This document shows, in pieces, positions 1 through 64,000 of a stretch of 64,000 bases of DNA. The translations under genes were made by a program, and so were the position numbers. The notes beneath the pieces are model-generated. The model saw only the letters and a list, made by a program, of their open reading frames with translations, was not told where the DNA came from and made no database searches. Positions within the stretch are counted from its first letter, which is position 1. Each line of letters begins with the position of its first letter. This DNA is from Neocallimastix sp. 'constans' (lineage: Eukaryota). The DNA lies in assembly GCA_050613775.1 (NCBI GenBank), contig JBODTK010000152.1:124001-188000 (forward strand), in the 5' to 3' direction.

Positions 1-470
1 AATTAATTTAAATAGTTTATAAAAATAGTTTTGAATTGTAAATATATAAACATTAGTATTAATAATATTTATATAATAAATATATAATAAATGAGTTGTT
101 ATTGAATTTAATTATTATTGTAAATAAGTTGAAAGTTTATTGAATTAATTATTGTTTAGTTTAGTTAATTATTATTTAATAAAATTATTAATAAATATTT
201 TGTTTATAAATAAATAGTAATATATGCAAATTAGATAGAAATAATATATATAATGTAATAATGAAAAAATATAAATACATGTAAATTTCTATAATTAAAT
301 TGATGTATTAGTTATTGACTATATGATAGTTAATAACAAAAAAGCGATTTAATTTTTTTAATTAATAAAGATTATTTTATTTAAAAAGAACGAATTTTTA
401 TTACGTGTTTTTTTTTATTTTGGTGTTAAAATTTGTTATTTGTAATCTGTTTCTGATAGAACGCTTTACA
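1..470 (+). repeat. 3' part of an LTR (same family as solo LTRs at 2780-3510 and 3615-4365), truncated by window start
   Basis: 1-470 aligns by eye with 3904-4365 and ends ...tgtaatctgtttc...tttaCA. Confidence 0.8.
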
Positions 471-2779
471 TATGCAATAAACTTTTAAATTTAATTTTAC
501 TTTTAATAACTTCTAAATTTAGTGAAATTGTTAGTATAAAAAGAAGAAAACGAAAAAAATTGTTAAGCGATTAGCGTTAACAATTTTTGATAAAAAAACT
601 TATAATCATTTTTATTTTTCCCGATTTATAAAATCGTAGTTGTATTTAATTATTTATGATAACTATTTATTTTAATAAAAAATAAATAAAATTAATTTTT
701 TTAATTCCCTAAATTTCATTACTAAAAAATAAGTTTTAAGAAAAATTTAAACAAATATTAATTATTCTTTAATTTTTGACATATAATATTTATAAATTAA
801 TGAAAGGATTAAATGATGTAATCCAAAATAATAATTATATTAAAAAATTAATTAAAAATAACATACCTTTCAATATACATGAAGTAAACAAACAATATAA
901 TAATAATAAATCCAATAATAACATTAAATTACTTTCCTATCAGAATAATCAAGATAATAATGATAAAATATTGAATAAATTTCAAAATAATCCTGATAAG
1001 TATGAACATCCAAATAATTCAAAGGTATATGATATAAGCCCAAATCATAATTCAAACATTAATCCTGTTAACAAAATTTCGTGTGAACTAAACAAAAAAA
1101 TTCCTGTAATTTTAATTGAAAACAATAATAATTCAAGTGAAAATCCTGAAAATCCTGAAATCCTGAATAATAAAGACCTAGATTTAAATAAAAATAATTC
1201 AAAAAATAAAAATGAAATTAAGTTGTTAGTAAAGAATAAAAAAAGTGAGGATTTAAATTTTAAAAAGAAAGAAGAAAATAATAAAACAAAAATTAAGATT
1301 TTAAAAAATAAAAAATATAAAATTACAAACGCTAAAAAAAAATTTTATTAATGAAAAATTTTCAATTATTGAAAAAAAATTAAATAAATTAAATAATTTT
1401 AATAAATTTAATTTTACCAAAAATAAAGTTATCCATAATAAGGATAAAAAATTTCATACAAAAAACTTTAATGAAAAATTTGATTAAAGCTAATACAAGC
1501 TGTAATAATAATGTCAATAATGATCAAAATAATGATCAAAAATTAATAATTAGAGTTAAAAGACCAGGTATGCCACTTGAAAACAATAAACATAAAGTTC
1601 AGAAAATGGAGAAAATATCCAACATCACAAATAATAATCCAAAAGACTATTATAAAGCTATTACTTGCGAAGAGAGTGAAGAATGGATTAAAGCTATATC
1701 TATCGAATTGCAAAATTTAAAAGAAAATAATACAATGACCATAGTATCAGAGCTACCAGAAGGAATTAAACCACTTAGTCCTAGATGGGTATTTACGAAG
1801 AAATATGATGGGAATAATAATTTAGAAAAATACAAAGCAAGAATAGTAGTAAAAGGATATAATCAAATTGAAGGAGTCGATTATGAATTAACTTTTTCTC
1901 CAACACTACCAGTAGAAAGTTTAAGATTAACAATAGCATTAGCTTCTTTATTTAATCGGAACATTCAACAATTAGATGTGAAAGACGCATATCTCAATGC
2001 CAAATTACATAATGATATTTATATGAAACTACCAGAAGGACATGAAAATTATAATGAAGGTTATTGTAAATTAAATAAGGCACTGTATTGATTGAAATAG
2101 GCTGGTCGAGAATGGAACCAAACAATTAGTAAATTTTTGATCAAAAAAGGGCTATATCAATTAAGAAGTGAACAATGTTTATTCGTTAAGTGAGATAATA
2201 AAAATAATGTAATATGTTTAGTAGCTTTATATATCGATGATATGTTAATAACAGGTATTAAAAAAGAAATTTTTAATATTATTAATATTATTAAGAACAA
2301 TTTTAAAATATCCAAGTGCGAAGAAATAAATCATATTTTAGGATTAAATGTTAGGAAAAATAAATTTGGATATACAATCTCTCAAGAAAACTATATTGAA
2401 AACATTTTAAAGAAATTTAATATATTAAAGAAAATCAAAAAGCTTCTACTCCATGTACTGGTGATGACATTAAACTAATTAATAAAACACTTTTTGATAA
2501 GACTATTTACCAGAGCGCAGTTGGTTGTTTAATACATGTATCTAAATCGATAAGACCTGATATATCTTTCTCTGTTAGTAAGGCATCAAGAAAAAATTCA
2601 AATCCAACAGTATCAAATTGGAACAAAGTAGTCAACATCCTTAAATATTTAAATCAAACTAAGAATTATTACATTTCATACAAAAATAAAGGAAAATTAA
2701 TTGGTTATACAGATTCTGATTTTACTAGAGATTTATCAAATAGCAAATCCACTTCAGGAAAATTTTTTTTCTTAGCCTC

Positions 2780-3510
2780 TGTAAAAATGTTCCTTATGGA
2801 GCAGATTACAATTACGAAAAAACAAAAAAAACAACAAAAACAACACTATCAATAACAATACTCAAATGAAATTTATTTTTTAAAAAAAATTCTTTTATTA
2901 ATCACTTTATTATAAAAATTCTTTTTATTAGTTATTAACTGCAAAATAGTTAATAACAACTACATTTTTTTTTAATAGAATAATTTTACATGTATTTATA
3001 TTTTTTCTTAATTATATTATAATATACTATTTCTATTTATTTAAACATATATTCAATATAAAATAAACAAAAACTAATCTAAAATTAAATAAAGTTATAA
3101 AAAACTAAAACTAATTCAATAAGCTTTTTATTCAATTTGTTTTGACTCAAATTGAATAAGTTCTTATTTATTATTTATTTATTATTCTTTTATTATTAAT
3201 ACTATTAATTATATATTACTATTTAATTTTTATGATTATTAAACTAAACTAAAATTAAACTAAACTAAAATTATTAAAATATTTTATTACTAAATTTTAG
3301 GTTATTTAAAAATTAATTTTATATTTTTAAATTTATATATTATATGAAATATAAATTTATTATTAATTTTCATAAATCAATTAATTTCATATATTAATAT
3401 ATTTTTACATAATTTAATGCATTAGCATTATTTTGTAAACGTGAATTACATTAAATAATTTAATGTACAAAATAAATTAATGTACTAAAGATATTGATCA
3501 TATCTTTACA
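2780..3510 (-). mobile_element. Solo LTR inserted in Copia RNase H, reverse orientation
   Basis: TGTAAA...TTTACA termini; perfect 5-bp TSD gcctc (2775-2779 / 3511-3515); reverse-complement similarity to 3615-4365. Confidence 0.85.
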
Positions 3511-3614
3511 GCCTCAGGATCAATCGCTTGGATGTCCAGACAACAACAATCAGTAACAAGAACTATTGCATAAGTAGAATATATTGCCCTTTCTGAAGCT
3601 GTAGCAAATGGTTT

Positions 3615-4365
3615 TGTAAAGATTTAATAAAATCTTTAAAAATTAATTATTACATAATAAATTAATGTAATAAAATTACATAAATTTATAATTTACGTAT
3701 ATGAAAATTAATTATAAGTTTATGTAAACTTTTCATAAAGGATAAATTATTATTTAAATAATTTTGGATAATAAATTTAATTTAAATAATTTATTTAAGT
3801 TAGTTAATTTAGTTTAGTTTATTTAAAATAGTTATTCTATTTAACTTAGTTTAGTTAGTTTAAAATACTTTAAAATTAATTTCGGAATAGTTTTAATAGT
3901 TAAAATTAGTTTAAATAGTTTATAAAAATAGTTTTGAATTGTAAATACATAAACATTAGTATTAATAATATTTAAATAATAAATAAATAATAAATGAGTT
4001 CTTATTGAATTCAATTATTATTGTAAATAAGTTGAAAGCTTATTGAATTAATTATTGTTTAGTTTTAGTTAATTATTATTTAATAAAATTATTAATAAAT
4101 ATTTTATTTATAAATAAATAGTAATATATGTATATTAAATAGGTTTGATATATTAAAATGTAATAATGAAAAAAAATAAATACATGTAAATTTTTATAAT
4201 TAAATCGATGTATTAGCTATTGACTATCAAATAGTTAATAACGAGAAGAGATTTATTTTTAAATTTAATAAAAGATTATTTATTAAAAAAGGAATCTTTT
4301 ATTACGTGTTTAAAATATTTTGTGTATTTTGTTATTTGTAATCTGTTTCTTCCAAACTCTTTACA
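3615..4365 (+). mobile_element. Solo LTR inserted in Copia RNase H
   Basis: TGTAAAG...CTTTACA termini; TSD ggttt/ggctt (1 mismatch); similar to 1-470. Confidence 0.8.
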
Positions 4366-5443
4366 GGCTTATAGATTAAAAATATGCTAAATGAAATGTT
4401 TAAATGAAATTTGTAATAAATTTAAATGGAGACATCAGAGCATCCTTATTTGCTGCTGAAAATTATGCTATTAGCAAAAAACTTAGACATGTAAGAGTTA
4501 TCTATCACTACTTTAAAGAAAATATTGAAAGAAAAGAAGTAATTTTACATTACATTAAATCTGAAGAAAATTTAGCAGATATTTTAACAAAAGCTGTTAA
4601 TAAAAATCAAATAACTAATTTTGCAAACAAAGTTTTTGATAATACTTTGTTTAGGGGGGAATGTTAGAAAATTAGTATTTTTAATTTATATTTTTAATTA
4701 ACACGTTATTCAATACTTTTATTTTATTATAATTTTAAATATTAAATATTAAATAGTATATTATAAATAGATAGGATATATTACAATAAATATAGTTTAT
4801 ATAGTTTATGATACAAATAATATAGTTTTAAAAAATTTTTTATAAGCCTCTTTTGTATTATTTCTATTAAGTCATGGGGGTGTCATTTCGAAAATTTTTA
4901 TTACTGTAACGGAGGTGCTTCTATTGTAACGGCGGGACGGGGTATAGAAACACACAAAAGAAGAAAACTCAATAGGTTTACACTATCTGTATAAATAATT
5001 CGTTTTATTAGAAATATTTTTTATTAATTATAAAATTTAAAATAATTATTAATATTAATCAACAAGGTAATATTTCGAATTACTTATACGTTAATTATTA
5101 TTAATAAAAGCACGAAGAAAAATATTTCATTCGTGAAGTTCGCACTATTTATACTTTTAACGGAAAAACAGTTTTAACATGTAAAAATAATTTTAAAGAA
5201 ATATTTAGAAATATGTTTGTAATAATTAATAATGTAAAGTTTCTAGAATATAGATTTTAATTGATAAAAATGAATCTTATCAAAAAAGAATAAAATAATT
5301 TATATAATAAGAATTTCTAAATTCATTTCGGTTGAATTACGAACCGAAAGAATCTTTAACTTTCTATAATTTTATACAGAAAGAATATTCAAGAAGATAT
5401 TATTAATAATTAATAAAATAATTAATAAAATAATTATTTATGC

Positions 5444-5520
5444 AAAATGGGTTGAGGTGTGAGTCGAACCCATGAAGTATTGGTCATGGTCAATGTAACT
5501 AACCATTGAACCAAGGTTCT
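5444..5520 (-). ncRNA. tRNA-derived Pol III cassette (A box, B box, CCA, T4 run); not a functional cloverleaf
   Basis: Minus strand: agaacct-TGGTTCAATGG (A box at tRNA position 8)...GGTTCGACTC (B box)...aacCCA-TTTT; acceptor and T stems do not pair well. Confidence 0.7.
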
Positions 5521-6033
5521 AATTTTACTGACTGAGTGATAAGAATGTACTAAATAATGCATTCTTAATTAAATCTACGATTTATTTCTAATACATTATG
5601 TGTACATTATTATTTTTGTACTTTAATAAATTTTTAAATTCAAAGATTAAAAATTAGATCAAAAATTATATTAAACTTTATAATTTTTATATTAAATCTT
5701 ATATTAATAGTAATATTTTTATATATTTAAAACTTATATTAGCAATATTAATAATAAATCTTATTTTTTTTATATTAATAATGAAAATTTATATTAATAA
5801 TATTTTTATATATTGATAATTAAAAATTTATATATTATATTTTAACTTTTTATTATAAAATTTTATATCGAAATGTTTTATTTTATATTGAAAAATATTT
5901 TATTTTATTAAAAACCTTTATATTAGAATAGTATTTTTATTTTTATTTGAATATTTTAACAGATTGTAATAAAAATTATAGCCAATTAAATAAATTCTTA
6001 TTAGTAATATTTTAGATATTTTTAAATAAATAA

Positions 6034-6076
<43 letters not shown>

Positions 6077-6383
6077 TTTTATTAATATTATAAATGTATT
6101 TTATTTATATTGTTATAATTAAATTTTATATAATTAATTATAAAAATCAATTTAAATTTAATAGTTTTTAAAAAAAAAAAAAATAAATAAAATGTAATTT
6201 AGTGGCAAGAACAACTTTTATGCCTTGAAAAAAAGTATAAATAGTTGTAAATTTTGCTACTAATTTTTAAATATCATCAAATAAAATCAAATAAATTTAT
6301 AAATAAAAATAATAAATAAATAAATAAAATTTGTGTTTCCTTACTTTATTTTTATTTAATTCTCTAAAACCTTAACATTTATA

Positions 6384-6401
6384 TGGTGGAGATATCGGGG
6401 A
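6384..6401 (+). promoter_or_regulatory. Primer binding site, probably tRNA-Ala (G1)
   Basis: TGGTGGAGATATCGGGGA is complementary to a 3' end ...UCCCCGAUAUCUCCACCA typical of tRNA-Ala; identical in G2. Confidence 0.8.
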
Positions 6402-7072
6402 ATTAAATAGAAATAATAGTAAATAACATAGATTTTTTTTTAATTTTTTTTTTATTTTATATTGATAAACAAGTAAGTCGTTAATCCTTTGATTAACCCA
6501 TGGCGCTTGTTTGATATATATATATAAAAAAATTTTTTTTAAATAAGTAAAATTAAGATTCTAAAAAAACAAATTTTGTAAAATTATAACAAGGAGCGGA
6601 TAGAGCTCATACACAGTGTATTCTCAGATAGCAACAAATTAACTCTATTCATAGTAGGTTATTGAATAGTAGTTAATTTGGAGATTAATTGGAAAGTAGA
6701 CGAAGGTATTTGGTTACCGACCCGGTAATAATAGTTCAACCTTCAACGTTTCAACACACGAAGGTGCGGGTACTTTCCAAGCACTGGCGAATAAGGAGCT
6801 TACGTCACCGAAGGCGTAAGATTGTTTTTTTTTATATATATTTTTTTTTACTTTTCTTTGTGCTAGTTATAAGGCACTTTATTATATAAAGTATCAGACT
6901 TTGGCTAACTTCGCCATTTAAATTTTTTTTATTTTTTTTTATTACTGATACTTTATTTGTTTAATAATTCCTGTAAAAGAATCTTAATTTACTTGAAAAT
7001 ATTGTGTTTTTAGTTAATTTTTATTAGTTAATAAAAATATTATTGAATACTTTTAAAATTTTTTTTTTATTC

Positions 7073-7232
7073 CGTACATAGATTATCGGATTAAGTTTAT
7101 CCTACATAGTAATTGGGCTAGTAGGCTCTGAACTGCTATATTTTATATTGAATATAGTAATCGTGGCACACGCGTGGCATGACACCATTAGGTAAGCTGC
7201 ACGTCAGACAGTGTGTACTATCAGATTGTACG
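7073..7232 (+). ncRNA. Conserved structured RNA element in G1 5' leader
   Basis: Near-identical to 15064-15229, with compensatory changes in stems. Confidence 0.75.
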
Positions 7233-7400
7233 ACAATAAAGATTATTTTTTTGTATTTAATAATTATAATTAATTAATAATTTTATTAGCTATAACAATA
7301 CAATATTTATCGTTTAAAAAGAAAAATTTTTGAAAGGTGAAAATAATAAATAAAACTTTGCTTCTAAATTTATTACTACAAATATACTAAATTACAAAAT

Positions 7401-7592
7401 TCAAGTGGTCGATAAAGGTTTCGAGCTTGAAAAATATTCTATTGAGTTGTCGATAAAGATTTCGAACTTAAAATTATTCTATTGAGTTGTCGATAAAGAT
7501 TTCGAACTTAAAAATTATTCTTAATAAAGTAGTCGAAAAGAACCTCGTGCTTTATAATTTCTACTAAGTTGTCGATAAGGATTTCGAGCTTA
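7401..7592 (+). repeat. Five ~40-bp tandem hairpin repeats in G1 leader
   Basis: Unit (t/a)aagt-tg-tcga-taaagatt-tcga-actt repeated at ~7401, 7441, 7481, 7525, 7565. Confidence 0.85.
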
Positions 7593-7766
7593 TATCTACT
7601 AAAGAAAGCAAATAAAATTATTATTTTCAAAAGTTACTAAAATATATTGTTTTAAAAATTGATTCGATATTAAATTACCTATTAAATTATATTTTTAAAG
7701 TTGTATTTCCAAATTTATTCTTATTTAATCACCTCATTAATATACAACAAGAAATATTTAAACAAA

Positions 7767-8678
7767 ATGTCCAAGGAAACAACTTTGAGCTTTAAAGAAT
7801 TGAAAAAAGAATTAAGAGATATTGTGAAACTTAGCAAGGACAATTTAGATATTAAGTCCTGGGCTACTGAATTAAAACTTTGGATCAAGATACAAGGTAT
7901 TACAGATCCAGAAACAATATTTAATGCTTGTTTACTTACCAGCTCTGGTGAAGTACAACGCGTTATTGAAGATTTGGGAGAAGATAGTGATGATGAAAGT
8001 GATGATTCATCAGATGAAGAAGAAGAAGATGATGAAGAAGAAAATGTTGATGATGATATTAAATTTCCTTCCCTTGAAAAAATTATTTCAAGTCTTGAAA
8101 ATTTTTACGGTATTAAAGAAGACCAAAATTTACTTCTTAAAGAACTTCGTGCAATGCGAATTAAAAGAAACGAAAAGATTAAAGACTTTAATGTAAGATA
8201 TAGAACTTTGTACACTAAACTTGATAAAAAGAGAAGAAAGCGCATTGGTGTACTAGATTATATTGATTCTATTCAAAATAATTATGAAGCCTGGAAGAAA
8301 TTATCCCTTAAAGATGATATAAGTATGGATAAAGCTTTCAAAATTGCCGAGAAAGTAGATAGACTTTCTGTAAGGAACAATAATATTAATACCTATAATG
8401 TTAATAATTCCCAACATAATCAAAATAATCAAAACAGTACTACTTCAAGACTTTATCCTAAAAGAAGAAACGAAACTTTCCAAACAAATCAAACAAATAA
8501 TAAACCGAAACCTCAAGATATTATAGAAGAATCAACCCAGAAAATGAGAAATTTATCCGTTAAAACTTGCTTCTTCTGTAAGGAAGAAGGTCATTACTCA
8601 TATTATTGCCCTCAATTAAATAAGATTATGGAAAAAAATAAAAAAGAAATATATTCCAAAAAGTCTTTAAACTTCTAA
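7767..8678 (+). CDS. gag: Gag of G1 (acidic tract, CCHC zinc knuckle)
   Basis: ATG at 7767; CFFCKEEGHYSYYC knuckle; homologous to 15386-16303. Confidence 0.92.
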   Translation: MSKETTLSFKELKKELRDIVKLSKDNLDIKSWATELKLWIKIQGITDPETIFNACLLTSSGEVQRVIEDLGEDSDDESDDSSDEEEEDDEEENVDDDIKFPSLEKIISSLENFYGIKEDQNLLLKELRAMRIKRNEKIKDFNVRYRTLYTKLDKKRRKRIGVLDYIDSIQNNYEAWKKLSLKDDISMDKAFKIAEKVDRLSVRNNNINTYNVNNSQHNQNNQNSTTSRLYPKRRNETFQTNQTNNKPKPQDIIEESTQKMRNLSVKTCFFCKEEGHYSYYCPQLNKIMEKNKKEIYSKKSLNF

Positions 8679-8718
8679 ATGGGAGCAGAAGCACTCCCAA
8701 TGACAAAACAATAGCTTC
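8666..8718 (+). promoter_or_regulatory. -1 ribosomal frameshift signal (T TTA AAC + H-type pseudoknot), G1
   Basis: Slippery heptamer in gag phase; -1 frame is open into pol; stems gggag/ctccc and gaagc/gcttc. Confidence 0.85.
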
Positions 8719-11700
8719 ATTAAATAATTTACAAAATAATACTTTTACTAAGAATACTCCAATTGATAATAATTCCTTTAACGAAGAATCTGAAGAATCT
8801 GATTTTAGTGACACAACTGAAAGTGAGGATGATATCATTATAAATGCTGTAAAAAGAAAAATGAATGATAATAACAGCGAAAAAGAAGAAAATAATTCCA
8901 AGAAAGTACATAAAAGTTTAAAAGATAATCCACGTCCTTTTGCAACTCCTGCTTTAAGAAAGAAGAAAGAAAATGAGCTGCATAATAAACCAAATAAAGT
9001 TTATAAAAATCAAATACTTCCTTCAATTTTAACTCAACCAAATATTAACAAAGAAAAACAAAAAGAAAAGGAATTAAGAAATATGACAAGAGTAAGAGAA
9101 AGTAAAGAAGAAAACAACAATTATTCATCAAAAGGAAAGGAAAAAGTTGAATCTGAAGATATACTTGTAATCGATAATGAAATAGAAGATCTAGAAATGA
9201 ATAAAGATAATCAACAAAATAAAACTAATACTTTGGAAAAATTAATTTCAACAAAAACTAAGGAAACTAATAATGGAAATACTCAATTAGTAAAAAGGAA
9301 TATCAAAATGATGAATAATAAAGAACCTTACAATATTATGGATGATTTAAATAATCTTAAATCCAGTATTACGATAGGTCAACTCTTGAATGCATGTCCT
9401 AAAATTCGTTCACAATTAACTCAAGGTTTAAAGTTAGAAAAGTCTAAAATAATTGGAACTGTAGACAATGTAATAGCACGAACTTTATTAGTAAATAACT
9501 ATGACCATAGCTACATAAGTAAAAGTAATGAAGTAGCCGAAGAAGACTTAGCAATGGTTGATGCAAGTGTTGACGGAGTACTAGGAAAACTTTTAATTGA
9601 TTCTTGTAGTAACCTAAGCATCGTTACTAAGCAGTATTTTGATAAATTACCTGGTGAATATGAAACAGTTGGAAAAAGTCGTGGAAGAATCCAACTAGCA
9701 ACACAAGATGAAGAATACTCGGAAGGAATTATTGTTCGATTACCAGTAAAAATTAATAATTATGAATTTAATGCGGACTTTAGAATTATTGAGAAAGAAG
9801 ACTCATTTTATGATATGTTAATAAACTTTAAAACTCAAATCGATCATTGTTTATTTATTCATCCAACCTTAAACAGTCTATGTAAACTTTTGTCAGAAAG
9901 TGAATACGAAGAAATAGCTAAAATAAATAATCAATATTATGATGAAGAAAGTATAATCTGCACTATTAGAAAAGTTGAAGAAACGAATAATGAAAAGGAA
10001 ATTATAAAGGAATTAACTCCAATGGAATTTATTGAGAGTGATGAATTTTTAAGTACCTTAAATAAAGATTATAAAGAACAAATTATTAAAATTCTCAAAG
10101 AAATGATTGACATAGTTGCCACTTCAACAGAAGAACTAACTCCTTCTAAACTTTCACCACATAAGATCCGTTTGAAAGCAAATGCAAAGCCAGTAAAATT
10201 AAGAAGTTATAGGTTAACTAAATTAAAATCAGATATCTTAAAAGAAGAACTTACAAAGCTTATTAAGAAAGGATTGATAGAACCATCCTGTTCAGAATGG
10301 TCATCTCCAGTAGTACTCATTCTAAAACACAATGGAAAGTGGCGCTTGTGCATTGACTACCGAAAAGTCAATGATATGACAGAAAAAGATTCTTATTCAG
10401 TTCCATATATAGATGAAATTTTTGATAGTCTCGGAGGAGCTAAAATATTTACAACTCTTGATTTATTTTCTGGTTTTCACCAAATCTTAATGGATGAAGA
10501 AAGCGTTGAAGTAACCACTTTCACTACTAAGTTTGGAAATTATCAATTTAAGGTTATGCCTTTTGGACTTACTGGAGCTCCCTCAACCTTCCAAAGAGAA
10601 ATGAATAAAATTTTATTCCCTTTTATTGGTGAATTTGTTTATGTATTTATTGATGATGTTTTGATCTATTCAAAAAGTATCGAAGAACATTTAATTCATA
10701 TTAAACAAGTATTAGAAGTATTTAAAGAAAACAAGTTAAAAATTAATATTGAAAAGTGCCATTTTCTTCAAACTGAAGTTGATGTATTAGGTCACAAACT
10801 TACTACTAAAGGATTAAGTCCCATGGAAAGTAAGATAACAGCTATTAAGAAGTGGGAAGCCCCTTCATCACTTCATGAATTAAGATCATTTTTAGGAGCA
10901 GTGGGATATTATCGTGATTTTATTCCTAAATATGCTCAAATTACCTCACCTTTATGTAAATTATTGAAAAAGAATACCAAATATGAATGGAATAAAGAAC
11001 AACAAGAAAGCTTTGAACTCCTAAAAGAAAAATTAATCAATGCACCTATTCTAAAATTTCCGTCATTTGACAAACCTTTTATCATTAGAACTGATGCTTC
11101 GTATAATGGAATTGGTGGAGTTCTTTTACAAAAAGAAGAAGAAACCGGTAAGGAGCATCCAATACACTTTATAAGTAGAAGTTTAAAGAAAGCTGAAAAG
11201 AATTATGGTATTACCGATTTAGAAGGAACCGCTTTGTTTTACTGTATGACTAAATTTAAATCTTATATTGAAGGAAATCCATTACCTACAACTATTTACA
11301 CAGATCATAAACCATTAGTTGGTTTATTTAAGAATAAAGAACCTTTGAATGCAAGGCAAACAAGATGGTGTCTAACCGCTAGTATGCTCGGAATTAATAT
11401 AAAATATGAATCAGGCAAAAAGAATGTGTTAGCTGATGCTCTTTCAAGAATGAAAAGTAAGGAAGAGAGAAAGATATTATTAACAAAAATTACTAATGGA
11501 AATAATGAAGAATTATTATCTAAAGTTATAAAGGAATTTATTAATGAAAAGTTTACTGTTATTGATGGTGAAGATTATTTTATCGACAATGGAAATTATA
11601 GAAAATTAATAACGGACGAAAATGAAAGGTTTAAATTAATTTTAGAAGCTCATAATATTGGCCACGAAGGATATTACAAAACATATCAAAGACTTAAGAA

Positions 11701-12676
11701 AAACTTTTATTGGAATCATATGATTAAAGATATCAAAAGAATTGTTAGTAATTGTGAAAAATGCCAGTTAAATCGTCCTCAACCATATCCAGAACCAACC
11801 GAAATCCATCCAACTAAAGTGGAGGGTCCCTTTGTGCATTTAGGATTAGATATTATAGGACCGTTACCAAAAACAAGAAATAATAATCAATATATTATAG
11901 TAACTGTTGATTACTTTACCAAATGGGTTGAAGCCGAACCCACTGAAAACATAACTTCCTCTGATATAATTAAATTTTTAATAAACGTTTTTGCAAGACA
12001 TGGTGTGCCTCAAGTTATTACTACAGATAATGGAGTCCAATTCACTTCTGATATGACTAAAATCTTTCTTGATCTTTATGATGTTTATGTAAAATTCATA
12101 GCTACCTATCACCCTGAATCCAATGGTCTCACTGAAAACCGAAATAAAGAAATTGGAAAATTACTTCGTTTATTAGGAAGGAAAAATCAAGATTGGGATG
12201 AAGTTTTACCTTCTGCTTTATGGGCACTTCGAACTACCAAAAACACAGCTACCGGACATTCTAGTTTTGAATTAGTATATGGAAGAGAAGACCAACAGCC
12301 TTATGATATAGCCATAAGAACAATTGAAAATGCAGGTAAATCGTATGATGAAATTTTAATGGAAAAATTTGTTCGTCATTATCAATGGACTAGAGAAGCA
12401 TGCGAAAATGTGAAGAATGCTAACAAGTATTGGGCAACAAGACGAGAAGAACAAATAAGTATGAAAAAAGGAAAAGAATTAAAAGCTGGTGATCTTGTTC
12501 TTGTTAGAAACTTTAGCCGCACTAAGCTAGAACCATATTACAATGGACCATTTAAAATTTTAAAAATTCAATTCAACACGGCAACCTTAATCGATCAGAA
12601 AACTGGGAAACAACTCGATAGGAATGTTCATTTTAAAAATTTAGTAAAGTTTAACTCCGCTTACAGAGAAGCTTGA
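8666..12676 (+). CDS. pol: Pol of G1 (protease-RT-RNase H-integrase), expressed by -1 frameshift
   Basis: LIDSCS protease, FIDD RT, TDAS/ADALSR RNase H, H-H-C-C and DDE integrase, GPF C-terminal motif, no chromodomain. Confidence 0.95.
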   Translation, partial: FKLLNGSRSTPNDKTIASLNNLQNNTFTKNTPIDNNSFNEESEESDFSDTTESEDDIIINAVKRKMNDNNSEKEENNSKKVHKSLKDNPRPFATPALRKKKENELHNKPNKVYKNQILPSILTQPNINKEKQKEKELRNMTRVRESKEENNNYSSKGKEKVESEDILVIDNEIEDLEMNKDNQQNKTNTLEKLISTKTKETNNGNTQLVKRNIKMMNNKEPYNIMDDLNNLKSSITIGQLLNACPKIRSQLTQGLKLEKSKIIGTVDNVIARTLLVNNYDHSYISKSNEVAEEDLAMVDASVDGVLGKLLIDSCSNLSIVTKQYFDKLPGEYETVGKSRGRIQLATQDEEYSEGIIVRLPVKINNYEFNADFRIIEKEDSFYDMLINFKTQIDHCLFIHPTLNSLCKLLSESEYEEIAKINNQYYDEESIICTIRKVEETNNEKEIIKELTPMEFIESDEFLSTLNKDYKEQIIKILKEMIDIVATSTEELTPSKLSPHKIRLKANAKPVKLRSYRLTKLKSDILKEELTKLIKKGLIEPSCSEWSSPVVLILKHNGKWRLCIDYRKVNDMTEKDSYSVPYIDEIFDSLGGAKIFTTLDLFSGFHQILMDEESVEVTTFTTKFGNYQFKVMPFGLTGAPSTFQREMNKILFPFIGEFVYVFIDDVLIYSKSIEEHLIHIKQVLEVFKENKLKINIEKCHFLQTEVDVLGHKLTTKGLSPMESKITAIKKWEAPSSLHELRSFLGAVGYYRDFIPKYAQITSPLCKLLKKNTKYEWNKEQQESFELLKEKLINAPILKFPSFDKPFIIRTDASYNGIGGVLLQKEEETGKEHPIHFISRSLKKAEKNYGITDLEGTALFYCMTKFKSYIEGNPLPTTIYTDHKPLVGLFKNKEPLNARQTRWCLTASMLGINIKYESGKKNVLADALSRMKSKEERKILLTKITNGNNEELLSKVIKEFINEKFTVIDGEDYFIDNGNYRKLITDENERFKLILEAHNIGHEGYYKTYQRLKKNFYWNHMIKDIKRIVSNCEKCQLNRPQPYPEPTEIHPTKVEGPFVHLGLDIIGPLPKTRNNNQYIIVTVDYFTKWVEAEPTENITSSDIIKFLINVFARHGVPQVITTDNGVQFTSDMTKIFLDLYDVYVKFIATYHPESNGLTENRNKEIGKLLRLLGRKNQDWDEVLPSALWALRTTKNTATGHSSFELVYGREDQQPYDIAIRTIENAGKSYDEILMEKFVRHYQWTREACENVKNANKYWATRREEQISMKKGKELKAGDLVLVRNFSRTKLEPYYNGPFKILKIQFNTATLIDQKTGKQLDRNVHFKNLVKFNSAYREA

Positions 12677-13191
12677 GTCTTCGTCGGGGCATCTTGATAA
12701 GAATGTACTAAATAATGCATTCTTAATTAAATCTACGATTTATTTCTAATACATTATGTGTACATTATTATTTTTGTACTTTAATAAATTTTTAAATTCA
12801 AAGATTAAAAATTAGATCAAAAATTATATTAAACTTTATAATTTTTATATTAAATCTTATATTAATAGTAATATTTTTATATATTTAAAACTTATATTAG
12901 CAATATTAATAATAAATCTTATTTTTTTTATATTAATAATGAAAATTTATATTAATAATATTTTTATATATTGATAATTAAAAATTTATATATTATATTT
13001 TAACTTTTTATTATAAAATTTTATATCGAAATGTTTTATTTTATATTGAAAAATATTTTATTTTATTAAAAACCTTTATATTAGAATAGTATTTTTATTT
13101 TTATTTGAATATTTTAACAGATTGTAATAAAAATTATAGCCAATTAAATAAATTCTTATTAGTAATATTTTAGATATTTTTAAATAAATAA

Positions 13192-13234
<43 letters not shown>

Positions 13235-13539
13235 TTTTATTAATATTATAAATGTATTTTATTTATATTGTTATAATTAAATTTTATATAATTAATTATA
13301 AAAATCAATTTAAATTTAATAGTTTTTAAAAAAAAAAAAAATAAATAAAATGTAATTTAGTGGCAAGAACAACTTTTATGCCTTGAAAAAAAGTATAAAT
13401 AGTTGTAAATTTTGCTACTAATTTTTAAATATCATCAAATAAAATCAAATAAATTTATAAATAAAAATAATAAATAAATAAATAAAATTTGTGTTTCCTT
13501 ACTTTATTTTTATTTAATTCTCTAAAACCTTAACATGAG

Positions 13540-14085
13540 TGATGCAGTATTTAAATAAAAAGAGAATATTATCAAGAAATAAAATTAAATATAATAAATA
13601 ATTAGTTAAATTATATATGTATATTATAATAATAAATAGTAATATAAAAATTATTAAATTTATTTAATTAGTTAATAGCCAATAGGATTTAATTTATAGT
13701 AAATTAGAAATTAGAAATATAAAAGAAAAATTATTATAATTCTTTAAAGAAGAGGAGGTTTTTTTTATTTGGAAAAAAATAGAGATAAAATTGGTTAAAA
13801 TAAATATATTTGGGGAATATATTTATTTATCAAAAATTTTAATAGTAATAAGTTAGTTAGAAATAAATAATTAATAAGATCTTTAATAACATTTTATTAT
13901 AAAATTTGTATTACGACATAAATAATTTAAATAAATAAATAAAACGACAAAACTATAATTTTTTTTATATTTTGTTTTAATATTAACGTGTATTGTAATT
14001 ATATATTTTTATATTAGAATATATTTTTATTTAATACAATCTTGCTAACCACAAAAACATTGATACTTATAGAAATAACGTATCA
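13540..14085. mobile_element. Solo LTR of a third family between G1 and G2
   Basis: TGATGC...CGTATCA termini flanked by tgag on both sides (13536-13539, 14086-14089); its reverse-complement start tgatacgtta matches the solo LTR at 52005. Confidence 0.8.
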
Positions 14086-14884
14086 TGAGTAATACAGAAT
14101 GAACAAATAATACTAATTGTGCTAGAATAATATAAATTATTCTAACCTTATAGATTATTCTATTCTATATAATTGGAACTTTCCAATATTCTTCAAATAT
14201 TACTAAATAGAAATCTTAAGTTAATAAATCACTAATTAACTTATAATTCCTTTTTGAATTATCGATCCGATTCCATTATAATGTATTAAAAATCTTTAGC
14301 CAAGAATATTGTCCTTGCCCACTTAATATATTAATATTATATTTCTTTTGTATTATGTTATATTGAAAATAATCAAATCTATTTAATTAGTTATTAAAAT
14401 TTTCGTTATCAATTTAAATTTATTTTTAATTACTAAATTTAACTAAACCACAATAAAATATTCTGTATAATCTCTTTATTTTTATTTTATATATATTAGT
14501 ATTAAACTATTATTAAATAATTAATAATTCAATAATATATAACTACTATTTATAACAATAATATTATTAACTAAAATAATAATTCAATTTCAATTTAAAT
14601 GTTTTATTTATAAAAATAATTAGTAATTAGTTTATTAAAAAAATAGTTAGGCTTTACAAATTTTAATTTGATAAAAAAATATAAATACATGTAATTTTAG
14701 TGAAATAAAATATAATCAATAACTTTCTTTTTATTAAATAAATAATTATATTATTATTTTTCTTTTATAAATTTAAATAAATAAATATTGATTTTAAAAC
14801 AAATTATTTTTTTTATTGTAATTTTATTATTTGTATTAATTATTATTATATTCCTAAAAATATATGAACCATACCATGAAAAAT

Positions 14885-14902
14885 TGGTGGAGATATCGGG
14901 GA
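14885..14902 (+). promoter_or_regulatory. Primer binding site, probably tRNA-Ala (G2)
   Basis: TGGTGGAGATATCGGGGA, identical to the G1 PBS. Confidence 0.8.
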
Positions 14903-15063
14903 ATATAATAATAAATTAATACATTGGGGATAAAATTATAATATTAATAAATAATTTTTCTAATAAAACAAATATTTTTTTAAAAAAGAAAACAATTTTT
15001 ATATTTTTAACTAATTATTATTAATTGTTAAAAATATTAATTAATATTAAATTAAACTAATAT

Positions 15064-15229
15064 TCGTGCATAGATTTCCGGGTTAAGTTTATCCTACATA
15101 GTAATTGGGCTAGTAGGCTCTGGACTGCTATTTTTTATATTGAAAATAGTAACCGTGGCACACGCGTGGCATGACACCTTTCAAGAGGTAAGCTGCACGT
15201 CAGACAGTGTGTACTATCAGATTGCACGA
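15064..15229 (+). ncRNA. Conserved structured RNA element in G2 5' leader
   Basis: Closing stem tcgtgca/tgcacga; internal stems cctac/gtagg and gcacac/gtgtgt; homologous to 7073-7232. Confidence 0.75.
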
Positions 15230-15385
15230 TTATTATAATTTAATAAATGATTAATAATAATAAATAATTAATAATTTTATTAGTTAAAAGATTTATTTTT
15301 TTTAATTTTTTTTTATTTTTACTTTTTTATAACAATTTATACATTACGAGGTTTAGCATTCTATAGATACAATAAATTTTATTTT

Positions 15386-16303
15386 ATGAGAACATCCAGT
15401 ACTTCCAGTACTCCAACAGAGAGTACTCCAGAAAGTAAGCTTAGCTTCAGAGAATTAAAGAAAGAATTAAAAGATTTTGAAAAGCTTACTAAACAAAACC
15501 TTGACATCAACTCCTGGGCAAATGAGTTAAAGGCATGGATAAAATACCAACATATCAAGGATCCTGAAACTATTTTTACTGCTTGTATATTAACGGCTTC
15601 TGGAGAACCAAGAGAAATTATTCAAGAACTAGAAGATGGAAATGACCTTACTGAAGATGAAGATTCTGATTTCGATAGCGATAGTGAAGGAGAAGATGAT
15701 GAAGAAAGTGAATCTACTACCACCTACCCAAGCCTTGATGAAATCATAAATCATCTGAAGACTTTCTATGGACTTAAAGAAGATCAAACCAACTTGTTAC
15801 GAGAATTGCGTTCCATGAAAATAAAGAAGAACGAGAAAGTTAAAGATTTTAATGTCCGTTATAGATCTTTGTACCATAAATTGGATAAAAAGAGAAGAAG
15901 AAAAATTAGTGTTTTAGATTATGCAGATTCCTTAACCAATAATCCTGACGCATGGAGAAAGGTTATGCTTAAAGACAATATTTCTATTACTAAAGCATTC
16001 GCTATAGCTGAAAAAGTTGATCGTTTATCTATTAAAAATAGTACTGAATATTATGATAAGACTCGTTACAATCTCCTTAACTCTAAAAGTAATTTTAATA
16101 AGAACATTTCAAATGATTTTAACAAACCAAAAACCCACAAAAATGTATCTATAGAAAATCTCACTAACAAGATGAAAGAAATGAAAATTAGTACTTGCTG
16201 GTTTTGTAGCAATGAAGGACATACCAAACGAAACTGTCCTAAATTAAATTCTATATTGGAAAATAACCGCAAGAAGTTTTATGAAAATTATTTAAACCAC
16301 TAA
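15386..16303 (+). CDS. gag: Gag of G2
   Basis: CWFCSNEGHTKRNC knuckle; homologous to G1 gag. Confidence 0.92.
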   Translation: MRTSSTSSTPTESTPESKLSFRELKKELKDFEKLTKQNLDINSWANELKAWIKYQHIKDPETIFTACILTASGEPREIIQELEDGNDLTEDEDSDFDSDSEGEDDEESESTTTYPSLDEIINHLKTFYGLKEDQTNLLRELRSMKIKKNEKVKDFNVRYRSLYHKLDKKRRRKISVLDYADSLTNNPDAWRKVMLKDNISITKAFAIAEKVDRLSIKNSTEYYDKTRYNLLNSKSNFNKNISNDFNKPKTHKNVSIENLTNKMKEMKISTCWFCSNEGHTKRNCPKLNSILENNRKKFYENYLNH

Positions 16304-16343
16304 AAGGGAGTAGAAGCACTCCCATCGTCAAAAAAATTGCTTC
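16291..16343 (+). promoter_or_regulatory. -1 ribosomal frameshift signal, G2
   Basis: T TTA AAC in gag phase; stems gggagt/actccc and gaagca/tgcttc; -1 frame continuous with pol. Confidence 0.85.
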
Positions 16344-19300
16344 AGTCTGCCATCGTCCCAAAACAGTTGACTTAAAAGAAGATGATGATTATGAAGAAAT
16401 TGCTGATTTCCAAGAAGGTACTACTACGGATTATTACGAAGATTTTGATGATGAGTCGGATGGTTCCAAAGAATTGGATTACTTAGTAAACGTTATAAAG
16501 AGAAAGGCAAATCCTAAAGATGAAGAGACTAGTGACCAAAGAGGAAAGAGGGTTCACCGTAGTCTAAGAGATGATCCTAAGCCAATAGTTACTCCAGGTT
16601 TACGAAAACAAAAAGAAAATCAATTAAGGGGAACATCGCGACCAGTCAAAAAGCCAACAACTCAATTACATCCTTCGATTATGACTCAACCCAGAATAGA
16701 GAAAGAAAAGAGGATTGAGAAAGAGCTAAGAGATAAGGAAAGAGCTAGTACTAGTACTTCTGTGGAAAATAATAAAAATAGTAATGTTAATATTATTAAT
16801 GAAGAAACTTCTCAGGAAAGAAATAATTCTAAACAAACTTTAAATAAATTAATTCAAGAAAAATCATCAGAAAAATCAACTGAAATTATGCCAACTAGAA
16901 TTCCAAAAAGAATACAAATGCAAACTGATTGTGATAGTTATGACGTGATCAAAGATTTAAACTCCAGTAATTGCAATATTACATTTGGACAATTATTGGA
17001 CGTTGCTCCAAAGATACGGTCTCAAGTATCACAAGGACTTAAATTAGAAAAGAATAATACTAAAATTTCAGGTGCAGTGGATAATATGTGTGCTACTACA
17101 ATAATAACAAACAATATAGATCATACATATAAAAGTAAACATCATGAACCACAAGAAGATGATATTGCTATGGTTGATGTAATAGTAGATGGAGTTCGTG
17201 GTAAGGCTTTAATAGATTCATGTAGCAACTTAAGTATTATCACAAAGCAATTTTTAGATAAATTACCTTATCAGTATGAATCTATAGGAGTTAGTGCAGG
17301 ACGAATACGTTTAGCAACGATGAATGATGATTACTCAGAAGATGTGTTAATCAAAGTTCCCGTAAAAATTAATGAACTAGAACTACTTGTTACGTGTAGA
17401 ATTATAGACAAGGAGGATCCATTCTATGATATATTAATCAACCTCAAAACTCAAATTGATAACCAGTTATTTATACATCCAATTAGATATAGTCTTTGTC
17501 GATTTAATGATCAAGGTTTAATTGAAGAAATTGCACCTATTAATAATGAATATGATGACGAAGAAAAATTATTATGTGTAATCAAAGCATTGAATCACCA
17601 AGAAGCTAAGCAACAATTGAAAACGATTGAAGGATTACCACCCATAAAATATATATATGACACAGTTTTTCAAAGTACAATTAATTCAAATTATAGAGAA
17701 GCTATTGCTAAATTACTTGAAGAATATATTGATATAATTCCAACTTCTTCTGAAGAATTAACACCTTCAGATTTATCACCACACAAAATTATTCTTAAGG
17801 AAGGAGTTAAACCTATTAAACAAAAATTTTATCGACTTAGTAAATTAAAAACAGATATCTTAAAAGAAGAATTAACCAAACTCATATATAAACGATTAAT
17901 TGAACCTTCATGTTCAGAATGGTCATCACCAGTAGTACTTGTGCCTAAAAAGAACGGTAAATGGCGCCTGTGTATTGACTATAGGAAAGTAAATGAAGCA
18001 ACTAAGAAGGATTCTTATTCTTTACCAAATATTGAGGAAATTTTTGATAGCTTAGATGGAGCAAAAATCTTCTCAACATTAGATCTTTATTCCGGTTATC
18101 ATCAAATATTAATGGATGATGATAGTGTTGAAATCACTACCTTTACAACTAAGTTCGGAAACTACCAATTCAAGGTAATGCCCTTCGGTTTAACAGGTGC
18201 TCCAGCTACATTCCAAAGAGAAATGAACCGTATACTATTTCCCTTAATAGGAAAATGCGTCTATAACTTTATCGATGATATTTTAATCTACTCAAGAACT
18301 GAAGAAGAACACCTAGAACATCTTAAACAAGTCTTAGAAATATTCAAGGAACATAAGTTAAAAATCAATATTGAAAAATGTTCTTTCATGCAAACTGAAG
18401 TAGAAGTACTGGGACATAAAGTATCCTCAGAAGGTTTAAGTCCATTGGAAAACAAAGTTAAAGCTATTAAAGAATGGAAGGCTCCCTCTAACATTCATGA
18501 ACTTCGATCATTTTTAGGAGCCATTGGATATTATAGAAATTTTATTAAGGACTTTGCAAAAGTTACTGCTCCTCTCTGCACTCTATTAAGAAAAGGTATT
18601 AAGTTTGAATGGAAAAAGGAACAAGAAGAAAGTTTTAAAATTCTTAAGGAAAGATTAATCAATGCCCCAATATTAAGATTTCCTAGATTTGATAGAGAAT
18701 TTATTATAAGAACAGATGCTTCCTATGATGGAATAGGCGGTGTGCTTTTACAAAAGGATGATGAAACTGGAAAGGAGCATCCGGTTCATTATATTAGTAG
18801 AAGTTTATCTAAATCGGAAAAGAATTATGGAATTACGGATCTAGAAGGTGCTGCTCTAATTTACTGTATTAATAAATTAAAATCTTATATTATGGGAAAT
18901 CCTAAGCAAACTATAGTATATACAGATCATAGACCATTAATCGGATTACTTAAAAGTAAGGAACCACAAAATTCTCGTCATACTAGATGGTGTTTGACTG
19001 TCAGTATGTTAGGAATTGATTTACGATATGAAACTGGAAAGAATAATGTTGTCGCAGATGCTTTATCAAGAATGAAAAATGAAAAAGAAAAAATTGTCTT
19101 AACAACACAAATTATCAAGGAACAAGATGAAAACCTGCTTTCAAGAACCATTAAGGAATTTATTGAAGAAAAATTTACGACAATTGATGGTGTGGACTAC
19201 TTTGTTGATGGCAATAATTATAGAAAATTAGTTACAGATACAAAAGAAAAACTTCAATTAATTTTTCAAGCACACAGTATAGGACACGAAGGCTATTACA

Positions 19301-20293
19301 AGACATACCAACGTTTGAAAAAGAGCTACTATTGGAACAATATGGTTAATGACATTAAGCGAATTATAGGTAAATGTGAAAAATGTCAATTAAATAAATC
19401 TCAACCATACCCTGAACCAACGGAAGATAAACCAACTGAAGTGGAAGGACCATTTATACACTTAGGATTGGACATTATAGGACCTCTAAGTAAAACCAGA
19501 AATAATAATCAATATATAATCGTTGTGGTTGATTATTTTACTAAATGGGTTGAGGCAGAGCCCACTGAAAATGTTACTTCTCAGGATGTGATAAAATTTT
19601 TAATTAATGTATTTGCTCGACATGGTGTACCTCAAATTATCACTACTGATAATGGAACACAATTTACATCAGATATGACAAAATTCTTCCTTGATTTATA
19701 TGATGTATATGTTAAATTTATCACTCCATATCATCCTGAAAGCAATGGTTTAGTTGAGAATCGTAATAAAGAAATTGGAAAATTATTACGATTACTAGGA
19801 AAACAACACAAAGAATGGGATGAAATTTTACCATCTGCACTTTGGGCTTTAAGAACTACTAAAAACTCAATCACCAACCATTCAAGTTTTGAATTAGTTT
19901 ATGGAAGGGAGGACCAACAACCTTTTGACATTGCTGCCAGACCAACTAAAGGTATAAATAAGTCTTCTGACGAAATTCTACTGGAAAAATTTGTATCACA
20001 CTACCAATGGGTAATGGAGGCCGCATCTAATATCAAAAATGCTTCGAAGTATTGGGCTACTAGGAGAGAAGAAAAGACCAGTATGAATCAAGCTAAAAGA
20101 ATAAAACCAGGTGATTTAGTACTAGTAAGAAACTTTAATCGAACTAAATTAGAACCTTACTTTGTTGGACCTATGAAAGTGGTAAAGTAACAATTCAATA
20201 CAGTCACTTTAGCTGATCCTGCTACTAATATACAAATGAATCGTAATGTTCATTTGAAAAATATTGTCAAGTTTAACTCAGCTTCTACCTAGC
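16291..20293 (+). CDS. pol: Pol of G2 with a premature TAA (20188-20190) in the integrase C-terminus
   Basis: Same domains as G1; after the stop the frame continues QFNTVTL...RNVHLKNIVKFNSAST*, matching the G1 C-terminus. Confidence 0.93.
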
Positions 20294-21459
20294 TTGAGTC
20301 TTAGCGGGGGCATCTTAATACAGAATGAACAAATAATACTAATTGTGCTAGAATAATATAAATTATTCTAACCTTATAGATTATTCTATTCTATATAATT
20401 GGAACTTTCCAATATTCTTCAAATATTACTAAATAGAAATCTTAAGTTAATAAATCACTAATTAACTTATAATTCCTTTTTGAATTATCGATCCGATTCC
20501 ATTATAATGTATTAAAAATCTTTAGCCAAGAATATTGTCCTTGCCCACTTAATATATTAATATTATATTTCTTTTGTATTATGTTATATTGAAAATAATC
20601 AAATCTATTTAATTAGTTATTAAAATTTTCGTTATCAATTTAAATTTATTTTTAATTACTAAATTTAACTAAACCACAATAAAATATTCTGTATAATCTC
20701 TTTATTTTTATTTTATATATATTAGTATTAAACTATTATTAAATAATTAATAATTCAATAATATATAACTACTATTTATAACAATAATATTATTAACTAA
20801 AATAATAATTCAATTTCAATTTAAATGTTTTATTTATAAAAATAATTAGTAATTAGTTTATTAAAAAAATAGTTAGGCTTTACAAATTTTAATTTGATAA
20901 AAAAATATAAATACATGTAATTTTAGTGAAATAAAATATAATCAATAACTTTCTTTTTATTAAATAAATAATTATATTATTATTTTTCTTTTATAAATTT
21001 AAATAAATAAATATTGATTTTAAAACAAATTATTTTTTTTATTGTAATTTTATTATTTGTATTAATTATTATTATATTCCTAAAAATATATGAACCATAC
21101 CACTGAGGATTTCGTTACAATTACAAAAATTTATATTTTGTTGTAGTGCATTTCGGAAAACATGGCGTATTATAATGTAATAAATAAATAAATTAATAAA
21201 TTAATTATAAATGACTAAAAAAATTTTTTTTAGAAAATTAAATAAAAAAAAATATAATTATTGTATATATAAAATAATTATTATATTTTTTTATTTTATT
21301 TTAAATATTATTAATTATTATCAATACCTTGTTTATATTATCAACAGAATTACATACGTAATTACATAATTGAATAATTAAAAAAAATAAATATAAAAAT
21401 AGGTTTATAATTAGTACTTTTCATAATATTATATTAAAGTATTAATTTTATAAATTAAA

Positions 21460-21909
21460 ATGTTTAAAAAATTATAAACTGCATTATTAATTGCTACTGC
21501 ATGCATTACTTATGTTTGTGGTATAAAATTGGTTGGACCAGCTATATATTCAGATATATCTCATCTATATTTCCTTAATTCTAGAGATTGAAAAAATACA
21601 TATATATGTAAAGGTTATGGTATTATAAAAAATAGTAATCGTGGATTTTATTACTGTTTCCTCCGTAATTCAGTAGCTAATTATAGAGAAATCCCCGTTG
21701 AAGTATATCTTAAAGATACACAATATAAAAATCTAGATAAATGTAAATGGGTTACTAGACATATAAGTACCAAAAATGGATGTTATTACACACCAAATAA
21801 CACAAGAGGTGGATTTTCATGGAGAGGTTATGTTGATCGTGATGCTCGTGTTTATGATATAGTTGGTAAATACTATCTTACTGAATATGGTTGGTGTTAG
21901 TGTGGTTAA
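21460..21909 (+). pseudogene. Small secreted Cys-rich protein gene (149 codons, 3 in-frame stops) carried inside the MULE
   Basis: MFKKL*TALLIATACITYVCG signal-peptide-like start; continuous frame ...YYCFLRN...DKCKW...NGCYY...EYGWC*CG*; GC-richer than flanks. Confidence 0.65.
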
Positions 21910-22155
21910 ATAAATAAATAATATATTTTTTATAGATTAATTTTAAATTTATTATTAAACTAAATATTATTTTTTTAAAAATTAAGATAATATATAAACC
22001 ATATAAATATATATAAGTTTAACATATATAAAATATTAAATAATAAAGTATATAGGTGAAATAAATATAAAATAAAATAAAATAAAATAAAAAAATATAT
22101 AATAATTATTTTATATATATAGGAATCATATATTTTAATTTTTTTTCATTTATTT

Positions 22156-22193
<38 letters not shown>

Positions 22194-22555
22194 AGTTTTA
22201 TTAACGTTTGTCTTTTAATTATTATATTTTATTATAAAAAAAAATAAATAAATAGTAAATAAAAAAAATTAAATAAAAAGTAAATAATTTTAATTATTTA
22301 TAATTCATATTTTCATAAACGATATATATATATATATTAATTTAAATAATATAATAATTAAAAATTAAAACAATAAGAGTTAAATAATTGTTCCTATTAA
22401 AATAATTAATTATTTGGGTAGTGATATTTATAATGTTTGATCAATATGAATCAATTATTATTAAAATATAATAATAACAATTTGAATTTTAATAAAATAA
22501 TAAAAATCTTTTATTGAATTTAATATTTTTAATAACATAATTAATTTTGAAAAGT

Positions 22556-22805
22556 ATATTGATATTAATAAAATTTATAATTATATAATATTGATATTGA
22601 TATTAATAAAATTTATAATTATATAATATTGATATTGATGTTAATAAAATTTATAATTATATAATATTGATATTGATATTAATAAAATTTATAATTATAT
22701 AATATTGATATTGATATTAATAAAATTTATAATTATATAATATTGATATTGATATTAATAAAATTTATAATTATATAATATTGATATTGATATTAATAAA
22801 ATTTT
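22556..22805. repeat. ~40-bp tandem repeat x6 downstream of MULE transposase
   Basis: Unit atattgatattgatattaataaaatttataattatataat; related units at ~37000-37125. Confidence 0.9.
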
Positions 22806-23018
22806 AACTAGTATCAAATATATCGGTTTTAGTTATAAATTACTTAATAAAAATAGCTAAAAGATAATTTCTATTAAGATTATTAAATAAACACAATAGG
22901 TAAATAAATTTGTATTTTTTTAAATTAAGATTATTTAATTATTATTTAAACGATTATAAATATAAATTTAAAATAAATAAATTTGTATTTTTCTAGCATT
23001 TTTTTAAATTAAGATTAT

Positions 23019-24475
23019 TTATTTTAAATTAATATTTATATCGTTTAAATCAATTAAACAATCTTTCCATAATTTAACTAATTCATTTCTGTTGCATCCA
23101 TTATAAAATAAATTGATTTCCTTACTTTTGTAATTTTCAATTAAAATTTTAATTTCATCAGTTGCACTAAATATTTTTTGCTTTTTTTTTCCCCCAAGTT
23201 CCTTTAGTTCTCCTTTGGTAATCATTATAAGATAAGTTTTCTTCTTCTTTTAATATATATATTATTTTATAAAATAAAGGTTTATTTGGAAATATATTAT
23301 TTAAGTAGCTATTATAAGATTCTGATGCATTGTTTGTTAAATGCTCTATATTTTCATAATAATTCCAATTATTAACATTATACTTAAGTAAATAATTTTT
23401 ATTAAAATACTCTAAAAATTGTAGAAAATTATTATACTTTTTTTTGACAAATTCTTTTTATTATAATATAAAAATCAAATATATAGTTAGGGTTTATAAA
23501 CGGTAAGTTCGAAATAGCTTTATAATAAATATATACATCATTATTATTCTTCACTTCATGATAACATAATATATTTTTTTGTTTTTCTAATGATCTTTTG
23601 TAATGCCAAACACAATATTTAATATTTATATTGGGAAAAATTTTTTTTGCGGCATTAGATATACCTTGTTCAAAATCACAATGAAAATTAATTGTAGTAA
23701 TTAATGTATTACTCCTAAATTTATTTGCATTTTTTTTTTTTCTTTAAATAATGTTTCATATGTAGATTGTTTTTTATTTTTTAATATAGAAATGGAAGTA
23801 GTGTAAAACATATTAAATTCCCCAACATAAGTTCTTGTTATAAATAACTGATAACTAAATTTCGGTGCTGCATAAAATGTTCAGTCCGCAAATATATTTT
23901 TATGATAATTCGAAAATAAATATGCTTGGAATGGTGATTGAAAGATTATTAGATCAGTATTTTTAAATATCATAAAATTTTCAATTCTTTTCGTTTTATA
24001 ATTTTTTGATTCAATGGGAATATCATCAAAACTTTTTATGTTTGGAGGAAATTGTTTATTTATATTTCTTATTATTTGGGATTAAATTGTACTATATTCG
24101 GGACATATAAGCCCCCATTTCTTGAGAAACGGCATTAAATATATGTTTAGGTTTTATAACCATAGGAATTGAATTTTTCCTAATTTCTTCCTTAATTTTA
24201 TGTTTTGCTACTGATATAGACACATCAATTTCTTTTTCGAGATGGTTATGTAAACTTTCATATTTTAAAACCTCCTTTTTATCATTTAAAATAATTAAAG
24301 ATTTTCATTTATTTAAAGTCATATATTCAGTGCATCTATAAATTTTTGATATCTTTCCTTTGAAATGAAAAATTAAATTTGTATTTTTTATTAATAATAA
24401 TTTGTTCATTTCCTCGATTTGTTTCATTTATTTCAATTTCTATATTGTCTTCAATTGATAATTAAAATTTTCCAA
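23019..24475 (-). pseudogene. MULE (Mutator) DDE transposase, frameshifted
   Basis: Minus-strand motifs ETNRGNEQIIINKKYKF, IFAD, HCDFEQ, YCVWHYK, TNNASES; homologous to 37192-38594 and 62555+. Confidence 0.88.
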
Positions 24476-25813
24476 TAAAATATTTAATAAATATACTTTT
24501 AAATGCTTTGAAACTTTTACTTTTTTAATATTTAAAATAATAATTCTTTTTTAATTAATTATATAATTATTTAAATAATTATTTAATTATTAATTATTTA
24601 TTATTTTTTTATTTACTATTTTATTAATTTATTTTTATTTTTTTTTTATTTTTATTGTTTATTTTATTTTATTTTTTTTATTTTTTATTTTATTTTTTTT
24701 TTTATTTTTTATTTTACTTTTTTTTTTTTATTTTTTAATGTTTAAAAAAAAAAAGTTTTCTTATTATTTTATTTTATTTTTAAATGTTTAAAAAAAAATT
24801 TTTTTGTATTTCTTATTTTTTTTTTTTTTTTATTTTTATTTTATTGTTCAATGTTTAAAAAAAAAATGTTTATTTAATTTTATTTTATTTTTTAATGCTT
24901 AAAAAATAAAATATTTATTTATTTTTATTTGATTGTTCAATGTTTAAAAAAAAAGTTTTCTTATTTCTTATTTTTATTTAATGTTTTATTTATTGAAGTG
25001 TTGTATTTCGCCAAAAGTTGAATTTCGTCCAGTTGAATTTCGCCAAATTCTTGGTAGCTTATAAATTTACGTCATAAAATATCACCACAATTATTATTCA
25101 CGTCATATTGTGAATATATGGCTTTTTAAAAATTGTAGAAAAAAGACACAAAATTATGATACAATTAGATATACGCCCCACGTAAGATTACGTGTTTGAA
25201 AATTTTTGAGAATTGTAATTTTATTTAATTATTTAATTAATTATTTTTCGTTAAAATTTTAATAAAATTAAGTGGCTTAAAATTAAAAATATTTAAGCCA
25301 TATAACAAAATACAAATTTTTGTAATAAAAATTTTCGAAATGCACACTCCCCTAAGTCATGTATTTAATATAATAAAAATGTACGTTCCATTGAATGTGA
25401 ATATAAAAAATAAAAAATATTAAATCATGTATTATTATTATTAAAAAAAAAAAGGTTCTTTAATAAAAATAAAAATTTTAGTAAAAAGAAAATATTTATT
25501 TACGATTTTTTGTCAAAATTGATAAAAAGTATTTAAAATAAATAAATAAATACATAAATAAATAAATAAATAAATAAATTAAAATTAAAAAAAATCTATA
25601 TATAAAAAGAAAAAAAATTCTTTTAATTTTAATTTTTTTTAATGTAAAGAATATATTTTTTTTTGAAGAATATATCTTTAAATAAATATATAACTAAAAT
25701 ATTCTTTAAAAATAAAAAATAAAATATTTTTGAAATTCTCATTATATATATATAAAAAAATAAAATATTATTGAAATCTGTAAGAAGAGTATTTAAAAAA
25801 AAAATTAACAATT

Positions 25814-26360
25814 AAGAAGGTTTATGTATCTTAAAAATATACAAAAAATAGTCTTTAAATATTATTAAAATATAAAAAAAATAATATTTTTATTAATATA
25901 AAAATTAAAATTAAAAGTTTTTAAAATCTTTAAATATATAAATAAAATATTCATTAAAAATAAAATATTCTTTAAAAATAAAATATTCTTTAAAAATAAA
26001 ATATTCTTTAAAAATAAAATATTCTTTAAAAATAAAATAAGAAGGTTTATGTATCTTAAAAATATACAAAAAATAGTCTTTAAATATTATTAAAATATAA
26101 AAAAAATAATATTTTTATTAATATAAAAATTAAAATTAAAAGTTTTTAAAATCTTTAAATATATAAATAAAATATTCATTAAAAATAAAATATTCTTTAA
26201 AAATAAAATATTCATTAAAAATAATATTCTTTAAAAATAATATTCTTTAAAAATAAAGTATTCTTTAAAAATAAAATATTCTTTAAAAATAAAATATTCT
26301 TTAAAAATAAAATATTCTTTAAAAATAAAATATTCTTTAAAAATAAAATATTCTTTGAAA
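25814..26360. repeat. ~220-bp direct duplication plus ~19-bp tandem arrays (aaataaaatattctttaaa)
   Basis: taagaaggtttatgtatc... block at ~25814 and ~26037, each followed by arrays. Confidence 0.8.
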
Positions 26361-27443
26361 ATAAATATTTAAATAAAAGTTTAAGGAAAAAAAAATTTTT
26401 TTAACCTTTAAGATTTATTAATTTTATATTCATAAAATTAATATTATAAATTTAAAGGTTATTGATAAAAATATTTAATATTATTTTTATTATACATATT
26501 AATAGAAAACTTTTGTTTTATAATGAAAAGTTACTAATGAAAATATAAAAATTTAAATATTAGAAAATTTTTCTTATAATATTCATAAAATGATATAGAT
26601 ACTAAATAATTTGTTGAAAAATCTTATGAAATAAATAATTGTGTTTATGTGTTTATTATTATAATAGTAATATTTTTTTTAGCCACAAAAAATTTATATA
26701 AATTAATAATATATCTTAACGAATTAATGGTTCAAATTAAAAATTCAATTAAAATATAATAATTATATATATAATAAAAAAATAATTTTTTAAATAATAA
26801 TTTTTATTTAAACTAATAATATTTCAAATTTTGAAATATTATTTTTAGAAATATGCCAAATATTGAAATAATAAATATTAGCATTAAGATTTATTCACTT
26901 TATAAATAATAAATATTTTAGAATCTATTTTAAATTAGTTTTATTTTAAAATAATTATCATAATATGTAAGTTATTTTTAACTTGAATTAATTAAAAATA
27001 AAATTAATGAAGGCAAAAATATATTTATATAACATGTAATAAAATAATTGTTACCTATAAATTATAATAATAATTATTTATAACTCAAACTTTATATTAT
27101 TTAGTATTAGTATTATAAAAATTTATTATAAATATTACCAAAGTTCTATGTAAAAGTATATTATTACTGAATATATTTATGTTTCATTATTCCATTAAAA
27201 AATAAAAATAAAATCACATTATCTTTTATGTATTAAATTTACTAATTTATTTTATATTATTTATATTTAACATTATATGTTTATAATATTCATTAATTGT
27301 TGTTTTAATATATATTATTTTTTATCAAAATAAATATTTATACTTATGTTGAATATTTAATATTATTATTATTATTATTATCTGAAAATTTTGAATCGTA
27401 AATAAAAATATAAAGAAAATAAATAAATAAAGTATTAATAAAT

Positions 27444-28791
27444 ATGTCAATAAATGATCAATTGGAGCAAATTACTAATGCTCCCCAAAAAGATAAATTA
27501 GATAAATATAAGAAACTTGTTGAAGATATATTTAAAAATATAACTGATGAAAATATTTTTAAGGATAATATTCAATATCTTTTCAATCATATTATACAAG
27601 AATCAGTTGTATTATCAATTTCAAGACAAATAATTCAACTAGCAATTGATAAATTAATTGAATGTGAAAGTATTGAAAATATTAATAAACAAGAAATTTG
27701 GAAAATTATAATTGAAAATTTAAAAAAAAGACTTGTAACATTTGAAGAACAAGTAAGGTCATTTTTTTCATATTTAAAAATTTATGTAACATTAATATTT
27801 AAAAAATATTGCAATTTAATTCGATAAGTAGAGAAAATTTGAAATTTAATTAATGTTAATTATATACTATTTGATATAGGCTTCTATAGCATATGAAAAT
27901 CTCTCTAAAGTATTAGAAGAAGATGAACAATGGACTGAAGCTGCCAAAGTTTTAATGGAGATTCCATTAGAATCAGGGTATCGTAATACTTCTGATGATT
28001 ATAAAATTAAAATATATATTCATATTGTTAGACTTTTATTAGAAGATGAAGATCCAATTACTGCCGAAACCTATCTTAATCGTGTTGCTTTATTAATATC
28101 AAATACTACAGATCCAGAAATACAAATTCATTATAAATTTTCTAATGTTAGAATTCTTGATTATAAAAGACAATTTTTACCAGCATGTAGTAAATATCAT
28201 GAACTCTCTTATGAAAGTAATATTGATAAAGATAATAGATTAAAATGTCTTTCTCAAGCAATTGTTTGTGCAGTTCTTGCCAATGCTGGACCCCTTCGTA
28301 CACGTCTTCTAACTACATTATATAAAGATGAAAGAGTACGTGAAGGTCAAATTGACAAAGTATATACTAATATATTAGAAAAAATGTACATGGAAAGAGT
28401 CATTCGTAGAAACGAAGTTGAGGAATTTAGTAAATATTTACAACCACACCATTTGGCAAAGATGAGTGATGGTAATACTGTTCTTGATCGTGCTATTATT
28501 GAACATAATATATTGTCTTCATCAAAAATTTACAAAAATATTTCATTTGAAGAAGTAGGTAATTTATTAGATATATCAGCTGAACAAGCTGAAGCAATTG
28601 TTGCAAAAATGATTGAAGAAGGGAGAATGCAAGGATCTATTGATCAAATTGATAATATTATTCAATTTTCATCTGTAAAAGAGCTACCAATATGGAATGA
28701 ACGTATTTCAGATTTATGTTTTAATATTGAAGGCATATTAACATCAATCCAAGAAAAATATCCAGAATGGGTACAAGAAAACTTCTTATAA
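27444..28791 (+). CDS. CSN4: COP9 signalosome subunit 4 (2 exons: 27444-27752, 27880-28791)
   Basis: FEEQ|ASI...[39 protein letters not shown] domain; GT-AG intron keeps frame. Confidence 0.93.
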
Positions 28792-30454
28792 AATTTTACA
28801 TTTTTTTATTTTAAATTTTTAAAATATTACGAATAATAAATAGTATTAATTCATTTACCAATAAGTTCTATTACATTAATATAATTATGTGATCAAGGAA
28901 TTACATGTATGTATATTTATGTATATATATTATTTTTATTTATATGGAATAATAAATATAATATTATAATTCAAAATTCGAATTTTTATTTACAATAAAT
29001 ATATAATTATAACATATTGCAACTTAGCACTATAAAATAAAATATAATTGATTATTAAATAATTAATTTGATGAATAATGCAAATTTTAAAATAATATAA
29101 ATAGTGCGCTTATAATATAATATAATATAATATATATGGGTGAGCGGAATAAGTAAATAAATAAATTTTTATTATAATTATTATAATATAATTACTGTTA
29201 ATATTTTTATTATTAAATAATTTTAAAAATTTAAAGAATATTTAATAGTTATTATGATATTTAGTATTTATTATTAATTTTTATTTTTTTTGTTGATTAG
29301 CATTAATTTATATATGTATTAACATTAAGTACTTATTAAATTTTATATTTATTTATACTTATTAATTAATAATTATACTCGTTATTTATGCTTAACTTCA
29401 AAATCACAATTATTTATAAGTTTTATAAAAATCAATTAGAACTCAAACAAAAATATCAATTAAAATTTCGTATATATATAACGGAATGAATGAATGAACG
29501 ATAAATAAATAAATTAAAAAAAAAAAAAAATAAAAAAAAAATAAGTATTTAACATGTTTGACTATTAATTATTAATAATAGCATTTTTTTTTTTTTTTTT
29601 TTTTTTTTTATATATATATAGTCAATAAAATTTAGTATTTGGAAAAACATTAAATGAAAAATTATTAATATTTTTTTAAAGATAATATATTTCCATTACT
29701 CTTTTTTATTAATTAAACAATTTATATATTTTAAAAATTATTTTTTTTGTATTATAAACATTATTAAAAATATGAAAAATGTACAATGAAAATATACTAT
29801 AAAATAAAAAATATTAAAATAAAGATCAATATGAATAAAAGTTAATATCATATCGTAAAATAATATATGTTAAATTAGTATTTATAAATAAGATAGTGCT
29901 GTGAAGGATTATTACTTTTTATGTCAATGAATTGAAGGTCTAGATGTTAAAGTTCACCATTCTCATATTAGAAATTAACCTGTTGGACTCCCAAGAAATT
30001 TTTTTTTCTGCATCATTCAAAAATTAGTTTAGGAAAACAATTAATGATTGGAAAGTTGGTCAGGCATTTATAGAGTATTTAACTCTAAATTCTAAATGTA
30101 AAGTTTTTATCAGCCAGTATTAGCATGCAATATTATTTAATACTTAAAAATATCTAAGTCATTAAGAAAAAGTTTATATATACTAAACATTATTACATAA
30201 AAATTAAATATATACAATAATACTTAATAAATATTATTGTACATATAAATATTATTCATTAATATTGAATAATAGGTTAAAATAATATAAACTTAATATT
30301 AAAAATTATTGTTATTATTTATATATTTATTTATTTATTTATTTATTTATTTGTTTATTTATTTATTTATTTATTTATTCATTCATTCATTTGTTCATTT
30401 ATTCGTTCGTTCATTTGCTCATTTATTTATTTGCTTATACATATTATTATTTAG

Positions 30455-33400
30455 CTATTTATTTTTAGTTTGAATTAAAGGCAAATTAGTGATTGTTGAA
30501 GAAAAACCAGTAGATTCTTTGTCATTATCATTATCCTATAATATATTCATAATTAATTCATATTAATAAAAATATATATTTATTATTTAAAATTATATAT
30601 TTATTATAAATAGCACTATGAAATTTTTACTTTAACTTGGAATGCAGACAATAACATTATTGAAGGTTCTGCATTATTTAATTTACTATAATCAATCTTA
30701 TAATTTGGTTTTAATTCCTATATATTATAAATTTAAATATTAATATATTAAGTTTTTATATTATATAAAAAACTTCAATGCTACATTTAAAAGGTTTCTA
30801 TTATTAAATATATATATTATATACTTTAATTTGATTTTCAAGAAAAGCAGCTATTTTTTGGGCTTTTTCAGTTTTTTTATTTAATGTACTATATTGATTC
30901 GTTTTATCTTTGATAGTATCTTTTAATGATTTTATTTCTTTATTAGTAGTATTTTTATTATTATTCATAGTAGAAACTTGATTCTTTAACTATATTTCAT
31001 TACCGATATTGATAAACAAAAAATAAATTTCTATTAATTTATTTTAAATATTATTTATAACATAATTATATTACTTTACCATTTCAATATTTCTTTTTAA
31101 TACATTATTTTCATTTAATAAATATTTTTTTTCGCTAGTTAATGAATCAATTCTTAACATCATTTTTTGAATATCTTGTTTATATATATATTATAAATTA
31201 GTATTTCTAATATATATGATTATAATACAATCATATATAATTTACTCACCAGGTATCATATAATTATCATTAGCTTATAATATATATTAATAAATATATA
31301 TATATAAATATAATTAAAATTTTATATTCAATTTTATAATATATTATTAACTTTTAATAATTACTATTATCTCTACCTTCTTTTATATGATCATATACAT
31401 TATCATTTGGTTGTATAACATTGGTATTTAAACTTTTGAATTATCAATAAATTTATTATATCATTAACCAATAATATAATTAAATTTATGATTTTCATTA
31501 AAAACTTATTTATGTATTATTTTTTTATATACATTACCTCTTTGAAAATGGTATTTCAAATTTGTTTTTACTAATAAGATTCATAACTGATGCATGTTCA
31601 TAATTTAATACATTATATTTACTAATAAGATCTTTCTTTTCCACTTTGAGTTGAAATATATCTTTATTTAATTTTTTATTTTCCTCTCGAAGTTTATTAT
31701 TCATTTCCTATAATTGAAAATTAATTACATAAAAATAATTAGATATATTATCATTTTATAATTATAATAGTTCATATATCTTTATTTATTTATTTATCTA
31801 TTTATCTATTTATATATTTACACTTAAAAGAATTTCCTTCTTTTCACGGGCTAACATCATTTTTCTGTTTTCTATAATTTCATTTAATTTATCTTTTTTG
31901 TCTTTTACATGTAACTTAATTTCTTGTTTTGCCATTTGTTGATATATCTAAATTATTAAAATGAATTTGTATAAATTATTTTTCCTTTATTTATTTTTTT
32001 TTATTTTAATTTAATATAATTTATTAAAATAGTCATCTTACAGAATTATCAAATGTATCTTCTTCAATTTTATTTTCTAATTTTACAATTCTTTCTTTTA
32101 ATTTAACCTTTTTTCATAAATAAGATAAAATTATTTATATTAATTAAGAATTTTCTAAATTAATAAAAATATAAAAATTATTAATTATTTCTACATTATC
32201 ATCTTTAAGGGTTTTATTTTTAGCTTTTTCTTGTTTAAGTTGTAATGTAAGTTTTGAAATATTTATTTGATGTTCTAGTGCTTCTTTTTTTGTCTCATTA
32301 ATTTCATCAGCTGTTTTTATTTTAAATATTTCATTCATTCTCAGTTGGGTCTTTAATTATTAATAGATTATATTATATAATCAATATATTTTAAATTCGA
32401 TTTTTTCAGTTATATATATATCATACTATATTTTAATTATTATGCTATTAAAGATCTACTTTTAAATGAGCATTGTCTTCTGATAATTTATTAATTATAT
32501 CTTTAGATTTAATTTCCTCCTTTTGACTATTAATCCATAATTTCTTTATTAATTAAAAAAATCATTAATTAATAATATAATAATAGCAATAATATTAATA
32601 ATAATTAATAAATATTTATATTTATATACTTGAATTCTTTCTTTCTCAAGTTTTGAAAAGGCAATTTCTTTTTGTAACTTTTGTTGAATTAATTTTTCAT
32701 GTTGTAAATCGTTTTCTATAATGAATAGACATATTAATAATTTTATTTAAAATAATATTATGAAATATTATAAAATCATTTTATTAATAATATATATGTA
32801 TTAACCCTGTGTTTTATCAACCAATTTTTGTCTTAATATATTTATATCATGTTCTTTCATTTCCAAATTATTGACCATTTTTTGTGCTTCATCATTTAAC
32901 TTTGAATAATGATCATTTATTTGGTTATATAAACATTTATATTTTTCATGAGCGGAATCTTTTTCAACCTTAATATTTTGAAATATTATATCACATTCAA
33001 AATGGATTAATATTTAAAGTATAAACAATTTTAAGAATTAATTTAAATAAATATAGATTATTATAAATACAATCTGTTCTTTAAGATCTTTTATTTTCAT
33101 ATGTAGTCTAGCATTTTCATTTCTTAATGAATCATTTGTTGATTCAAAGTTTCTTGTTATATCATTTATTTCCTTTGTTGCTTCTTTTATAATTTTTTCT
33201 TCTTTTTCTCCTACTTTCTATAATTATTTATAATGTATAATACTCAATACTTCTCATTTTAAATTTCATAATACATTATTTATTTAATATTCAAATAATA
33301 ATTTAAGTAACTAATTATTTTAAATTGATATTACCATAATAACTTCATCTTTTATTTGGGTTTTAAAACTTTGATTTAAAGATTTAATTGAATTCATTAA

Positions 33401-34291
33401 TTCATTTATTTTATCCTTTTTATCATTAATTTCTTTTACTGCAAGCTAAATTAATTATAATTATGTTAATGTTAATATATATATTGAAAAAATATATTAA
33501 AAATATATTTATAAATACTTTATTTGATAATTTTATTTTTGAAATATCTTCTCTATACTTTTCTTCAATTGCTGTTACTTCTTGTATGTTGAATTCGGAT
33601 TCTTTTAATCTTCCTTCTAATGATATAATTTTTGCTTTTAACTCATCAATTAAAGTTTTATTTTCCATTAATTCTATATATTCAAATTATATTTTTTTTT
33701 CATTAAAAGTGATATTATAGTATTAATATATTATAAATAATAAGATAATATATATTTAATATTTAAATTTATTACCATTTGACTTTAAAATTGAACTTTT
33801 TTCATAGTTATCTCTCTCATATTTACAAGCATGTAGCTCTTTCTCGCAAGTATCTAATTTTTCTCTTTTATTTTTAAAGTATATGCAAATATGTTAAATT
33901 AATAAATTGAATATAATTTTTATAAAAATTAAATACTCTATATCTACTTTGCTGCTACGTAATTATTATGAACTTCTTCTAATGTACTATCTCGACGAAC
34001 CATAGCTAATAATGAATCTTCCCATTGTTTCTCAAATTTTTGTTTCGATTGACTTAAAATATTCAATTCTAATATTATTATGAAATTTATATTTATAAAA
34101 TTATCAGTATCTATAATATTAGAAAACAAAAAATAATAAGATTTATAATTATATAATTAATAAACCTCTATTCATGTTATTTAATGCATTTTGTGCAATT
34201 ATTGTTTCATGCTTTTGATTTTCCAACTGTTGCTCTAATTCTTTATTTTCATTAACCATCTAATTAATATTATATCATATTAATATAAAAA

Positions 34292-34342
<51 letters not shown>

Positions 34343-35122
34343 ACTAATTATTTATATACCATTTCATATTTTTTTATATATGAGCCTAATTCTTCTTCCG
34401 CATTTTTTTTTATTTGATTAGTAATATTAATTTCTTTATCCATTCGATTTCTTATTCTTTTTTGTATTTTCAAATTAGAATTATAAATTTCATTAATTTC
34501 TCCTAATTGCTTATATTTTTCATTGGACTCATCATACATTTTTTTAATATCTTTTACTTGATTTTCCAATTTCTACAATTTTATTAATATTAATTATTAA
34601 TTTAAAATATATTTATTATAAAATTTATTAATTCAAGTATTATTTTTTTAATATATTCAATATTACTTCTTTCTCTTTTTTTAATTCTTTAACTTCGTTG
34701 TTGATATATTGGAACTCAATAGATTTTCCAGAATTATCATTTTCTAAAGAATTTATTTTTGTTTTTCTAAATCAGTAAAATTAGTATATTAATAATTTTT
34801 AGTTTTTTTTTTTTATACTATGTTTTAATAATTATTTATTAACATAATATATATACAATTTTGATATATATCCATTAAGTTTATCAATATTTGATTTTTC
34901 TTTGTATAAATCAATAGCTAATCTTTTTTTTTCCTTATTTGCATTGTCTAATTCTATTTCTTTTTCATGAACCTTTTCCTCTGCTTTACTTAATTGCCGA
35001 TCAACAATTCCCATAAGAGAATTCTGAACCCGAACTAAATGATTTTGTAAAATATCATCATTAATAATTGCATCATTTAAAACTTTATTATTCAATTCTT
35101 TGACTTCCGAACAACTATCCAT
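30455..35122 (-). CDS. Multi-exon (~15-20 exons) coiled-coil protein, CCDC40/FAP172-like axonemal ruler
   Basis: Coiled-coil exon fragments with splice signals; 'HLVRVQNSL..RQL..KRLAIDLY' and 'KQWEDSLLAMVRRD' resemble CCDC40 from memory; exon borders not all resolved. Confidence 0.6.
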
Positions 35123-36581
35123 CTTTATTATTTTACTACTTTATTATTTTTATTATTTTATTATTTTATTTTTTTTATATTATTTTATTTTTATATTATT
35201 TTATTTTTATATGGTTATTAATTTAAATATTTATTAAATTTATAAATTAAATATTCTATTAAAACTTTTAAAATCAAAATATTTCATATATAAAAAATAT
35301 TATTAAAATAAATTTTTTCTTCGAAAGTTTTATTCAAAAATTTTTTCTATATTTAATTAAATAACACATTTTTAAAATTGATATAAAAATTTTTTATATA
35401 TCAATATTCCGAATTATATTTTTCTTTTTTCCAAATAAATAAAAATAAAGTTAAATAAAAATTAAATTTATATAAAAATTTTTTAATTTTATAATTTTTA
35501 TTGTATTTTATATAATATTTTTAAATTATTAAATATATAAATTATTATAATTTCATATAATTTATAATTACTTATATTTTGATATTCTTAAATATATTCT
35601 AATAATAAATATATATATAAAATAATAATAAATTCTGCTTAAATATTATTATTATTATTTTCTTTTCAAATATTAAACATTATTGGGATTAATTATTGAT
35701 AAATCTATAAGTTTAAATGCTTTTTATTTTGATCTTAAATTGATAGAATCATCATCAACCATATTTATTGAAGGTGAATTATATATCAAATATTATGAAG
35801 AGAATTTAAAACTAAACTTCCACAATCTTATATTAACAAGAATAAATGTAAAAATTGCTATAAAGTTATCTTAATTTTACTAATTCTTACTAATTTTATT
35901 CATAAAACTACTTGAAGTAATTAATTTTTCCTTATTAAATTATTATTACTATTATTATTTATATGTTTATTATTTATTATTATTTTCATATTTTTAAGTG
36001 TAGTTTACATTAAATTTTTTATTAATTCTATAATTTAAATTACTTAAATGATTGCTGAACAAAGTTCATCTTGTACTGTCATTATTAGTGTTTTTTTATC
36101 TTAATTTATATCATATCCTAATATTAATCTTGATTAATACTTGTATCTATATCATATTCTTTTTTTCTTTTTTATTACAAATTTTTTTTTTTTTCAAATT
36201 TTCATATATATGAGAACTATTATTAATGTTGGACAAGGATTCCTCATTATATTTAATATTTATTACATAAATGTTTTCTTTATTAACATTCATTATTTTT
36301 ATTCTATCATTATCAATATTAATACTTATATAGTTATCATTTATTATTATTAATACCAATATTAAATGCTATCATTATTACTATTATCAATATTACATTT
36401 AATAATTGTTATTATATTTATTATAAATTATTTTTATTATTAAAAAAAATAATATATTAATCTTTTAATATAATTAAAATCTCGTGGAATGAAACTAATG
36501 ATTTTAAATATTAAGAACAATATCTAATTAAATATATAAATTATAATATATATAAATTTAATATTAAATAATGAATAAAAT

Positions 36582-38687
36582 GAATGTGAAGCATTTCGAC
36601 ATAATTTATGTATAATCATCATAAATTTTTGTACAATGTGTATAATATATGTAATACGTCACTATTTTCAACGTATATTTTTATTTATTGTTTTTTAGCA
36701 TTAAAAAAATAAAGTAAAAACAAAAAAAAGAATAAATAAAAGAATAAATGTATTTTAGTATTAAAAAAAATAAAATAAAAACAAAAAAAGAATAAATAAG
36801 TTTTCTGTTGAGAATTTTATTTTATTTTTATTTTTTTTAATTTTATTTTATTATTATATTTTATTATTAAATATTTTAATAATAAAACCTTTGAATTTTA
36901 TTTTATTCAAATAAAATAAATAAAATTATATATTTTATTATTAAATTAATTAAATAATAAAATAAAATTTATTATAATATTAAATATTTATTATTAATAA
37001 AATTTAAATATTGATATTGATATTAATAAAATATTTTGATATTGATATTAATGAAATATTTTGACATTGATATTAATAAAATATATTGATATTGATATTA
37101 ATAAAATATATTGATATTGATATAAATATAATTTAAACTATATATATTCTAGTTAATTATTATTCATATATTTAGAGTGTATTTAATTCTATTAAACATT
37201 TATACCATAAATCAATGATATCAATTTTTCACATTTTTTATCAACTAATCGGATTCCTTTTTTTTTGTATTTTTTAATGAAATCATTGATTTCATCAGTT
37301 TTTGTTAATATTCTTTTTTTTTTCCAAACTCCTTCAATTTTCCTTTTGTAATTATTGTAAGATAAAGATTCTTCTCTTTTTAAATGATAAATCAATTCAT
37401 ATAAAGAAGGTTTTTTGTAAAACAATTTTTTTAAGTAATTGTTAAAAGATTCTGAAGCATTATTTGTTATGTGGTTTACATCGTTATAATAATTCCAATA
37501 TTGAATATCATATTTATATAAATTAGTCTTATTAAAATATTCCAAAAAATTTAAAAAATTGAAATAATTATATATTTGACATATAATTTTAATATAATTA
37601 TAAATATCAAATATATATTCAGGATTTATAAAAGGAAAATTTGTAATAGCTTTATATAACAAATAAATTTTATGATTATTTTCAACTTCATTATAACATA
37701 ATTTATTTTTTTGAACTTCAAACGATCTTTTATAATGCCATACACAATATTTAATAATAATATTATGAAATATTTTAATGGAAGCATTGAATATATTTTT
37801 TTCAAAATCACAACGCAAAATTTTTGGTATAACTATAATATTATTATTATAATTACTTTCATTCTTTCTTAATTCTTCAAATAACAATTCATAGGTTGCT
37901 TGTTCTTTATTATTTAATATAGATAGTGATGTAGTATAAAAACTATTTATTTCTGGAGCAAATACTCTTGTTATAAACATTTGATAACCAAATATTGGTG
38001 CAATATAAAATGTACCATCAGCAAACATATGTTCGTTGTATTTTATAGACAATTCTGTTTGGAATGGGGAATGATGATTGAAAAATTATAACATTAGAAT
38101 TTTTGTATATCATAAAATTTTCATCTCTTTCGTTTATATAATATTCATATTTATCTGGAATTTCATTAAATTTTGATATATCAGGAGGTAGTTGTTTTTT
38201 AATATATCTTGATATTTGGGATTTAATTGAATTATATTCAGGGCATATCAATCCAGTTTCTTCAAATATTTCATTATATATGTTTTGGATTTATATCAAA
38301 TGGGATTGAGGTTTTTCTAATTTCATTTTTCATTTTATGTTTTACTATTGATACAGATGCATCATATTCTTTTCCTGGATAAGTATGTTTGTTTTCATAT
38401 TTTATTACTTTATTATTATCATTTAGATCATTTAGAATAATGTAAGATTTACATTTTTTAACTGTTTTATATTTAGTACATTTGAATATTTTTGTATTAT
38501 TCGTTATATACCATAAATTAAATTTATATTTTCTATTTACAATGATTTGGTTTTTTTCTTTATTAGTTTCACTTATTTCTAATTGATCATCCATTTATTA
38601 TAAATATTTTAAATTAAAAGTTTTATTTTTTATATTTTAATTTTTTTTGTTTTAATCTATTTTTTTTTATCTTATATTTTATTTTAT

Positions 38688-38732
<45 letters not shown>

Positions 38733-39114
38733 TTTTTATTTTATATTTTACTTTATTATTTATTTTTTTTTATCATATATTTTATCTTATACTTTTTTTT
38801 TATTTTTTATTTTACTTTATTCTTTTTTTTATATTTTATATTTTACTTTATTATTCTTTTTTTTTTTTATATTTTATATTTTACTTTATTATTTATTTTT
38901 TTATATTTTTTATTTTACTTTATTATTTATTTTTTTTATTTATTTTTTATATATATATTTTTTTTACTGTAAATGTTTTTAAAATTAAAAAAAAAAAAAT
39001 AAAAATAAAAATAAAAATAAATTTAACCCTATTCCTATTCATTTATTTTTACAAGCCACATTGTAATACATGAATAAATGATCAAACATAAATTATGTCG
39101 AAATGCAATACTCC
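36582..39114 (-). mobile_element. MULE DNA transposon (2.5 kb) with frameshifted transposase
   Basis: TIR core gcatttcgacataatttatg / cataaattatgtcgaaatgc; 9-bp TSD gaataaaat (36573-36581 / 39115-39123). Confidence 0.9.
37192..38594 (-). pseudogene. MULE transposase in three frames
   Basis: ORFs 38274-38594, 38018-38251, 37192-38052 with FADGTF, CDFE, CVWH and NNASES motifs. Confidence 0.9.
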
Positions 39115-39266
39115 GAATAAAATTATTAATCTATGACAACTAATTTTTATAAATTCATTAATTTTATATATATCACATGATTATAAATTGTATTAACATG
39201 TAAAGTTAATGTAAATCATATTAATAAATAGATTTGAATTAAATTTTATAATATTGGAATAATAGT

Positions 39267-39310
<44 letters not shown>

Positions 39311-39364
39311 CCTATGTATTAAAAAGTACATAAAGAAAATAAGCAAGGTACAAAATTATTGAAT

Positions 39365-39712
39365 GAATTTCATTTTGGAAAATTGCATTTCGTAATGTGG
39401 CATATATATTATTGTAATTTAACGCCATAAATTTTTTAATATTTTTTGATACAATTACAAATAAATAAAAAAGTAAATAAATTATAGATTTAGAAATAAA
39501 TATAAATGTGTTATTAAAAAATGTTTTAAACATTTTTTAAATCCTTTGTAATAAAAAAGACTGAATAATTAATTTATTTATGATTAATAATTAAATTTAT
39601 ATAATAAAAATAAATAATAAAAAATTAAATATAAACAATAAATAATTGTATAAATATTTTATTTTTTAATATATAAAAAATTCAATATTTTATAAAGAAG
39701 TTTTAGTTTTAT

Positions 39713-39745
<33 letters not shown>

Positions 39746-39972
39746 TGAAAAATTAATACTAATTTATTCTGAATAAAAATATATTATTTATAAATATATT
39801 CTTATTTATGAAATAAAGTTAATAATTAAAAAATTAAATAATATAAAAACATATAAATATTTATTAAAATTATTTATTTATTAATTTATTTATTAAAAAT
39901 TTGAATCGCCACATTTTCCGAAATACGACTTTCCGACGTTCCGAAATGTAACGCTCCCAAAATTGAAAATAT
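39365..39972. mobile_element. Possible MULE-derived MITE upstream of MPP-alpha
   Basis: ggaaaattgcatttcg at ~39377 and inverted ccgaaatgtaacgctccc at 39941-39958 resemble the other MULE TIRs; no clear TSD. Confidence 0.4.
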
Positions 39973-40195
39973 AATAATTCTTAAAAATAATAAAATTTTA
40001 AAATCAATATTATAAAGTAATACTAATTCTTTATTAAATTTAGAGTAAAACTTAATTTTTATTTAAAGAAATCAAACAAACAAAACAAACAAAACAAAAC
40101 AAAAAATAAAGAATAAAAAATAAAGAATAAAACTAAAATAATAGAAAAAAAAAAGGAATAAATTTACGATATAAAAATTTTATTTTTTAATAAAA

Positions 40196-42077
40196 ATGAG
40201 TCTTAGTATACTCTTAAATCAAAATAATTCACTAAATAAAAAAATTATTTTAAATTCTTTAGTATGTATTTAAATAATATTAAATTAATATAAATTAATA
40301 ATTTCATCCATTTAATGTATAATCCCATCAAAAATCAATTAAAAATCATTTATTAACAAATTATTATTTATTATATTTATATAAATAAAAGTCAACGTTC
40401 AAAAATAAATCAATTTTAAAATCCAATTTGTCGATTTTTTCCTCAAAAAAACCTTTAATAACCAAATCAAATGATTTCTCAACTGTAATTACATCTTTGC
40501 CAAATGGATTAAAAGTTGCTTCAGAAGAAGCACCAGGTCATTTTGCATCTGTGGGTGTATATATTGATGCTGGATCGCGATATGAAAATAATCAAAATGC
40601 TGGTTCTAGTCATTTAATAGATCGCTTAGCTTTTAAGGTATATTATTAATTTTAATAAGAAAAAACTTTAATTAAATTTTGTAATATTTAAATTTGGGTA
40701 TATTTAATTTGAAATCTGAAATCTTGAAATTTCAAAATATTAGATTATGTATTAATTAGTAAAATTGATTAATAATAACTATAGAGTACGAAAGATTATA
40801 CATCTGAAGAACTTGTTCAGGAAATGGAAAAGCTTGGAGGTAGCGTTGTAGCTCATAGTTCTCGTGAATCTATTATATATCAATCATCCATATTTCGTCA
40901 TGATATTCAAAAAATATTACCCCTTTTTTCACAGATTATAAGATACCCACTTTTATTAAAAAATGATTTTGAAGAAGTTAAAAAAAGTACTCTTTATGAA
41001 ATTGAAGAACTTTCACAACAACCAGACATGCTCTTAATAGAAAAAATTCATGAAGTTGCATATAATAATGCTAGCAATGGTAAAGGTTCTCAACCAAATA
41101 CCGTTGGTCGCTCAATGCTTTGTACAACTGAAAAATTAAAAACTATGAATTTAGATATCATAAAAGATTTCCGTAAAACGTGGTTTTCACCAAATCGTAT
41201 GGTAATCGTTGGTACTGGTATGTCTCATGAATATTTATTAGAGCATGTTCAAAAGCATTTTGGTGACATTCCAAAGGCTTCACCTGAAATTTTACAAAAG
41301 CAAAAAGAACAAACAAAGGCTGCAAAATATACTGGAGGTTCATTAATCATTAATACCAAAGGCCAAACATTGTCTAATCCAGATGAAATGATGTTAACTC
41401 ATATTTATCTTGCTTTTGAATCAGTGAATGCTAATGATCCGGATATTTATGCTGTTGCTGTATTAAATACACTTATGGGTGGTGGCAGTAGTTTTTCTGC
41501 TGGAGGACCAGGTAAAGGTATATATTCAAGACTTTATACGCATGTTTTAAATCAATATCAATTTGTAGAAAAATGTCAGATGTTTAACTATTCCTACAAT
41601 GATACCGGTCTTTTTGGTATTTCTCTTTCTGTTCTTAGTCATCCACAAGTTCATGGATATGTACTACCAATAATCTTTAATCAAATTCAAGATATGATAA
41701 GTCAAATTAAGCCAGAAGAAGTTAACAGAGCAAAAAACCAATTAACTAGTCAATTACTTATGAATCTTGAAAACCGCTCTGTTGAACTTGAAGATATTGG
41801 TCGTCAAATTCTTTCCAATGGTAAAAGAGTATCAGCTTCAGAAATGTATAAACGAATTCAAGAAGTTAGCTATGCCGATATAGTAAGAGTTGCTCATAGA
41901 ATAATATTTGGAGAAACTGATACTAAAGAAATGAAATCTTATCCAGATATGAAATATACACCAAGAACTGGTGATGGTAGACCAACTATAGTTATACAAG
42001 GCCCATTTGAAGATAATGATCCATTACTTAAAGCAGAACAAACTGTTAATGAATTTTTTAAATATAAACAAAATTAA
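40196..42077 (+). CDS. MAS2: Mitochondrial/hydrogenosomal processing peptidase alpha subunit (exons 40196-40261, 40392-40637, 40785-42077)
   Basis: M16 peptidase N-terminus LPNGLKVAS..IDAGSRYE; diagnostic GGGSSFSAGGPGKG loop; frame-consistent introns. Confidence 0.95.
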
Positions 42078-43036
42078 TTTTAGTTTTAGTTTTATCGATC
42101 ATATATACAATAATTTTTTTTTTTTTTTTTTTTTCAATTAAGTATATTCATAAATATTAAATAATTATATTACTATTCTAAATTATTAAGAAAAAATAAT
42201 AATTTTAATATTAATAATAATTTTCAAATGGTATCTTTATAGAAATAAGTTAAAAAAAAAAAAAAAGGTAAAATATTAAAAATAAAAATTAAAATATAAT
42301 AAATTGATATGTATGTAATTTTAACAAATAATTAATAAAAATATAAAATTTTTTGAGAACTTAATAAAACTATATATATTTTTAATTATAAATAAAAATA
42401 TTAGTCAAAAATATATTTAATTAAAAAAATATAATAATTAAAAAGAACAGATATTGATGCAAAAAAAAATTTTTTATATGACTCTTTTTAAATATGTTAT
42501 AATAATAAAGACCAAAAATTATATATATAATTAAAAAATATAATAAATAAAAAGAACAGATATAGATGCAAAAATTTTATGATATAATAATAAAGACCAA
42601 AATTTATATATATAAATTTTACATTGTTAAATATCTAATTAATTATTTATTATGTTTAAAATATACTCATAATGAATATTAATTTTCTTTATTATAAAGG
42701 TATTTATTATTTATTATATTATATTATATTTTATTTTTATTATTTATTTATCTTTTATTTAATTTTTATCATTGTAGGGTGTAAATAAAATATATTTAAA
42801 TTATTATCATTATTATTATTTTAATTATTATTAATAATGTTATTATCATTATTTGATATTAAATATTGACGCAATACTTTCTAAAATATATATTAATTAA
42901 AAAAATTTACTGAAATTCTTGTAAATTTAAATTTTATATCTTATATTATTATTAATAGTTAGTATGCCGATTAAAGACAGAATAGTTAAATTATCTTAAA
43001 TTTTGTAGGTTTAAATATATTTTTATAATAATAAAA

Positions 43037-44153
43037 TTAAATCATAACATTATCATATTTAACTCCATCAATTACACCACCTTTCATTGATTTTTGAACA
43101 TTATTCTTAAAAGTTCTTTTGTTATTTAAAAGAACATTTGCAGCCTCTATACATATTTGTTTATTTTGTTTTGTTTTAGAAAAAAAATTTAAAGTAATAT
43201 CAAATATTATAATTTAAGAATTACCATAAAATAATGAATATAATCAATATTAAAAATAATAAAATAGGTTAATTTACAATATTAAATATATATATATAAT
43301 AACATTCAATTATAATATACCTTTATTTAATGGATCTTCTGGATTTGGTTCTAAAAATAAAAATTGTAAACCGACTAAAATTGAATTAATATTTAAAACA
43401 GGTTTCCAATCTTCTCTTAAAATATTTAAACAAATATTTCCATCTAAATCAATGTTCGGATGATATATCTTTATTTTGAAATTTTTTAATTATAAAACAA
43501 TTTTATAAAATTTTAAATATTGATTGTAACAATTTATAAAAAAATAATAAATAATTAAACAATATATTATTTGTTTTTAATATAAAAAGATATATATATT
43601 ATTTCAATAATATAGATAATATACAAAAAAAAAAAAAATAAAAATAAAAATATTTAAATAAAAATAAAAAAAAAATAAAAAATAATTTAATATATATAAA
43701 ATACCTTTTGGGTACATAAAATCTTTGGTGGTTCATGTGGATAATTAGTATTAAAAGTAAAAGTGAAATGAAAAGATCCATCTTTATAATAACCTTTTTT
43801 AAATTTAATATTCAATATTATTCTTAATTAATAATAATAATATAATAACTTTTTTTACTTTATTTTATTACTCACCTTCATCTGGCTTAATAGTTAATTC
43901 ATGTTTAAAGAAATCGGTTGGATTTGGAGTAACAAAGTTCATTGTACTTGGTAATTCATCTAAATCAGCTAAATCTATTATTATCGATAATATTAAAAAA
44001 GGTATCATTAATTATAATTTAATTTAATAATAATATAAATATCATTGATTTAAAATTACCCTTTTGTAAACGTAATTGGGCTGCAGTAGTTCTAACCTTT
44101 TTAGTTTGAACTCTTTTGGTATCTTTATTCTTTAATGACCAAATATTAATCAT
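43037..44153 (-). CDS. UBC12: NEDD8-conjugating E2 enzyme (5 coding exons)
   Basis: [64 protein letters not shown]. Confidence 0.95.
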
Positions 44154-45059
44154 TTTTTATTTTTTTAATGTAAATCTGTTTAAAAGTAGCATAAACAATA
44201 TTTAAATAGAATCCACATACATATATAATATTAAAAATATTAAAAAAAAAAAAAAACCGAATAAAATAACAAATTAAAATAAATAAAATTTAAATAACAG
44301 TTTAACTTCTAATTTTTTTAAATTAAATTAAATTAAATTAAAATACATATAAATATGTTAATTAATATTTACACATACCTTTCAAATATTTTAAAGCAAA
44401 GATAAAAAAAAAAATAAAACAAAACTATAAATTTATAATATAACTTTTATTATTATTTATTTATTTAGTTTATTTATATAATTTATTTGTATCTTTTTTA
44501 CTTTATTAATATTAAAAATATTTAGTTTGATTATCAATATTAAAATATATATGTATATGTATATTAATTTTTTTATCGACTACTTTATTGGTTGTTCTTT
44601 TCTTTTTTAATTTATATTAATAATAGCCAATTTTTAAATTTTATTAACAATAAATATAAGATGTTACAATAATTATGTATAAAAAATTTAATATTAACAA
44701 ATTGATTGTTTTTCATTGTACATATGTAATAAAATTTAATAAAATTTTAACTTTAAATATATTTTAGATAAAAATACATCATTTCCTAATATATGTATAT
44801 ATACCTTTTAAGTTCTTTTATTGGATAGTTATTTTTAAAATATATTCATTAATAATAATGAAGTATTTGCTGATGATTTGAATTTCTTTAAAATGAAATT
44901 ATTAAAATTAAGGGAAAATCTATTATTCTAAAATTCTAAAAAAGAAGAATTCTTTAAAATTTTATTTTATTCTATTTTATTTAATCACTTATTTATTTTT
45001 TAATTAATATAATATAATATTTATTTTAATTATTCTAATTATTGTTATTATTTTATAAG

Positions 45060-45091
<32 letters not shown>

Positions 45092-45512
45092 TATTATTTA
45101 TTTACATTAATTTTTATTAAATTTTATATAATAAATAATAATTAAAAATAAATAATAATTGAAATATATATATATAAAATAAATATATAAAAAAATAAAT
45201 AAATAAATTAATTAAAAATAAAAGTGATAATAAAAAGAAGCTACATTCTAATTTAATTAAAAAAAATAAGAAAATAAATTATTACTTTCTTTTTCTTTTT
45301 TTCTTTCCTTTTTCAATATATATATATATTTTTTTTGAAGATTTAAAAATTAAAAAAAAAAAATAAAAAATAAAAAAAGAAAGAAAAGAAAAGCTACATT
45401 GTGCGTTAATTAAAAAATAACTGATTTAATTTTAGACCTAAACATATTTTAATTAAATTATAGTGTTATTATATTAAATGTTATTTAAAATTTATTTAAT
45501 ATGTTAATTTTT

Positions 45513-47133
45513 TCATACCTTTTTACATAACATAACAACATCTTCATCAGCCAATACATGATCTTTTCCTACTTTTTGTGGGTGATGCTTAACACTGTTA
45601 CCCCAAACTAATGCATACTTGAATTGTTTTATAATAGCTCTATGAATACTATTACAGAAATCTTCAACTGTACATGCATCACGTCGTAATACAATTGGTG
45701 AATTATAATCTGGTAATTGACCTTTTGGTTTGGTATAAATACGAACTAAATCAAGATAGTCCCACATTTTTTCTAATAAATCATCAAAATTCCATCCATG
45801 GTGAGCAGAAACTGGAATAGCGTGTGGAATTTTGTATATAATATCCAACTATTTATTATTTTATACAGAAATAAATAAATAAATAAAAAAAGAACAAGAT
45901 AATATATTAATAAATCAAAATTTAATTCATATATATAATAATTAAAAGATATATTTTTTTTAATACATACTTCTTCAATACTAATTTGATCAATTTTATT
46001 TAAAACATATATACATGGGATATAAATACGATTTCCTTCAATAACATCAATTAAATCATCAACTGTAGCATCATCTATATTATTATGAAAATATATTTAA
46101 GTAAATTATACTTAATTTTTGTATTGAAATCTTAATTGTTATATTTCAAGAAAATTTTTTTTAATAATAATAATAAAAAGATAAAATATAAAATCATACA
46201 TTTAAAGTTGATATCAGCGTTGTGAATTTTATATTCAGCTAATACTGCCTTAACTTGGTCCAAATCTAAGTGAGTAAGATTGACAGTACTAGACATAGTA
46301 ACACCACCTTTATCTTTCTTCTTAAAGGTAATATTTGGGGGTTGTTTATTCAAACGAATACCGAAACCTTCCAATTCTCTTTCAATAACTCTTTTATCAG
46401 TAAGTGGCTTTAATACATCTAAAACAATGAAGATTAAAGAACAAGTACGAGCTACCGCAATTACTTGACGACCACGACCCTTACCATCTTTTGCACCTTC
46501 AATAATACCAGGAAGATCTAGAATTTGAATTTTTGCACCTTTGTATTGAATAACACCAGGAACTAATTATTTTAAATATTAATATTAATTAAATTATTAT
46601 TTACATTATTAAAAATTTTAAATGTAATTTTTAGATTACTGCTAAATTTTACTCAATAAAAAATACATTAATTTCTACTATAATACATAAATATTTATAT
46701 TATACTGTAATATATTTATTTATAAATTTATTTTATATTGATTTAATATATATCTTTTTTTTTTTTCGTTTTATAAATTAAACTTTAGAATTAAGGATTA
46801 ATTTTTTTAATTATTTAGTTATTATTAGGCTTTACCTGTTGTTAAGGTTGTGAATTCATAAGCACCAACTTCAGAGTGAGTACCAGTCATTTTTGACATA
46901 AGAGTTGATTTACCAACAGACGGGAATCCAACGAAACCAACACGGGCAACACCAGTTTTAGCGACATCGAAACCGATACCACCACCACCTCCTCCTCCAG
47001 TTGGTGTAAGAAGTTCTCGACGAAGTTTAGCTAATTTTGCTTTTAAAGTACCCAAGTGAAAGGAAGTGGCCTTGTTCTTTTGGGTACGTGCCATTTCCAA
47101 TTCAATTTCCTTAATTTTTTCCACGATAGACAT
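45513..47133 (-). CDS. RBG1: Developmentally regulated GTP-binding protein DRG1/Rbg1 (4 exons)
   Basis: [45 protein letters not shown]-terminal TGS domain. Confidence 0.96.
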
Positions 47134-47668
47134 TTTTATTTATTATAATTAATCTTAAATAAATTTATTTGAATAAATATTATATTTCGATTGCATTTTA
47201 TTATTTTATTATTAATAAAAATAATATATTAATTAATACATATATTTATAAAAATCAACCCAAAAAGAAATTTATATAATATTTTTGATGAAATTTTATT
47301 GTTATTTATTTGAGATGATGATTATGATTCATTGTTATTGAAATTTTTATTTTTAGAAGAAAAATATATTATATTTAATAATTTTAATATTAATAATAAT
47401 TATTGTTTATATTTTGAATAAATATATAGATTATAGAGTTAATTCAAATAAAATTATTTATCTGTTTTTTGATTTATTTCAAATTATATAAATTAAACAT
47501 TATTTTTCTATTATTTTAAAAAATATAATAATAATAATAAAATATTTAGTTTATTTATTAGTATAAAAAAAATTACCTATTAATATTTATTTTTGTTTGT
47601 TAATATTTAGGAAAAAGTATTTTAATTTCCTATTAAATAATTATTAATTTAAATTCAAGAAGACTTAA

Positions 47669-47778
<110 letters not shown>

Positions 47779-49158
47779 TTTTCTACTTTTCTACTTTTCT
47801 AAAATTTGGTTGAAAAAAAAAAAAGAATTACTAAATAATATTTATTAATGTTAATGAAATTAATAATAAATGTAATATTTTATTAAATAACAATAAAATA
47901 TAATAATTATACTATTTTTAATATATTTTTATATATATTATTATAATTATATTATTATAAATCTGTTTTTATAAGTTATGTTGAACTTATTATTTAAAGT
48001 AGTTTTTAATGGCTGAAAGAAGTTTAAACCAATCGTTTTTTAGTATAAAATATACAATTTAGACTAATAATACATGAAATAAACACGTGATGATTATAAA
48101 AAATATAATAATTTCATAAAAATTAATTTAATTTCTATACAAGTTTATGTCCGGTTATTTTTCAAAAAGAATAAAAATTATGATATTTATATTTTAGGAT
48201 GTATATTATTGTTTTTATAAATATTTTTTACTTTTTAATCAGTTTTTTTTTCTATATTATATTAAAGTATTATTACAATTGTGCAATTAATTGACTGATT
48301 ATTAGCACTATTTAATATATTTAAATTTTGATAAAAAAAATATTTTATATATAGATTTATTTTGATAATATTAATAAAATAAAAAAAATAAAAATTTTTG
48401 TATAAATGTATAAATGGAAAAATTATAAATAAATTTTTAATTTATATATATATATATATATTTATATAATTTTTAAATAATAAATTAATTTTTTTTATTA
48501 AATTTATTAACTGAATTGAACTATAATATAATTTTAAAAAAATGGAAATAAAAATTTTTTTATTAAATTTTTTAGCTGCATTAACTATAATGTAATTTTA
48601 AAAGAGAAATTAAAATTCTTTTGAATTGATTTGAATCTTTCATATAATTAAATAATTACTTCTTTTAACATTACTACCACTGATATATGCTTATTAAATA
48701 GAAAAAATATTTTTATAATTAACAAATAAAAATAAATAAATTATAAATTTATTAATTATAAAAAATAACATGACACTTATATAAATTAACTCTTCATATT
48801 TATTTTTTTTCTACGAAAAGAAAGAAATAATCTGAATTATATAATAAGAAAATTTTATTTATTATTATTCTTTTTTGTTTAATATAAAACCTTAATATAA
48901 AGATATTATTATTACATAAAAAAAAAAAAAAAAAAAAAAAAAGGAAAAAATCTCCATAATTAATAGGTAAATAATTTAAAGGAATTGATTATTATTTTTT
49001 TTTTTAATAAAATTTATAATATATATACTTTTAAATATGTTTCTTAATTCTATTATATTATATTATTATATATAAATATTTTAGATTAAAAAGTGTTATA
49101 ATCATTATTCCAATAAATTCTATAAAGTAAATATAATTTTGACTTAAAATATACAAAG

Positions 49159-49328
49159 AAATTTAAAAATTTGGATTTTAATAAAAATTATTATTTATAT
49201 ATATTATTTATTTTTATAAAAATTAAGAAAGAAAAGTAAATAAATTTAAAAATTTGGATTTTAATAAAAATTATTATTTATATATATTATTTATTTTTAT
49301 TAAAATTAAGAAAGAAAAGTAAATAAAA
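49159..49328. repeat. ~84-bp tandem duplication upstream of VAM7-like gene
   Basis: aatttaaaaatttggattttaat...aagaaagaaaagtaaataaa occurs twice. Confidence 0.85.
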
Positions 49329-49679
49329 AAGATAAAACAAAACCATAAAAGTAAAATCGAAAAGGAAACAAGTAATCAAACTACCAAACAAAACAAAAAA
49401 TCAAAAAAATCAAGATTTCAATAGAATAATTATTTCATTTTAATAAAATTTATAATTCAGTTTAGAAAATAGTATTATGATAATAATAATAGTAATTAAT
49501 TAATTATTATAAAAGCTTCTGTCTCAAATATATTCAAATATAAAATAAGATATATAAGAAATATAATAATAAAAATATAAATTTATTCAATTATGTTTTG
49601 ATAAAGAATTTCAAAATAATAATATAATAATTGTAACAATAATAATACATACATACGTACATATATATTTTCTATTAAA

Positions 49680-51005
49680 ATGGAAAAAATTTTGAAAATA
49701 TCAATACCAAATTGTTCTCAACGTCAAAAATCTAAACCATATATGGTTTATCATATATCTATTACAACGACTGTACGTTCCTGGACTGTACAACATCGTT
49801 ATAACGAATTTTTTAACTTGAATAAAAAATTTTTAGATTTAGGGTTAAAGCCACCTCTTGAATTGCCTCCCAAATCATTCATATTCTCATTTACTTCTTT
49901 TGATAATCCAAAATTTGTGGAAAATCGTCGACAAGGATTAGAAGAATATTTACAAGCAGTTCTTGCAAGTAAAGATGAACGTTTCAAAAAATTACCCGAA
50001 TGGAAGGAATTTTTAGGTATTTCCCATTTAAAAATTAATAATGAATTAGAAAGTGAAGATGTATTTGCTACTACTCCATTGACTGAAACTTATATTAATA
50101 ATGATAAAGAAAACCAGGCTGATCAAGGTAAAAATTCATTAGATTTAAAATCTTCTGAACAATGGCTTGATGAATGTCGAGATCTTAATTTAGTAATTAA
50201 TGAAATAAGAACTTGTATTGCAGAACGAAACAAATTTGCTTTTCGTAATGATACAGCAGCAGCTTGTGAAGCTATTGTACAAGCTCGTAAAAATCATAAT
50301 GTTTTATGTACGCGATATTCATCTTTAGAGCGTGAGCTTCATTGTCAGTTAAATGAATATTATAATTGTAAAAATGATCATCATAGTTTACAAGAGTTAA
50401 ATGATATCGGAGCTGAAGCCTCCACACCCACGGGATTCTTTTCATCCGTTTTTGGTGGAATTAAAAAACAAAAAAGAAATCCATTACTTTCAAAAGGTGA
50501 GCTTTCGCGTAGACAAGATTTATTAGAAAATATAAGAGTGAAAAAAGAACAATTAGAAAAACAACTTAGAAATATAAAATTCAATGAAGATTTATCTTTT
50601 GATCAAATGGTAACCACATCAAATAATAGTGTTTATTACAGTTCTGAAGTTAATAGTTCAATTGATAATGGTTTGAGTAATAGTAGTATTAATCATAATA
50701 CATCAGGAAAATTTAAATCTAGAAGAAAATTTGGTGTTAATATTTCACAAGAAGTTAAAGAAAAAACGCAAGGACTTGATAATGTTCAAATATTACAACT
50801 TCAAAAAGATATGCTTAATGATCAAGATAAGACATTAGAACAATTTTCAGCTATTCTTAATCGTCAACATAGACTTGGTGAAACCATAAATCAGGAATTC
50901 AGTTTACAAAGTGAACTTTTAGAAGATCTTGATGGTCATGTTAATAAAGTTAACCAAGGTCTTAGTCAAGCCGATAAACGTATGAAAAAAGTTTTAAAGA
51001 AGTGA
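49680..51005 (+). CDS. VAM7: PX-domain soluble Qc-SNARE, Vam7-like (intronless)
   Basis: PX: YMVYHI..HRYNEF..PPLELPPK..RRQGLEEYL; C-terminal SNARE QDKTLEQ..INQEFSLQSELLEDLD; no transmembrane segment. Confidence 0.85.
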   Translation: MEKILKISIPNCSQRQKSKPYMVYHISITTTVRSWTVQHRYNEFFNLNKKFLDLGLKPPLELPPKSFIFSFTSFDNPKFVENRRQGLEEYLQAVLASKDERFKKLPEWKEFLGISHLKINNELESEDVFATTPLTETYINNDKENQADQGKNSLDLKSSEQWLDECRDLNLVINEIRTCIAERNKFAFRNDTAAACEAIVQARKNHNVLCTRYSSLERELHCQLNEYYNCKNDHHSLQELNDIGAEASTPTGFFSSVFGGIKKQKRNPLLSKGELSRRQDLLENIRVKKEQLEKQLRNIKFNEDLSFDQMVTTSNNSVYYSSEVNSSIDNGLSNSSINHNTSGKFKSRRKFGVNISQEVKEKTQGLDNVQILQLQKDMLNDQDKTLEQFSAILNRQHRLGETINQEFSLQSELLEDLDGHVNKVNQGLSQADKRMKKVLKK

Positions 51006-51233
51006 TAAATAATAATAACAACAGTAACAAAAAGAATAATGATTATTTTAATACATAATTTGTATTAATTATTAACTAATATTGTTTTTAAATAAAAAAA
51101 AATAAAAAATATATATATATTATTAAGTGATATATAAACTAATTAATAAAAATTATATTTAATAATGATAAAAATGCTAAGAAAAATAATAAAAAATGTT
51201 AAAACTGAATTATTAAACAAATTTATAAGTTTT

Positions 51234-51817
51234 TGTTAGAAATGTGGCTTCGATACATCTATATGATTTATGTAAAACGTGAATTAATAATTTTATGAAA
51301 TTGTATTAATGAGTGAACCTTATGTTATTTTATAAGGGTTTATTAATAAAATTCCAATATATCTAAATTACAAAACTTGATAGTAATGAATAAATAAATA
51401 TATATAATTAGATAATAATAATAATTAAAAGCTTAATAAGGTTTTATAATTTATTTTATAAATTAATTATTTTATTTTTTTTTTTGGTTGAATAAAAATG
51501 AAAAAATATATTTCCTTTAATATTAAACGTGGCTTGATAATTTATATTTTTTATTACAAAGAGAAATAATGTATTTCAAATATAATGAAGTTAATAAAGT
51601 TTTAATATATGTCAAATTTAATTTTAATTAAATTATTTTTAATCATATTTTCTTTGTATTTTAACATTCCCTGTCAAACTTAATTTACTAATTTACAAAA
51701 ATTACATTTGAGAATTTAGTCATCTTTATCTCTTAATATTTTTAGTCAAGGCATCTGCAAGCATATTTTCAGGGTCTATGTATTCTAATATAATTCTTTA
51801 TTTTTAATATGATCTTT
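51234..51817 (-). mobile_element. Copia 3' fragment (RNase H end + LTR 51234-51666)
   Basis: Minus strand ..ILEYIDPENMLADALTK..; TGTTA...TAACA-bounded LTR next to a degenerate PPT. Confidence 0.7.
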
Positions 51818-51819
51818 AA

Positions 51820-52612
51820 AAAAAAATAAAATCACAAAGAAAAATATTTTGTTGAGAAAATCACTCATATTTATACTTTTTTCCGGAAAAATAGTTTCTT
51901 GAATGAAAAAATATAAAAGTTCTTAGAATAAGATTTTAATTGATAAAAATGAATCATGGTCAATGTAACTAACAATTAGACCATTATTCTGATTTCTGAA
52001 ATTCTGATACGTTACCACAGAAAAATACAAATTAATTAATTTATTATATAAAATGTTAAATTAGTAAAGATAAAAATGTAATGTACCAGTAATCAATAAG
52101 ATTTAAGATAATTTAGTATAAAATAGAATAATTAAATAAAAAGTAAATGAGTTCTTGATGTTTTTTTATAAGGAATTCTAATTAAAATAAAAATAATAGT
52201 TTTAGAGATATTATAAATTAGTTTATATAGTTAATTCAATAGTTGAGTAATTACTTATATTTAAATAATAAGAGTTGAGATTCTTCATTTATAAGTAAAT
52301 TTGTTAATAAAAGATATTAATATATAAATTAAATTGTTAAGAATAATTAATAATTATTATATTCAGAGGAATATTATAATAAATCTATAATTGTAATAAT
52401 TTTTATATAAATAAAATAAATAAATAAATAAATATTTATAAGACTTAAAAACAAATAATTAAATTTATTATTTGTGTAAATTATTATTCATTAACTTTGA
52501 GTTGGAATATATTATTTTATAAATTCCTTATTTGCTCGACCTCATTGAAATAAAATAAATAAGAAATTGATAATTAATTACTTATATTGTATCAATTCTT
52601 AAATTCGTTACA
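51820..52612 (-). mobile_element. Partial copy of the tRNA-cassette LTR family, interrupted by a solo LTR
   Basis: Shares agattttaattgataaaaatgaatc and catggtcaatgtaactaac with 5252-5277 / 5485-5503; ends ttcgttaca. Confidence 0.75.
52005..52594. mobile_element. Solo LTR with 4-bp TSD
   Basis: TGATAC...GTATCA termini; TSD attc (52001-52004 / 52595-52598). Confidence 0.8.
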
Positions 52613-53010
52613 AAACTAAAGAGAAGGATATAAAATTTAATAGTAAACCGAAAAATAAAATTATCGATAAACAAATAAACAAAAATGACAAAATTGATAA
52701 AGAAAAAAAAAAAAAAGAAACGAAAAATTATCAATCAAATGAAGAAATGAAAATGAAGGACAGATCAACTATATTAGATTTTGAGAGGAAAACAGATTCA
52801 GACGATGAAAATGAAAACCATAAGAGAAATAGAATTAATAATATTGATACAATATTTCTGAAGATTTTTGAAGAAGTTATGAATTCATAAAATGCTAACA
52901 AATAGAAAGATGCAATAAACAAAGAATTACAAAATTTATATGGAAATAATGTTGTGGAAATTATTAAAACCAAAAATATTACAAAAAACATTAAACCACT
53001 CGATGTTAAA
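52613..53010 (+). pseudogene. Copia pol fragment (region just before RT)
   Basis: FEEVMNS*NANK*KDAINKELQNL...IKPL resembles WIKAISIELQNL...IKPL of the left Copia. Confidence 0.6.
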
Positions 53011-53041
53011 ATATAAATAAAAATTATTAATTAAAACTAAA

Positions 53042-53073
<32 letters not shown>

Positions 53074-54933
53074 TAAATACTATTGTTTAATATATCTAAA
53101 GAACTTCTATAGTTTATATTAATAATGTAAATTTTTTTTTAAAAAAAAAAAAATTACAGAAGGAATTATAGAGATATTATTATATAAATATTTGAGTAAA
53201 TATGTATACTCTATTAATATTATATAATTTTTTCTTGTTTTAGACAATTTAAATACAAATAATAATTTTAAATTTCAATAATAGTTTTACTAAAAAGAAA
53301 GCTGATCATAAAAAATGAAATATAAAAACTAATGCCATTAAAAATAACAACATCGATAATAACAAAAACAACAATAATAATGGTGACAACAATGCTAAAA
53401 AAAGTTATCAGCACAATTATGATCCTAATTATTCTAAAAATATAATTATAATTCTCATGATATAAAATTATCCGATTTGTTGTTAATAGAAGATGGAAAA
53501 TATATAAATTTATCTGAATTTGAAACCTACTTATTTAAGTATGGTAAAAAATATGGAAAGGCTTTAAAATATAAAATACATGAAAAATTTTATATGAAAG
53601 ATGAAAATCTTTTATGTAATATTAAACATTCAAATAAAAAACAAAATAAGATTAAGAAAATAGAATATTCAACTATATATCATCCGAACTTCAATAGAAA
53701 GCAAAAAGAAAAATATTTAATAAAAAAAAATTAAAGAAATTAATATTAACAATTCCATAAATCATTCATTAATAAGTAATTTAAATAATAAATATAGAAA
53801 TAGAAATAAAGAAATGTCTAAATTAAGTAATTACTATGATGATAATAGTAGAGAGAGTATTAAATATGAATAATAAAATTTATAGAACTAAATCCACATC
53901 AAATTCTGATTCTCATTCTGATACATCCGAAAATTATAAATAAATGAATAAAAATTATAATGATAAATTGAGGGAAAATGTTGAAATATTAAATTCTAAA
54001 GAGTATATGAATAATCATAACAACAAGATACTATTGAAAAAAGAAAAATTTCAGAAGATGAAAAAGATTTTCCAATATTTAAATATTTCTTTTATCCAGG
54101 ATGGTATCATTATCAAAGATATTATACTAATGATCTAAATATTTATAATACTAATAATGATAATTCAGATAATGGAAACGATAGGTAATTTTTATTAGAA
54201 ATAATTAAATTAATATTAAAGTAATTATTATTAATATTTTTAATTTATTATTAACTCAAATAAAAAATATATAATATATTTTATAATTATAATATATAAA
54301 GTCAGGAAATTAAAGATGTTTATATTGATGATGAAGCTTTAAAAAAACTTATTGAATAAAGAAAACAAAAAATAAAAATAAAAATAAGAAAAAAAATTTT
54401 TAAAAGAATTTTTTTAAAAGAATTATTTATAGTATCATTTGAAACAAATAATTGTAAAAAATTCATCAATTGTTGATAAATCTTCATTTTAATAATAATT
54501 TCAGGTGTTAGTGAAGATTCCAGAGAAAAACAAATAGATGATTTTGTATGAAAGAAAATAGGATTCCTAAGTATTGATAAAGTGAAAAACCGTATTTTAA
54601 TAAGAAAAACATAAATTATGTAGGATGAATAGTCACAAAAAGAAATTGTATTAAAATTTGGTATGAGAAAAGTAATGTTATAAATTTAAAACGTACAAAA
54701 TAAATTTTAGAAAAGTATTATTAAATTATAAAGTATCATTTAAATGTTATGTATAATATTATTGGCTTTGATAAAAAAAAAGATTGTCTCTATTAAAGAG
54801 ATAAAAAAAATAATAAAATAACAAAATAACAAAATAACAAAATATATATATATATAATAATAATAATAAAAATAAATAATAAAATAATTATAATTATAAT
54901 TATTAAAATTATTATAATTATTGTAATAATAAT

Positions 54934-55141
54934 TATTAAGAGTCAGGAATTTATGGTTTATAATTATGTCAATTTTATTAATATATTTTATGATAAAGAG
55001 TTACTAACACTTAATTATTCTAAATTAAATGCTTTTATATTAATACATTGTGGCTTATTCATTAATTATATTACAATATGTTTCAATACATTTGAAGCTT
55101 ATTTTTATATACATTTTACAAATTTTAACATTCCCCCTTAA
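54934..55141 (-). mobile_element. Copia-type LTR + PPT (same family as 60319-60524)
   Basis: gataaagagttactaacacttaattattctaaattaaatgc shared; ends ttaaca followed by ttcccccttaa. Confidence 0.75.
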
Positions 55142-55430
55142 TGTAACGAATCCTAAAATTTGGTATGGTTCATATAGTTTTAGGAATATAATAATAATTA
55201 ACACAAATAATAAAATTACAATAAAAAAATTTATTTTAAAATCAATATTTATTTATTTAAATTTATAAAAGAAAAATAATAATATAATTATTTATTTTAA
55301 TAAAAGTAAGTTATTGATTATATTTTATTTCACTAAAAATTACATGTATTTATATTTTTTTATCAAATTAAAATTTGTAAAGCCTAACTATTTTTTTAAT
55401 AAACTAATTACTAATTATTTTTATAAATAA
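55142..55430. mobile_element. Start of tRNA-cassette-family LTR (55142-55160) joined to an inverted G2-family LTR fragment (55161-55430)
   Basis: tgtaacgaatcct matches the reverse complement of the host-LTR end at 21106-21119; tggtatggttcatata... is the reverse complement of the G2 LTR 3' end. Confidence 0.8.
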
Positions 55431-55440
55431 TTAGTAATTA

Positions 55441-56538
55441 TGTAAACATAAATTCATTATTTGCTTAGATCTTCGTTCGGCCTACAATCAAATTAGAATT
55501 ACAGACCCTGTAACTAAAGAAGCAACTGCCTTTATCTGTGAATGGGGTATCTATACGTGGAATGTAATGCCTTTTGGATTAAGCGATGCTCCTCCCTTTT
55601 TCCAGGCTTTTATGAACAATGTACTTTTTGATAAATTATTCAACGGAGTATTATGTTATTTAGACGATGTAGTCGTATACGGCGACACCAAGCTTGAATG
55701 CCTAAATAACTGTAAATGGGTATTAGAACAATTCAGAAAGTTTAATCTTTACTGTAAAATTGAGAAGTGTCAATTCTTTCCATCAAAAATTGAATACCTT
55801 GGCTTTCTTATTAAAGAAGGTGCCTATACTCCTCTTAATTTAAATAAACTAAGTGGAATTTCTTGTCCTAAATCTTTAAAAGAACTTCAACAAGTTCTGG
55901 GTCTTCTTAATTGGTTTTCCGACTTTATTCCCAAATATGCGGAAATTATTAAACCTCTTTCAGATAATCTTTCATTCTTTAACGCCACTTCTGTTCAAAA
56001 ACATTTTTACGATTGTATACATAAGTTAGAAACTTTTCCTCGTGCCGCATTTAATTTTGATGAACAGTTTATTTTAGTCTCCGATGCTTCCGAATTTGCG
56101 GGCTCAGGTGTCCTTTATCAAATTCCGAAAGAGGGGGAAGATTTGATAACCAACCAATTAATTAATAGCAATAATAACAAAAATATTACATCAGACTTAT
56201 ATAAGAAAAAACAGATAAAACTAATTGGTTTTTACTCATTCAAATTTGATAAAAGCCAACTACATTATTCTATGTTTGACAAAGAGTTATTATCAATAAT
56301 AAGAACATTGGAACATTTTTCCTATTTTACATCAAACACTAAATATCCAATCATATGTTTAACAGACAATAGTGCCTCAAAGGAAATATTAAATGGAAAT
56401 TCTCAAAAAGTAGTAAACAATAGACGAAAAAGGTATATTGAAAGACTATTAGAATATAAGGTTAAAGGAATCCATATAAAAGGCAAAACTAACGATATTG
56501 GTGATTGGCTAAGCCGATTACATTTTGAAAATAATTAA
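55441..56538 (+). CDS. 5'-truncated RT-RNase H ORF ending directly after RNase H (no integrase)
   Basis: LDLRSAYNQIRI, YTWNVMPFGL, YLDD, SDAS, DKELL, TDN, HIKGKTNDIGDWLSR then stop; frame open from 55441. Confidence 0.88.
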   Translation, partial: CKHKFIICLDLRSAYNQIRITDPVTKEATAFICEWGIYTWNVMPFGLSDAPPFFQAFMNNVLFDKLFNGVLCYLDDVVVYGDTKLECLNNCKWVLEQFRKFNLYCKIEKCQFFPSKIEYLGFLIKEGAYTPLNLNKLSGISCPKSLKELQQVLGLLNWFSDFIPKYAEIIKPLSDNLSFFNATSVQKHFYDCIHKLETFPRAAFNFDEQFILVSDASEFAGSGVLYQIPKEGEDLITNQLINSNNNKNITSDLYKKKQIKLIGFYSFKFDKSQLHYSMFDKELLSIIRTLEHFSYFTSNTKYPIICLTDNSASKEILNGNSQKVVNNRRKRYIERLLEYKVKGIHIKGKTNDIGDWLSRLHFENN

Positions 56539-57245
56539 TATATTTAATAACATTTAAATTAGTATATTTTTATCCAATTAAATAGGTTATAAGTCAGTGA
56601 ATAAAACTGATACCTTTAAATAAATAATTAAATATAAATTAACATGTAATTTCTTAAAAATATTAATCTTTATTATTCTTTTGAAAAACTTGTTGATATA
56701 TAATTGTAATATGAATAAAGGTTTCTTATTCATAACAAAAAATAAATAATAAGTTTTTCATAATTAAAATATTTTATAATAATAAAATTTATAACTTTTA
56801 ATTAATACTAATATCAATAAAATAATAAAATAATAAAATACTAAAATTATAAAACAATAATTAATATAAAACTAAATACCATTAAAGTGTATTTGACTTA
56901 TTATACGTGTTTTCTTTTCATAAGTTTTTCCACAATACAATTATATTGTTCATAGGAGATTCTTATAAGAATCGTAATTAGCAATATTCTCCCTGAACAT
57001 ACTGCAGATTAGGTCGTGTCTAGTCTAATATTGTAATCATCCGCGAATCCTGGGTTTAAGAATCAAAAAGCCGTGCTACATTGCAAAAGTAGCCTAAACT
57101 CCAAAAGTCACACTTAAAATAAAAAAGCTACCAGGTTTATAGGCTGTCACCTTTTCCCTAAAGGATAGACCGGACAAGCTGAAAAATTTAAAGAATTTTT
57201 TTTTCAAAAGAATAATCTTGGAGAAGCTATCCGTGCCCTTATATT

Positions 57246-57611
57246 ATGAACTCCTATTACATCCAATTCAAGGGTGAAATTTGGGATATAGAAAATTCAG
57301 ATTATCAAAACTACTTTACTGATATTACCCCATTTTCTACTTGTTCCGAAGTAGAAGTATATCAATACGGTTCAGCTCAAATAGAAGTAATTGAGAACGA
57401 ACCAATAATACAAGAATTTACTGGAAAATTCGAATTTGTCTATAAGAATAAAACCATCGGATTTTGGGAAATCCCACAAGAACATAATCAATTTGAACTC
57501 GCCTGTTTAGGCCTTACTTCTATTTATAAAAACTTCAATAAGCAAAAGGAAAGAGGTATTCCTTTTAAGCTAGACACATTTCTAGCCGATATTGCCATAC
57601 GAAAACTTTAA
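57246..57611 (+). CDS. Hypothetical 121-aa ORF1 of the retroelement-like unit
   Basis: Intact intronless ORF with element-like base composition, abutting the next ORF. Confidence 0.65.
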   Translation: MNSYYIQFKGEIWDIENSDYQNYFTDITPFSTCSEVEVYQYGSAQIEVIENEPIIQEFTGKFEFVYKNKTIGFWEIPQEHNQFELACLGLTSIYKNFNKQKERGIPFKLDTFLADIAIRKL

Positions 57612-57615
57612 ATTT

Positions 57616-59841
57616 ATGAATATACTTCAAATTGACAATAAGTATATTACAAAACTAACAGAGAACATCAGCGATATATCCGAAGATAGTTTACTCACAT
57701 TAAGTAGAAAAAGTTCAAAAATGAATAAGGATCAAACCTTAATACAGTTATTACCCCATTTCGAAATAGAAGCCTATTCGAATAATTTGGAAGCAGAAAG
57801 AAGAAATCCTTTTATATTTGATAATAAACAGGATCAGCCAACAATCTCATACTTAGATATAATTGATGGATCCCAACATGAAGTAACTCTCACTACTGAT
57901 CCCCAATGGATTGAAATTGAGTCTCTCGGTCAATTAAACAAATATTTAATTGAATTACTAGGAGTATGGAAAGGACTTGAATTTAAATATGAGATACTAC
58001 AAGAATTGTTCGACAATGGAGATGAGCGAGTAAAGAAGTCACAAGTTCGTGCAGCTAAAAGAGAATATCGAAGTGCTCAAGATAGATTCTTTAGAGAACA
58101 AACAAAAGAACAAACAAAAATAGAACTTAAAAGAATGAATGAAAAAATTTTGGAATTAAAAAAGGAACTCAACAACAATGTTGCTATGGCAGGAAAAACT
58201 GCAGTTGAGGCATTAGAACAAAATAGGGATACTCGAATGGTTATTGAGAACCAAAAACAAATGGAAAATAACAAGATAGTAGAATTCCTTAATGAATTTG
58301 ATACCAGGGCATCCCAATTCCAAAATGAAATTACTACTCTAAATCAAGAAAACAAGAAGCTGTTCGATATGATACAATCGGTGGCAGGAACAGCTATCTC
58401 GAATAAAGACTTACAAAATGTTGCTACTCTCAACAATATAGACGAAGTAAACGCTAGAATATTAGATTATTATTCCAAATTGGAAGAAACTAAAAATACA
58501 ATTATAACATTGGCTAAAGAAAACTCTAAGGAACAAAACGATACCCTGCTTCTCTTAGGAGAAAATATTGAAAAAGGAATAAATCAACACCAAAAGAAGT
58601 TCGAAACACTCCTTAAGACATTGAATGTAAACTATGATAAATCTCTAAATTCTATTAAGGAGATCACTATGAAGGCTATATCAGATGCTAAGTTATCGGA
58701 AAAATTAACAATTACTACTACATTAGACCCTAAAACGAATCAAGCCGTTGCAGGAATATTGAAAAATATCTCTGGACTCGCGGCACAATTCACAGTCTCC
58801 TTAAAACTCTTACAAGATCAAATGGAAGCCTTTAAAAACAATCAAGATAAGCAGAATGATAACATTCTGAGGTCTATATCTTTATGTAACGAGTCAATCA
58901 ATTTCTATAAGAATTTCGTAGAAAACCATAATGTATCTCCTTCATCTAATGATGGTCAAATCTTATCCAATTTAATAACCAACTCGATTAATGACATTCT
59001 CGCTAGAATTGAGAATATAATTCCAGCTAATACAACAGTGGTACCCACTAATATTAATAATAAAGAAATCTTTAATTATAATCTCTACTTGGATACAATT
59101 ATTAGATATCCTAAAACAGCCATTCTTTTTGATTATCAAACTGATTCTAATGGATTCATCTCAAATATATCCATTAAAAAGAAGTTCGAAAGATATACAA
59201 ATAATTTACTAACTTATATGTTTAGAAAGTATACATCATCGGACGACTTATCATCTATGGCCAGTCTGAAGACAGCAGATGTATTAAACCTCCCGTTCCG
59301 TAAATTTACCACTTCCTCTAGTAAAAATAAAGGTAAAGATCCAGAACCTTTAGTTGTACCCCCTAAACCACTTGAAATTCCAATGGCGTCAACGTCGAAT
59401 CCAAATATTGTTAATCCTTCTATCTTTCCTAAAAAGGATGATCTCGATCATATTACTATATTCAACACTGAATTAAATGAGGCAGACTCTGCCAAACAAT
59501 TCCCTAGTAGGGCTCTTTATCGTGAATACAAAGTTATTGATAGTAACATTGCTGAATGGGCTAAAACCACAGCGGTGAACCTTAGTGCGAGTAATAGAAA
59601 GGTTTCCTTCCAGGTACCTTATAGCCTTACTTATTCCGATTCTTCATCCGAACAAGCGAAAGACCCTTCTACCTTCCAACGAATTTTTAATATTAAAAAA
59701 CCTATGTTTTCAGGTAAAGTCGAGGACGCTGACGATTTCGTGTATCAATTTCACGACTATCTACATCATTTCGCCCATCCGCCCAATGAGGAATATCTTT
59801 GTACGGCGTTCTTATCCTGTCACCTTTTCCCTAAAGGATAG
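57616..59841 (+). CDS. Long coiled-coil protein with a C-terminal Gag-like segment, truncated by a duplication junction
   Basis: Heptad-rich central region; KPMFSGKVEDADDFVYQF resembles the retrotransposon Gag N-terminal motif; frame runs into the repeat at 59817. Confidence 0.65.
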   Translation: MNILQIDNKYITKLTENISDISEDSLLTLSRKSSKMNKDQTLIQLLPHFEIEAYSNNLEAERRNPFIFDNKQDQPTISYLDIIDGSQHEVTLTTDPQWIEIESLGQLNKYLIELLGVWKGLEFKYEILQELFDNGDERVKKSQVRAAKREYRSAQDRFFREQTKEQTKIELKRMNEKILELKKELNNNVAMAGKTAVEALEQNRDTRMVIENQKQMENNKIVEFLNEFDTRASQFQNEITTLNQENKKLFDMIQSVAGTAISNKDLQNVATLNNIDEVNARILDYYSKLEETKNTIITLAKENSKEQNDTLLLLGENIEKGINQHQKKFETLLKTLNVNYDKSLNSIKEITMKAISDAKLSEKLTITTTLDPKTNQAVAGILKNISGLAAQFTVSLKLLQDQMEAFKNNQDKQNDNILRSISLCNESINFYKNFVENHNVSPSSNDGQILSNLITNSINDILARIENIIPANTTVVPTNINNKEIFNYNLYLDTIIRYPKTAILFDYQTDSNGFISNISIKKKFERYTNNLLTYMFRKYTSSDDLSSMASLKTADVLNLPFRKFTTSSSKNKGKDPEPLVVPPKPLEIPMASTSNPNIVNPSIFPKKDDLDHITIFNTELNEADSAKQFPSRALYREYKVIDSNIAEWAKTTAVNLSASNRKVSFQVPYSLTYSDSSSEQAKDPSTFQRIFNIKKPMFSGKVEDADDFVYQFHDYLHHFAHPPNEEYLCTAFLSCHLFPKG

Positions 59842-60318
59842 ACCGGACAAGCTGAAAAATTTAAAGAATTTTTTTTTCAAAAGAATAATTTAATTTGTGA
59901 AAATTAAGTTTCAAAATTTAATCATGACTCCTTTAACATTGTTTTTAAGGGGAGAGCGCGTTTCGGAACCGCACGTGAATATATATAAGCCACATGTTGA
60001 GATGGCGTATTATATATAAATTTTTTTATATAAATAAATATGTTAAGTATTAGCTACATTATAATTATACATTATACATTGTAATATTAATACGCCACAA
60101 TTAACCACATTATGAATACATTAGTTATTAGATAGTTATTAAATAGTTATTATAAATCTTATTTATTATATTTTGTTAAACTGTAATATTCTCTATTATG
60201 TAATATTCATATAATTAAATATAAATAAATAAAAGCCATATTAACTATAAATAATCATAATTGAAATTGTTAGATTTCAGTTACATTCTTAACAAAATAA
60301 TTAAATAATAATTAAATA

Positions 60319-61605
60319 TGTTAAGAATTAAGAATTTAGGTTTTATAATTATGTCAACTTTATTAATATATTTTTGTGATAAAGAGTTACTAGCACTTAA
60401 TTATTCTAAATTAAATGCTATTATATTAATACATTATGGCTAATACATTATTTATATTACATTACATTTTATTACATTAATCTCATATTCACATATTATA
60501 ACATCATATTCACATATTCTAACATTCCCCCCTAAACCTAGTTTTTCTAAAAGATAAAATTCGGTTTATAGGTGAATATGTGCAAATTACTATTATTCTA
60601 AAATTTAATTTTTACAAAATTTTATTCTCTTTTATAAAATTTTCTTAATTGAAATTTTAAACATTTAATGTATATTTTTATTTATTTTATTCAAAAATTT
60701 ATATTATTAAATACTATTACGTTTTTATGGTTAAACGTTTAAACCTTTAATATAATTCAAACTTAATGTTTATTGTAGGTTGGATACTCTTATGGTTTTA
60801 TACCAATCCTATCTTTATATAAATGTTTATATTTATGGCTACTCTTTAGGTTTTACGCCATTTAATTATGTTTATAGCTACTCGTTAGGATTTACGCTAT
60901 TTGTTTATTGTATGATAACCTCTTGGGTATTACATCATTTAAGAATCAATATTGTATTTATAAATTATTCTTTAATAAAATATGCTATATAATATTCAAA
61001 AGATATTTAATTATCAATTAATGTTTTAATGTTTTCAGTATAATTTTCATTAAGAGTCTCAGTATTGTATGAGGAAATATAATTTATACTAATATATGCT
61101 TAAGCTTGTTTATCTCTATTTATTTAATGTTTCTATATGTTTAGAGCTTTAATTTACTTTTATTCTACTTGGGGATTCTCTTTTATCAACTATATTAAAT
61201 TTTTACGCGTTTCTTCAATTTTTGTAATCTTGATCATTTCAAATGTTCGAAATCAATTTTATTTATTTTTCTAAGATTGACATAATGAGCAACTTTTATC
61301 AATTTTAGTTTCCAATTTATTTCCTTGACATAATATTACATTCGGCTAAGGATTTCTATTCCAAAGAATCCTTTCTAAGAGTCGATGAGACTCTTAATCT
61401 GTTAAGAATTAAGAATTTAGGTTTTATAATTATGTCAACTTTATTAATATTTTTTTGTGATAAAGAGTTACTAGCACTTAATTATTCTAAATTAAATGCT
61501 TTTATATTAATACATTATGGCTAATACATTATTTATATTACATTACATTTTATTATATTAATCTCATATTCACATATTATAACATCATATTCACATATTC
61601 TAACA
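60319..61605 (-). mobile_element. Non-autonomous Copia-derived miniature LTR element (TRIM-like, 1287 bp)
   Basis: 206-bp LTRs 60319-60524 and 61400-61605 (TGTTA...TAACA); TSD aaata; PPT ttcccccctaa at 60525; no ORF. Confidence 0.9.
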
Positions 61606-62554
61606 AAATAAATATTTTATTATATAATAATTTCATAATTTAATATATATTTGATAATAAAAAATAAAAAAAAATTAAAAAAAATTAAAAAAAAAAAAAA
61701 ATAAAAAAAATAAAAAAAATTAAAAAAAAAAAAAAATAAAAAAAATAAAAAAAATTAAAAAAATAAAAAAAATAAAAAAAATAAAAAAAATTAAAAAAAA
61801 AAAAAAATAAAAATAAAAAAATAAAAAAGATTAAAAAAATAAAATACAAAAAAAATAAAATAAAATATTTTCATATTTATTTATATTTATAACTGTAATT
61901 TTTTATTATATATATAAATAAATAAATAAATAATAATTAAATAAATATTTTATTTTATAATAAAGAAATAAAATAAAAAAAAAGAAAAGATAAATATTTT
62001 TTTAGTAATTTTCTTGAAATAAAATAAAATATTTTCATATTTATTTATAACTGTAATTTTTTAAAAAAAAAAAATAAATAAAAAATAAATAAATAAATAA
62101 ATAAATAATAATTAAATAAATATTTTATTTTATAATAATTTCATAATTTAATATATATATATTTGATAATAAAAAGTAAAAAAATAAAAAAAAAATAAAA
62201 AAAAAAAATAAAAATATAAAATAAAAAATAAAAAAATAAAATAAAAAATAAAAAATAAAATAAAATAAAATAAAATAAAAATAAAATAAAATATTTTCAT
62301 ATTTATTTATAACTGTAATTTTTTATTATATAAATAAATAATAATTAAATAAATATTTTATTTTATAATGAAAAAATAAAATAAAAAAAGAAAAGACAAA
62401 TATTTTTTTAGTAATTTTCTTGAAATAAAATAAAATATTTTCATATTTATTTATATTTATAACTGTAATTTTTAAAAAAATTGAAAATACATATTAAATA
62501 AAAAATAAAAAATAAATATTTTCATATTTATTAATATTTATATTGAAAATTTTG

Positions 62555-64000
62555 ATGGAGGGAAATCTAAAGATTGATATAAGTGAAACAAATCGAGGAA
62601 AAGAGCAAATAATTATAGATCGAAAATTTAAATATAATTTTTCAAAATTAAAAAAATATAATACAAAAATATATAGATGTACTGAATATAAAACATTAAA
62701 TAAATGTAAGTCTTTTATTACTTTAAATGATAATAAAGAGGTTTTAAATTATGATTCTTCACATAATCATCCTGGTAATGAAATTAATGCATCCAAATCA
62801 TTAATAAAACATAAAATTAAAGATGAAATAAAAAAAAGTTTGATTCCTTCTGATATAAAATCGAAACGTATATTTGATAAAATTTCTCAAGAAATAGGAT
62901 ATATATGCCCTGAATATAAAACAATTAAAACCCAAATAACAAGATATAAAAATAAACAATTATTTCCTAATATAAAAACATTTGATGAAGCTCCAAATGA
63001 ATCTGAATATTATAAAACAATATGAGGTGAATACTTTATGATATTCAAAAATTCTAATATAATAATTTTTCAATCCCCATTCCAAGCAAAATTATTTATG
63101 GAGAATAAACATATATTTGCTGATGGTACATTTTTAATAGCTCCAACTAATAGTTATCAAGTATTCATTACCAGAACTTATGTTACAGAATTAAATTGTT
63201 TTTACACTACTTCCATGTCAATATTAAAAAGCAAAGAACAAACAACTTATGAAATATTATTTAATGAAATAAAAAAAAATATAATTAAATATAATTCAAA
63301 TATTAATTTCTCAGAAAAAATTTTTCATTGTGATTTTGAAAAAGGAATATCTAATGCAGTGGAAAATATTTTTCCCAATATAAATATTAAATATTGTATT
63401 TGGCATTATAAAAGATTATTAATGACTAAAATAAATAAATTATGTTACAAGGAAGTGAAAGATCATAATATTTTAAATACTTATTATAAAGCCATTTCTA
63501 ATTTATGTTTTATTAATATTGAATACATACCTGATATTTTTAATAAAATTAAAAATACATGCAAGAGATATGAATCTACCTGTTCCCAAATTTTGAATTT
63601 TTTAGATTATTTTGAGAAAACATTTCTAAATATCTATAATATAAAATATTGGAATTATTACAACAATAGAGACCACATAACAAATAATGCTTCAGAATCT
63701 TATAACAGTTATTTAAAAAATTTATTTGTAAAAAAACCTTCATTTTATAAATTAATATATACAATACAATTTGAAGAATCCATATCTTACTATGATTACC
63801 AAATGAGAATTAAAGGAATTTGGAGAAAAAAGGGCAGAATATCAGAAAGGGTTGAAAAAATTAATATTTTAGTTGAATATTATAAAAATATGGAAGCCGA
63901 ATTAAAAAATATTGGATGTAGTAAAAATGATATCATCGAAAATTGGTTTAATTGTTTAATTAGATTGAATAATAAAATCATTAATTTTAATAAATCCAAA
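62555..64000 (+). pseudogene. MULE transposase with one visible in-frame TGA (63023-63025)
   Basis: ETNRGKEQII..CTEY..C..HNH, then FADGTF, HCDFE, CIWH and NNASES motifs downstream. Confidence 0.88.

Follow-up and report, generated by a model that had tools for sequence, protein, structure and literature searches.

A Pol III type-2-like cassette within an LTR as a candidate landing site for Ty3/Gypsy elements in Neocallimastix

Why do LTR elements of different families lie nested at a single point inside another LTR? The question is raised by a 64-kb stretch of DNA from Neocallimastix sp. 'constans' (referred to here as the window), in which two full-length Ty3/Gypsy elements, G1 and G2, and a solo LTR are stacked beside a cassette with the A and B boxes of a Pol III type-2 promoter. 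The usual account of Pol III targeting is that it offers elements a safe harbour in compact genomes, whose set of tRNA genes is fixed. Such targeting and LTR-borne cassettes are each known already; a literature search found no report of the combination, Pol III-type targeting of an LTR-borne cassette. The analysis points to the following answer: a chromodomain-less clade of gut-fungal Ty3/Gypsy elements probably uses Pol III start sites for integration, with a Helenus-like LTR probably spreading one such site through the genome.

Structure of the stack and its host LTR

The sequence, read together with self-BLAST of the 64-kb window, gave the order ctgag, G1, tgag, solo LTR, tgag, G2, ctgag, with the distal ctgag at 21103-21107, after G2 and before the displaced host end (Table 1). 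The stack joins the host LTR 16 nt upstream of cassette position 1 (5520, minus strand). Solo LTR 1, seen with no internal region, is called an LTR from its termini and duplication. Three contigs of run X6 diverge from the window after 5535 and continue AGATTTCGT, a host end that carries the duplicated bases once, i.e. an intact empty site. None of the contigs listed from the runs bridges the whole stack. As proposed by the first-pass annotation, the sequence, self-BLAST and empty site show a stack with nested duplications, all of it inserted 16 bp upstream of the cassette, and the duplications agree that G2 was inserted first. The further proposal that the solo LTR preceded G1 could not be read from the duplications because these are symmetrical; that order presupposes the model.

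The host LTR is 624-644 bp long and rich in T runs. Copy 1 is flanked by a 5-bp duplication, attac (4900-4904 and 21120-21124), and bears a 20-nt duplication at its edge (4905-4924); other host subfamilies appear to start at the equivalent of 4925. That the cassette belongs to another LTR, as previously suggested, was confirmed by the TG..CA ends, the 5-bp duplication and the multicopy nature of the LTR, which recurs with variant ends in contigs of runs X1, X6, X8 and X15. The copies seen are solo or broken. RNA-run contigs extend beyond both LTR ends and carry no clear PBS or PPT (30 letters are visible on one side). The host was also considered as a DNA transposon, which was set aside with inverted ends of only 7 bp. 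It is likely a Helenus-like LTR that uses, or once used, the cassette as its promoter.

From the A-box start (5513) to G53 of the B box (5469) the cassette has a spacing of 44. The strict A+B consensus has a single match in the window and none in any of 200 shuffles. The loose consensus likewise has a single match, where shuffles average 0.44, and thus only the strict form is beyond chance. The A box reads TGGTT, versus the usual TRGCY in Helenus. ARAGORN found 0 tRNA genes in the window, a search of Rfam returned no tRNA at E<=10, and the stems pair poorly (1 of 7 pairs in the acceptor, 3 of 5 in the T stem); the cassette folds not as a cloverleaf but as an A-box hairpin (z -3.6), the best-conserved block between two host copies (18/18 identical core). 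The hairpin, which contains a copy of the TGTAAC motif of the LTR end, could form a cruciform. The first-pass description of the cassette as tRNA-like therefore holds for the box spacing and T4 run and fails for the cloverleaf, while the "CCA" taken as a tRNA end lies outside the 74-76 register. Its naming as a "decoy" promoter is unsupported: the tRNA-type cassette in the Cassandra LTR, like that of Helenus, is read as the element's own promoter. Downstream of the cassette the LTR contains 14 runs of at least 4 T, 6 of them of at least 5, which argue against Pol III read-through. In RNA run X15 the host LTR is spanned by one contig (depth 15.7), which is unstranded, may derive from DNA and so cannot serve as a sign of Pol III transcription. 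Depth peaks of the same run near 5392-5465 were rejected as signal; they arise from short AT-rich partial matches. The cassette motif had 0 matches in viral contigs.

Table 1. Coordinates of the features in the window
Feature	Position	Strand	Remarks
Host LTR copy 1, cassette-bearing part	4905..5536	.	TGTAAC..GTTACA termini, attac duplication
Pol III type-2-like cassette	5444..5520	-	position 1 at 5520; A box 5513-5503; B box 5469-5461; T4 run 5447-5444
Target bases ctgag, cassette-side copy	5532..5536	+	cassette positions -16 to -12
G1, full-length Ty3/Gypsy	5537..13535	+	4-bp duplication tgag
G1 LTRs	5537-6377 and 12695-13535	+	841 bp, 100% identical
G1 PBS	from 6384	+	starts TGG 6-8 nt past LTR
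G1 gag	7686-8678	+	ORF
G1 pol	8642-12676	+	-1 frame relative to gag
Solo LTR 1	13540..14085	.	546 bp, TGATGC..GTATCA, 4-bp duplication tgag
G2, full-length Ty3/Gypsy	14090..21102	+	5-bp duplication ctgag
G2 LTRs	14090-14876 and 20316-21102	+	787 bp, 100% identical
G2 PBS	from 14885	+	starts TGG 6-8 nt past LTR
G2 gag	15284-16303	+	ORF
G2 pol	from 16285	+	copy-specific stop at 20188
Displaced 12-bp end of host LTR copy 1	21108..21119	.	beyond G2 and ctgag
Older host LTR copy (52 kb)	51806..52004	-	78-83% in BLAST blocks; position 1 at 51990
Solo LTR 2	52005..52594	.	590 bp, TGATAC..GTATCA, 4-bp duplication ATTC
Displaced end of older host copy	52599..52612	.	beyond solo LTR 2
Third host-like LTR end (55 kb)	55142..55160	+	19 nt; cassette side lost
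3' 270 bp of older G2-family LTR	55161..55430	-	95.6% to G2; abuts third host end

Position of the insertions

Five LTR insertions of four families lie 17-19 bp inside the terminus at 3 of 3 host ends, all sites coming from one 64-kb window that contains no tRNA gene. The four measurable ones are at -16, -16, -16 and -14 from position 1; the fifth is consistent, its distance being unmeasurable. The 9-mer that opens the host end has 3 copies in 64 kb, with LTR junctions 17, 18 and 19 nt inward.

The 52-kb host copy has a degenerate A box (51983-51973) and has lost the B-box region, equivalent to 5275-5483 of copy 1; the deletion joint recurs in runs X6 and X8, in a single low-depth contig each. 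Solo LTR 2, called an LTR from its termini and duplication, represents the fourth family; its junction lies 14 nt upstream of this cassette's position 1. When the 52-kb end is rejoined, 28 nt separate the LTR end from position 1, as in copy 1. The G2-family LTR at 55 kb is oriented relative to the host as G2 is, and its distance, -13 or -14, is inferred from the 28-nt spacing; if the third copy equals copy 1 minus 8 nt, the site would adjoin position 1 and misfit the model. A neighbouring Gypsy RT piece (55438-56535) was rejected as a member of the G1 clade, with only 30% identity.

The duplications differ among sites (ctgag, tgag, attc). With ATTC at 52 kb versus ctgag/tgag in the stack, the target therefore looks positional rather than a duplicated motif. 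At both measurable copies the junction lies 6 nt upstream of the C in a TCAG motif, and the shift from -16 to -14 thus tracks a 2-nt indel. By its letters, TCAG resembles the yeast Pol III initiator ttCAan, the start motif at which Ty3 joins DNA according to the available text (PMC6673722). The insertion site stayed in place after the upstream DNA and host terminus had been displaced by 7-8 kb; the determinant is therefore on the cassette side. Both TGAT[AG]C..G[CT]ATCA pairs flanked by a duplication are found at cassettes; shuffled sequence gave a mean of 0.035 such pairs, and none of the 200 shuffles contained 2. The statistic is post hoc in that the pattern was derived from the observed solo LTRs. 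A broad TG..CA plus duplication scan returned 22 candidates, mostly AT-only and too noisy for counting solo LTRs elsewhere. The idea of repeated, position-specific targeting is strengthened by two independent replicates in the window (52 kb and 55 kb) and by a distance within the DGLT-A/Ty3 range, all four measurable insertions lying in the span of 13-19 bp upstream of position 1 that typifies Ty3, Tj1 and DGLT-A at A/B-box genes.

G1, G2 and known position-specific elements

G1 and G2 are assigned to Ty3/Gypsy by their two LTRs, PBS, PPT, target duplication and gene order (gag, then RT-RNase H-integrase); no Pfam match to a protease was found in them. The best solved match for the RT-RNase H is Ty3 (E 1e-76), and G1 and G2 fall in a separate clade (n=97 sequences). 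The stop codon in G2 pol, overlooked by the first-pass annotation, truncates the integrase C-terminal domain in this copy. Domain search detected no chromo family in G1 or G2, and the 98 closest of the listed hits likewise have none among their precomputed domains. The alignment of G1 to 7q5b reaches residue 1444 of 1547, and G1 ends 7 residues later, before the chromodomain. The absence of a chromodomain, earlier claimed for G1 and Ty3 alike, stands for G1 but not for Ty3, whose integrase has a vestigial one contacting Brf1 (bioRxiv 10.1101/2021.07.27.453949). The architecture of G1 is therefore DGLT-A-like, not Ty3-like. A scan of metagenome contigs with the merged G1/G2 LTR-start pattern gave 119 loci and no insertion junction; 117 were chance matches and the 2 true ones (L011 and L053) were internal-to-3'-LTR joins lacking an insertion flank. 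Protein scans with P0001 gave 0 confirmed loci in viral contigs and 0 in genome contigs.

Ty3 of S. cerevisiae and Tj1 of S. japonicus share with G1 and G2 the Ty3/Gypsy domain order, a short duplication and the Pol III start-site integration predicted for the latter two; apart from its chromodomain, Ty3 differs in using +1 frameshifting. The likeness to DGLT-A, a Dictyostelium Ty3/Gypsy element, is drawn from published descriptions. In the accessible parts of these, 18 of 20 DGLT-A insertions lie 13-18 bp upstream of position 1 of tRNA genes (PMC6101501), and the GPY/F motif is followed by a 32-aa extension with no chromodomain, as against about 40 aa and likewise none in G1 (PMC5006619, PMC6101501). 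DGLT-A differs in targeting real tRNA genes in a compact genome and in having a single ORF, whereas G1 and G2 have gag and pol in a -1 frame. Tj1 has a fixed orientation, and 3 of 3 orientable insertions here likewise share one; Tj1 is oriented with its target gene, however, whereas G1 and G2 point away from the cassette.

The host resembles Helenus and TRIMp3, in which, as far as the available text goes, the LTR has tRNA-gene A and B boxes and no functional tRNA, solo LTRs are common, and fungal Helenus has a 5-bp duplication (PMC10886601). It differs in size: whole Helenus elements are 311-1263 bp, the range reached here by the T-run-rich LTR alone. The fungal hosts in Table 1 of that source are rusts and Agaricomycetes only, and its accessible portion (Kojima 2024) makes no mention of Helenus being targeted by other elements. 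TRE5-A, as partly excerpted (PMC5391098), targets A/B-box loci lacking tRNA context on Dictyostelium rDNA, and its repeated insertion before one Pol III promoter forms head-to-tail tandems. It is a non-LTR element, however, inserting about 47 bp upstream at fixed loci rather than at a mobile LTR.

Candidate mechanism, alternatives and consequences

In the proposed mechanism, the cassette A and B boxes would bind TFIIIC, which would place TFIIIB upstream; the intasome would dock at the TFIIIB/Pol III start site and join DNA at a set distance. Being internal, the promoter would outlast each insertion, so that the next element would land between the cassette and its predecessor, displacing the latter outward. 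Since the G1 integrase lacks a chromodomain, docking may go through its SH3-like C-terminal domain (a TBP contact in Ty3) or through contacts of RNase H or an N-terminal extension with TFIIIC, a route proposed for DGLT-A. Real tRNA genes probably also serve as targets, although neither the window, which has none, nor the metagenome scan showed a G1 or G2 insertion at one. Against the model, G1 lacks the very domain that sets the distance in Ty3, and the duplications are 4 and 5 bp despite integrases that are 77% identical. The 52-kb copy was hit and now has no B box, so the model requires that the box was deleted after the insertion.

That last copy is also a point in favour of an unlikely but substantial alternative, in which host LTR DNA sets the position independently of Pol III factors: the integrase clade would be attracted by the A-box hairpin, or else by a host protein that binds there sequence-specifically. 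The hairpin is the best-kept block and folds well, and the cassette has no cloverleaf. Such attraction needs neither strict A and B boxes at canonical spacing nor a T run, however, and the distance agrees with that in two Gypsy lineages that target Pol III and are unrelated; the B-box deletion, seen in one low-depth contig in each of two runs, looks like a later one-locus event.

Self-targeting, in which a chance first landing drew later elements to the prior LTR end or to tgag, is much less probable. It would account for the tgag common to all three stack insertions, for solo LTR 1 and G1 each adjoining an earlier LTR start, and for the T(G/A)AT(A/G) common to four LTR starts, but solo LTR 2 entered a previously uninserted host copy and duplicated ATTC, and the G2-family LTR entered the third host end with a different flank. 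Least credible is that the pattern reflects misassembly, or a coincidence in a region that is 80% AT and dense in transposons. Collapse or polishing can produce LTR pairs that are 100% identical, homopolymers included, as both are here, and the lack of a bridging contig fits as well. Yet the duplications are clean at 4 of 4 junctions, a mis-join would not create nested 4- and 5-bp duplications, another run holds the empty allele, and two more host copies have diverged sequences.

A wider claim, for which the balance still tips slightly the other way, is that a large undescribed gut-fungal Ty3/Gypsy radiation targets Pol III start sites chromodomain-free, with the Helenus-like LTR family, perhaps of at least 100 copies, as a mobile supply of sites. 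One element would then manufacture integration sites for another, the cap that tRNA-gene number puts on position-specific elements would be loosened, and blooms would be possible in a repeat-rich genome, while the passengers would destroy the host LTR they enter. If a mobile LTR does supply the target, the number of sites could grow with the host family, so that the fortunes of two unrelated elements would be coupled. The Neocallimastigomycota, and an integrase without the Ty3 chromodomain, would join the short list of Pol III targeters, and fungi poor in engineering tools would have a native site-specific integrase. The insertions would also show, if indirectly, that Pol III factors load onto cassettes of the Helenus type.

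The stacked insertions

The nested arrangement described in the first-pass annotation was confirmed by self-BLAST and reading of the sequence, in the order ctgag-G1-tgag-solo LTR-tgag-G2-ctgag. In G1 and G2, two full-length Ty3/Gypsy elements, a TGG-type PBS and gag precede a pol in the -1 frame that encodes RT, RNase H and integrase (79%, 75% and 77% identical between them, respectively). A stop at 20188 in G2 is absent from a 98.8% identical metagenome locus. The host minus its inserts is a 644-bp element with TGTAAC..GTTACA ends and an attac duplication. Three contigs of sequencing run X6 pass from 5535 directly to the host end; thus an empty allele exists and the G2 duplication is 5 bp. 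Since G2 alone explains the outer ctgag, it must have been the first insertion, as proposed earlier; the duplications do not set the order of the solo LTR and G1 that had been proposed with it. The common insertion point claimed 16 bp upstream of the cassette also held, the sense-strand join being fixed at -16 while the opposite join varies by one base (5 vs 4 bp).

G1 and G2 share a 290-bp non-coding leader block, 82% identical (pol DNA 72%), with a CACGCGTG palindrome and a modest fold (z -2.8 and -2.0), which is a candidate packaging or dimerisation signal. At the gag-pol overlap of both, a conserved stem (GGGAG..CTCCC) lies behind a TTTAAAC slippery site, together likely a -1 frameshift signal. 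The PBS begins 6 nt (G1) or 8 nt (G2) past the LTR and the PPT G run lies 5 nt ahead of the 3' LTR, both gaps longer than usual. The G2 LTR opens with TA instead of TG.

Features of the window, with positions on the forward strand
Feature	Position	Remarks
Copia element (RVT_2)	1-4365	degenerate; LTRs 1-470 and 3904-4365, 88% identical
Host LTR, copy 1	4905-5536, 21108-21119
Tandem duplication, 20 nt	4905-4932	host LTR edge
Cassette	5444-5520	minus strand
G1	5537-13535	identical 841-bp LTRs (self-BLAST)
Solo LTR	13540-14085	546 bp; between G1 and G2, tgag on either side
G2	14090-21102	identical 787-bp LTRs (self-BLAST)
LTR-PBS gaps	6378-6383, 14877-14884	G1, G2
Leader blocks	7007-7295, 15004-15289	G1, G2
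gag-pol overlaps	8640-8700, 16290-16345	G1, G2
Gap from PPT G run to 3' LTR	12690-12694
Tandem array	22518-22859	about seven 38-bp units
MULE-type relics	23017-24930, 37180-38963, 62066-63995	about 72% identical; MULE domain in one
Older host copy	about 51806-52612	degenerate A box kept
Solo LTR 2	52005-52594	590 bp
Copia-like LTRs	54844-55141, 60219-60535, 61396-61605
Third host-like end	55142-55160	19 nt
Gypsy RT-RNase H fragment	55438-56535	from another, unrelated Gypsy lineage (30% identity with G1/G2); abuts truncated G2-family LTR
ORF, 751 aa	57216-59841	no Pfam match; coiled-coil-rich, end Gag-like by eye; between identical 73-bp direct repeats at 57144 and 59817

Further host copies and the cassette

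Where a single host copy had been seen before, the window holds two further hit copies, at 52 kb and 55 kb. In the 52-kb copy a 590-bp element (TGATAC..GTATCA, ATTC duplication), whose sequence does not really resemble that of the other LTRs, lies 14 nt upstream of position 1, and its excision restores copy 1's 28-nt spacing to the LTR end. The third end adjoins the 3' end of a G2-family LTR, which at 95.6% identity to G2 was not copied from the young stack; here the distance from the cassette is inferred rather than measured. The 9-mer opening the host end occurs three times in the window, each time with an LTR junction 17, 18 or 19 nt inward. All five LTR insertions with such termini that could be identified are at host ends, other solo families elsewhere being possible (22 noisy candidates). 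Because the duplications differ and the stack site did not move after the upstream DNA was twice replaced, the insertion site appears to be set by position, with its determinant toward the cassette. In both measurable copies the C of a TCAG motif lies 6 nt downstream of the junction, a post hoc reading since copy 1 has two such motifs; TCAG resembles the ttCAan start motif, where Ty3 is reported to join (PMC6673722).

The cassette has its position 1 at 5520, with the first A-box base at 5513 and G53 of the B box at 5469. The earlier description as tRNA-like, with A and B boxes and TTTT, gained a canonical box spacing of 44; the T4 run comes next. The cassette is not a tRNA; neither ARAGORN nor Rfam gave a tRNA match, and that identity was rejected with 1 of 7 acceptor and 3 of 5 T-stem pairs. 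The strict A+B consensus has a single occurrence in the window and none in 200 block shuffles; the loose consensus is not significant (one, against 0.44 on average over 100 shuffles). The cassette starts 29 nt from the host LTR end and 14 T runs of at least four lie downstream, which makes it doubtful that Pol III would transcribe the host over its full length.

Helenus/TRIMp3 elements are described as LTRs with tRNA-type boxes, like the host LTR, which is a candidate member; Table 1 of that paper has no gut fungus, and its supplements may add hosts (PMC10886601). The host's internal flank may hold a candidate anticodon-loop-type PBS like that of fungal Helenus. The 20-nt duplication at the host edge apparently takes in 12 nt of this flank, as seen in an RNA-run contig.

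Integrase relatives and the proposed targeting

Of 242 matches to the G1 integrase, 98 of the best 120 form a close group, and none of these 98 has a precomputed chromo family. A tree built on RT-RNase H from the 115 of 122 sequences past a length filter, rooted on a plant match and leaving out Ty3 and DGLT-A, places 97 sequences (G1, G2 and 95 of the 98) in one clade (FastTree support 0.976). The sole named match among the listed close relatives bears the JGI label Orpsp1_1, which we take to be an Orpinomyces/Pecoramyces genome. In G1 and its 20 closest listed relatives the protein ends just past the SH3-like C-terminal domain. The alignment of G1 with Ty3 Gag-Pol (7q5b) reaches residue 1444 of 1547, and G1 ends 7 residues on. 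The parallel drawn earlier, that Ty3 likewise has no chromodomain, was wrong, because in the reported Ty3 structure the C-terminal domain, in contact with TBP, is followed by a vestigial chromodomain that touches Brf1 (10.1101/2021.07.27.453949). Closer to the G1 architecture is DGLT-A, whose integrase is described with a 32-aa extension and no chromodomain (PMC5006619); 18 of 20 reported copies lie 13-18 bp upstream of tRNA genes, and its RNase H binds Tfc4 (PMC6101501).

Targeting through Pol III factors is plausible as a whole, and the following course is probable. TFIIIC would bind the A and B boxes and set TFIIIB in place; the G-clade intasome would then dock and join DNA at the start site. 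Because the internal promoter would survive each insertion, the stack would grow outward. What the sequence shows is the insertion positions and the place of G2 in the order; the protein contacts are all inferred from Ty3 and DGLT-A.

The 52-kb copy speaks against this course, having no equivalent of 5275-5483, including the B box. X6 and another run, X8, each have a single contig with the deletion joint (depths 42 and 33), as at other joints seen in one contig; this fits one later deletion but gives it no date. The cassette is predicted to fold into an A-box hairpin (z -3.6); targeting by such a hairpin or by another host factor is unlikely. Motif targeting or self-targeting is very improbable. 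An artefact is the least probable explanation; the stack is real and is replicated inside the window.

None of the insertions seen was at a real tRNA gene, and contig searches outside the window (viral, metagenome, genome) gave no further junctions. The summed contig depth of the G1 LTR, which is no copy number, is in three DNA runs roughly 3-5 times that of the host LTR, a hint that G1 also targets other sites or often stacks. In X8, a single host unitig reaches a depth of 5632, against 18-86 in diverged pieces, which points to a family size on the order of a hundred copies. Qi et al. 2012 reportedly found a few Ty3 insertions at non-tDNA Pol III sites, some within Ty LTRs; if so, this is a partial precedent for an LTR-borne target.

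TRE5-A is reported to form tandems at one tRNA gene and to target bare A/B boxes (PMC5391098), and Tj1 to insert with a single orientation (PMC4600332). In a 2018 review, the tRNA-targeting elements listed come from ascomycetes and dictyostelids only (PMC5911963). A literature search, mostly of listings and also covering PMC12859917, found neither Pol III-targeting elements of gut fungi nor an LTR-borne Pol III promoter as integration target.

The window probably comes from an anaerobic gut fungus, judging by the Orpsp1_1 match and the following points. The runs containing the window DNA are from isolates and feces metagenomes. Eukaryotic genes of the window are broken by introns, and its G+C is 19.8%; whole-genome values reported for Neocallimastigomycota are 16-22% (PMC6883316).

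Follow-up and report, generated by a model that had tools for sequence, protein, structure and literature searches.

Two adjacent and intact Ty3/Gypsy elements, here called G1 and G2, lie on the + strand of the 64-kb stretch of Neocallimastix sp. 'constans' DNA that was analysed (64,000 nucleotides, hereafter the window; Table 1). The LTR pair, the primer-binding site (PBS), gag, a pol with the order RT, RNase H and integrase, the PPT and the target duplication by which Ty3/Gypsy elements are recognised were all found. The Gag proteins of G1 and G2 are similar to CCHC/Ty3-capsid clusters, and their named relatives, which make up 7 of 65 matches, are Orpsp1 and Neocallimastix records, in keeping with a host from the Neocallimastigomycota. 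The two elements have in common the PBS, which we take to correspond to tRNA-Ala, a near-identical PPT and a predicted -1 frameshift signal in the gag-pol overlap (UUUAAAC plus a GGGAG/CUCCC hairpin); no tRNA genes were found in the window. Their proteins are only 51-52% (Gag) and 63% (Pol) identical, and the fourfold-degenerate sites of pol are 40% identical, with 37% expected by chance (n=232).

The sequence TGAG borders both elements (5533-5536 and 13536-13539 for G1, 14086-14089 and 21104-21107 for G2), whose insertions are ~550 nt apart, which suggests a common target-site preference. The G2 LTR begins with TA, not TG, and a 290-nt piece of it (94-96% identical) occurs reversed at 55140-55430 (- strand), within an unrelated Gypsy-like element (54844-61610; RT 55438-56538, long ORF 57586-59841). 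A MULE/FLYWCH-type DNA transposon occurs elsewhere in the window in three copies (23015-24930, 37153-38984 and 62066-63995) that have diverged (~71%), and Copia RT fragments lie at 773-2091.

Table 1. Features of G1 and G2 in the window (positions count from its first letter; helices and domains are predicted)
Feature	Position	Strand	Remarks
G1 5' LTR	about 5537-6378	+	100% identical to the 3' LTR at about 12695-13536
G1 target duplication			TGAG, 4 bp, flanking the LTR pair
G1 PBS	6384-6400	+	17-mer identical in G2
Second GC-rich leader island	G1 6569-6928; L013 480-839	+	found in the G1/L013 lineage alone; between PBS and head, and distinct from the head motif
G1 whole stalked domain	7011-7292, may reach 6954-7352	+	head plus interrupted AU-rich stalk, including P1a
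G1 P1a	7073-7078/7227-7232	+	
G1 conserved head	7081-7222	+	~142 nt, two three-way junctions
G1 P1b	7081-7083/7220-7222	+	
G1 P2	7089-7092/7159-7162	+	
G1 P3 arm	7094-7134	+	U/CUC internal loop
G1 P4	7135-7158	+	loop ends UUGA
G1 P5	7166-7171/7211-7216	+	invariant G-U
G1 P6	7172-7179/7198-7204	+	followed by 4x4 internal loop
G1 P7	7184-7186/7191-7193	+	
Donor-like word G/GYRAG	G1 7192-7197; G2 15188-15193	+	3' strand of P7 and internal loop; a lead only
Repeated small bulged hairpins before gag	G1 7403-7593	+	four to five copies; absent from G2
G1 gag	7767-8678	+	CCHC knuckle
G1 pol	through 12676	+	RT, RNase H, integrase; joined to gag by predicted -1 frameshift signal at 8666
Predicted -1 frameshift signal	G1 8666-8698; G2 16291-16323		
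G2 element	14090-21102	+	LTRs 14090-14876 and 20316-21102, 100% identical
G2 PBS	14887-14903	+	same 17-mer as G1
G2 whole stalked domain	15004-15290	+	56-bp stalk
G2 conserved head	15073-15218	+	
G2 gag	15386-16303	+	
G2 pol	through 20190	+	

A leader motif kept across Gag lineages

The original prediction, drawn from the letters of the window, held that a motif of about 160 nt is nearly identical in the leaders of G1 and G2 despite the divergence of the elements that carry it. This is indeed the case: blastn aligns 7073-7232 of G1 with 15065-15228 of G2 at 91.5% over 164 nt (E 1e-63), far above the identities of Gag and Pol. No third copy was found within the window, and in G2 the motif is the sole GC-rich island found in the 500 nt that separate PBS and gag.

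An alignment of 48 Gag sequences yielded at least 13 homologous loci from 595 candidate metagenome stretches. The motif is present in all six that span PBS to gag (L013, L014, L016, L018, L020 and L022), in which the PBS was also detected, its identity falling to 45-62% in two of these; no motif was found in the remaining seven of the 13, where the 2-741 nt upstream of the Gag match stop short of the PBS. Since L013 belongs to the G1 family and L020 to the G2 family, the copies represent six independent Gag lineages, whose tree is mostly unresolved. L020, identical to G2, was excluded from the seven-copy comparisons, and both L013 and L020 from the AUG counts.

The position of the motif is tied to the PBS and not to gag. 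In five of the six lineages it lies 130-253 nt from the PBS, the distance being 697 nt in G1 and L013, where another island is inserted, and the gag AUG follows at 168-1384 nt. The PBS-gag leaders measure 0.5-1.85 kb, that of G2 being the shortest, and contain several stable islands. Furthermore, motif identity does not follow Gag identity, as it reaches 93% between G1 and G2 (Gag 52%) and 45% between L016 and L014 (Gag 64%), so that modules may have been swapped between lineages.

A covarying head on a paired stalk

In the predicted fold of the conserved head, P1 closes a first three-way junction with P2 and P5, beyond P2 lies a second one from which P3 and P4 emerge, and the right arm is built of P5, P6, an internal loop and P7, in that order. 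Single-sequence folding is mildly significant (z -2.1 and -2.0 for the two copies). A nested model was drawn from five close copies, for which RNAalifold gave nearly the same helices without P1b; 13 of its 52 pairs are changed on both sides and 96% of its cells are paired, none of 500 shuffles being as good and slid controls giving 0-1 double-changed pairs, in a comparison that ignores relatedness. A stronger test is the recovery of copies held out of the sample: a covariance model built without the metagenome loci L022 and L014 found the motif in L022 at 51.9 bits (E 7e-13) and in L014 at 27.4 bits (E 7e-6), whereas scoring by sequence alone, with a model based on that alignment, reached 35.6 bits for L022 and missed L014 at E<=1. 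Because MAFFT misaligned these two copies, the seven-copy table is anchor-based; fitted to the model, and with P4 of the diverged copies aligned by its loop, it has base pairs in 234 of its 238 cells, and in 20 of the 34 pairs both partners change.

The three differences between G1 and G2 from which a structured RNA had been proposed, in the closing stem, a hairpin and a loop length, are all present. Position 7090 and its partner 7161 form a further compensatory change, from A-U to G-C, and 7131 shows a change to or from a wobble pair. The changes at paired sites are three double, one wobble and none that breaks a pair, with the others in loops, in keeping with the compensatory character ascribed to them. 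Public contigs carry 18 further variant positions within 7073-7232: four fall in loops, six make up three visible compensatory pairs, four are single changes that keep the pair, three have a partner that is not visible and one (7109) breaks a pair. G-U wobbles are common and A-C oppositions absent (0 in 230 cells), which identifies the folded strand as the + strand.

Two linkers (UWYCG and ACU), the basal G-U pair of P5, the CUC strand of the P3 internal loop, the UUGA of loop 4 and the CC/GG pairs of P7 are invariant, or nearly so, in all seven copies. Most of the unpaired segments listed as invariant in the original prediction are not conserved across copies; ttaagtttat is mostly paired (P2/P3a), and taattggg and cagaca are lost in the diverged L022 and L014. 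The covarying helices are all nested, and no pseudoknot candidate of more than 3 bp was found among five aligned copies. In G1 and G2, the search for an 11-nt long-range complement gave none except one AU-rich match. As to dimerisation through the palindrome cacgcgtg, also suggested at the outset, the comparison does not support it, since the palindrome occurs in three of the seven copies compared and is locked within helices P5/P6a; no palindrome of at least 6 nt is common to all seven (L018 has none at all), and homodimer energies of -5 to -10 kcal/mol, obtained with no control set, were given no weight.

The flanks of the head had been described as impossible to align. Their sequence alignment is in fact poor or absent (z -1.3 to 3.3 for 100-nt flanks in six cross-lineage pairs), and yet the left and right flanks pair together as a long AU-rich stalk of about 45-60 bp, the sequence of which is lineage-specific while the pairing is kept. 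In all seven copies, the duplex of the cognate 75-nt flanks reaches -28.5 to -42.4 kcal/mol (z -5.6 to -9.3), with none of 200 shuffles per copy as stable, versus -7 to -27 kcal/mol for cross-lineage pairings and -20.3 at best among 43 AT-rich controls from the window. By a strict walk, five copies have a contiguous stalk of 46-63 bp, G1 one of 91 bp and L022 one of 20 bp; in G1, 51 flank-to-flank pairs form within 70 nt on each side. That only cognate flanks pair strongly indicates that the stalk sequence turns over as the pairing and the head persist. Thus, the conserved head proposed at about 160 nt is real, but because its flanks pair the whole element is larger, about 260-400 nt.

These data bear on the possibility, raised from the start, that the similarity stems from a recent exchange between G1 and G2, by recombination or conversion, with no selection acting on the structure. 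The independence of motif and Gag identities would suit such exchange. Nevertheless, the pairs changed on both sides over seven copies, the retrieval of held-out L014 with structure scoring and not with sequence scoring, the end of similarity at the head edges where flank pairing continues beyond, and the retention also of PBS, PPT and frameshift signal between G1 and G2 render it very improbable as the whole explanation, and the recombination-only reading is largely refuted.

In the two diverged copies, L014 (1425-1690) and L022 (350-620), the P7 loop word is identical and the lower stalk has an additional internal loop in common, UUAGAAG opposite GAAAAUU; they possibly constitute a second subtype of the motif.

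Comparison with known RNAs

Rfam 15 gave no match at gathering for the whole window; the best E values on the two copies are 0.81 and 3.9, ten loci have nothing at E<=1, and the best E for L014 1400-2520 is 2.9. A blastn comparison with phages and plasmids found nothing, none of the 599 pattern matches from a Gag search of the viral_contigs set was confirmed, and two other motif patterns had no match in viral contigs. A 16-mer and a degenerate three-block pattern picked out 10 viral and 25 GTDB loci, respectively; as none of these 35 reaches E<=0.1 with the model, they are regarded as chance matches. No structured leader RNA was described for anaerobic-fungus Gypsy elements in the full-text literature covered, a scope outside which most subscription papers fall. 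With covariation over six Gag lineages, a + strand fold and no Rfam match, the central claim of a new cis-acting structured RNA is supported: the motif is a real, uncatalogued, covariation-supported RNA domain in retroelement leaders.

Two resemblances were considered and rejected. The 4x4 internal loop, which we likened to SRP helix 8, fails in L022. In turn, the lariat-capping (GIR1) ribozyme has a similar size and place upstream of an ORF, and a few short head words seem to us to resemble that of Didymium; these words are lost in the diverged copies, the P7 word that we associate with lariat-capping ribozymes is absent from the motif, and there is no Rfam match. The P3/P15 pseudoknot given as their hallmark in PMC4167309 is also missing, the helices of the motif being nested.

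A new ribozyme, self-cleaving or branching, which in a fraction of transcripts would release gag mRNA from a PBS-bearing 5' piece, appears quite unlikely. It would explain the dense invariant core at the central junction without a protein partner, and the head has the topology of the Neurospora VS ribozyme, with two three-way junctions connected via a short helix and a long internal-loop arm (PMC5573960); moreover, fungal RNA viruses are described as starting translation with 5' UTR ribozymes (PMC13725137). The likeness to VS is one of topology alone, since the head is devoid of the stem-loop I substrate, of a supported kissing loop and of an A756-type loop: the search for VS kissing, A756 and G638 features gave only invariant 3-bp loop-loop matches with no covariation, the P4 loop has neither a substrate stem-loop nor a kissing partner, and G2 has no second hairpin beside the head. 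Rfam gives no ribozyme match, and the words typical of the catalytic cores in the hammerhead, hairpin, twister, pistol, glmS, HDV and group I classes are not conserved. A cut 3' of the PBS would, furthermore, destroy the template for reverse transcription, and RNA or presumed-RNA contigs, which can be DNA, span the head in one piece (X10, 6978-7417; X9, 7091-7228). The broader proposal of a VS-like ribozyme class that, placed on a stalk, would switch genome RNA to gag mRNA, in leaders made of exchangeable cassettes of stalked folds, seems to us a long shot.

Possible roles of the stalked domain

Our preferred reading, to which we give a probability of about 0.4, is that the head on its stalk may be a replication signal that marks full-length RNA for packaging or sorting. 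It is based on position, on presence in the minimal leader and on analogy with caulimovirus leaders, where a packaging signal sits atop a large stem-loop over which ribosomes shunt (PMC5902531). The motif is located 3' of the PBS in the unspliced leader, where a packaging signal is expected, and Ty1 and Ty3 packaging is reported to require 5' sequences or UTRs (PMC4974528 and PMC11381356). The stalk would extrude the head as an independent domain; ribosomes, loaded at the cap, would scan through the AUG-poor linkers and, in part, skip or unwind the stalked domain; and the folded head would be bound by Gag, probably together with a host protein, which would move the RNA from translation into particle assembly. 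A signal common to several lineages could lead to co-packaging and template switching, and hence to the mismatch between motif and Gag divergence.

Like G1 and G2, the caulimoviruses (CaMV/RTBV) and foamy virus have a long leader, a large stem, a conserved element on top and an AU-rich downstream region (PMC5902531, PMC2761275). The large stem-loop with a stable base and AU-rich sequence downstream that characterises pararetroviral shunting is found here. A short uORF ending just before the stalk, searched from PBS to stalk, is present in one of seven leaders (L013) and absent from G2, L016, L018 and L022 (R-U5 was examined in G1 and G2), so the arrangement does not qualify as a caulimovirus-type shunt. 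In addition, unlike in caulimoviruses, the head is a two-junction fold and not a purine-rich loop, it is common to lineages with ~50% Gag identity, and some leaders carry several modules. With the retroviral psi/DIS and Ty1/Ty3 signals, the motif shares a place 3' of the PBS and 5' of gag and a Gag with a CCHC knuckle, but it lacks the conserved exposed palindrome of DIS and Ty elements. Whereas Ty3 has a 5' UTR of 193 nt and its dimer palindrome within GAG (PMC11381356), a dedicated domain of ~300 nt is seen here in a leader of 0.5-1.85 kb.

The main objection to a packaging role is that conservation of the head reaches far past that of Gag (93% versus 52% identity), which suggests a partner more conserved than Gag. 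Such a pattern would suit a host partner or catalysis, and it gives weight to the ribozyme and to the two readings that follow. The packaging signal of CaMV, moreover, is virus-specific (PMC5902531); a conserved palindrome is absent; and the repeated bulged hairpins that precede gag in 8 of the 12 leaders scanned are themselves a rival candidate for that role. These hairpins, with a G-rich bulge and a purine-rich loop, occur in 2-5 pattern-matched copies per leader (G1, L013-L018 and L022) and are candidate nucleocapsid or Gag-binding sites; none was found in G2, L021 or L023, and L019 has a single unrelated match.

The distribution of AUGs bears on how such leaders are translated. Only 3 AUGs occur from PBS to motif (15.0 expected) and 9 from motif to gag (44.0 expected), none of 500 shuffles being as low in either case, while the U3 control is not depleted (13 versus 13.6) and other non-coding DNA of the window slightly so (107 versus 122). 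Depletion on both sides of the motif fits cap scanning with partial bypass and argues against an IRES, one of the functions offered in the original prediction. The argument is weakened by the control word CAT, itself partly depleted downstream of the motif (25 versus 40.7), and by AUG depletion within the head (4 versus 16). The stalked domain has 10 AUGs with ~26 expected and the remaining leader 6 with ~49, so that AUGs are tolerated more inside (p 0.02-0.04); the domain holds 10 of the 16 leader AUGs, above its share, yet is itself depleted.

A translation element, in which the head would recruit 40S or initiation factors (IRES-like) or promote a shunt and so make gag translation possible in the face of a long structured leader, is something we hold to be unlikely. 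The length of the leaders, with their stable islands, and a conservation that suits a conserved host partner speak for it; against it count the purge of AUGs also upstream of the motif, as for cap scanning, an eightfold variation in the distance to the gag AUG with other islands intervening, an AUG inside the head in five of seven copies and the want of a longer pseudoknot candidate.

A U1-binding or export element in the head may be put at a similarly small chance. A word G/GYRA, which we take as splice-donor consensus in its longer form G/GYRAG, stands at one position in all seven copies (the longer form in six), the CC/GG pairs at this site never vary, a branch-like UACUAHC follows 20-32 nt after it, and each leader contains 5-11 AAUAAA; G1 and L013, where the head is displaced, carry an extra GTAAGT ~80-90 nt past the PBS. 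However, the word was noticed after the fact, and words of this kind are no rarity over 142 nt; part of the site is paired, and its GU/GC variation is a plain compensatory change of P7; L022 lacks the G at +5; the spacing from donor to branch is, we assume, too short for an intron; contigs show no joints or deletions across the motif; and this reading leaves the remaining two thirds of the fold unaccounted for. In foamy virus, U1 at the donor suppresses 5' LTR polyadenylation (PMC3694450), which provides a precedent. The residual probability goes to functions beyond packaging, translation, U1/export and ribozyme.

Six of eight runs cover the head, and single contigs cross it with no joint or deletion that removes the motif; some of these contigs are of guessed RNA origin and can be DNA, and they are blind to ends, strand and rare products. 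In X1 and X14, which bear other organism codes, gag is covered from ~7440 and the leader (6067-7430 of the window) is not, a pattern that could reflect a shorter transcript, a different leader or masking; as part of the leader was masked, it was given no weight.

The packaging cis-signals of Ty3/Gypsy elements are not precisely defined to date (PMC4974528, PMC11381356). Here, a single compact and covariation-supported fold is kept over six lineages in which synonymous sites are saturated (as seen for G1 and G2), a fungal lineage of Metaviridae has a head-on-a-stalk leader resembling that of caulimoviruses, and, being the only structured island of the shortest leader, that of G2, the motif lends itself readily to structure probing and to assays of binding and cleavage.

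The leaders of these Metaviridae elements contain further uncatalogued RNA modules. The second GC-rich island is 89% identical between G1 and L013, with no Rfam match (best E 2.2). Others are found at L014 1848-2167 and 2303-2492, L022 866-1045, L019 170-360 and L023 125-320; they fold well (z -2.2 to -5.0), and the L019 and L023 islands are a common one (92%). When the stalk test was applied to seven other islands, with boundaries as chosen, two, both in L014, gave a clear result (z -6.3 and -5.2) and five did not. Altogether, the leaders look like arrays of exchangeable RNA modules. One RNA contig omits 6621-6778 of the second island of G1.
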